38,977 bases of DNA, from positions 1-38,977 of the IMG/VR virus record IMGVR_UViG_3300025665_000804; one strand, given 5' to 3'. Origin of the DNA: a virus. Its lineage: Duplodnaviria > Caudoviricetes. Every line of letters begins with the position of its first letter. The stretch's first letter is position 1. A model generated the notes under the pieces. The model was not told the origin of the DNA. It saw only the letters and a list, made by a program, of their open reading frames with translations, and ran no database searches. Shown in pieces: positions 1-38,977 of this stretch. The position numbers and the translations under genes are program-made.

Positions 1-1
1 A

Positions 2-349
2 CTCAAGTCTTGTATTCACTGACGTGCCATAAAGCTGCATAAGCATCCCTACAGCCTTAAGCTGAAGATCCAAGCGTCCCTCTTTGGCTGCATTGGCAGT
101 GATGAGCTTAAGCATTCGCTCATGCTCTTTACGTCTTTCAGATGTGGTCCTACCATCCTCTTCAAGAGCGTTCTCTCGCCACCTCTTAAATGCTGCAGAG
201 ATGTATCGTGTCGCGGTACGCTTAGATACATCATACTTCTGCGCCAGAACCTTCTGGGCCTGCCGATTGGTCAGCCCTTGGAGAAGCAGAAGCTCTGCCT
301 GGTCAACCCTTGACTCCATCTGTTCTTTAGTAGATCTTTTTTCAGCCAT
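2..349 (-). CDS. Putative terminase small subunit / HTH DNA-binding protein (3' end outside window)
   Basis: Not in the ORF track. Read manually from ATG at 349 with AGGAG RBS at 356-360: MAEKRSTKEQMESRVDQAELLLLQGLTNRQAQKVLAQKYDVSKRTATRYISAAFKRW..., open to the window edge. HTH followed by helices resembles TerS. Confidence 0.6.
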   Translation of the reverse strand, partial: MAEKRSTKEQMESRVDQAELLLLQGLTNRQAQKVLAQKYDVSKRTATRYISAAFKRWRENALEEDGRTTSERRKEHERMLKLITANAAKEGRLDLQLKAVGMLMQLYGTSVNTRLE

Positions 350-384
350 AACATACTCCTCAAGGCAGTATATCAATAACCGCG

Positions 385-1665
385 TCAGTAAGAAACCAAT
401 TCGTAGAACCGCTGCTTGGGTCTATCAAACATCACGTTCACCTTACCCGTTCGACCGTGCCTATGCTTTTGCACTATGATGGTCCCCTCAACCGTCTCAT
501 GCCCATCACTCCACTCACTCTCAACATGCTCTGGATACGCTATCTTTAGGATGCCTGTTGCATCATGCTCTACCGCTCTAGACTCACGAATCTGCCCGCC
601 ATCGTTGAGTTGGCTTAACGCGATTACAGGTATTTCGTTAGTTCTTGCTATCGCAACAAGGCTGCTGGATATCTCAGCGACCTCTCGCTCTCTGGAGTAG
701 GTAGAGTCTGTCCTCAGAAGCTGTAGATAATCAATGATCACCATGTCGCACTTACCTAGCTTTACCTGCTGCCTTACTGCTGCACCCAGTTGATATAGAC
801 TTAATGACGGCTGATCGAGTATCAGGAAATTACCTGACGCAGAATATATTCTGCCTGCGGAGTGCTGCAGGCTATCAATTTGATCAGACGAAAGGTGTCC
901 AGATTCTATCAGGTTTCCTGCGATCCCAGATTCAGAGCTCACTATCCTTCTCATGAGATCAACGTGAGACATCTCGAGAGAACAGTACATCACCTTCGTG
1001 TCTCTAACTGCAGCATCAAATCCAATATTAACGCCCAGAACACTCTTCCCGCGCCCCGTGCCAGCACCAAGAACATAGAGCCCTCCGGGTCTGAATCCAC
1101 CGAGTATCTTATCTAGCCCCTGGATTCCTGACGAGATCCCCGGTGGCTTATTCTTTTCCGCCTCAGGTCTTTCAAATGCAGCCTGAGCAAGCCCTATCAC
1201 AGACTGAAGCGAGTCTTTGGCGGAGAAAAGTCTCTGCTCAGGAGTCAGGTCGTCCATATCAAGTAGACGCCCTATAGCAGTCTGCCTTGCTTCATATGCG
1301 CTGGAAGCGTCCTTAGCGAGAACAACAGCTTCAGATACTGCTTGAACGACACGTCTCTGCTGCGTTGACTCGCGCAGACTCTGACACATTTTCCCGAACG
1401 TGGAAGCTACCATCACATACTCGGAACTCATGTTCATCAGGTAATCAAACTTAACCGGAGTCGTTGTCGACTGAAGCGAATGATACACGCTTATCTGATC
1501 CACATCGTTTCCGGACATGAATAAATCGCATACAACCTTGTGAACATTTTGATGGACTTGGCTGGTCCAACAGTCAGCAGACAAGCTGACAAACTCCGTC
1601 AAATCAGCCCCTTGAAGGCAAGAAGAAATAATCTGCCCTTCAAGATCCTCGTGCATTGAAAACAA
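385..1665 (-). CDS. dnaB: DnaB-like replicative helicase
   Basis: Walker A GAGTGRGKS, SLEMS, Walker B VIIDYLQL, ALSQL, IRESRAVEHDA, KHRHGRTG; N-terminal DnaB domain; GGGAGG RBS before TTG start. Confidence 0.95.
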   Translation of the reverse strand: MFSMHEDLEGQIISSCLQGADLTEFVSLSADCWTSQVHQNVHKVVCDLFMSGNDVDQISVYHSLQSTTTPVKFDYLMNMSSEYVMVASTFGKMCQSLRESTQQRRVVQAVSEAVVLAKDASSAYEARQTAIGRLLDMDDLTPEQRLFSAKDSLQSVIGLAQAAFERPEAEKNKPPGISSGIQGLDKILGGFRPGGLYVLGAGTGRGKSVLGVNIGFDAAVRDTKVMYCSLEMSHVDLMRRIVSSESGIAGNLIESGHLSSDQIDSLQHSAGRIYSASGNFLILDQPSLSLYQLGAAVRQQVKLGKCDMVIIDYLQLLRTDSTYSREREVAEISSSLVAIARTNEIPVIALSQLNDGGQIRESRAVEHDATGILKIAYPEHVESEWSDGHETVEGTIIVQKHRHGRTGKVNVMFDRPKQRFYELVSY

Positions 1666-1789
1666 CCCAACCTCCCTATTAATAAGTAACCAGACTCAAA
1701 AACACTATTCTAATAAAATTGATAAATAAACCTTTATTTTAAAAAACTTTTCATGCATGATGACCAAGGATTAAGAAAGGAGTCAAATA
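1666..1789. promoter_or_regulatory. AT-rich divergent control region between helicase and recombination operon
   Basis: Strongly AT-rich intergenic gap; inverted repeat AAATAAA-CC-TTTATTT (1724-1739); palindrome TCATGCATGA (1751-1760); AAGGAG RBS for the next gene. Confidence 0.6.
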
Positions 1790-2065
1790 ATGACTGACCA
1801 AATATCTAGAAGAATTAAGATTCGAATCATGGCAATGGGCTGTTCGAGTCTTAAGAGTTTTGTTGAGGAGTATAAGTTGAACGGTGGCGTAAGACCATAC
1901 TCTTGGTGGAGAAATCTTTCGGAGGGGAGTCCGTACTCATCTCTTATTGAGGCCAGTGAGTGCCTGGGTGTCTCTGTTGATGCATTAATAGGAAGGTCTT
2001 CAGATTCGGACAGCGTCTTAATTAGAGAAGGCGTTCCTGGTGGCAGGGTAAACCTTAATGAGTGA
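1790..2065 (+). CDS. Cro/CI-like HTH transcriptional regulator
   Basis: Small protein ending P-x-x-x-LIEASECLGVSVDALIG, typical of the XRE/HTH_3 C-terminal helices; first gene after a divergent promoter; strong RBS. Confidence 0.7.
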   Translation: MTDQISRRIKIRIMAMGCSSLKSFVEEYKLNGGVRPYSWWRNLSEGSPYSSLIEASECLGVSVDALIGRSSDSDSVLIREGVPGGRVNLNE

Positions 2066-3131
2066 TAGAGCTGCACCGCCCAAGGACTCCATCGGGGGAA
2101 CGACGGCAGCACAAGTCCTGGGTCATAGTAAGTATGGCAACAGGCATGCTGCATATCGTAAGATAGTTTCTGCGTTGGACGGGAATCCCATCAGCATCCC
2201 AGTGAACTTTAACATGCACCGTGGGCTGCTTGCTGAAGATAAGATTGTCGATATGGTTAAAGAGGACTTTGAGTCTTCCACGGGTATGCGTATCGCAGAG
2301 TTGTTTGGCAGCGGCGTTGTTAGGCATAAGGATTTTCCTTTTATACATGCGACAGTGGACAGGGTCGTCTTTGATAAGTCTGGGAAGATACGCGGAATCG
2401 TTGAGGTGAAGAGCTGCGACAACACCTGGGCGAGCTTTGATTGGGAACGAAAGGATTACCGATGCCAGTTGGAGCACTATGACTGCATATTTAAATCTGC
2501 ATATGAGTCGGAGATCTCCGAGCATGGTCTTGATCATAACTACCTGCTTGTGGCAACAGGCGATGAGCATACGTGGAGAACGTTTGTGAGAATGATTGAG
2601 TCCGGTGAAGACCCTAGTGTGCTGAAGCCCATCATGGGCGTCGAGTATCGCAAGGTTGACTTTAGCGGAAGCTATAAAGACGAAAGCCTTCCTAGGCTCG
2701 TAGACTTCTGGACGAAGAATGTTGAGCCCAGAGTTATGCCTGATGTTGATGGGACCGATGGGTGCAAGGTCAACATTATGGAGGCTAACCCTGAGCGATC
2801 TGGCGGAAGGGTGGTGTCCGGTTCGGACCCTGAGTATGTTCAAGTCTCCACTATCATTGAGGGCAGGGCTAGGCTTAAGGCAAAATTAAAGGATCTGTCG
2901 GAGGAAGAGCGTGGGCTTAAAGAAGAGATAAGGCTCATGGACAACCACCTTAGATTTATTGTGGGTAGGAACAAGTGGATGGAGTCTGACTCGTTCAAGG
3001 TTACCGTGTCCAAAAGGGACGGTAGAAAGAAGTTCGATAAAGATCAATTCATGAGTGATAACCCAGGGCTTTACGAGAAGTATCAATCCGAAGGGGACGG
3101 ATATGAAGCTTTGAAGGTTACACTGAAATAA
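2058..3131 (+). CDS. YqaJ/lambda-exonuclease family recombination nuclease
   Basis: IGGTTAAQVLGHSKY, MHRGLLAE, ATVDR...VEVKS (PD-(D/E)xK), Q-x-x-HY motif, C-terminal coiled coil. Confidence 0.9.
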   Translation: MSDRAAPPKDSIGGTTAAQVLGHSKYGNRHAAYRKIVSALDGNPISIPVNFNMHRGLLAEDKIVDMVKEDFESSTGMRIAELFGSGVVRHKDFPFIHATVDRVVFDKSGKIRGIVEVKSCDNTWASFDWERKDYRCQLEHYDCIFKSAYESEISEHGLDHNYLLVATGDEHTWRTFVRMIESGEDPSVLKPIMGVEYRKVDFSGSYKDESLPRLVDFWTKNVEPRVMPDVDGTDGCKVNIMEANPERSGGRVVSGSDPEYVQVSTIIEGRARLKAKLKDLSEEERGLKEEIRLMDNHLRFIVGRNKWMESDSFKVTVSKRDGRKKFDKDQFMSDNPGLYEKYQSEGDGYEALKVTLK

Positions 3132-3149
3132 AAAACGAAAGAGGACGAA

Positions 3150-3791
3150 ATGTTAGCAAAGAAAGTATGGGAATCGTTTAGGTCTAAGCGAGTATTTGAG
3201 AATGGATACATAGAGAAGAAGGGTCGATATAGTTACCTTGCGTGGCATGCTGCACAGGAAATACTTAACGACGACTTTCCGGATAACACTGTAGAGTTCT
3301 CAATGTATAAGCACCCAAGCGGGTATGAGACCTGTGCCATGTATTACCCTGACGGAACGGCAGAGGTAAACTGCACCATCACGATTAGGGAGGACGGCGA
3401 GTCCTTTAGCAGGAGCATGTTTCTCCCTGTTAAGGATCACAAGCATAAGTCTATTGTTAACCCAAACTCTATGGCAATAAACACTGCAAAGCAGCGGTGT
3501 GTTGTTAAATGCTTGGCGATGATGGGGCTTGGTCTGCATGTATATATGGGCGCAGAAGATGATCCAGAATACGTAATGACTGGGCTGGATAAGGTTAGAG
3601 GATTCTGCTCTGAGTTGTCCGTGTCTGAAGACAAGCTTAACCAGTATGTCAAATCAGTGGCGAACGGGAGTTCTATCTACGAGATTGCTGACAGAGAAAA
3701 TGGCGACATCGATTCGCTTCTCCTTTACCTCAAAGACAAGGTAGAGGAAATAAATAATCAAGAAAACAACAAGCTGGAAGACCAGCAGTAA
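3150..3791 (+). CDS. DUF1071 / Sak-like single-strand annealing protein
   Basis: IEKKGRYSYLAWHAA, MFLPVKD, INTAKQRCVVKCLAMMGLGLHVY.GED motifs; lies between exonuclease and SSB. Confidence 0.85.
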   Translation: MLAKKVWESFRSKRVFENGYIEKKGRYSYLAWHAAQEILNDDFPDNTVEFSMYKHPSGYETCAMYYPDGTAEVNCTITIREDGESFSRSMFLPVKDHKHKSIVNPNSMAINTAKQRCVVKCLAMMGLGLHVYMGAEDDPEYVMTGLDKVRGFCSELSVSEDKLNQYVKSVANGSSIYEIADRENGDIDSLLLYLKDKVEEINNQENNKLEDQQ

Positions 3792-3803
3792 GGAGAAGAT
3801 GCT

Positions 3804-4331
3804 ATGTGGCATTCGACGATAATTGGAAACGTGGGCGATAATGGGGAATTGAAGACTGTTGGAGATGGAAAGCAGGTCTTAAGCTTCAATGTCGGGATTA
3901 AGACCGGCAGAGAAAACACAGAGTGGGCACAAGTTAGCGTGTGGGGCAACTACGGCGCGGCTATTGCGGAGTCTGTAAAGAAGGGTGCTCGAGTCACTGT
4001 TGTGGGACGAGTGACCGGTGTAGATGCATATCAAAAGAGGGACGGCGGATTCGGCAAGTCTGTGAAGATGACGGCTGACTCAGTTGAAATACATAGAAGT
4101 CGGGACGAGTCTCAGTCTCAGCAGTCTATGTCAATGCAGAAGAGGCAGCCTCAACAGCAACGGCAGGCTCCTCAGTCACAGCAGCAGTGGGGATCAACTC
4201 CACAGCAGCAGCCTTCACCTAGCCAGGGACAGTGGGGTTCTCAGCCTCAACAACAACAGCAGCAGCCAAACGGTGGTCAGCAGCAGTGGGGGTCTGCCCC
4301 GTCCAATGGTAGTGACCCGATTCCATTCTAA
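3804..4331 (+). CDS. ssb: Single-stranded DNA-binding protein
   Basis: OB fold (IIGNVG...TEWAQVSVWG...KKGARVTVVG), Q-rich linker, acidic tip SDPIPF. Confidence 0.92.
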   Translation: MWHSTIIGNVGDNGELKTVGDGKQVLSFNVGIKTGRENTEWAQVSVWGNYGAAIAESVKKGARVTVVGRVTGVDAYQKRDGGFGKSVKMTADSVEIHRSRDESQSQQSMSMQKRQPQQQRQAPQSQQQWGSTPQQQPSPSQGQWGSQPQQQQQQPNGGQQQWGSAPSNGSDPIPF

Positions 4332-4822
4332 TGAATATAATTGGGATTGACCCAGGGAAAAGCGGCGCTGTTGTCTCTATGAACTTAGAGACGCACGCCG
4401 TTTCCTCTAAACAAATAACGCCTATGGTCAAGGTGGGTAAGAGCAGGCAAGAGTACGACATCCAGGGTATGTCAGACATTCTTAAGTCTCTATCTAGGAA
4501 TGGCGGCAAGGTCTTTATCGAAAGGCAGCAGGCTAGACCTGGTCAAGGTGTCAGCTCTATGTTTACAACGGGTATGGGCTACGGGTTGTGGCTTGGCATA
4601 TGTGGTGGACTAGAGATACCGATTGAGGTGGTCAGCCCGATTTCATGGACAAGGGAAATGCTGCGTGGAGTTCCAGGTGAAGGCAAGGGCAGGAACATAC
4701 TCGGAGCAAAAAGGCTTTTCCCTTCAGAGGATCTGCGTAAAAGTGATAGAGCTCGAGTCGCCCATGATGGTATATGTGACGCACTGTTAATTTGCGAATA
4801 CGGATGGAGACTTAGCTCGTGA
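4331..4822 (+). CDS. ruvC: RuvC-like Holliday junction resolvase
   Basis: IIGIDPGKSGA, VFIERQ, GVSSMF, P-x-x-W, HDGICDALLI; phage RuvC pattern. Confidence 0.9.
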   Translation: MNIIGIDPGKSGAVVSMNLETHAVSSKQITPMVKVGKSRQEYDIQGMSDILKSLSRNGGKVFIERQQARPGQGVSSMFTTGMGYGLWLGICGGLEIPIEVVSPISWTREMLRGVPGEGKGRNILGAKRLFPSEDLRKSDRARVAHDGICDALLICEYGWRLSS

Positions 4823-5310
4823 AGTGGTTCATTACTCAAGAAATCGGAGACCTTAGTCAGAGACTAGTTGATGCGGGCGAGACGGTTCTATCTACACCGG
4901 ATACTCAAAGAAACCCCGATGACCCTGATATGGAAGAGCCCAAGGACTACAACCTTAGAAGCATCATCACTAGCCTAGAAGAAACTCCAGACGTGATAAT
5001 ATTTGGTAACATTAATCAGCCTCCCTTCTATGCTAAGGGATTTGCAAAGCTCTTCCACAGGAAGGGCGGCAAAGTATTAATGGGTGGAAATGATAACGAT
5101 CCAACGGGAATATTTTACAATAACAACAGAATGGTTCGATGCACCATGACGACCAAGCAGATCTCTGTCTACCTCACCAACGACGTCTCAGTTAAAAGAA
5201 AACTTCCCAGGAACACGCGAGTGTTTGACCTAAACGGGGATATTGAGTCCCTGATACAAGCAGCCCATGACACCCTCAACACAGTAGGCATGGGCAAGCT
5301 GTATGTTTAG
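4819..5310 (+). CDS. Hypothetical protein
   Basis: GTGA overlap with ruvC, tiles the operon; no recognised motif. Confidence 0.65.
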   Translation: MKWFITQEIGDLSQRLVDAGETVLSTPDTQRNPDDPDMEEPKDYNLRSIITSLEETPDVIIFGNINQPPFYAKGFAKLFHRKGGKVLMGGNDNDPTGIFYNNNRMVRCTMTTKQISVYLTNDVSVKRKLPRNTRVFDLNGDIESLIQAAHDTLNTVGMGKLYV

Positions 5311-5503
5311 ATGGGCAGAGGATGTTCTGATCCTGAACTCTGCCACTGCGCTGCTCTTTATAATCCTTGTTTTTTGTGCCATATTCATTCAAACAGAATT
5401 CAAGGTTGAAGACGTATGTTCCCGATTTTCTTTGAGAACTCCAAGGTTCCATCACTACTATCTAAGATCGCGCCTTTTAAGGTGGGTGGATTTTCCTTTC
5501 TAA
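5303..5503 (+). CDS. Small putative membrane protein
   Basis: Overlaps the upstream stop; one hydrophobic segment (ALLFIILVFCAIFI); overlaps the next ORF by 88 nt, so uncertain. Confidence 0.35.
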   Translation: MFRWAEDVLILNSATALLFIILVFCAIFIQTEFKVEDVCSRFSLRTPRFHHYYLRSRLLRWVDFPF

Positions 5504-5793
5504 TTTTCGTCTGGTGCCGTGGGATCGCGAGCCCAACACTTAGAAGGCATGAAATTACTCACTTTCTCCAGCAAAAGGAGTGTCTTTTTCTTCTGCAGTG
5601 GATCATGTACGGATTAGGCTGGGTTATACTCCTAGCTTATCATCGAGACACCTACCTTGCCTACCGAATGTCGCCTTTCGAAATCGAGGCATATGACAAT
5701 CAGCATGACCCCACATACAACACCCAAGCAAGAAAACCTTATGCATGGATTAAGTGCATCCCCAAGTCATTTGAAAGGATTAAAAATGCCTAG
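5416..5793 (+). CDS. Membrane-associated zincin-like metallopeptidase (HExxH)
   Basis: HEITH, hydrophobic helix, then AYRMSPFEIEAY supplying the third ligand Glu. Confidence 0.7.
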   Translation: MFPIFFENSKVPSLLSKIAPFKVGGFSFLIFVWCRGIASPTLRRHEITHFLQQKECLFLLQWIMYGLGWVILLAYHRDTYLAYRMSPFEIEAYDNQHDPTYNTQARKPYAWIKCIPKSFERIKNA

Positions 5794-6172
5794 AATACAG
5801 ATCAATACCGACGATATGAGACTACAAAGGCTCGAGGAGATTGGAGAGCAACTTACGAAGAGTAATCCAGAGACCAGTATCTCTATCAAGAGAAGCACTG
5901 CCTTTGACTACCTGATTGATGCCATAGTAAATGCTAATCAAACCATGAACGCTCAGAAGGCGGACATAAACAGGCTGCAGTCCCTAGTCAAGGATGGCGA
6001 GAAGTCAGAGGTTCTCCAGAAGAAGCTTGATGACCTAACTGAGGAGCATGAGAAAACTCAGTACAAGCTGAACGGATGCAGGAATGACTGTCACAGGTTA
6101 GAGCGTGGAGCCACAGGCATGATGGAGACAATCTCATTTCTTGTAGATAGGCTTCGAGGTCTCGAGCTATGA
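5786..6172 (+). CDS. Putative ribbon-helix-helix DNA-binding protein with C-terminal coiled coil
   Basis: Start moved to ATG 5786 (AAGGA upstream). MPRIQINTD (alternating strand), MRLQRLEEIG (helix), KRSTAFDYLIDAI (helix), then heptad-rich region; ATGA-coupled to the tubulin gene. Confidence 0.55.
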   Translation: MPRIQINTDDMRLQRLEEIGEQLTKSNPETSISIKRSTAFDYLIDAIVNANQTMNAQKADINRLQSLVKDGEKSEVLQKKLDDLTEEHEKTQYKLNGCRNDCHRLERGATGMMETISFLVDRLRGLEL

Positions 6173-7188
6173 GTGAGGTTTCATTCCGATGGGGGTTCGT
6201 AGGGATAGGTCAGGGTGGATGCAGAATTGCTCAGTCATTTTATTCCCTGGGATACAAGGACTGTGTATTTATAAACACTGCCAATGTGGACCTAGCTGGA
6301 CTTGATGTTCCGTCGGAGCTAAAGCTGCTAATTGGTGGACACGGTGACGGAGCAGGTAAGGACCCGTCTATAGCTGAAGAGGCAGCATCCAATCAAAGGG
6401 AGGAAATAGGTGACGCAATTAAGGCTTTATCTGATTGTGACCAGGTGTTCATATGCACTGGTGCGGGCGGGGGAACTGGTTCAGGTGCAGCCTTGCCTGT
6501 TCTTGAGATAGCGAAGATGTGTCTACCATCCATTCCTGTTGGACTGATATCCTCCATGCCTGCAAAGCAAGAGCTGGTTTCAGATGCAACCAGAAAGAAT
6601 GCGAAAAATCTTCTCAACGTATGCTGCGACTTGGCTGATTCGGGGGAACTGTCCCCGTTCATTGTTATGGATAACGAGCTAGTTAAGAAGAGGGTTAGAC
6701 CGAGATCATTAAGGACTCTATGGATCGACGGTAATCTTGCGTTCGCCAACATACTTCACAAAATCAACAGGCTATCTGCGACCCCAACAATGCTGGTTAG
6801 CTTGGATAAGGCTGATCTTAAGACGCTTATGTTTAGAAGCGGAACCCTCTTTGTAGGGTCTCGAGAAATCAACAATCCTGAAGACAGGGTTCTAGTTGAA
6901 AAGCACCTCAATATAGCGTTCACCGCTGGCACTGTGCTTCATTCTGATTCTCCGCTTAAAGAGTCGGACTGTGCTCTGGTTCTTACTATGCCGAGCAGGA
7001 TTCTGGATGGTGACGTTAGGTTCTTTGACCTCTTTACCGGGGTGGTAAACAAGTACCTGACCACTATGCCAAACTCTTATATTCACCGGGGGATATACGA
7101 AGACGAGTCTAGACCTGCGATTCGTGCTACAGTCCTGAGCATTGGAGACAAGTCTCCACGAAGTAAGATTGTGGCTAGGCTCAAGTAG
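6169..7188 (+). CDS. FtsZ/tubulin-superfamily GTPase (TubZ/PhuZ/CetZ-like)
   Basis: GIGQGGCRIA, INTA, GDGAGKDP, signature GAGGGTGSG, DNE, T7-like SLDKADL. Confidence 0.92.
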   Translation: MSEVSFRWGFVGIGQGGCRIAQSFYSLGYKDCVFINTANVDLAGLDVPSELKLLIGGHGDGAGKDPSIAEEAASNQREEIGDAIKALSDCDQVFICTGAGGGTGSGAALPVLEIAKMCLPSIPVGLISSMPAKQELVSDATRKNAKNLLNVCCDLADSGELSPFIVMDNELVKKRVRPRSLRTLWIDGNLAFANILHKINRLSATPTMLVSLDKADLKTLMFRSGTLFVGSREINNPEDRVLVEKHLNIAFTAGTVLHSDSPLKESDCALVLTMPSRILDGDVRFFDLFTGVVNKYLTTMPNSYIHRGIYEDESRPAIRATVLSIGDKSPRSKIVARLK

Positions 7189-7782
7189 CTACTTTATCTC
7201 AACGAGATCCCCGTACTTCATTACGAGCCGCCCAATCTCAGACATAACCTCGTTGGCAACATCGGTATCATAGATTATAACCCTATGTATGGCAGGTTTA
7301 GGATCGTCCTCACACCAGGTCGATTCAGCCCCGTCGCCCTCTTCATCCACAAACGCCATCACAAGATCGTCTTTGAGACCTAGCGCATCAATGGTGTCCA
7401 TCTCTGGACCATCGAGAAGAGACGATATTGCTTCAGCTAGTTTATCTGAATCCCATGTAGAAAGCTCCGCCGTCTTGTTGTCCACCAAGGCAAAGGCCTT
7501 TGCCTGCTCATCGGTCCCATCCCATTCAACACAAGCGACACTGTCCCAGCCAAGGGCTTTGGCGGCTGTTACGCGCCCAGACCCGGCTACGCAGGTGAAC
7601 GTATAGCTGCTAGTCTTTCTTACCAGCACAGGGAACACCTGCCCGTACTGAAGAAGACTTAGCTTAATCCCTTCAATGGATTCCTTTCCATGCCTCCTCG
7701 CGTTGTCCGGGTCGGCAACTATTTGATCCAGAGGCTTTAGCATCGGAATAAGATCCTTGTGAACATTCCCCTTGTTTTTCAT
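7189..7782 (-). CDS. ParB/Srx N-terminal domain protein
   Basis: DPDNARRH, SLLQYGQVFPVLV, VAGSGRVTAAKALGW, AFALVDNKTAELSTWD. Confidence 0.85.
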   Translation of the reverse strand: MKNKGNVHKDLIPMLKPLDQIVADPDNARRHGKESIEGIKLSLLQYGQVFPVLVRKTSSYTFTCVAGSGRVTAAKALGWDSVACVEWDGTDEQAKAFALVDNKTAELSTWDSDKLAEAISSLLDGPEMDTIDALGLKDDLVMAFVDEEGDGAESTWCEDDPKPAIHRVIIYDTDVANEVMSEIGRLVMKYGDLVEIK

Positions 7783-7826
7783 TTTCCGTCCCTTTTAACT
7801 GTTGAGGTACCTACGTAGGAGCAGGC

Positions 7827-8159
7827 ATGAAAAGAATTAGACCCATCACGAAGCAGGAAGTCCAAGAAATTCTAGACAGAAATAGGGAGGTCTCGGAATT
7901 TGTTCAGAAGAAGATTGGTCCCACCACCTGGAAAGAGCTTCTAGAGGAGTACGGAATGACTCAATCAAGTATGAATAATGCTCTGTCAAAGGGTGGGCTG
8001 CTTTCTCCCATGAACAGGGGTCCCGTAAGGAGGTCAAAAATGAGCAGCTTCGATGTCCTAAAGTCCATGACTGAGACACTGTGGATGAGAAGTGGTGATC
8101 AGTACGGAGAGATAATAAAGGAGGCTGCAGAAGACATCTTGGCTAAGCAAGATCTCTAA
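7827..8159 (+). CDS. Hypothetical protein, possible HTH
   Basis: AGGAG RBS; TWKELLEEYGMTQSSMNNALSKGG is HTH-like. Confidence 0.6.
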   Translation: MKRIRPITKQEVQEILDRNREVSEFVQKKIGPTTWKELLEEYGMTQSSMNNALSKGGLLSPMNRGPVRRSKMSSFDVLKSMTETLWMRSGDQYGEIIKEAAEDILAKQDL

Positions 8160-8928
8160 CTGCAACAATCTTTGCGTCATTCTCCATGGTGCCATTATAG
8201 GAGCCTACGCCGTCAATAATCCCCCCGGCTCCAGGTGAGTCTCCGTCGCCCATCCTCCACCATGAAACAAGGTCTGAATGGCGAGAGAAGGACAGCATGT
8301 CTAATGGTCGGCCCTGGTTATACACTTCTAATGCCTCCGAAGGGTTGACCTCAAAATTATAAACAACGCATTCCGTGATATACTTTTCAAACTCGTTGCC
8401 AATGCCTCCAGCAGCATTAGCCCCAATTCTAACAGGGCTTGATGTGGACTGAAGCCCTGTATAGGGTGACGGATTACTCCTGGATACGGATTGGGTCTGC
8501 CCGTTAACGTAAACGCTTATACCGTTCTGACTCTTGGAGCCATCATAAGTCATCATTACATGGGACCACTCACCTGGAGGAAGTAGTCCAGAGCTCTGAG
8601 TGAAGGCACGTATAGCAGCTAGGTTACTGCCGCTTCCATCGTAAATAAACGCCTGAATCTCGCCCTGGTCATGAACCAGGAGCCAGTTGGATGGTACACC
8701 GTTTCCGCTGTTTTTTGATAGGATCGCGCCTTGATCATTCGAAGAGGTTGTCTGAACCCACGCACTGATAGAAAAGGGTCTATCGTTCCCAGCCCCATCC
8801 GTAAAGTTGAATACTGGATGGTCCCCCACCTCGACATAATCTTCAGTCCCATCCATCTCGATCACTAGCTTGCGGGATCTTCCGACACCGGGACCTCGAT
8901 ACGTGGGATCATCTTTACCAAAAGACAT
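8143..8928 (-). CDS. LamG/concanavalin-A-like lectin domain protein (probably virion-associated)
   Basis: DGTEDYVE, FSISAWV, WSHVMMTYDG, VYVNG, IGA, LVSWWRMGD motifs of LamG-like jellyrolls. Confidence 0.85.
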   Translation of the reverse strand: MSFGKDDPTYRGPGVGRSRKLVIEMDGTEDYVEVGDHPVFNFTDGAGNDRPFSISAWVQTTSSNDQGAILSKNSGNGVPSNWLLVHDQGEIQAFIYDGSGSNLAAIRAFTQSSGLLPPGEWSHVMMTYDGSKSQNGISVYVNGQTQSVSRSNPSPYTGLQSTSSPVRIGANAAGGIGNEFEKYITECVVYNFEVNPSEALEVYNQGRPLDMLSFSRHSDLVSWWRMGDGDSPGAGGIIDGVGSYNGTMENDAKIVAVRDLA

Positions 8929-8937
8929 AAGTAATTC

Positions 8938-9294
8938 CTAAAGCAGTATGCCAAGAAGTATACCAGAAACGAGCCCGATAGAGACCGTTAAAATCTTATC
9001 CTTTAATTCAAGGGATGATTGGTTTCTTTGTATCTCGCTTTTAAGAAGGTCTTCTCTTGCGAGGTAGAGCTTCATTCGTATGTCTATATCCCTTAGGCAC
9101 TTATCCCTTTCCGCCATGAGCGTTGGGACGGCAACCCTCTTGCACTCCAGAGCAGACCTAAGTTTTACCTCTGGAACAAGGATGCCTGAGCATGGTGACT
9201 GAATGGGTATGGATGATTTACATTCTTCAGAATTCGCTGTCGAACTCAGAAGCAAGACTAGAACCAGAGAGGTCATCAATTCTTTCCTTCTCAT
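8938..9294 (-). CDS. Secreted/membrane protein, possible spanin component
   Basis: N-terminal signal-like hydrophobic stretch, four Cys, coiled coil, C-terminal TM helix; last gene of an overlapping membrane-gene cluster. Confidence 0.5.
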   Translation of the reverse strand: MRRKELMTSLVLVLLLSSTANSEECKSSIPIQSPCSGILVPEVKLRSALECKRVAVPTLMAERDKCLRDIDIRMKLYLAREDLLKSEIQRNQSSLELKDKILTVSIGLVSGILLGILL

Positions 9295-9499
9295 GCTCTA
9301 TCTCCTTTATCGTCTCTTCGAATTCCTCGTTCGAATCAGAGAGTTCCTCCTCAAAGGGGAGCGAAAGTTTCTCGAGCTCATCAGAAATGCCAATGTCTCG
9401 TGTTTTCTTAGATGCAAAATACCGATATATGAATCCGAATATTAGGACATACGAAAGTATCTCAAGCGTCTTCCTTAGTGTCTTCCTTACCTGATCCAT
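9227..9499 (-). CDS. Membrane-anchored coiled-coil protein, possible i-spanin
   Basis: N-terminal TM (ILSYVLIFGFIY) followed by acidic helical region; follows the holin-like gene. Confidence 0.5.
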   Translation of the reverse strand: MDQVRKTLRKTLEILSYVLIFGFIYRYFASKKTRDIGISDELEKLSLPFEEELSDSNEEFEETIKEIEHEKERIDDLSGSSLASEFDSEF

Positions 9500-9797
9500 C
9501 CTCGAGCTCCTTGATATCCACCTTGGCTTTGGATGATAGCATTCTCTTGATTAGAGCAACAGTGAAGGCAGACATTGCACCACAAGCAGCGCCGAGTCCA
9601 GCACCATGAGCAGTGGGCTCCATTCCAAATCCAACACCACACCCTATGATGATTGCAGATATTCTCAGAACTGCATCAGAGATGTGCTTGGGTAGCCTGT
9701 TTTTGCAGATTGGTTTGATTGCTTGGACTACGCCCCAGCTAACGAACGAGCAAACAAGAACGTGCTTGATGTCGAGCAACTTAATCAGATCTTCCAC
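9462..9797 (-). CDS. Putative holin
   Basis: 111 aa, 2-3 hydrophobic helices, VVQAIK motif, highly charged C-terminus. Confidence 0.6.
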   Translation of the reverse strand: MEDLIKLLDIKHVLVCSFVSWGVVQAIKPICKNRLPKHISDAVLRISAIIIGCGVGFGMEPTAHGAGLGAACGAMSAFTVALIKRMLSSKAKVDIKELEDGSGKEDTKEDA

Positions 9798-10098
9798 GGA
9801 TTGCCTCCTTGAGTCTTGGCATGCCTCGCTTGACTTCAGAGAGATCCTCCTCCACCTTTCTCAGCGAGACCTGGTTTTCTTTGGTGATCAGCATGAGCGA
9901 ATCAATCTTATCCTCGAGACGTTCAACCCTAGACTTGGTATCCTCTGACCGCTGATGGGCGGACTCAGCCTTAGCCTCAACATCCTTAACCATGACGGTC
10001 ACCGCAACAATCGAAGCAGCAACCGAGAGCGCCATGGGCACCCAGATTGAAGCAGCGGATATGTCGGTAGAATTATTATTATCTTGATGGCTACTCAT
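9781..10098 (-). CDS. Membrane protein with coiled coil (holin-adjacent)
   Basis: One TM followed by RVERLEDKIDSL coiled coil, a common pattern in phage lysis cassettes. Confidence 0.55.
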   Translation of the reverse strand: MSSHQDNNNSTDISAASIWVPMALSVAASIVAVTVMVKDVEAKAESAHQRSEDTKSRVERLEDKIDSLMLITKENQVSLRKVEEDLSEVKRGMPRLKEAIRGRSD

Positions 10099-10194
10099 AC
10101 AAACTCCATTATAGCCAATATACTGGAGACATTAAACAATTTATACCCATCGATGCAGCATGCCTATATCGATCATGGCTTAGGAGATTCCGGA

Positions 10195-10818
10195 ATGATA
10201 GTGACTGTTATAATCCCATACAACGTGTCAAGGGGATACCTTGGCGAAGCTGTAGATAGCGTTAAGTCTCAGACATACGAAAATGTGGAGCTAATCATAG
10301 AGAAAGGGGACTGCGTTTGGCCGGTATCTGCAAATAAGGCTATTCGAAAATGCAAGGGCGGCTTGATAAAAATTCTTTCAGAAGACGATCTACTAACGCC
10401 TACAAGTGTAGAAAGTGCGGTTGAGTATTTTTCAACCAACGATGCGGACTTCATACACTCCAACGCAATAAATTTCCATAAAAATGGACGTGAAGAATAC
10501 TGGAATCCTTCAGAACAAAAGTATCCAGGGTCGCCCCATCCAACACTTGAGCGAAATCTTGAGAAAAACAGTATCCACGGTGGAACTGTTACGTACAGAA
10601 AAAAGTGTTTTGATGAAAGGCTTTTTGATGAAACGCTTTGGACCGGAGAGGAATGGGAGTTTCACCTTTGGTTACAGAAAAGCGGATATAAACTTGGATA
10701 TTTAAATGAGTTTACGACCAGATGCAGAAGGCATCCTAATCAGAAGTCTCTTGGATCCCAGTCAAGACAAAAAGACAGACAAAAAGAATTCAGCAGAATA
10801 AGAGCTAAATTCAAATAG
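10195..10818 (+). CDS. GT2-family glycosyltransferase
   Basis: Start moved to ATG 10195 (AGGAG RBS). VTVIIPY, YLGEAVDSVKSQTYENVELII, LSEDD, FDETL..GEEWEF, RRHPNQKS. Confidence 0.9.
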   Translation: MIVTVIIPYNVSRGYLGEAVDSVKSQTYENVELIIEKGDCVWPVSANKAIRKCKGGLIKILSEDDLLTPTSVESAVEYFSTNDADFIHSNAINFHKNGREEYWNPSEQKYPGSPHPTLERNLEKNSIHGGTVTYRKKCFDERLFDETLWTGEEWEFHLWLQKSGYKLGYLNEFTTRCRRHPNQKSLGSQSRQKDRQKEFSRIRAKFK

Positions 10819-10863
10819 TTCACCAAGGATATTAAAGTCTTGGATCTTAATTACCGTATGTAA

Positions 10864-11607
10864 TCAAAGCTTGTCCCAGTCAGTGCCTAGTACGATCTCA
10901 TTTGTATGAGATCTTCGATCCATTGCCCCTCCAAGACTCCTGCTGCTGGCGTCCCATATCGTATTTCTAATATTTAAGACCTTAAAGTCCCCACTTGAGT
11001 GTCGTAACACGTATAAACTGATGCCGTTCTCTTGAGCATGCTTTGCGACAAATATATCACTCATATTTATATGTTTAAACATCTTAAGAGATGGAGTGAA
11101 CGTATCCAAACCAAACGCCATACAGCCAGTCCCGCCGACGTTGACCCTTCGCGTTCTTTGAACGTGCCCCTTGCATGGGAAGGTGGTCTTTCCTCTTGAC
11201 GAATGGTACTCGCCAGCATTTTTATGAATCAATGCTCCATGGTAGCTAACAATTTTTCCAATGTGCTCATCTTTAAGAAGTCTTATTGTTCGACTTGTGT
11301 ACCATTCTGGATAGATTATGTCGTCGTCGCAGGTAAAGACGAATCCATTTATTCCATATGTATCCTTCATCTCCTCGGAGCAGAAGTAGAACTTTCCGAC
11401 ATCGCCAAGGTCTCCATGCTTCCCAGATGAAGACGTCTCGTACTCTACCTTATTAACACTCTTAGCCCACATCGGAACTTCACTCTCTTCATAATTGTTG
11501 AAGTAAATAAAGAGCCTATCGACCTGGGGAAGAAGGCTTTCACAGACGAGCTTTAATTCTTTCTTTCGAGAGGGAATCGTTGCAAGACACGCGACCACTT
11601 CATTCAT
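10864..11607 (-). CDS. GT-A fold glycosyltransferase
   Basis: LATIPSR, SLLPQVD, GDVGKF, FTCDDDIIYP (DxD), GTG, NMSDIF. Confidence 0.85.
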   Translation of the reverse strand: MNEVVACLATIPSRKKELKLVCESLLPQVDRLFIYFNNYEESEVPMWAKSVNKVEYETSSSGKHGDLGDVGKFYFCSEEMKDTYGINGFVFTCDDDIIYPEWYTSRTIRLLKDEHIGKIVSYHGALIHKNAGEYHSSRGKTTFPCKGHVQRTRRVNVGGTGCMAFGLDTFTPSLKMFKHINMSDIFVAKHAQENGISLYVLRHSSGDFKVLNIRNTIWDASSRSLGGAMDRRSHTNEIVLGTDWDKL

Positions 11608-12337
11608 CTACATTTCTCCCATTCAAAACGACGAGTCGATGAGGGGAGAGGTCGTCTTGGTGATATATTGTTTCGTCGTGCCACATGCTCTCATACTTCT
11701 TCCTCAACTCAGACCCAAACCCAGTCTCCTTATTATGAGTCAACTGATCCCCGTGCTGGCGGTATAGGTAGGAGTAGGCTCGATACATGCTTAGGTGCCC
11801 TCCTAGCTTCTGAGCTCGGTAGAACATGTCGCTATCTGCGGAGCACGGCCACTGACGAAACATGCCCAGCCTCTCTATCATGTTCCTTGAGTAAGCGTAA
11901 CATCCGCCCAGAGGATGTATGGACCTCTTGAGCCTTCGTCCTGAAGCATCAATCTTGCAACTATATGTATTTACGATAGAGTTATAATTGTGGAACGACC
12001 TGAGGATGTCCCTAGACCGAGACGGAGTCCACATGTCATCCACGCCACAGAAAGAAACTGAATCAGAATCAAGAAGACTGAGCCCTACGTTTTGAGCACA
12101 ATATGATCCAGAGTTCTTATCCAGCATCGCAATAGTAAAGTTGCTTCTGGCTTTAGAATCATAGAAGCACTCCTTGGCAATTTTAAGGGCATCTTTATCC
12201 CCATCAACAACCAAGATGATTTGATTCAATGAAGACCACTGGGATGTCAGGCTGTATATGCAATCCCGAATGTATCCATGGTGTCCATAGATCGGGACAA
12301 CTACAGCCAGGGTCTTTATGGGTGACACTGCAATCAA
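11600..12337 (-). CDS. GT2-family glycosyltransferase
   Basis: VVVPIY, ILVVDG, NSGSYCAQNVG, GVDD, ADSD, YRQH. Confidence 0.88.
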   Translation of the reverse strand: MIAVSPIKTLAVVVPIYGHHGYIRDCIYSLTSQWSSLNQIILVVDGDKDALKIAKECFYDSKARSNFTIAMLDKNSGSYCAQNVGLSLLDSDSVSFCGVDDMWTPSRSRDILRSFHNYNSIVNTYSCKIDASGRRLKRSIHPLGGCYAYSRNMIERLGMFRQWPCSADSDMFYRAQKLGGHLSMYRAYSYLYRQHGDQLTHNKETGFGSELRKKYESMWHDETIYHQDDLSPHRLVVLNGRNVDE

Positions 12338-12903
12338 TTTGTCCTCTTAACTATAGCCACTTCCTTCATGGGAAAGTCAGGCACCGCCACATTGACAACA
12401 TCAAAACCCTCCGGAACCACTATGGGTCTATAGAAGCAATGCCTAGCAAGCCTCACCCCATCCATTAACCTGTTCCAATAACTAAAGACTCCAACGCTAC
12501 CAATGTTGCTAAAGAACGTACTCATAACTTCATTGTGAGCATCGTCACTATTAAGGTGAAAGAGCACGTCCATCATAATCACCATATCCATAGGATCAAA
12601 GAATCCCTGAATGTCTGACTTCTTAAATGAGGAAACAGGAGAAGGAGGAGAAGAGTTATGCCGCTGTATAACAGGTTGAGCTATATCAATACCGAGGTAC
12701 TCTGATGGGTTAAGTTGATCGAGTATAGGAAAAATTAAATTGCCATCTCCGCACCCAAGGTCGAGAATGCTTTCGCACCTTGATGCCTTAAACTCTCTAA
12801 TTAGAATAGATCTCTTAAATTCGGCCTCATCACCATATGAACCGGCACCAGAGTCTCCCCCAGATGAATACCTGTTAGACCAATAATCATTCTCGTTATA
12901 CAT
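12334..12903 (-). CDS. Class I SAM-dependent methyltransferase
   Basis: YWSNRYSSGGDSGAGSYG, ILDLGCGDG, YLGIDI, DVLFHL; family often found with glycan loci. Confidence 0.9.
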   Translation of the reverse strand: MYNENDYWSNRYSSGGDSGAGSYGDEAEFKRSILIREFKASRCESILDLGCGDGNLIFPILDQLNPSEYLGIDIAQPVIQRHNSSPPSPVSSFKKSDIQGFFDPMDMVIMMDVLFHLNSDDAHNEVMSTFFSNIGSVGVFSYWNRLMDGVRLARHCFYRPIVVPEGFDVVNVAVPDFPMKEVAIVKRTN

Positions 12904-12920
12904 AATACTCCTAACGGGAC

Positions 12921-13040
12921 GGGGTCCAGCACGGCGTGCCCACCACTGCCTCCGTAACTTTGTATTGGTGATCAGGTGCTTGAGTGGGACAAGTCCTGGC
13001 GGAAGAACAATACAATGAACACGGTAAAGCTGGATACCCC
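12921..13040 (-). ncRNA. Candidate 120-nt structured RNA / leader
   Basis: Closing stem GGGGU-AUCCAGC/GCUGGA-CCCC with nested stems CGUGUUCAU/GUGGGCACG, CUUCCG/CGGAGG, CAGG/CCUG and CUUG/CAAG, paired by eye. Confidence 0.45.
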
Positions 13041-13042
13041 TA

Positions 13043-13077
13043 AATAAAAAAAGGGAGCCAAGAAAACTTGACCCCCT
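13043..13077 (-). terminator. Intrinsic terminator after major capsid gene
   Basis: AGGGGGUCAAG-UUUU-CUUGGCUCCCU stem-loop followed by a U tract. Confidence 0.85.
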
Positions 13078-13099
13078 CTTAAATCACCAGACGAACCTA

Positions 13100-14278
13100 T
13101 TAGGCGGTGATGTTGACCACTGCGAACAGGTTTGGTCGGATTGTCGCGTTTGCATAGCGAGTCATGACACCCATGTCTACACATGCAGTACGAGGATCTC
13201 GGAATACACCAAGGTCACTTACTGGAATGTAAGTAGCGTGGATGTGACCAATTTCCTGTGGATTGTCAGACTTAACGCCCAACAACAAAGTGTTGGCAGG
13301 CATGAAGCGCATTTTCCAGATGTCATATCGGTGGTTAGCTACGCCAAACTTGTTGCTGTAAGCATCGATATCGCCACGCACAGAATCAGTTCGGTCAGCG
13401 CCAGCACTAGTGATGCTGAAGGCTTGGAGTTGCTCAAGGAACAACAGTCCGTCAGGATCGCCAGCAATCCAGTTAGCGCCACGGAAACCATCAGCAGACT
13501 TAAAGATGTCGTTGTCTGCAGTTTGGATTGCATCATAAAGAGTCTCTTGGTGAATCTTTGGATCCAATGAAGCGTAAACGCCCTGAGGAGTCTGTGACCA
13601 GCCAACAGTGTTATTAGTGTTTGCGATAAGCTGATCAATAACTTCGCCCTGCATCTCACGTCGGAGCTCAGTAGCCATGAAGTTACGAAGTCGATCAGAC
13701 AAAGAGTCGCCGTACTGGCTCTCAAGATCTTGTTCAGCCTGAACTGTGTATCGAGCCTGAAGTCGCTTACACTCCGCAGTGATGGTTGAAGCAGTCAAAG
13801 AAAAGTCAACGCCAGCACCGTCATTGCAAGAGCTTTGGGGCGTTTCACCAGGGCAGTCCGCATAGTTTGGATCAAGACCAGTGTTGAAGTCAGTGTCAGG
13901 TCCGTAGACTCCTTGGTCCGCCTGCTGGTATCCCATGGTGTGAACGAAAGCAGTTGGACCGTCCATTGTTCGCACGTCCACAAGCTGATCAATTACGATC
14001 TGCTCGAAAACCATGTCCACCATCGCAAGAGACTGCTTGGTGAAAGTAGCGATGTCGTCAGGAACGATGTTCTCCGTAAGAGTAGAAGGAAAAATCCCTC
14101 GGTCAGCCTTGAATACGCTGGCAATGTTGCCGCGCCGAGCTGTCTCTTGGATGAATCGGTACTGACGCTCCATTGCAGAAGCAACAACTTTCTGCTTCTC
14201 AGGACGCTTTGCGCTGATGTACTCACCCCATTTCTCTACGAGCGTAGGGGCATTCTCGTTTAATGCTAAGATACTCAT
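13100..14278 (-). CDS. Major capsid protein, T4 gp23-like family
   Basis: LVEKW, VRTMDGPT, ITAECKRLQARYTVQAEQDLESQYG, ATELRRE, ANWIAG, YIP, DPRT...GVMTRYA match gp23 motifs; directly downstream of the protease. Confidence 0.9.
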   Translation of the reverse strand: MSILALNENAPTLVEKWGEYISAKRPEKQKVVASAMERQYRFIQETARRGNIASVFKADRGIFPSTLTENIVPDDIATFTKQSLAMVDMVFEQIVIDQLVDVRTMDGPTAFVHTMGYQQADQGVYGPDTDFNTGLDPNYADCPGETPQSSCNDGAGVDFSLTASTITAECKRLQARYTVQAEQDLESQYGDSLSDRLRNFMATELRREMQGEVIDQLIANTNNTVGWSQTPQGVYASLDPKIHQETLYDAIQTADNDIFKSADGFRGANWIAGDPDGLLFLEQLQAFSITSAGADRTDSVRGDIDAYSNKFGVANHRYDIWKMRFMPANTLLLGVKSDNPQEIGHIHATYIPVSDLGVFRDPRTACVDMGVMTRYANATIRPNLFAVVNITA

Positions 14279-14291
14279 TTTATCCTCCGAT

Positions 14292-15584
14292 TTATGCCCG
14301 GTTCTTGTTGATAAGGGCTAGTAATTGTTCATTAATATCATTTGTTAAAGGAGCTTCTGCTTCCGTTACTTCTTCAGCAGACTCAGTGACGAGATCGTCA
14401 GCAGCGTCAACAACCTCTTGAACCACTGGCGCAGCTACAGGAGCATTGGCTTCTTCGATCATTGAGAAAAGTCGAGACGCATGAACAGGAACAACCTCTG
14501 GTCCAGAGATTAATCCAGACTCAACGAGAGCGTTAAGCTCCTTGCGAACCAATCCAGAGAAACGCTTGCCGTCAACAGCCTCTTCAACCGAAATCGCCAG
14601 AGCATCACTAAGTTCTCGAGCAAGCTTTTCTTCGCGAAGAGACTGAACCTCTTCATTAAGAGTAGAGAGTTGCTCCTTAAGCTCACGGGTCTCCGCCTCA
14701 CTCAGGTTGGTGCGAGCACGGCTCACATCCATTTGCTCACGAAGAGCAGAAACCTGCTCTGCAAGTTTATTCTCGGTTACAGCTTCTGGATCATCAAAGC
14801 TTACAGCTTCCACAATCTTCAGAAGAACCTCTTTCTGGGACTCATTTAGAGTCTCCAGTGGATCACTCTCAGCTTTGACAACAGTAGCCGCCGCTGGAGC
14901 TTCTTCCACGATCTCAGTATTCTGATCGCTCATTTCTAACTCCTCTACGGCTTCGACAGTCTCCTCTGACTCATCTTGCCGCTCACGTTTTACAAACGTT
15001 CCTGCACTAGGAACTCTAACTAAATCATATGTTTCAAGATCGAACTCATGAACAAGCTGCACAGTCCTACCCATGAATCCGGGATTAGCCTCAAGATACT
15101 GGCTGCCTTCATCAAGAGTGATTTTCTCAACAAGTCCGGTGCCACGCGAAGACGCGCCGATGTCCATGCCTGCACGATACAGGGTAAGAAGATCTCTACC
15201 TGCAGCAGTGTTGAGAAGTGCAAACACGCCCTCTGCCATAGCGGTGTTACCATCAACAACAGTGTCAACAGATACAAGGCGGGCAGCAACTTCGAATGTC
15301 GACCCGGACTCTGGGTGACCCAGCTCTCCATCAACAAACTCACCCGATTCAAGCCTCTCTTGAAGCCTAGCATTTTGCTCAACAAATTCCCGAACCTGGT
15401 AGATACGCCGATTCTTGTTAACAACACCCGCTCGGCCTAACTCAGACTGAACTGCGGCGATGTAGATGTCTGGGTCAAGACTCAGGGTCTCAACATCTTC
15501 GACTAAGCGAGAACATTGCTTGACAAACTTTTCTGTCAAACTGGTCCTCTGCACACAAACGTCTAATAAGTTTTGCTTTTCCAT
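14292..15584 (-). CDS. Prohead protease (T4 gp21-like) fused to acidic coiled-coil scaffold
   Basis: NKNRRIY, GELGHP, LNTAAG, IGASSRGTG, TYDLVRVPS; Glu-rich helical C-terminal half. Confidence 0.9.
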   Translation of the reverse strand: MEKQNLLDVCVQRTSLTEKFVKQCSRLVEDVETLSLDPDIYIAAVQSELGRAGVVNKNRRIYQVREFVEQNARLQERLESGEFVDGELGHPESGSTFEVAARLVSVDTVVDGNTAMAEGVFALLNTAAGRDLLTLYRAGMDIGASSRGTGLVEKITLDEGSQYLEANPGFMGRTVQLVHEFDLETYDLVRVPSAGTFVKRERQDESEETVEAVEELEMSDQNTEIVEEAPAAATVVKAESDPLETLNESQKEVLLKIVEAVSFDDPEAVTENKLAEQVSALREQMDVSRARTNLSEAETRELKEQLSTLNEEVQSLREEKLARELSDALAISVEEAVDGKRFSGLVRKELNALVESGLISGPEVVPVHASRLFSMIEEANAPVAAPVVQEVVDAADDLVTESAEEVTEAEAPLTNDINEQLLALINKNRA

Positions 15585-15654
15585 GACTGGTATCTTACCA
15601 GAGCAGCCATTACATTAAAACCTTAAATGTTTCAAGGGTTTACCGATAGGCTGG

Positions 15655-15915
15655 CTACCCATCAAGAAGACTGGACCAGGAGGGCACAACCACTGGACCG
15701 TTGCCGTTATCAAGGTTGAATTTCTGTCGATCTACCCATTTACCTTTTGACAAAAATGCTGTTTTCATAAACGATCCAACAGCCTGCTTTAGGATCGACG
15801 TCTTCTTTCTGGATGGGTTCACCTTCTCTATTGCATCAAGCATAGACTCAAGCCTATCTTTTTGCTTTTTATTGAGAGGTGCTCCGTCAAGAATGCCGGG
15901 TACTGGAATTGCCAC
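15655..15915 (-). CDS. Hypothetical protein (head cluster)
   Basis: GTG start 2 nt after the upstream stop, purine-rich RBS; basic helical protein. Confidence 0.55.
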   Translation of the reverse strand: MAIPVPGILDGAPLNKKQKDRLESMLDAIEKVNPSRKKTSILKQAVGSFMKTAFLSKGKWVDRQKFNLDNGNGPVVVPSWSSLLDG

Positions 15916-15917
15916 CC

Positions 15918-17441
15918 CTACTTCCTTAGGGCTTTAAGTGCAAAGATGAGTGTAGATATCTCTTCTCTATCTCCTAGAGAGGCATTCTCTGCAATAAGGA
16001 TCATCGAGTCCGCACGACGCTCAAGCTTTGCGCGAACATTGGTGTCGCCCTTTCCTTGCTCTACATACGAAAGTATCTCGAGAGAAACTGTGGGGGCATC
16101 CTCTAAGACCTTGTGGTCGCACTCTTCCGAATTAGAAGACTCATCATAGCTTGACTGCTGCCTGTCTCTTCGATCATCGGATGAGTATTTATCCTCAAAC
16201 TTGTCCTGCACCATCCTTAAAGAATAGAACATCTGACCGCCAGCCGTTTGAGGGTCTCGCTCTTGCCAATCCTGCAGCGCCTGACTGATCATAGACATAA
16301 GCATGTAGAATGAAGTCTTAGCGGGCTCACCATGCTCCGGCATCTTCTTTCCGGCTTCAATGATCTTGCCCATATCTTCAATGTACTTTGCGGCAACATC
16401 ATCGTCGGAGATCTCCTTGGCCATGTAGAAGTGGAGCATGCCTCCAAGGGTATGCCGTAGTGCGACAAACCTCATGCCCCAGTTTGCCTCGTAAAGCTTT
16501 CCGTGTCCCTCATACTTGTATGCCCCGCCTTCGTAATTCTTCATAGATACTTCTTCCTTTTTTGAACTTAGTGGATGAGGACTTGGCAACAGGTCGTTGT
16601 CAGGCCCATTATATTTTGGATCATCTGGTTTTAAATTTTTAAGCATCTTTAGGAAAGCCCTTACCCTGCCGAACGCCCATTGAGCCCTGGTGACTCCTGG
16701 TCTATGCGAGGTGCTGAATGCGCCAGCGCCCCGAAGCCAAACCTTCTTAAGCATCGGCAACGTTGATATCTTCCTTTCGTCTCCACCCATAGCGTCGTTG
16801 TGGGCTTTCACTAAACGCTTCAGCGCAATGGTGGTCTGCTTGTTGAAGCTGGGGGCAGGAGACTTATCCGTACCCTTACCTGTATTCTTTCCGCCCTTTA
16901 TCCTGTCCTCTGGTGGGGCAGGCGTACCCTTACCACCGTCACCCGCCGCCTCCCGCTTCGACTTGATCTTGTCCGACATGGACTGAATCCAGTCTCGTCC
17001 TTTTCCGTCGCCATTGTCACCCCATAGAAGCCACGCAGTATAGCCTGGTGTTGGAGGGTCAGACCAGTCTCTGCCTTTCGTTAGATTCCTGTCGTCGTCA
17101 TGCCTCGCCAGCCATGCCGCTGCACGCACAATCTTATCGTCAGACCAGGACCCGGACTTTACCGCATCGGACGCAGACCTGACCGTCGCAGGCTTCAGTC
17201 CGTCCCCACTAAAGCCATCCTTGTGCAGCTCGAGACCCTTCTTGAGGGCTGAGATTACATACGCTGGCAGCTTCTGATCTTCTGTGTAGCCAGAGGAGTA
17301 CGCTGCAGTGCCTTGAGCAGACGCAAGGGCTCGTGCTGACTTCATGTCCTCAACATCACCAGGGTTAAAGGTATAGCACTTTCCAGAGTCGCCCCATTTG
17401 TAGCCAGGCTTTCCGTCGAGTTCACATGAGATAATAGGCAT
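15918..17441 (-). CDS. Multidomain head-associated protein
   Basis: AAGGAG RBS; modules KPGYKWGDSGKCY, AWLARH...AWLLWG and RGAGAFSTSHRPG..QWA..RV that recur near phage head genes. Confidence 0.7.
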   Translation of the reverse strand: MPIISCELDGKPGYKWGDSGKCYTFNPGDVEDMKSARALASAQGTAAYSSGYTEDQKLPAYVISALKKGLELHKDGFSGDGLKPATVRSASDAVKSGSWSDDKIVRAAAWLARHDDDRNLTKGRDWSDPPTPGYTAWLLWGDNGDGKGRDWIQSMSDKIKSKREAAGDGGKGTPAPPEDRIKGGKNTGKGTDKSPAPSFNKQTTIALKRLVKAHNDAMGGDERKISTLPMLKKVWLRGAGAFSTSHRPGVTRAQWAFGRVRAFLKMLKNLKPDDPKYNGPDNDLLPSPHPLSSKKEEVSMKNYEGGAYKYEGHGKLYEANWGMRFVALRHTLGGMLHFYMAKEISDDDVAAKYIEDMGKIIEAGKKMPEHGEPAKTSFYMLMSMISQALQDWQERDPQTAGGQMFYSLRMVQDKFEDKYSSDDRRDRQQSSYDESSNSEECDHKVLEDAPTVSLEILSYVEQGKGDTNVRAKLERRADSMILIAENASLGDREEISTLIFALKALRK

Positions 17442-17467
17442 TTGATATTCTCCTTGGATACGGAGAC

Positions 17468-17496
17468 ATTATAACGCTTGAGAGGGAGAAGTGGAA
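17468..17496 (-). promoter_or_regulatory. Sigma70-like promoter for head operon
   Basis: TTCCAC-N17-TATAAT on the minus strand, upstream of the RBS of the 17441 gene. Confidence 0.55.
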
Positions 17497-17512
17497 GTGG
17501 GAAGGGGAGGGA

Positions 17513-17548
17513 GAAGGGAGACCCCCCACCAAGAGGGGGACTCCTTTC
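17513..17548 (-). terminator. GC-rich hairpin after fibre gene
   Basis: GAAAGGAGUCCCCC...GGGGGGUCUCCCUUC imperfect stem followed by a C/U-rich tract rather than poly-U. Confidence 0.5.
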
Positions 17549-17557
17549 AGTTCTTTA

Positions 17558-20200
17558 CTACAGGATGGACCAACAAAGAGCATCGCTGCTCTCGCTGTCG
17601 CTTATCATAGCAGCACTCAGATGAAGAGTAACTGATTGACGAGCCTGATCTAAATCAACATAGTCTGCTCCGTCGATAGTCATTCGACCACCACCAGTAA
17701 CAGTTCCGCCATTGATTCTAATCTTGTATCCGGATGCCAGACCCTGAACCTTAAAGGTAACAGTTGCACCTCGCTCTGCAGCGGTAATAGACGTTGGAAG
17801 ATTGAGGGATACATCCGAAGAAATAGAGCCCAGGTCGTAAATATACGCACCTTCCAAAGAAGAGATTGAAGATGGAAGCGAGGCGGTGCCATTCAAAAGC
17901 CCTGTTGAGCTCTTGACTAATGGACCATCGAGATCGTAGCCCGTAGGAGTAACGAAAGAGCCAGTGCTTCCATCGTTCTTGTAAAAGCCAGTACCAGAGC
18001 TGAAAGTAATTTCACCGTCAGCATTAATTAACGGCATAAGCCCCTGGTCAAACGATCCTGAACTTACTGATGAATCAAAGCCTACGAAGACGTTATCGCC
18101 CGAAACGGTTGAAGAGCTCGCCTTCTTAGCGACACCTTCAGCAGTGGTGCTCGCAGTTGCCACAGCGATTTCAAGCTGGTTAGAGCCGTTAACGTTTGTG
18201 GTCAGGATGGTCCCGTCACCTACAACAGCAATAGAACCAGAGGTCGTGACTGCCGTAGTCGTATCACCATCATCGTCGGCAAGAGAGATGCTTGTAACCG
18301 TACCCTGATTACCTGCTGTTCCCGCAATAATCTCACCTGATGAGTTAATCGCTAAAAGGCTATCAGCAGCAAGGCTCGCAGAAGCACTAACCTTAAGCAT
18401 CTTGCCTTGTGCAGACGATCCCACGCCAGTAGCCAAACTTTGGTTTGCAGCATTCCCAAAAGCGCCTGCAGAGATAAAGCCATCCCCGCCACCAATGCTG
18501 AACGAGCCTGAGTTATAAAGATACTGGAGGTTGTTGCTTGGGTCAGACACCGTAACTGTGTAAGTCGGAGTTCCAGCGCCATCGCTTGAAACGCTCACAA
18601 CGGTGAAGTCATATCCGCTGCTATTCATCACCTGACCGGCTTGGACTGAAGAGACGTTTGTTTGCGTCTTGACGGTGTCTGCACTTGGGTCAATGGCGTT
18701 GGATGAGATGAACTGACCAGAGCTAACAGCGGTCCAGCTGACAGCCTTGACAAGATCGCCCGCGCTTAATGCGCCTACGATCTCAGCAACCTTTCCTGCA
18801 GCAATACCCGTATCCAAGCTGATGAAGCCACTTGAAGCAGTAAAGTAAGCAGAATCAAATGCCGCCACACCTCTATTACTGGAGCTTACGCTGCTTGAGC
18901 TTGAGGCGGTCGAAGCGTTACCGATGATTGTCTCAAGATCGCCTGCATCTAAGCCTTTATTTTCAACGCTACTGCTCTGGGCTGAGTACGAAAAGCTGTA
19001 CCCTGATGAACCTACAGTGTCACCAACAGCTAGGTTGCTAATGAAGCCCGAAGAGATGCTTACCTTCCAAGACGAGGCGGAGCTATCTATCGAAAGAATT
19101 GTACCAGCAACGTTTCCGTAAGAACCTGTCGCGCTAAATGTGGCTCCTGCATATAAGTAGTTGAAGTTGGCATTGCTGCTGAACTCCATTACCGGAACAG
19201 ATAATCTACCCAGAACTTCGTTTGTACTTAAGGCATCATCAAGCTTAACGATATCACCAGCAGCCACACCAGTGTCTTCTACTGCTGCTGTGCCAAGACC
19301 CAAAGAAGTTCGAACAGTAGCACCAGACTCAGCAACGATGTCGCCATTGGCATCACCAACAAGGAATGTGCCGTCTGCAATCGTTAAACCAGCGATGTCG
19401 TCAAGGAGAGCATTCTGAGCTTGAGCTCCCAAGTTCGTGCGCGCCGTAGCAGCGTCCGAGGCACCTGTACCACCATCGGCTACAGCGATGTCGGTAATGC
19501 CTGTAATACTGCCACCAGTGATAGACACAGCGTCAGAGTCTTGAGTAGCGATTGTGCCTGCACCAATTACGGTACGAGCAGCAGAAGCATCAGCAGCAGT
19601 GATAAGACCAACCATTGGTGCAGTGCTAGAACCTGTACCGCCACTAGCAACTGGAAGCGTGCCACTTACGTCTGAACCTAAATCAACAGAGCTTTGAGTC
19701 GCAAGCGAGCCAAGACCCAAGTTTGTTCTAGCAGAGCTCGCACTATCGAGATCGCTCAGATTGTTGGTCTTAAGCAACGCGCCAGTAGCATTAGCAGCAA
19801 CAACCCAACCAGCTGATGGGGTCGTTCGATAGATCATGGTGTTGCCAGCGTTATTAGAACCACCCTCGATGAATACGTGAGCACCTGCAGTAGGAGCGCC
19901 AGTATCTGGAGAAGTAGAGTCCCATGCCGAACCGTTCCACTCTACGATGTTGTTCGAGAGCGAGGACCACGCGCCACTACCACTAGCACCTACAAGATAG
20001 CGGTCTCCTGTAGAAGGAGTTGAAGGGGGAGCGTCCTGTTGAGTAAGGACAGAAGCAAACCACTCGCCGCCGCCTGCCGCTACAGCATCAAGAACATACT
20101 GCTTATTGGCTAATGCGTTGCTTGCAGTAGCAGTTGACCCGTCAAATAACGAGCCTTTAATGTCGAAGTCATGAACTCCAAATAATCCGAAAGACATCAA
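17558..20200 (-). CDS. Tail/head fibre protein
   Basis: DUF2793-like module (PPSTPSTGDRYLVG..GAW), NNLSDL..ARTNLGL and GGTGA repeats, Ser/Gly/Thr-rich. Confidence 0.8.
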   Translation of the reverse strand: MMSFGLFGVHDFDIKGSLFDGSTATASNALANKQYVLDAVAAGGGEWFASVLTQQDAPPSTPSTGDRYLVGASGSGAWSSLSNNIVEWNGSAWDSTSPDTGAPTAGAHVFIEGGSNNAGNTMIYRTTPSAGWVVAANATGALLKTNNLSDLDSASSARTNLGLGSLATQSSVDLGSDVSGTLPVASGGTGSSTAPMVGLITAADASAARTVIGAGTIATQDSDAVSITGGSITGITDIAVADGGTGASDAATARTNLGAQAQNALLDDIAGLTIADGTFLVGDANGDIVAESGATVRTSLGLGTAAVEDTGVAAGDIVKLDDALSTNEVLGRLSVPVMEFSSNANFNYLYAGATFSATGSYGNVAGTILSIDSSASSWKVSISSGFISNLAVGDTVGSSGYSFSYSAQSSSVENKGLDAGDLETIIGNASTASSSSSVSSSNRGVAAFDSAYFTASSGFISLDTGIAAGKVAEIVGALSAGDLVKAVSWTAVSSGQFISSNAIDPSADTVKTQTNVSSVQAGQVMNSSGYDFTVVSVSSDGAGTPTYTVTVSDPSNNLQYLYNSGSFSIGGGDGFISAGAFGNAANQSLATGVGSSAQGKMLKVSASASLAADSLLAINSSGEIIAGTAGNQGTVTSISLADDDGDTTTAVTTSGSIAVVGDGTILTTNVNGSNQLEIAVATASTTAEGVAKKASSSTVSGDNVFVGFDSSVSSGSFDQGLMPLINADGEITFSSGTGFYKNDGSTGSFVTPTGYDLDGPLVKSSTGLLNGTASLPSSISSLEGAYIYDLGSISSDVSLNLPTSITAAERGATVTFKVQGLASGYKIRINGGTVTGGGRMTIDGADYVDLDQARQSVTLHLSAAMISDSESSDALCWSIL

Positions 20201-20209
20201 ATACCTCCA

Positions 20210-20554
20210 TTAGGAAATGATATAATAGTTAGTGCCGTCAGAAACCAATGTGACGGCGGAAAAGTCATTATTGAGATCTATATAAGTCTCATCGTCAATC
20301 CGTCCCGTAGAAACCAAAACCCGGACACGGTTAACGTCAGCACCCGCTGTATTCTTAATATAATACATCACCCCAGTTGAAAGAGATGGAGCAGGTAGAT
20401 TTACACTAACCAGCCCAGCCGTACTGTCAACTAGGAGCGCAGTTTCAGAGGTTGGGAGATTATATGGACTATCAGCCGAAGTGATGCTGACAATCGACAC
20501 GGTTCCACCGCCCCCTCCTCCTCCTCCTCCGCCTCGGAAGGAGCCCCTAAACAT
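20210..20554 (-). CDS. Small fibre-associated virion protein
   Basis: Poly-Gly linker then VDSTAGLVSVNLP...IDD...VTLVSDGTNY beta module typical of fibre attachment domains. Confidence 0.7.
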   Translation of the reverse strand: MFRGSFRGGGGGGGGGGTVSIVSITSADSPYNLPTSETALLVDSTAGLVSVNLPAPSLSTGVMYYIKNTAGADVNRVRVLVSTGRIDDETYIDLNNDFSAVTLVSDGTNYYIIS

Positions 20555-20557
20555 TAC

Positions 20558-20992
20558 TTAACTCGCTGGAGGAACGTCGTACCAAAGTTCCATCTGAACT
20601 TCCGGTGTACCGCTCTCCGCTTTCAGAAAGAATCTGGTTACGTTGGGATGGCTGCTACATCTGAGCTCCACGCTTGGACCATTAGGGATTACAACATTGT
20701 ATGCATCGGCCGGTGTTGGGCTTCCTGCAGAAACATAAAATGCAACTCGAACTCTCTCTGCTGCAGTGGTTGAATTATTCAACAATGCTACAGACTTAAG
20801 AAGCCCTCTCTGATCCCCATCAGGGTCCTGAGCAATTCCGTCCGCTGCACCAGCATAGGCTGCAGTACGAAGATCGATCTCAGTGTACGATGCGCTGCTA
20901 ACCGTAATGGTTCTAAGCAGCCTGTTTGCGCCTGGCTCATCTGTTGTCGGGATATGCCCGCGCCAGTATGTCGCTAATGATGGTAGTGCCAT
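20558..20992 (-). CDS. Putative virion protein
   Basis: GGAGG RBS; beta-rich; within the fibre operon. Confidence 0.6.
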   Translation of the reverse strand: MALPSLATYWRGHIPTTDEPGANRLLRTITVSSASYTEIDLRTAAYAGAADGIAQDPDGDQRGLLKSVALLNNSTTAAERVRVAFYVSAGSPTPADAYNVVIPNGPSVELRCSSHPNVTRFFLKAESGTPEVQMELWYDVPPAS

Positions 20993-21052
20993 TGTTCCTC
21001 CGATGCTTTCAAATTATCATTTGGTTTGTTGTGTTTATACCCATTGAGAAAA

Positions 21053-24000
21053 TTATAATTCCTCTGAGAACTTTAATCCCTTAATCTGCATTACTGCAGC
21101 AGGAGTACATTCTGTTTGATTCTTAATCTCGGATGGCGATCCTGTGAAGGACCCTGCTCCGCCTTGGCTATTGGCTATCTCACGCTGCCATGTGTAAGCA
21201 ACATTCTGAGCTCCGTCGTATCCAGTAAGCCTAGCAACGCAAAGCCCGTGTGGGTTAGATAGGGAAGGCTTCAGGTCTGCGATGGCGCTCATCTCTCTAG
21301 GGGTCAGGTTTATCGTTGTCCCAGATAAGGTCTGCATATTATTTCCATCGAAGCCAAGTGCAAGAACATCCCCGTTAATTCCAATAGATAAAACCCTCTC
21401 AATGAGCTCCTGCCATGAAAGCTTCTGGATCTCTTGAGCCTGCGCTGGATTGACCCAGTGGTCGTCAATGTTTCCGTACCCTCTACGTGGGTTCATCGTG
21501 GACGTGTTCTGAGCATTAGAGACAATGTCCAGTTCCGCCGAAGGTCTAGGCTCATAAGACACGTCCCAAGATTTCCTTGGCTTATGGTTTCTCCTGGATT
21601 TTCTCCTGCCGCTCAGAGAGTCAAATAGAGAGCTTCCCGACTCCATATTGTAAGAGTAAGAGAGGCTAAAGTCTGGATTAGATAAATCGAGACGCTGTCC
21701 ACATATAGAGACCCCGAGTTTTAGAAAGTCATCTGAATGGTCCCCGCCGCTCAAGGTTATTCGCATGTACCGATACCTGGTACCCCTCTTTAGAGAGCTC
21801 GATCCAAGTGAGTCGAAGAAATCGGGAGTGTTGGCTGCGACCCTGTCGCTGATGATCGTCATGGAACCCGGAGTCAGCTTTCCTGCACTTGAAGCTTCAG
21901 AATCATCGGTACGGAAAACGTCTGTGATGCTTCTATCAAGAGTAAGGTAGTCGGTACCATTATCAACAATCTTGTAGTAGTAGGAATACTTTACGTCTGA
22001 ATTTGACCGCAGTTCTGATGGCGAGAAATCCTCATAAGAAAACAATGTCGGGCTGGCGCTCTTATCCACCACCAGTAGGTAAAAGTTCTCATTCGACTGA
22101 GATTTAAATTGGCCTGGTCTAAATGGAGCGTACCGTGGATTCATATCGGGCGTCGATAGGTCTGTCTTGAAAACAACAGTGGTCGGATTACTCGAATCCA
22201 TGAACCAACGGATTCTTGAGTCGGGGATTCCGTCTTCAATATTCTCCCTTAGCCCCCTGTACTGAAAGTACATCAAGTATGTTGGCTTAAAGAAAATTCT
22301 TGGCTGTACGTCGTAATAGTCCTGCCAAGCAGACCCATCATAAATACGCAGTCCGACACCAGCGTCTCTTGCGGTATAGCCTGGGAGCACATTCACAAAA
22401 GACCACCCAAAGCCTGACCAGTTTGCAATTTTACCTGCCTGCCCAGACCACGCCCCCGTTGGAGAAGTTCCGACAAGATACTTGTCATTTAAGGACGGGT
22501 TTGATGGAGGCGTATTCAGTTCAAGGAGAGAGTTCGCCCAATAATTAAAAAGCAGTGAGTTTGTGTGACCCGGAGAGCAAAACAGCATGGTCAATTCTGG
22601 TTGCGAGGCGGTTCCATAGGTTCCAAAAGATGGGCTATCGTTAAAGTCAATAATCGCAGACCCTGTGTTTATCCCAAAAAGGGATACTGATTCTGGGTTT
22701 ATTGAGTTGCTGCCCGCATCATAAATGATCTCGTAACTAGGCACTCGAGCCGTTTGAACATTGTCGACACCACTCTCCGATGGAACGGAGAAGGTTATCT
22801 CTTCTGTAGGGCTCCTCCACCCATCCTTCACTGGGGCATCAAGTGCAGCCAACGCTGGAAAGGTGGACTTACCTTCATAGGAAAAGGTGTCTTGACCAGT
22901 TGAACGCCCTCGAAACGAAAGCTCAATTCCGTTATCTATCATCTGCGGAAAAGTGGAGCATCTAGCAGGAGACATTGGAGACATCTGACCAGCATTATAA
23001 AGCCTCAAGAAATCCATTGCTGGCTCCTTGGGTACATGCAGGTCCTCCCTAAATTCAAAGAGACCAGAATCAAGCTCACCCTCTTCATAGTCTATGGCAA
23101 AACAAGGCTCTGCGTTTAAGAAAGACCGAGAAAACTGTACAGACTGAAATGAGACCCTAACCCCGCTAGTATCAATAGTGGTATCGTAAACCCCGTACCC
23201 TACGTACTCAGCAGCAGTGCTGCTTGCCACATTGTTTCCAAAGGGATCTAAATCCTTAGAAGCAACTGGCGACATGCTGGCTGCACTAGGGCTGGAGAAG
23301 TCCTGTAGAAAACCAGGATCAGAATATCTATTCCATGGACGAGCATAAAGAAACGGAGTGTAGTTATCCGTAAGACTGGTGGAGGATACTGGCTTAACCC
23401 CCCACACCACCTCATAAAAAGGAACCTTCTCGCTTAGATTGGATCCTGTTCCATTGTCGGAAAAAACGAGCTCATCACCAACTGGCGAGTACTCTGTGGC
23501 AGATCCGTTGTAATATATTTCCATGAGCCGAAGGTAGACACTAGAGCCCACCCTGGAGATGCATAGCCCCATAGAAAGAAAGTTGCCCGATGCTCGGCTT
23601 CCGTCACCCGTGTCTCGAAGAAATACTTGGGATGAGCATCTTAGCCCGTAATCAAGAGTGCCCCCGGTGGTAACTGAATTGCTATTTCTCCTATTGCCGC
23701 CCGACTGAATCTGGAAAACGGATCTTTGAACAAAGCTTAAAGCATTCCTCGTAGCCGGATATGTCGATTTAAGGGCTTCCCCGTCCGTATTCGGGAAGGT
23801 GAACTTTCCGTATACCTCATTCTGATTATAATCTTTGTCAAAGGAATAGTTAACATACTGGTTTGCGCCGAGATTTAGCTCCCACTTGGTTGCATAAGAA
23901 ACTCCAGACTCAGCATCTTCCTCTATTGACCCGTTAGCGCCCGCGCTTGCAGACCTCTGCCACCCCCAGTACTGCGGATTCTTTGCCCCCATCAATGACA

Positions 24001-26773
24001 CCTGATAAGAGTTTGCGCCAAAGACCATTCCGTTTTGATAGTCGGAGGCAGTGATCAAGTCTGGTGCCCTTGTTACAGAATAAGGATACGAATCATAGAT
24101 ATTATCAGTCACAGCGCCGTCAACGGATTGTAGGTTGAACCTAACCTTCCCGTCCGCCTGATTTGGCACAACACTTGTTATCCTAAATGTTGGTCCTTGC
24201 TCCCAGTGGTGGTTCACGATAATCGTGAAAGTGATAAACCTGTCGAATCCTGCAACATTTAAATTCGCAGCCTCACTTTTATACCAGACATCAACATGGG
24301 AGTTTCCCACAGAGTTCTGAGTACCCTGAAATGGCTGATCATCAAACAGTATCCCAGTAAAGAGTTCCAGATTTTGAGTAACTGGACCCTCATCGTATTT
24401 TAACTCATTGAGTCGCCCGGCCACGTCGTAAGCTGCATCATACCTACGGATCTCAGTAGGAAGGTTTACTCTGAGTGGCTGCATAGAGTCTGAGAATAAA
24501 ACATTGACCGATCTAGTCAAAATGCTTTTGTCTACATTTCTTTGCTGGAGGTATTCACTTGATCCTGGACTATCAGATACGCCTGTCTCGAACCCTTCGC
24601 ACACAGCGGTCACAATTTCCCCCTGGTGTAAGCATGTGGATATATCTATGGGACCACTTACAACTATGGGCCCTCCCCCGAACCTTTTGTAGACAAGAGT
24701 TTCTTCGCCAAAGTTTCTTATCCCAGCAAAATATAAAGCCCCCAGATACCCTCTGTCATGCGGAGCCGTGTTCCTATAGTTTGGGGATATGCCCGACGTG
24801 GCCGTTTTATAGGCGTACTCAAGATAATCTAATAAAGGAGGCGCATCGGAATAAGGGTTATCCCTTCGCCCGCCAAAGTATGGTACAGCCATGCCGAATC
24901 TAGATATCGCAGCCTCCACAGGCTGGACAGTAGAATATATCTGGGCAGGCAGGCTGGGGGCTATTTCAATACCTGTTGATCCAAAAGAGATATCATCAAC
25001 GCTCAACGCTCTCTGATAAACATGGCAACCCTGACTATTGCCGGGACCGCCAAGATTTAGAGTAACCAGTGAAACAAGATACCCGCCCTCTGGCGTTAGG
25101 CATATGGACCCGCTTAAAGGATATATGCTCTCATCGATATGAACAGCGTAAGTAGATGGGTATGTTCCTGTGTAAGATATCTGTCCGTATAGAGGATAAT
25201 AGCTGCCGCCTCCAAGCCTCTTTTCGGAAGACCACTGCTGTCCGTCCATAGTCACAAATATAGAAATGACGCTCTGCTTAATGGGATCTGAGTCCGAAGG
25301 TGTCGCACTACTATATCCACGATCCCCAATAGGGTTAGCCGTAAGAAGTATTACCATCTTTCCGGATGGGTCGATAACGGAATCAAGGGAGCAAAACTGC
25401 TGATACTCGTAATCCGAGCCGAACTGAAGATCCATTATCTCCGTAGCGCCAAATGTGACACCCCTGTCGTCGCTAATTAGGCTCACCAACTTGTCGGAGA
25501 ACGCAATCACCACTACGAGCCTACCGCTTGCAAGCGCCTCTGCGGTCATGGCCAGCGGTATCGTCTGATTATTTAAGTTTGATACGTCGGTAATTTCGTC
25601 ATTAGAGAAGAACCCGTCATACTTATTCAGCCCAACACTCGACCGTCTCTCAATCTTAGATCCATCAGAAACCCCTGAAGAAAATCCGGAATAAGAATCA
25701 AGTGTAGACTTAATCTCATCTACATGAAGATAAGATGAATTGTTGACCGCGTCACTAGCGTCCCCAAGGTACCCACAAGAAATAAGTAAAACCTCTTCCG
25801 TATCCTGGAACTGAACTAGAGATATTCCAGTCGCGCCAAAATCCGCATCATTCGAAAGAGGATACTGATCATTCTCTTCGCTCCAGTACTTGTCTTGATT
25901 GAGGCTTAGCCTAAGCTTAACATTGTGAGAACTGTTGATAGACGGACCGTTTGCGTATCGAGGCACATAGTAAACATCAGCATCACCAAGAGTCCATGAG
26001 ACGCCTTCAGTCTTATCCTCGAGCACAAACGTCTCGTTTACTGCGTCAACTTCAACTATCTTGTAGTAAGTCGAAGTGCTGCCTTGGTGAGCAACAAGTT
26101 GATTTACCTGTATGAAGGACGCATCCCATCCTGAATTGACGGTGACGGTCCTTGTCGTACTATTATATCCTGAGGTTGTAAAGGAGTGGGCGCTTGAGGC
26201 AAGCGATGAATCCAGAAGGCTACTAGAAAAAGACCACATCCAGGGGGGTGAGTATGAGTCTAGGTACGCAGATAGAAGATTGCCATTCTTTAGGCTCAGA
26301 AGTTGAGGTCTAGTGTAGCATTGAGCCTTAGCCGACGCAGCATCATCGTAAGCCAAGGTGAATGGAACCTTGCTAAAGTAGTTAGGGGTCGTCCGAAACT
26401 GGTAGCTGGCTTCAGAGTCTAACTTATACGAAAACCGACTTCTGCTAGAAGCCCCGTCTGTCTGTATCAATCCTGTTCCAGAGGTCTTTCTGGGGCTTAT
26501 GCCTGCCTCATACGAATAAGTAGACGCATTTTCGGTGTCCTCTTCGTAAGTCGGATTAACTGACCCGGTTGCGACAATTGAGACATCGCCACTAGATCCA
26601 ATACTCTTTGACACCGAAGGCTCAAGTGCCCCCTCACCATACATCTCAGTCTTCGTTGACTGATTAACACCCGATACTGTAGGCGGTGTCGTTACGGACT
26701 TCACCGACTCGACCTCCGAAGACTTTAAGTTCTTATCCTGAAGTATCGCGTATCTTCTATTGTATGATGACAT
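21053..26773 (-). CDS. Giant tail-tip / host-recognition protein
   Basis: 1906 aa, immediately after the tape measure; Asp-box ISDDRGVTF, DUF2793-like module, C-terminal region resembling distal-tail proteins. Confidence 0.75.
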   Translation of the reverse strand: MSSYNRRYAILQDKNLKSSEVESVKSVTTPPTVSGVNQSTKTEMYGEGALEPSVSKSIGSSGDVSIVATGSVNPTYEEDTENASTYSYEAGISPRKTSGTGLIQTDGASSRSRFSYKLDSEASYQFRTTPNYFSKVPFTLAYDDAASAKAQCYTRPQLLSLKNGNLLSAYLDSYSPPWMWSFSSSLLDSSLASSAHSFTTSGYNSTTRTVTVNSGWDASFIQVNQLVAHQGSTSTYYKIVEVDAVNETFVLEDKTEGVSWTLGDADVYYVPRYANGPSINSSHNVKLRLSLNQDKYWSEENDQYPLSNDADFGATGISLVQFQDTEEVLLISCGYLGDASDAVNNSSYLHVDEIKSTLDSYSGFSSGVSDGSKIERRSSVGLNKYDGFFSNDEITDVSNLNNQTIPLAMTAEALASGRLVVVIAFSDKLVSLISDDRGVTFGATEIMDLQFGSDYEYQQFCSLDSVIDPSGKMVILLTANPIGDRGYSSATPSDSDPIKQSVISIFVTMDGQQWSSEKRLGGGSYYPLYGQISYTGTYPSTYAVHIDESIYPLSGSICLTPEGGYLVSLVTLNLGGPGNSQGCHVYQRALSVDDISFGSTGIEIAPSLPAQIYSTVQPVEAAISRFGMAVPYFGGRRDNPYSDAPPLLDYLEYAYKTATSGISPNYRNTAPHDRGYLGALYFAGIRNFGEETLVYKRFGGGPIVVSGPIDISTCLHQGEIVTAVCEGFETGVSDSPGSSEYLQQRNVDKSILTRSVNVLFSDSMQPLRVNLPTEIRRYDAAYDVAGRLNELKYDEGPVTQNLELFTGILFDDQPFQGTQNSVGNSHVDVWYKSEAANLNVAGFDRFITFTIIVNHHWEQGPTFRITSVVPNQADGKVRFNLQSVDGAVTDNIYDSYPYSVTRAPDLITASDYQNGMVFGANSYQVSLMGAKNPQYWGWQRSASAGANGSIEEDAESGVSYATKWELNLGANQYVNYSFDKDYNQNEVYGKFTFPNTDGEALKSTYPATRNALSFVQRSVFQIQSGGNRRNSNSVTTGGTLDYGLRCSSQVFLRDTGDGSRASGNFLSMGLCISRVGSSVYLRLMEIYYNGSATEYSPVGDELVFSDNGTGSNLSEKVPFYEVVWGVKPVSSTSLTDNYTPFLYARPWNRYSDPGFLQDFSSPSAASMSPVASKDLDPFGNNVASSTAAEYVGYGVYDTTIDTSGVRVSFQSVQFSRSFLNAEPCFAIDYEEGELDSGLFEFREDLHVPKEPAMDFLRLYNAGQMSPMSPARCSTFPQMIDNGIELSFRGRSTGQDTFSYEGKSTFPALAALDAPVKDGWRSPTEEITFSVPSESGVDNVQTARVPSYEIIYDAGSNSINPESVSLFGINTGSAIIDFNDSPSFGTYGTASQPELTMLFCSPGHTNSLLFNYWANSLLELNTPPSNPSLNDKYLVGTSPTGAWSGQAGKIANWSGFGWSFVNVLPGYTARDAGVGLRIYDGSAWQDYYDVQPRIFFKPTYLMYFQYRGLRENIEDGIPDSRIRWFMDSSNPTTVVFKTDLSTPDMNPRYAPFRPGQFKSQSNENFYLLVVDKSASPTLFSYEDFSPSELRSNSDVKYSYYYKIVDNGTDYLTLDRSITDVFRTDDSEASSAGKLTPGSMTIISDRVAANTPDFFDSLGSSSLKRGTRYRYMRITLSGGDHSDDFLKLGVSICGQRLDLSNPDFSLSYSYNMESGSSLFDSLSGRRKSRRNHKPRKSWDVSYEPRPSAELDIVSNAQNTSTMNPRRGYGNIDDHWVNPAQAQEIQKLSWQELIERVLSIGINGDVLALGFDGNNMQTLSGTTINLTPREMSAIADLKPSLSNPHGLCVARLTGYDGAQNVAYTWQREIANSQGGAGSFTGSPSEIKNQTECTPAAVMQIKGLKFSEEL

Positions 26774-26788
26774 ATTTAGCCTCTAAGT

Positions 26789-29700
26789 TTATGACTGCCG
26801 GATCAGCGGTGCTCCACCTATACCACGAAAACCCATAAGGTTTTGAGAGGAAGACTTGGAGCCTGGACCAGCAACACTTATCGAACCAATCAAGAAGGGG
26901 AGCAAGGCTGCGGCAGCTTGACCGAGACCGTTCGCATTCGGATTGATTCCAACATTTACATTTAAATTAGGTGCAACACCCGCACCAGAATTTATCGCAT
27001 CTATGGCTGAAGGTCCACCGATATTGGATACAGCCGATCTATTGAGAACAGCTTCACCGGTTTGAAGTAGAGCAGGTACATCGTCAGACATTGAAGCCCT
27101 GAAGTTTCTTCGAAGAGTGTCTCCAACCATGCCGCCATCCAGAAATCCCTGAACCCCCGCTGCTCTGTATCGACTTGCAAGGGGCTTGTTCTTCATTCCG
27201 GATGTGACGTTACCACCATCGTGAAAAATTGCGCCCAAAATGCTCCCTAATGCCCCGCCTGCAATAGCCCCCACCTTAGCGCCCGGAACTCCGCCAAAGA
27301 TAGCCCCGAGTCCCGCACCAATGGCTGCACCACCCGTGAGACCTGCCGTCACCTTTCCGCCTTCTCCAGTAGTCAGGTCTTCGAATATCCTCGCGATACC
27401 AGATGATAGTGACTTCAGAATTCCGATTGTTATCGCTTCACCTATGCCACGGAAGACCCCAAGAAGTATTCCCGGAAGACCCCTGATTAACGCGAACAGT
27501 CCTCGAGCAAGCGCCTCTATAAGCCTTGGGATCAACCTGATTACTGCGGCAATGATATCCGGTAACGCATCCACAACTTCTTGAACCAGAATCTCAAAGA
27601 ACTGAGGAAAGTATTCTCCGAAAGCATCGAGTGCTTCTACGAGACCCTTAACCAGGAGAGGGAATACCTCTGGCAGTTTCTCTGTTACAGTCTGGAAGAA
27701 CTGAGTCACGAGGGGTCCGAGTTGCTCTGCGATATTAAGTGCAGCCTGAACAGACCTATTGATCTCTTCTTCAAGTCTCTCTGCTGCACTCTGTGGCTCA
27801 TCGCCCTGCTGGCTCCTGAGTAATGCAGCGAGAGCAGCCTGCTCCTGTGCAATCTGGTCATTGGATGCACCGCTTCTTTGTAGTTGAGCAAGAGTAGCCC
27901 TCTGAAGCTCGAGTGCTTCCTTCCTGTCTCTCCTGTCCTCTTCCTCCGGAGTATCTGCAAGGACGCCCACGGCTGCCCCTAGAGACCCAAGAAGCCTTCC
28001 AATAGGTGCAGATATCGCGGTACCGATTGGTGTAAGGATGTCGCCGATGGTTTTAACGAACAGGTTCGCGACCATAAGGACGCCTTCGCCAGTTACTCGA
28101 ACAAAGAGATTTGCTGCTCCAACAATCCCGCCGGCAACACCCCGTATGAATCCGCTCTCACTCTCCAGGTTCAGCGAGAATAAATCGCCAAGCTTAGCGT
28201 CGATCAGGTCTCTGCCAGCCTGGAATACTGCAGGAAGCTCTGCCACTGCAGATCCAATCGCGCCCGATATCTTTGCACCAAAACTAAAGCTAAGGTCGCC
28301 CAGTGCTTGAAAGCTAGAGTCCAGAATCTTACCGGGAACTTTCTCGGTCTCATCTACAAACTTTCCGAAAGACTGATCCAATTTAATCGCCGAGGCGTCT
28401 GCCGCTGCAAAAGATCCTGCAAGTCTCTCCACAAGCCCAACAGCCTCTAACAATTCTCCGTCTAGAGACTGAATAAAGTTTAAGGATTCAGGGTCTGTAC
28501 CAACTGACCTCTTTAATGCGTCCAAGGTGTCCTTTAGGGACTTCCCCGCTTTGGAGACTTCATTAACCGATCCCGATGAGAGAGCTTTAGAAAAAGACTC
28601 AAGTGATGCACGCGCCACCTCCTCAAGCCCAGCGGGAGCCTTATCCTTAAGGTCCTTTATAACCTTAAGCAGCGGGTCACCAATCGACTCCCCCGTGATA
28701 CCTAGATTAGAAAGACGCTCCCTTATCCGGTTCCTAATTGAAAGTATAGTGTCGTCAATTTCCTGTCCCGTCTCAGAGGAGACAAACTTTACGTTAGCCC
28801 TAAACTCCTGCCTCTCGATATCCGAAGCAAAGGATTCAAGGAACTGCTGGTTCTTTCTCTTTACTCCTTCAGCGAGTTGATCACTGTAGGTCTTCAACAA
28901 GGAAAGTCCGCGCTCCTGCCTCTTCTTCTGAAAGTTCTCTTCAGCCTTCAGAAGCGTGTCGGTACCGTCACTTACTTCCTTCAAAGCGGCAGCAGTTTCC
29001 TGGACCACCCGCTCCACGTTATTCTCGTCGGCAAGCCTTTCACGAAGGACGCTTAAATCTCTTGCGTTGGATGCAAGCCTCTTAGCCTCCGCAACTCTTT
29101 GTTCGCCAGTGAGAGACTGCAGCAACTTAATCTGTCTTACTAGTCCCTTATACCCCTCCCTAAGCTTGTTTACCTCTGCAGAGGATACGTCAGCCGTTCC
29201 ATCTAACTTGGTGTCGCTCAAGTCTTGTATAAGCTGCGCCTGCTTTTGAAGCGAATCAAAGGCGTCAGCCTGGCTTTTGTCAAACCTAAACTGTGCGGAT
29301 TCTACTCCCGCGATATCTCTGAGTACGTCAAGACGCGCCAACTCTTTTGTTACAAGATTGCCAACAGCTCTCGCGTCAGCTTCTTTGTTTTTAAGGGACT
29401 GAAGTTCTAGCATCTGACTCTCGGCGAACGCCTGGTTGATGCTGACGTATGAATCGAGAATTTGCTGCCTAAGCCTAATCTCAAGAGCAAGTATATCTGT
29501 AATAGCTTTAGATATCTTTGCCGATCTCGCCTTTCTCTTCGACTCCTTTAGTGCCGCTTCAGCAATCTCCTTGGACTTAAGAAGTCGATCATCTTCGTTT
29601 TGAAGAAGAGCTATGGCTGACTTGAGTTGCCTTTGCTTAATATTAAGAGCATCCTTGTTACTATTAACGCTTGCAGCAGCAACCTCTCGCTCTCTTACCA

Positions 29701-32335
29701 ACTCCTCTCTAGTTTTCTTAATAATCGATAGGCGATCCGACTGAAACTTTAGAGATTTTTTTGTCTTATCCAAGGACTGCTGTCTTAACTGCTCAAACCC
29801 TCCCCCTAGCGTCTTAGCTTCCCCCAATAAAAAGTTAAGATCTGATTGATCCTTTTTCACCTTTCCTGAAGTCTTCAGCCTCTGACGATCAAGCGACTCA
29901 ATTTCCCTCGTAGAGGACTCAATGCCCTCTGCATACTGAAGGGATTCACGATCAAGTTCCGCCGACCTCTCAAGCGTTCCGTTTAGCTGAGACTGCAAAA
30001 TATTTAAGGTAAGCTTCCTGGATAACTCTGACTGCTGCTGCTCACTAAGGGCTGTACCGATCTTCAATGCACCCTTAAGACCAGAGACAAACTGTGAAAG
30101 CGTCTGGACTGAGCCTCGGCTGCCGTCCCTAAACCCCTCAAGAAACTTTACCGCCGCATCCTTGCCCGCACTCAGCAGTTCATCAGAGATATCCTCAGAG
30201 ATAATCCCTTCCTTAAGTCCAGAGATGGCATCTATAGACCCTCCCCTAATAAGCGCACCAAGTCTCTCCGAAGCTGGTCCGATAGTATCATCCTGGATAG
30301 GAGCCGGAGAAAAGTCGAATCGTGTCCCTTTATTCACTTCTTCAAAAAAGGAGCCCATTTCACTTCCTGAAGAGAAGCCTTTTCTTTCGGCAAGCTTATC
30401 CAACTCCGCATTAAGACGTTCGCCCTGAATCTTACCTCGACGCATCCCATCAACAACAAGAGCAATCTCTTTGTTTATGTTGGTGAAGCCGCGAGATGCA
30501 AGACGAGCTGAATTCTTTGCAAGATTATCGGTGATCCCGAATCCGTCAGTGATGGGACCAATAATCTGCCCTATCCGGGCCCCCACATTCGCAAGACTGT
30601 CTGTAATAAGAGTAACCGTAGGTCCCATTCCCTTTATAGATTTATCTATATTCTCACTCGCAGCCTCTATGCTTGGAGAGTTTTTGGCAATATCCTTGAA
30701 TGCCTTAACAAGCTGATTCGACCTAAATATTAATAAACCAAATGCGCCAGCCAGCCCAGTAGATAAGGCGACACCAGCGGCGAGACCAGCCTTAGCTAGG
30801 CCGGCTAGAGCAGTTGCGCCAAAAAGGGCAGCCGTGCCAATATTTCTTACTACTCCAGCATATGATGTAAATGCCGCTTTAGCCGGAATGAAAGCAGAAA
30901 GTGATGCTGCCGCTACCCTCGATCTAATTACGGTAGCTTCGAAGGCGATTAGAGTCTTAGTGGCAGTAGCAATTTTGCCGGATATAGATAAAAATACGGA
31001 CCCGACCTTTAATGAGGCTAAAACTACTGCAAGCGACTGAATAGATTCCTTAAAATCGGAGAAAAGGGATATTGATCCACGGACAAAGGACTCAATGCTC
31101 TTCAATGAGTCAACGGCGAAATCCTCGAAAGCCTTGCCTGAAAGGGTCTTATTGAGATCGCCAAGATCCTTGTTGAGCCTATCCAGTATCCCCTTTGATG
31201 CAATGACTGATACACGTCCGATATTACTGCCTAGCTTGGCAAACGTCTCAGAGAACTGGACATCAATCTGCTTATAGGCTTTCGAGGTGTCTCCCGTGGC
31301 AACGGTGAGTTGTCGCTGGAACTTGGCGGTCTGCTCAAAGTTCTTACCCACGGAAGCTACAGCGGGTATCAGAGCTCTAACATTTGGGAACAACTCACTT
31401 AGGACAGTAATGCTGCCACCGGTAGCCTCAGTGAGATTCTTAAGTGACCCTATAAGTCCACGATCTCGAAGCATCTCAGCACCAAACTTAATCTGCTCCT
31501 GTCCAGACTTCTCAAGTTCTACGTTCAACTTTGCTATGGTCTTAGTTGTTTTAGCCGCAGGCTTTATAATTGATCTAAGAATATTCCTAAGACCCGTTAC
31601 AGCCTCTGAAGGCTTCACACCCTGACGAGTTAGCTGAATGAGCACCGCGAGAACATCATCTAAAGATACTCCGGCAGACGCAGCCAAAGGAGCAATACGT
31701 CCAACACCTCTGGATAACTCATCGAACCTAATCCGACCCAGCTTTACGGTCTTGAACAACTTGTCGCTGACCTCTGTGGCAAGTATCGACTCTCTACCGT
31801 AGGCATTAAGAACAGAGACAATTCCGTCTACAGCGTTCTCAGTAGTTGTCAGTCCCGCAACAGCAGCCTTTTGAGATGCAGCAAGAACAGCAAACGCACC
31901 AGCATTGCCCTCTACAGCCGGAATGCCCGCAGATATTGTCTGATAAAGACCCCTGCTTAGATCGTCCACAGTTTTAGATGTCTGGGTAGATAAATCCAAA
32001 AGCTGCTTTTCATAGCTGGCTATTGATACATCGCCCTCCTTCAAGAGCGTGTTTACTTCTGCAAGACCCAACTGAAAGTCGGCAGTAAACTTAAGTGCAG
32101 ATGCAGCGGCAGCACCAGCGCCGAACACCGCCAATGCACCAGTCGCCTGCACAAGAAGACCTGCGAACGAACCTACCGACGCGCCTATGCCACCAAAAGC
32201 TCTAGCCAGCCCAGCAGCATCCCTGTTCGCCTTCTTGGTAGCCACGCCGATCTTGGAGATTGAGGTAGACAGGGAACGCAGCTCGCGTGTCGCCTGAAGG
32301 ACGTTGATACCGACTTTTAAATTTAATCCAGCCAT
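26789..32335 (-). CDS. Tape measure protein
   Basis: 1848 aa helical; TP901-type core (GLYQTISAG, SDKLFKTVKLG, SEAVTGLRNIL), hydrophobic segments, C-terminal FHDGG/FLDGG...DDVPALLQTGEAVL. Confidence 0.95.
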   Translation of the reverse strand: MAGLNLKVGINVLQATRELRSLSTSISKIGVATKKANRDAAGLARAFGGIGASVGSFAGLLVQATGALAVFGAGAAAASALKFTADFQLGLAEVNTLLKEGDVSIASYEKQLLDLSTQTSKTVDDLSRGLYQTISAGIPAVEGNAGAFAVLAASQKAAVAGLTTTENAVDGIVSVLNAYGRESILATEVSDKLFKTVKLGRIRFDELSRGVGRIAPLAASAGVSLDDVLAVLIQLTRQGVKPSEAVTGLRNILRSIIKPAAKTTKTIAKLNVELEKSGQEQIKFGAEMLRDRGLIGSLKNLTEATGGSITVLSELFPNVRALIPAVASVGKNFEQTAKFQRQLTVATGDTSKAYKQIDVQFSETFAKLGSNIGRVSVIASKGILDRLNKDLGDLNKTLSGKAFEDFAVDSLKSIESFVRGSISLFSDFKESIQSLAVVLASLKVGSVFLSISGKIATATKTLIAFEATVIRSRVAAASLSAFIPAKAAFTSYAGVVRNIGTAALFGATALAGLAKAGLAAGVALSTGLAGAFGLLIFRSNQLVKAFKDIAKNSPSIEAASENIDKSIKGMGPTVTLITDSLANVGARIGQIIGPITDGFGITDNLAKNSARLASRGFTNINKEIALVVDGMRRGKIQGERLNAELDKLAERKGFSSGSEMGSFFEEVNKGTRFDFSPAPIQDDTIGPASERLGALIRGGSIDAISGLKEGIISEDISDELLSAGKDAAVKFLEGFRDGSRGSVQTLSQFVSGLKGALKIGTALSEQQQSELSRKLTLNILQSQLNGTLERSAELDRESLQYAEGIESSTREIESLDRQRLKTSGKVKKDQSDLNFLLGEAKTLGGGFEQLRQQSLDKTKKSLKFQSDRLSIIKKTREELVREREVAAASVNSNKDALNIKQRQLKSAIALLQNEDDRLLKSKEIAEAALKESKRKARSAKISKAITDILALEIRLRQQILDSYVSINQAFAESQMLELQSLKNKEADARAVGNLVTKELARLDVLRDIAGVESAQFRFDKSQADAFDSLQKQAQLIQDLSDTKLDGTADVSSAEVNKLREGYKGLVRQIKLLQSLTGEQRVAEAKRLASNARDLSVLRERLADENNVERVVQETAAALKEVSDGTDTLLKAEENFQKKRQERGLSLLKTYSDQLAEGVKRKNQQFLESFASDIERQEFRANVKFVSSETGQEIDDTILSIRNRIRERLSNLGITGESIGDPLLKVIKDLKDKAPAGLEEVARASLESFSKALSSGSVNEVSKAGKSLKDTLDALKRSVGTDPESLNFIQSLDGELLEAVGLVERLAGSFAAADASAIKLDQSFGKFVDETEKVPGKILDSSFQALGDLSFSFGAKISGAIGSAVAELPAVFQAGRDLIDAKLGDLFSLNLESESGFIRGVAGGIVGAANLFVRVTGEGVLMVANLFVKTIGDILTPIGTAISAPIGRLLGSLGAAVGVLADTPEEEDRRDRKEALELQRATLAQLQRSGASNDQIAQEQAALAALLRSQQGDEPQSAAERLEEEINRSVQAALNIAEQLGPLVTQFFQTVTEKLPEVFPLLVKGLVEALDAFGEYFPQFFEILVQEVVDALPDIIAAVIRLIPRLIEALARGLFALIRGLPGILLGVFRGIGEAITIGILKSLSSGIARIFEDLTTGEGGKVTAGLTGGAAIGAGLGAIFGGVPGAKVGAIAGGALGSILGAIFHDGGNVTSGMKNKPLASRYRAAGVQGFLDGGMVGDTLRRNFRASMSDDVPALLQTGEAVLNRSAVSNIGGPSAIDAINSGAGVAPNLNVNVGINPNANGLGQAAAALLPFLIGSISVAGPGSKSSSQNLMGFRGIGGAPLIRQS

Positions 32336-32413
32336 TTTAATACTCTAGCACAATCTGAGGTACTCTGATATACGTTGAGCACGATATGCAGTTGACACAT
32401 TATAGGAGAAGAA

Positions 32414-32950
32414 ATGTCAAAAAAGTCTCTCGATAAGTTCCAGGCGTACCGACCTAAGACCGACGAGGTTGCAGTAGGTGACGATGTCTTAAGCCTTAAG
32501 ACGGCAACCCTAGACCAAGAGTCCAGGTTCCTGTCACTGCTAGATGGTCTTGACATCGGGAAGCTCCTCGAGGCTGTAACATCTCTTGCACCAGACCCGA
32601 ACGATCCGGATGGTGGCAGTATACTGAAAATTGCACAAGTTGGTCCCCAAATCTGGGATGTTGCACGAAAAGTTCTTGGTAAGCAGTTTGCCCCAGCGGT
32701 TAGAGACGGGTCCCTAGTAATGCTCGACACTCGAACAAACCTAGACATTCTAGTTAAAGCTGGCGTAGTCGAAGAGGATGATTCTGAGACAGGTGCCGAT
32801 GGTGAATACCTTGGTAGCCGTTCAGTCCGACTCTTCATCAAGAACAACCTCACCCTTATCCAAGGCGTACAGATTGTAAAAGCAGCATGGACTCTCAATG
32901 GATACGGTGACCTTATGGGAAACCTGATGCCCCTCCAGAACGAGGGGTAG
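32414..32950 (+). CDS. Tail assembly chaperone G-like
   Basis: Lies between tail tube and tape measure; AGGAG RBS; in-frame G GGA AAC slippery site near the 3' end. Confidence 0.8.
   Translation: MSKKSLDKFQAYRPKTDEVAVGDDVLSLKTATLDQESRFLSLLDGLDIGKLLEAVTSLAPDPNDPDGGSILKIAQVGPQIWDVARKVLGKQFAPAVRDGSLVMLDTRTNLDILVKAGVVEEDDSETGADGEYLGSRSVRLFIKNNLTLIQGVQIVKAAWTLNGYGDLMGNLMPLQNEG
32917..32949 (+). other. Programmed -1 ribosomal frameshift signal
   Basis: GGGAAAC at 32917-32923 in X XXY YYZ phase; downstream hairpin UGCCCCUC-CAGAAC-GAGGGGUA; -1 frame opens right after a TGA at 32908-32910 and runs into the next ORF. Confidence 0.85.
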
Positions 32951-33408
32951 ACTCACTCCCTGACTGGATGCCTGATGAGTCTGTCATTGCTACAATGGCC
33001 GCGCATGCAGTTGGAATCTCGAGAGACCACTACCTGGTTACGAGGACACGGGAGCAGTTTACCTTAGACGCCCACTCAATAATGAAATCAAGTCTGCTCA
33101 CCGTTGAAGTTGTCTCCTCAATGTTTGGCGGAGAGTCTTCCGGAGAAGGGGGAATGCAGCCTGACAGAAGAATGGCTGACCCCTATGATGAAGTACGGAA
33201 CTTTGTACCTGATGACCCAGAGCATGTAGAAAAGGCTGGCCCAGAAATGAGCGACCCTCAGGCTGCCGCATGGGCTAGACGTGAAGCAAGGTCCCATAAA
33301 CCATACTCCTGGTACAAGATGTCTCCAAATAAGAGATACAATGTAGTGAATCTGGATACCAGAAACCCAAAGAAATTCATGGCTGGAGTGAAGAAGTTCG
33401 GAGGGTAA
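32923..33408 (+). CDS. Tail assembly chaperone T-like (C-terminal part of GT fusion, ~331 aa)
   Basis: -1 frame reads (GK)PDAPPERGVDSLPDWMPDESV...; the ATG at 32968 has no RBS. Confidence 0.75.
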   Translation, partial: PDAPPERGVDSLPDWMPDESVIATMAAHAVGISRDHYLVTRTREQFTLDAHSIMKSSLLTVEVVSSMFGGESSGEGGMQPDRRMADPYDEVRNFVPDDPEHVEKAGPEMSDPQAAAWARREARSHKPYSWYKMSPNKRYNVVNLDTRNPKKFMAGVKKFGG

Positions 33409-33412
33409 AGGC

Positions 33413-33444
33413 GACCATGGAGCCAGGACGTAGACTCCATGGTC
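33413..33444. terminator. Hairpin between convergent chaperone and tail-tube genes
   Basis: Perfect inverted repeat GACCATGGAG-N12-CTCCATGGTC; no long U tract on either side. Confidence 0.6.
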
Positions 33445-33460
33445 TGGGGAATGTTTAGCC

Positions 33461-34096
33461 TTAAGGAGCCGGACTAAAGGATGGCTCATTAGCAGCCGCG
33501 TCTGGAAGAGTGCCTCCTTGAGGGTCTGGCGCATACAGGTAGCCTAGAGGCGCAGCAGGGCTACCTCCCATAGAGTCACCACGGTCATCAAGAGCGTTAA
33601 ACTCGATGGGAGAAGAGATTACCTCAGTTCCGCCGCCAATGGTAAGAGGAGCAGCATTTCGAGCCTTCCAGATAACCATGTCCATGATGAAACCGTCGCA
33701 TCGGGCACGAAGGGCACGAACTGAAACAAAAGTATCAGTACACTGAGCGCCAGGATAAACAAAGTTGCTCGTAGCCGAAACGTCACCATCAACCGCCAGA
33801 TGAAGATTACTCTTCATTAATTCCGAAATCTCACCGCTGAACTTCATGCCAACCTGAGTTGGGGTAACAAGCTCAACGACCTGAGGAAAAGTTGTGCCCA
33901 AGAACTCGGTGTCTTCACGAGAAATCTCAAGCGCACCTTCGCTAACTACACCTAAGTAGAATGGATCGTTTGCACTAGCAAACCCGTCCTTAACCACGTC
34001 GACGTGAGACCAGAACCCCTGGAAAAGGTTCGATGTTGAAAGAACGCTTTGAGCGCCCATTTGTTGATAGTGTTTTGAACCTGAATAATCAGACAT
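33461..34096 (-). CDS. Major tail tube protein
   Basis: 211 aa, acidic and beta-rich (YLGVVSEGALEISRE, FSGEISE, PIEFNALDD); canonical position after the tail terminator. Confidence 0.8.
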   Translation of the reverse strand: MSDYSGSKHYQQMGAQSVLSTSNLFQGFWSHVDVVKDGFASANDPFYLGVVSEGALEISREDTEFLGTTFPQVVELVTPTQVGMKFSGEISELMKSNLHLAVDGDVSATSNFVYPGAQCTDTFVSVRALRARCDGFIMDMVIWKARNAAPLTIGGGTEVISSPIEFNALDDRGDSMGGSPAAPLGYLYAPDPQGGTLPDAAANEPSFSPAP

Positions 34097-34108
34097 TTTA
34101 ATTCTCCA

Positions 34109-34666
34109 TTAAGTTGTGTAGAACGCAGCCAAACCAGCCATGTCCTGTATTAATTGAAACCTTAGTGTAAGGGTAACACGCCGAAAGTCTTGATAAAAGT
34201 CCAATCTACGACGGTCCTCTGGCTCACCAGCCTGCCCCTGACTGTTAATCATATAGATACACATGCCTGCATCCACTGGGTTATTGATGTCCGAATAATC
34301 GAATACATGGAAGATGCCCTTCTGGACACCGCCAATCTTTAATCCTGAGAAGGGTGTGAGTATTTCATCTGCAATCTCATCTACAAACATTCCGAACGGA
34401 TCGCCTGATGCCTCACCCTCTTCACCAACTCGAGAATAACAATCTACCTGAAGCAAAGCAGAACCCTTGCGCCCAGCAGTCTGCTGAAGAAAGGCGGTCT
34501 CTGCCCATGCGCGGTACTGCTGACCTGTCGCATCTCGAAGGCTGTCCGGATCGCCATAGTAGTAGTCATGAAATATCGGCGCTTCATACCCATCCACGAG
34601 GACCGAGTTACCCATGTAGACCTGGATACTTCTACGGATGTTTGTCCATTTCCTTGCAGCAGACAT
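34109..34666 (-). CDS. Putative tail terminator / completion protein
   Basis: Synteny, size and LQVDCYSR strand. Confidence 0.6.
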   Translation of the reverse strand: MSAARKWTNIRRSIQVYMGNSVLVDGYEAPIFHDYYYGDPDSLRDATGQQYRAWAETAFLQQTAGRKGSALLQVDCYSRVGEEGEASGDPFGMFVDEIADEILTPFSGLKIGGVQKGIFHVFDYSDINNPVDAGMCIYMINSQGQAGEPEDRRRLDFYQDFRRVTLTLRFQLIQDMAGLAAFYTT

Positions 34667-35313
34667 TATCTGACCCTCGAGAAGCCTGAAGACAACGACG
34701 ACGACTTGGACCTAGAAAAGCCCGCACGGGATCGGGAGCCTAGTGAAGACTTAACGTTCTCTCGAAACTTAGCCTCCAAAACCTTAAGGGCTTTTCGAGT
34801 GTCTCGCTGAAGCTTGTCATTACCTTTTCTAATCATTCCTCTAGCTTCAACGCCTGGATGCATTACTGGACCTGGACCTTCAAACCATCCGCCCGCCTTA
34901 AACTGGAATATAAGGTTAGCCACCCGGCGTGCCTTAATAGGATATCTGGACTTATTCTTTCCGTATAGACCTGTTCCGTACTCGAATATCTCGAGAAGCG
35001 TAGTGGTGCCCCTGCCTGATTTTCTTGGAGAGTTCGCATAGGGAATCACGTTCTCTATCCGTAAGACAAGCTCGCCCGACTTCTTAGAGCTCCTGACCTT
35101 CCATCCAGTAGGCAGTCGTTCACCGGGGGTGTTGGACGCAACATTGTCCCTGACATCTTCCATAATCTTTCTAAATGAAGGATTCATTCTTCGACGAGTA
35201 TCTCTGTTGACAGCGAGCTTGCCGCCAATTGCGTCAACGATTGCCTCTTTAAGTTGCTTGTCTAGACTTCTTTTGCCTTTAACTAATGCTGAACCGAGCT
35301 CAATATTAATCAT
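34666..35313 (-). CDS. HK97 gp10-like neck / tail-completion protein
   Basis: Basic protein; TP, PYA, FEYGTG, VMHPGVEARGMI motifs. Confidence 0.75.
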   Translation of the reverse strand: MINIELGSALVKGKRSLDKQLKEAIVDAIGGKLAVNRDTRRRMNPSFRKIMEDVRDNVASNTPGERLPTGWKVRSSKKSGELVLRIENVIPYANSPRKSGRGTTTLLEIFEYGTGLYGKNKSRYPIKARRVANLIFQFKAGGWFEGPGPVMHPGVEARGMIRKGNDKLQRDTRKALKVLEAKFRENVKSSLGSRSRAGFSRSKSSSLSSGFSRVR

Positions 35314-35807
35314 GTTATCCCATCCCTGGAATAGACTACCCTTAAATGAATTAGCCCTGTTCCTCGAATCGGATTAACAGACTCAATTGAAAAGTAAGCC
35401 TCCCCATAGACAGGATCATCAATCTTCACATTATCTGTGACCATGATTCGGTCTGCGGGGATTGTTCCTGCAGCAGGGACATCAGCAACGAGAAGGCTTC
35501 TCTCACCCTCTTTGACTCGGACAGCGTTCGTCTCATCTCGAGCTCCTTCCCATTCATTAGGAAGAAAAAGTGTTGCGCTTAACCCATTGAGCCCTGCTAC
35601 TGGAGACCATTGTGCTGCAACACCAAGCGCAGTATTAGCATCTTGCGTTTTAGTCTTACGGACAATGTCGATGGTTCTTGGTATGCCGCCAGTAGGTTGC
35701 TCCACGAGTTCACTGGCAACACGGGCAGCCTGACGCACCAACTCTTGAGAGTACTGCGTTCCTGACAACCCTAGCCAATTATCTAATCCTGTTCGTGTTT
35801 CTGCCAT
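35310..35807 (-). CDS. Putative head-closure / head-tail joining protein
   Basis: Synteny; beta-rich with C-terminal FSIESVNP...HLRV; ATGA overlap with the next gene. Confidence 0.6.
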   Translation of the reverse strand: MAETRTGLDNWLGLSGTQYSQELVRQAARVASELVEQPTGGIPRTIDIVRKTKTQDANTALGVAAQWSPVAGLNGLSATLFLPNEWEGARDETNAVRVKEGERSLLVADVPAAGTIPADRIMVTDNVKIDDPVYGEAYFSIESVNPIRGTGLIHLRVVYSRDGIT

Positions 35808-35917
35808 ACTACCAGCCTACCAAAACATATTATTCAAACGAAACTTATTTTGAATCTTCCATTCCATCATAAACCAGTTTACTCTTGTTGTTTACCCATT
35901 GAGAGAAAAGAGAGAAA

Positions 35918-36214
35918 ATGAATACATATTGGAGAGCTGATGGCCTATGGGGATGCAACAGGCATCTCGTAAGCAAGTTTCCCGCCACGCTTAAGAAGTG
36001 CTACTATTCTGACTGCGGCAAGATGTGCAGTGGTCGACCCGAGCTTAATCAAAGAGTTGCCCCAGTGGACCTATGTAGTATGAACGGGTGCGGTAAGACT
36101 AAGCGGGACGGGTCGAAGTACTGCTCCGATTACTGTAGAAAGAATTATGCTAGAAGTAGATATGCAGAGAAGATGAGGAATAAGAGAAATGGATTACAAC
36201 AAATCACGAGTTGA
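35918..36214 (+). CDS. Small Cys-rich zinc-finger protein
   Basis: CYYSDC..C, CSMNGC...SKYCSDYCRK followed by a basic helix. Confidence 0.65.
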   Translation: MNTYWRADGLWGCNRHLVSKFPATLKKCYYSDCGKMCSGRPELNQRVAPVDLCSMNGCGKTKRDGSKYCSDYCRKNYARSRYAEKMRNKRNGLQQITS

Positions 36215-36836
36215 GTCAGGCGAGGTTACCGAGTGGATGCTCGAGAGAATGGTTTCACTCTGGCAGTCTGAGAATGGTCTTGTGGCGGACGGGAAGTGTG
36301 GACCTGACACGCAGTCAGCATTATTCAATACAAGAGAGTCCGAGATTGAGTACGAGTGCTCATTTCTTGCTGCCGAGTCTCTTGGGATCGCCAAGTCTCA
36401 AATTGGTCAGGGTGAAGTTGGTGGAAACAACTCTGGTCCTTACGTTGAAATGCTTCTTCACAAAGAGTACGACGGCGACGATGATGATGATGGTGCATGG
36501 TGTGCAGCGTTTGTCTCATTCTGCATTTCTGAGGCATCGGGTGGAAACCCTCCTTTTGAAATGTCGTTTGGCGCTAAGGCTATATTTGGAAACGCTGCTG
36601 CCTTTGGGTCCAAGAGTATGACGCCTAAGGCTGGCGATATCGTGTGCTGGGATCGAGGAAGCCTGAACCCTGATGGCACTAAGAGTTGGCAGGGTCACGT
36701 CGGGTTTGTCGAGAGGGTTGATGGCGATATATTTTATACCATCGAGGGCAACAAGGGCAGCTACCCTTCTAAGGTTGCCAGGTTCAAGTATGAGCTCAGT
36801 AAGGAGTCTAGGCTTGAGGGGTTCGCCTCTTTCTAG
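36189..36836 (+). CDS. Endolysin-like protein: peptidoglycan-binding domain + CHAP/NlpC-P60 peptidase
   Basis: WQSENGLVADGKCGPDT (PG_binding_1), AWCAAFV, GHVGFV, IEGN. Confidence 0.88.
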   Translation: MDYNKSRVESGEVTEWMLERMVSLWQSENGLVADGKCGPDTQSALFNTRESEIEYECSFLAAESLGIAKSQIGQGEVGGNNSGPYVEMLLHKEYDGDDDDDGAWCAAFVSFCISEASGGNPPFEMSFGAKAIFGNAAAFGSKSMTPKAGDIVCWDRGSLNPDGTKSWQGHVGFVERVDGDIFYTIEGNKGSYPSKVARFKYELSKESRLEGFASF

Positions 36837-38977
36837 AGGTACTTGGTGAACCCGGACTTAGAGTACAGTGACTTTAAGTGCTGCACCCACCTGTCCGCAA
36901 TTATAGACCAGTCAAAATTAAGAGCGTCTTCCCTGCCCTGCTTCCCTAACCTTTCGCAAAGGTCTGGGTTATCTATTAGTTCGCATAGGTGATCGAACAA
37001 ATCCTTGTTTGAATTGGCTATGAAGCAGTTCTCTGAGTGCTTGCCGTATTCGTCAATACCTAGATTGTCTGTGGACACTAGAGCACAGCCTGACGCCATC
37101 CCCTCTAGACCTGGTAACCCAAAGCCCTGGAAGTCTGATGGCTCAAAGACTATGCTTGCATCCCTCATTATCTCGGCAACCTTATCCTGCGAAACTTTGC
37201 CATGATGGATGTGTGAGAACGTGCAGTCTTCTCCAAAGGTCTCAAGGGACACTTCGTCCCCATACCTAGCCTTCAACTTTTGAAAGATAGACTGAAGCCT
37301 CTTTGCCCCTCTCCTCGGAGTGCTTGGTCTGTGCATCGAGACAATCTTGATTCTAGACTCGCGCTTTTCTCCAGGATAGAACTTGTGACAGTCCACCCCT
37401 ACCGGTATGTGAGTATAGGAGCTTATGCCGAGCTCTTTCTTTGCGGAGTCTCCGACCCAGTCCGCGTTGACGATTCTATTGGGAATCTTTGGGTATGCCT
37501 CTATTGATCCATTCCTTAGTGAGGGTTTACCGCTTTGCTCCATGAACAGGTCTTCTCTATCCTGCCAGAAGGCAACAGGTATAGCCTTTGCGCCGTCGTT
37601 CATAATGTCTGACAGTATCTCTCCCGTGAACCAGTGTGTCGCAACAATTACGCCTTCCTCGCAGTCAGGGTCTTTCGATAATGCCCGAAGGGATGCAGCG
37701 TTTGTGTGCTTGTTCGGTCCCGCTAGAAACTTAAACTCGTGAGGCTGGTTTAGACAGTACTCAATGCTCGCGTTGATGCCTCTCTTTGTGAGCTCATTAA
37801 CAAGCCTTACGACACAGTAGACCCCACCGTATGGACCTATGTTGAAACACAGGAATCGTACAGGCATTGAGTAAGGCTTTAGCGTTGAAGCTACACTCCT
37901 CACTCGGTCCATCTTCTTGTCCCAGAGTCTCATCTTAACCTGCTCTCTGAGATACAGGGGCCGCCACCTCTCCAAGAAAGAGTTCATGCCATCACGCTCT
38001 CGCTGCTCTGCCTTTTCCATCGTCCCGTGCGACTCATGATAAACATAGACGTCATCCGCCACTATGCATCTCATGCCATCGTTTCTGGCTCTAGCCCAGA
38101 GCTCACACTCCTCGCCGTATCCATCACCATAAATGTCGGCGTCAAACGGACCATGCTTTTTCCACAGGTCTCGCTCGATCAAGAGGCAATTCCCGACACT
38201 TGTCACCGCATCTGGATAAGAAGGTGGAACCATAGATGCAGCCACAGCGGCAGACATATAAGATACTCGACCACCCAGACGCCTCATTCCATGAGACTTT
38301 TCCATCGACATGGGTAAGCTGATTATTGCCTGCTGGTTCGATACCGGATTTACAAGTACAGCGTTATTTCTTATCGCCCCACGAACCATCCCAGAGAGCC
38401 ATCCTGCGGTTACGATGATGTCACTATTCATGGTGACGACATAGTCTGCACCATCATAGAAGGCTTTCTTGATCCCCTTGTTTACACTCTTCAGGTATCC
38501 GATGTTCTCATGCTCAATAACCTCCCACCCATTCCGCTTCGCCGTCCCGTTGATTAGAGAAGAGCTGTACTCATCGCTCCCATCATTTACCAGGTATACA
38601 TTAAGAAGCTTGGGGTAAACGGTTTCCTCGAGAACAGACTGCAAGCAGTCCATAAACCTGTCCGGCTTATTGAAGATCGGGATCACTATTGCCGCTGACG
38701 GCGGAGTGAACTCTATTGGCTCAACATTGGGCCACCTAACTTCGCCAGCATTTGAAGACCAGCCTAGCCAAGGTCTACTCTTGAACACATCGAAAACCCA
38801 CGATGGCCCTGGTTCCCGGTCAAGACTCGGAGACAGTATAACCTCCGGATCAACATAGTCGCCATTGTTGACAGGGCAAGTGTTGACGTATGGAAGTGGA
38901 GCATCTATTCGAATCTCAATAGAGGAAGGAGTTTTCGGACCCCTTCTTACTATAGGCGATTCGGCAGAGCTGACATT
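36833..38977 (-). CDS. Bifunctional GT2 + GT4 glycosyltransferase (5' end probably outside window)
   Basis: IVIPIFN, VNDGS, NSD, GYGEE (GT2), then GG..., PVGVD, QGFGLPGLEGMASG (GT-B/GT4). The frame stays open from 38788 to the window edge. Confidence 0.9.
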   Translation of the reverse strand, partial: NVSSAESPIVRRGPKTPSSIEIRIDAPLPYVNTCPVNNGDYVDPEVILSPSLDREPGPSWVFDVFKSRPWLGWSSNAGEVRWPNVEPIEFTPPSAAIVIPIFNKPDRFMDCLQSVLEETVYPKLLNVYLVNDGSDEYSSSLINGTAKRNGWEVIEHENIGYLKSVNKGIKKAFYDGADYVVTMNSDIIVTAGWLSGMVRGAIRNNAVLVNPVSNQQAIISLPMSMEKSHGMRRLGGRVSYMSAAVAASMVPPSYPDAVTSVGNCLLIERDLWKKHGPFDADIYGDGYGEECELWARARNDGMRCIVADDVYVYHESHGTMEKAEQRERDGMNSFLERWRPLYLREQVKMRLWDKKMDRVRSVASTLKPYSMPVRFLCFNIGPYGGVYCVVRLVNELTKRGINASIEYCLNQPHEFKFLAGPNKHTNAASLRALSKDPDCEEGVIVATHWFTGEILSDIMNDGAKAIPVAFWQDREDLFMEQSGKPSLRNGSIEAYPKIPNRIVNADWVGDSAKKELGISSYTHIPVGVDCHKFYPGEKRESRIKIVSMHRPSTPRRGAKRLQSIFQKLKARYGDEVSLETFGEDCTFSHIHHGKVSQDKVAEIMRDASIVFEPSDFQGFGLPGLEGMASGCALVSTDNLGIDEYGKHSENCFIANSNKDLFDHLCELIDNPDLCERLGKQGREDALNFDWSIIADRWVQHLKSLYSKSGFTKYL

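Follow-up and report, generated by a model that had tools for sequence, protein, structure and literature searches.

The locus described here raises the question of what a mid-sized tailed phage does with a tubulin-family GTPase whose gene is coupled to that of a small, predicted DNA-binding protein. To our knowledge, the phage tubulins characterised so far are those of jumbo phages (PhuZ) and of c-st. The pair lies in a 38,977-nucleotide stretch, IMG/VR record IMGVR_UViG_3300025665_000804 (the window), which is a fragment (CheckV, 52%). Among the 40 ORFs scanned in the window are genes for DnaB, YqaJ, Sak, SSB, a RuvC-like resolvase, a Gp23-type capsid protein, a prohead protease, an 1848-aa tape measure protein, an HK97-gp10-like protein, and a CHAP endolysin; terminase and portal genes are found upstream in the relative G002. 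A first-pass annotation had called the phage siphovirus-like, and the tape measure protein, the HK97-gp10-like protein, and the lack of a sheath match among the ORFs scanned make this reasonable, though unproven. An identical tubulin is encoded on a 105,204-bp marine contig (L082); G007, a phage of the sister clade, has a complete genome of 75,141 bp with terminal repeats. The lineage occurs in genomes of about 75 to 105 kb, far below jumbo size. With possible source samples excluded, runs from five studies labelled as marine, seawater, or viral metagenome contain half or more of the sampled words, and one such run carries positions 1500-8300 as a single contig with 22 differences. One presumed RNA run yielded a single small contig covering 7501-7964 only.

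The tubulin gene and its main elements are as follows.

6169..7188, plus strand: TubZ-like tubulin-family GTPase, 339 aa, without N-terminal extension and without C-terminal tail
6208..6219, plus strand: T1 loop GQGG, tubulin residues 14-17, from the close-clade and reference alignments
6466..6486, plus strand: T4 signature GGGTGSG, tubulin residues 100-106, from the same alignments
6805..6816, plus strand: T7 catalytic D213-K-A-D216, aligned with the T7 of FtsZ/TubZ
7159..7182, plus strand: short terminal helix RSKIVARL, tubulin residues 331-338, the entire C-terminal region in the AlphaFold model

The protein had been read as an intact 339-aa tubulin with GGGTGSG and a T7-like DxxD, and on this the ORF, the Pfam Tubulin match (E 2.5e-17; 64 bits against a cut-off of 33), the alignment, and the model agree. 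Structure prediction of the 6169-7188 product gave a complete two-domain tubulin/FtsZ fold (AlphaFold, 88-row alignment, pLDDT 94.8), and together with T1, T4, and the T7 DxxD this places the protein in the tubulin superfamily. Residues G12, G14, Q15, G16, G17, G61-A-G-K64, G100-G-G-T-G104, G106, D168, N169, N189, and D216 are invariant in 15 close-clade tubulins; in the family alignments, D216 of T7 is invariant and D213 nearly so. Compared with the 96%-identical relative L004, the tubulin gene shows a dN of 0.020 and a dS of 0.54, and its coupled partner gene a dN of 0.020 and a dS of 0.57. Both are thus under strong purifying selection (dN/dS about 0.04). A pseudogene or chance ORF is out, given this selection and the motif conservation in the close clade.

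The combination of a tubulin/CetZ-like GQGG with an FtsZ-like GAGxDP (GAGKDP at residues 61-66) had been singled out as special. However, c-st TubZ also has GQGG, and GAG followed by a basic residue is also found in the phage G gene 138 product, in a plasmid TubZ-like protein, and in a PhuZ, so the mixture is ordinary for the TubZ grade. The idea of chimeric tubulin/FtsZ motifs was ruled out by the reference alignment. Judged from the aligned sequences, the distinctive trait of this tubulin is its missing tail and not its motif combination. The FtsZ C-terminal tail is absent, as first described: only 10 residues follow P330, compared to 49-112 in nine plasmid and phage TubZ-like references (71-103 in the c-st, B. 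cereus, and pBtoxis TubZ proteins). Across the close and deeper clades the same segment spans 9-13 residues, and wider-family members have 6-34 once two truncated rows are excluded. The short basic tip, in turn, is typical of the close clade but does not extend to the sister clade, which ends in VIQEL or AINDL.

Trees and structural comparisons were used to place the protein among known tubulins. In a 72-row tree, 13 representatives with lengths of 336-341 aa group together (98 SH-aLRT), and this clade joins four sequences of 345-366 aa with a support of 99. A 44-row mixture-model tree, from which 28 hand-chosen rows were left out (26 close or redundant-looking family rows and references, and two further FtsZ references), repeats both groupings (100/98 and 100/99). 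The FtsZ references fall on their own side in both trees (100 SH-aLRT and 96/96, respectively), which rules out a captured host ftsZ. The reference set held two PhuZ proteins, one CetZ, and no eukaryote-type tubulin; the query did not group with these two PhuZ references, and the single CetZ-like reference, a pHV4 protein that is presumably a CetZ, sits apart from it on a long branch. In the 44-row tree the query's own clade lies in the TubZ/CetZ grade, and no relation is resolved there between it and the c-st, pBtoxis, or RepX TubZ, the one CetZ-like reference, or a second, larger viral/MAG group. In Foldseek comparisons the best TM-scores were to TubZ (0.80 for 4ei7 and 0.79 for 2xka), compared to 0.64-0.72 for FtsZ chains, to which identity is 20-26%; when ordered by E-value, the FtsZ chains come first. 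The top BFVD match was an uncultured Caudovirales protein, A0A6J5RW92 (TM 0.87, 24% identity), and the sole BFVD match named PhuZ reached a TM of 0.54. The tubulin is TubZ-like in fold and belongs to a supported clade of its own, separate from the sampled FtsZ, PhuZ, and plasmid TubZ references. Nesting in a characterised clade, which had been raised as a point that would count against a new system, is not seen in these trees. An FtsZ assignment fails on the separate position in the tree, the lack of a linker and conserved peptide, and a T1 loop that reads GQGG and not GGGG or GGAG. By its best TM-scores the protein is a TubZ-type GTPase, the kind of motor that defines type III partition systems, and it may function like such a system without being a member.

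The second gene of the pair lies immediately upstream.

5786..6172, plus strand: partner protein, 128 aa, predicted RHH (about residues 1-50) plus coiled coil plus conserved C-terminal hydrophobic motif
5786..5935, plus strand: RHH-like module, with M-x-R-I-x-h-x-h, helix A at 8-25, a longer loop, and helix B from the invariant R36
6169..6172, plus strand: ATGA stop/start overlap from partner to tubulin, read from the sequence; overlap or 1-nt gap in relatives

A ribosome site, GAAAGGA, precedes the partner ORF. Besides L086, the partner family (alignment A6) comprises nine further proteins or loci of 119-134 aa with 22-81% identity; three profile matches (P0132, the one inspected, P0135, and P0136) were discarded because they matched long proteins in several stretches. 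The coiled coil first predicted for the partner is borne out: the C-terminal part forms a coil of about 70 residues, followed by a terminal hydrophobic motif in which L119 is nearly invariant. Weak ZapB-like coiled-coil matches, below the cut-off, were obtained with 5 of 10 partner sequences and represent a generic coiled-coil signal among 73 families.

The N-terminal part is harder to assign. The pattern M-x-R-I-x-h-x-h, a helix, a longer loop, and R36-x5-YL is kept in 11 sequences. Pfam gave no RHH match for the window partner, and RHH_1 appeared below threshold in two of eight family N-termini (E 0.14; 12.6 bits against a cut-off of 20.5). When an N-terminal profile was compared to the PDB, 5 of 20 matches were RHH-type regulators (E 0.08-1.1), namely, CopG (twice), NikR, a CopG-family regulator, and YiiF, which we take to be of RHH type. 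These align strand to strand from profile position 1-2 and rank below three unrelated helical matches. In the ESM Atlas, the best matches of the whole partner were under 0.9, one of them a NikA-like (RHH) cluster at 0.84, and residues 1-52 returned nothing; HHalign of the N-terminus against one CopG-family protein gave a probability of 5.7%. A monomer model from a five-row alignment (pLDDT 72) contains three helices, including 8-25 and 32-69, and no strand, residues 1-7 being unformed. A lone RHH chain would likewise leave its N-terminal strand unformed. Foldseek of this model at E <= 0.001 found no match, only generic helical ones being seen above that limit, and the window partner has neither an HTH or winged-helix family match nor a wing in the model. 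A complex prediction with one tubulin and two partner copies scored 0.00 in two runs and is uninformative either way. What stands of the predicted RHH is therefore a conserved strand pattern and several weak, convergent sequence matches, none of them significant, set against a monomer model without a strand. On this footing we think it quite likely that the N-terminus is an RHH, and the partner is predicted to be a DNA-binding protein.

The ATGA coupling of the two genes noted at the outset is present at 6169-6172, and the arrangement is a regular feature of the close clade. The partner sits directly upstream of the tubulin in all 10 close-clade loci, the window included; these represent five lineages with tubulin identity down to 38%, and the coupling is kept in every lineage. 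At one of the loci, L088, the contig holds the last 36 partner residues, which match P0134. Outside the close clade the picture changes. No partner was found within 3 kb of the tubulin at any of six deeper-clade loci (L007, L087, L084, L085, L089, and L094), where those read carry an HTH-phosphoesterase gene in its place, or at any of 150 more distant loci, many of them redundant or short. In the sister phage G007, the best partner-like gene is about 30 kb from the tubulin (E 0.08-0.14, HHalign probability 1.3%); two adjacent RHH-coil-like ORFs are present in that genome, and one of them is its top match to the N-terminal profile (E 0.14).

The pair belongs to a longer run of genes, which is bounded as follows.

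1666..1789, no strand assigned: A+T-rich gap of 124 bp between dnaB and the operon, candidate promoter/operator, the one non-coding segment of any size that lies upstream of the pair
1790..5793, plus strand: upstream coupled genes for a 91-aa protein, YqaJ, Sak, SSB, a RuvC-like resolvase, a 163-aa protein, a small membrane protein, and an HExxH protein
7189..7782, minus strand: convergent ParB_N-domain protein, 197 aa, stop codons abutting those of the tubulin gene; Pfam ParB_N E 3.7e-09, PHROG 620

That the pair is joined to recombination functions, as had been proposed, is evident from this one coupled run with exonuclease, annealase, SSB, and resolvase. The run from dnaB to the ParB-like gene is wholly syntenic in L006 and L083, its upstream part with the exception of the annealing gene. 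This means that the adjacency of partner and tubulin reflects, at least in part, shared phage ancestry. Within the operon the partner is the least conserved of the retained genes, with 30% identity to L083 and no detection by tblastn in L006. A good example of this is the comparison of L083 with L086, in which the partner has a dN of 0.38 with dS saturated and the tubulin a dN of 0.034; a partner that diverges so much more than the tubulin argues against tight co-evolution. The first gene of the operon (1790-2065, 91 aa) is a candidate regulator, HTH-like by eye, with no family match. The small membrane protein gene at 5303-5503 is conserved, and an apparent gap at 5311-5415 was rejected as non-coding DNA since it codes for this protein. 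The DNA upstream of the partner is coding as well. No centromere-like, tubC, or iteron repeat array was found in 1-12000, where the only repeats are the coding Gln-rich repeats of SSB, and a promoter scan was at chance level (6 found versus 8.0 expected).

At every one of the 16 close and deeper loci the convergent ParB_N gene lies near the tubulin, detected by profile in 15 cases and by tblastn of a cut gene in L006; none of the 150 more distant loci has it beside the tubulin. By eye, the deeper-clade ParB-like protein ends in an RHH-like stretch, with no family match. The ParB-like protein may be a third component of the system; ParB_N genes of this type also group with methyltransferase-linked families (PHROG 498), so the link may instead be positional. 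Neither this gene nor the extent of the wider viral family had been picked up in the first-pass annotation.

That family is large. One pattern scan of IMG/VR gave 289 related loci (80 kept), and a partial metagenome scan gave 393 (80 kept). A pattern scan of 185,579 GTDB genomes found no close-clade member, its six matches all lying at 28-32%. The query tubulin had no match among 50,697 isolated-phage records at E 1e-3, and a distant family member, P0016, matched phage G only. Most wider-family members carry an acidic or basic N-terminal extension of 27-226 residues, which is absent from the close clade, and the upstream genes vary across the family. By eye, the neighbours of distant members are large head-like or small membrane genes. 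The sister-clade tubulin lies against a membrane plus coiled-coil gene within a lysis/structural region. The clade is part of a broad, largely viral radiation of short-tailed tubulins. The best BFVD match shows that this wider family is already in databases under an FtsZ label.

How these phages persist bears on what the pair could do. No tyrosine integrase was found in G001, G002, G007, or G010. With 40 of its 86 ORFs scanned, G007 encodes a DnaC-like ATPase, DnaB, and a 238-aa serine recombinase, and no homolog of the recombinase was seen in the parts of the window phage examined. Short serine recombinases occur in proven plasmid prophages, as do small cassettes of a ParA or ParM motor plus an RHH protein, while partition-like genes are described as no proof of plasmid replication (PMC8026635). 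The gene set of G007 would fit, without proving, a plasmid-like state.

The reading we favour, at slightly less than even confidence, is that a GTP-driven tubulin filament positions phage DNA through the partner, which would act as a non-TubR DNA adaptor. The TubZ-like GTPase would assemble a dynamic filament while phage DNA is being replicated or between replication rounds; polymerisation and GTP-driven dynamics are suggested by the intact T4 and T7 and by the family. The co-translated 128-aa protein, a predicted DNA-binding dimer, would tether phage DNA to the filament, and phage genomes would be positioned or partitioned as a result. Since there is no tail, docking in the manner of TubR is unavailable, and the adaptor would have to touch the body of the tubulin with its coiled coil or its conserved C-terminal motif, as ParR-type adaptors do with their motor; the ParB-like protein could add a further part. 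From the sequence we infer the RHH fold, DNA binding, and adaptor role of the partner. The characterised phage tubulins treated in two papers all serve in DNA positioning or segregation (PMC10299810, PMC7824862). A type III-like system with an RHH adaptor, as first proposed, is favoured by the TubZ-like tubulin, the non-jumbo phage, and the conserved RHH-like coiled-coil gene upstream. Against it stand the lack of tubC-like repeats and of an adaptor-binding tail, the confinement of the pair to one phage clade, an operon that is equally conserved, and a sister clade that keeps the tubulin without an adjacent partner.

In a different view, the filament positions DNA or particles without the partner, in a PhuZ-like way or via the ParB-like protein, and the RHH-like gene encodes a regulator of transcription within the shared operon, like CdrS with ftsZ2. 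The partner is missing beside the tubulin in all 156 non-close loci, RHH-coil-like genes are unlinked to the tubulin in G007, the ParB-like gene is the one that tracks the tubulin throughout the close and deeper loci, no iterons were found, and there is precedent for a regulatory RHH gene placed immediately before a tubulin-family gene (L200 annotation; PMC7439475, PMC8406309). However, translational coupling is retained in all five close lineages, the 70-residue coiled coil and conserved terminal motif suggest a role in protein contact, and the operon is already headed by a second small candidate regulator (HTH-like by eye only). The ParB-assisted form also suffers from the possibly positional nature of the ParB_N link. 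On balance we consider a separate regulator somewhat unlikely, though not far behind the adaptor reading.

Two further roles for the tubulin can be weighed on the same evidence. Alone or with its coiled-coil partner, it might block host division by poisoning or out-competing the FtsZ ring and so produce a larger cell, as had been suggested at first. A tail-less polymer cannot be anchored by FtsA or ZipA, which would suit such a poison, and both the position of the gene in an early replication/recombination operon and the ZapB-like matches point the same way. Yet the ZapB signal is generic, the low identity to FtsZ structures marks a separate lineage, and an intact, invariant T7 is expected of an autonomous dynamic filament. 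Because the protein is not FtsZ-derived and stands apart from FtsZ in the trees, a division inhibitor finds little support and is improbable. The filament could also have a late or membrane-linked role, such as capsid trafficking or lysis timing, with small membrane proteins as anchors: upstream of the pair are genes for a small membrane protein and an HExxH protein, and the sister-clade and distant neighbourhoods described above would agree. No one membrane neighbour is common to all clades, though, and in this phage the gene closes the recombination operon and is read in the direction opposite to the genes for virion and lysis proteins. We consider this role very improbable. Returning to DNA positioning through the partner, its fullest version would be a hybrid segregation machine made of a tail-less tubulin motor, a ParR-like RHH coiled-coil adaptor, and possibly a ParB-like part, in mid-sized marine phages that perhaps persist as plasmids, one branch of a large viral radiation of short-tailed tubulins that repeatedly exchanged partners. 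We regard that composite as plausible, but less likely than not.

A literature search of openly accessible main texts turned up no paper that deals with this lineage or describes an RHH adaptor for a phage tubulin; metagenomic annotation tables may list such genes. The words "phage" and "virus" are absent from the main text of one tubulin-family phylogeny (PMC9871819), and three other papers treat jumbo-phage tubulins (PMC7824862, PMC10299810, and PMC12484599). The lineage represents a minimal tubulin in tailed phages of 75-105 kb and points to hundreds of related viral loci. With neither the TubZ tail nor the PhuZ tail, it is a test case for how a bare tubulin core assembles and grips its cargo. 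If the RHH-like protein is the adaptor, motor and adaptor classes would be interchangeable across partition types II and III. In vitro study of the two small proteins needs no cultured host.

Of the known systems, TubZRC/TubY (pBtoxis, pXO1-like plasmids of B. cereus, and phage c-st) shares a TubZ-like fold (TM 0.79-0.80), a small gene for a predicted DNA-binding protein just ahead of the tubulin, and, in c-st TubZ, the GQGG loop. TubY also resembles the partner in combining a DNA-binding (HTH) head with a coiled coil (PMC7762940). TubR is a winged-helix protein and binds the C-terminal tail of TubZ at tubC repeats upstream of the operon (PMC5016525), whereas the present locus has an RHH-like adaptor candidate, no tail, no upstream non-coding array, and a tubulin in a separate clade. 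PhuZ is likewise a compact phage-encoded tubulin with intact T4 and T7, but it is very distant (TM 0.54, on a long separate branch) and ends in an acidic tail, in contrast to the short basic helix of the present tubulin from a phage of about 75-105 kb. We know of no centromere adaptor for PhuZ. Type II ParMRC and type Ib systems, including those of the plasmid prophages IEBH, B83, pVv01, and D6, place an RHH adaptor beside a nucleotide-driven motor. Those motors are of the actin-like or Walker type, usually with the adaptor gene downstream of them, whereas here the motor is a tubulin and the candidate gene lies upstream. In ParR it is the protein's own C-terminal portion that makes contact with the motor (PMC5016525, PMC8026635). 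CdrS-ftsZ2 of haloarchaea (L200) has an RHH gene immediately upstream of a tubulin-family gene, with an N-terminus weakly in register with that of the partner (probability 5.7%); CdrS, however, acts as transcription regulator for a true FtsZ encoded on archaeal replicons, and no long coiled coil is annotated there. The uncharacterised viral "FtsZ" entries A0A6J5RW92 and phage G gene 138 are longer (452 and 376 aa, respectively), with no such partner reported. On the sequence and model features tested, the tail-less viral tubulin clade is a variant distinct from TubZRC, PhuZ, and FtsZ.

A ParB_N gene convergent with the tubulin gene was found in all 16 of the close- and deeper-clade loci. The C-terminal domain of its product varied by clade, the deeper-clade version being RHH-like in appearance. 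In the deeper clade, which lacks an adjacent partner, the gene immediately 5′ of the tubulin encodes an HTH and calcineurin-like phosphoesterase protein, and in one such locus, L087, the HExxH gene lies 5 kb away from the tubulin. The genes around the tubulin are as follows.

Window 5303-5503: conserved small protein with one membrane span, preceding the HExxH gene and the partner
Window 5416-5793: HExxH protein (PHROG 15610, protease), directly 5′ of the partner
Window 7189-7782; L084:3071-3718; L087:11388-12005; L094:5747-6358: convergent ParB_N protein
L084:268-1668; L087:8595-9980; L094:2126-3466: HTH and calcineurin-like phosphoesterase protein, 446 to 469 aa

The partner itself was variable. 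The tubulins of two close-clade loci, L083 and L086, are ~92% alike, whereas their partners (9628-9999) differ strongly, chiefly in the coiled coil (dN 0.38, dS saturated). Such divergence despite similar tubulins may reflect allele exchange. Two tandem RHH-like coiled-coil ORFs 5′ of the head genes in the complete genome of sister-clade phage G007 (C1 64812-65550, equal to L213:4812-5550) are possible distant homologs of the partner. Upstream of the partner, the Sak annealing gene (window 3150-3791) is swapped for an unrelated gene, ERF-like by eye, at L006:7011-7688 and L083:7016-7687, with otherwise syntenic flanks.

Beyond these clades, a large radiation of viral tubulins with short tails (L008-L081 and L090-L161) carries acidic, Pro-rich N-terminal extensions. 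Its contigs reach 170 kb, G010 being complete, and the tubulin neighbors vary (a conserved 90-aa gene, 610- to 670-aa genes, and small membrane genes). Another branch of the same family (L162, L164, P0026, P0030, P0031, and P0085) has N-terminal extensions of 80 to 226 residues, mostly Lys/Ser/Ala-rich and histone-H1-like by eye. Two members come from Planctomycetota MAG contigs; in MAG G006, the single Tubulin-domain match is the extended protein.

Head and tail genes and their neighbors include the following.

Window 10084-12903 and 36833-38788: near head and tail genes, genes for three glycosyltransferases, one methyltransferase, and an unassigned protein of 247 aa
Window 13100-14278: T4-type Gp23 capsid family
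L171:10429-11934 (in G002): T4-like portal family

The first of these sets suggests virion or DNA glycosylation. In one phage, T4-type Gp23 capsid and T4-like portal families occur alongside lambda-like recombination genes and a tape measure that is long.
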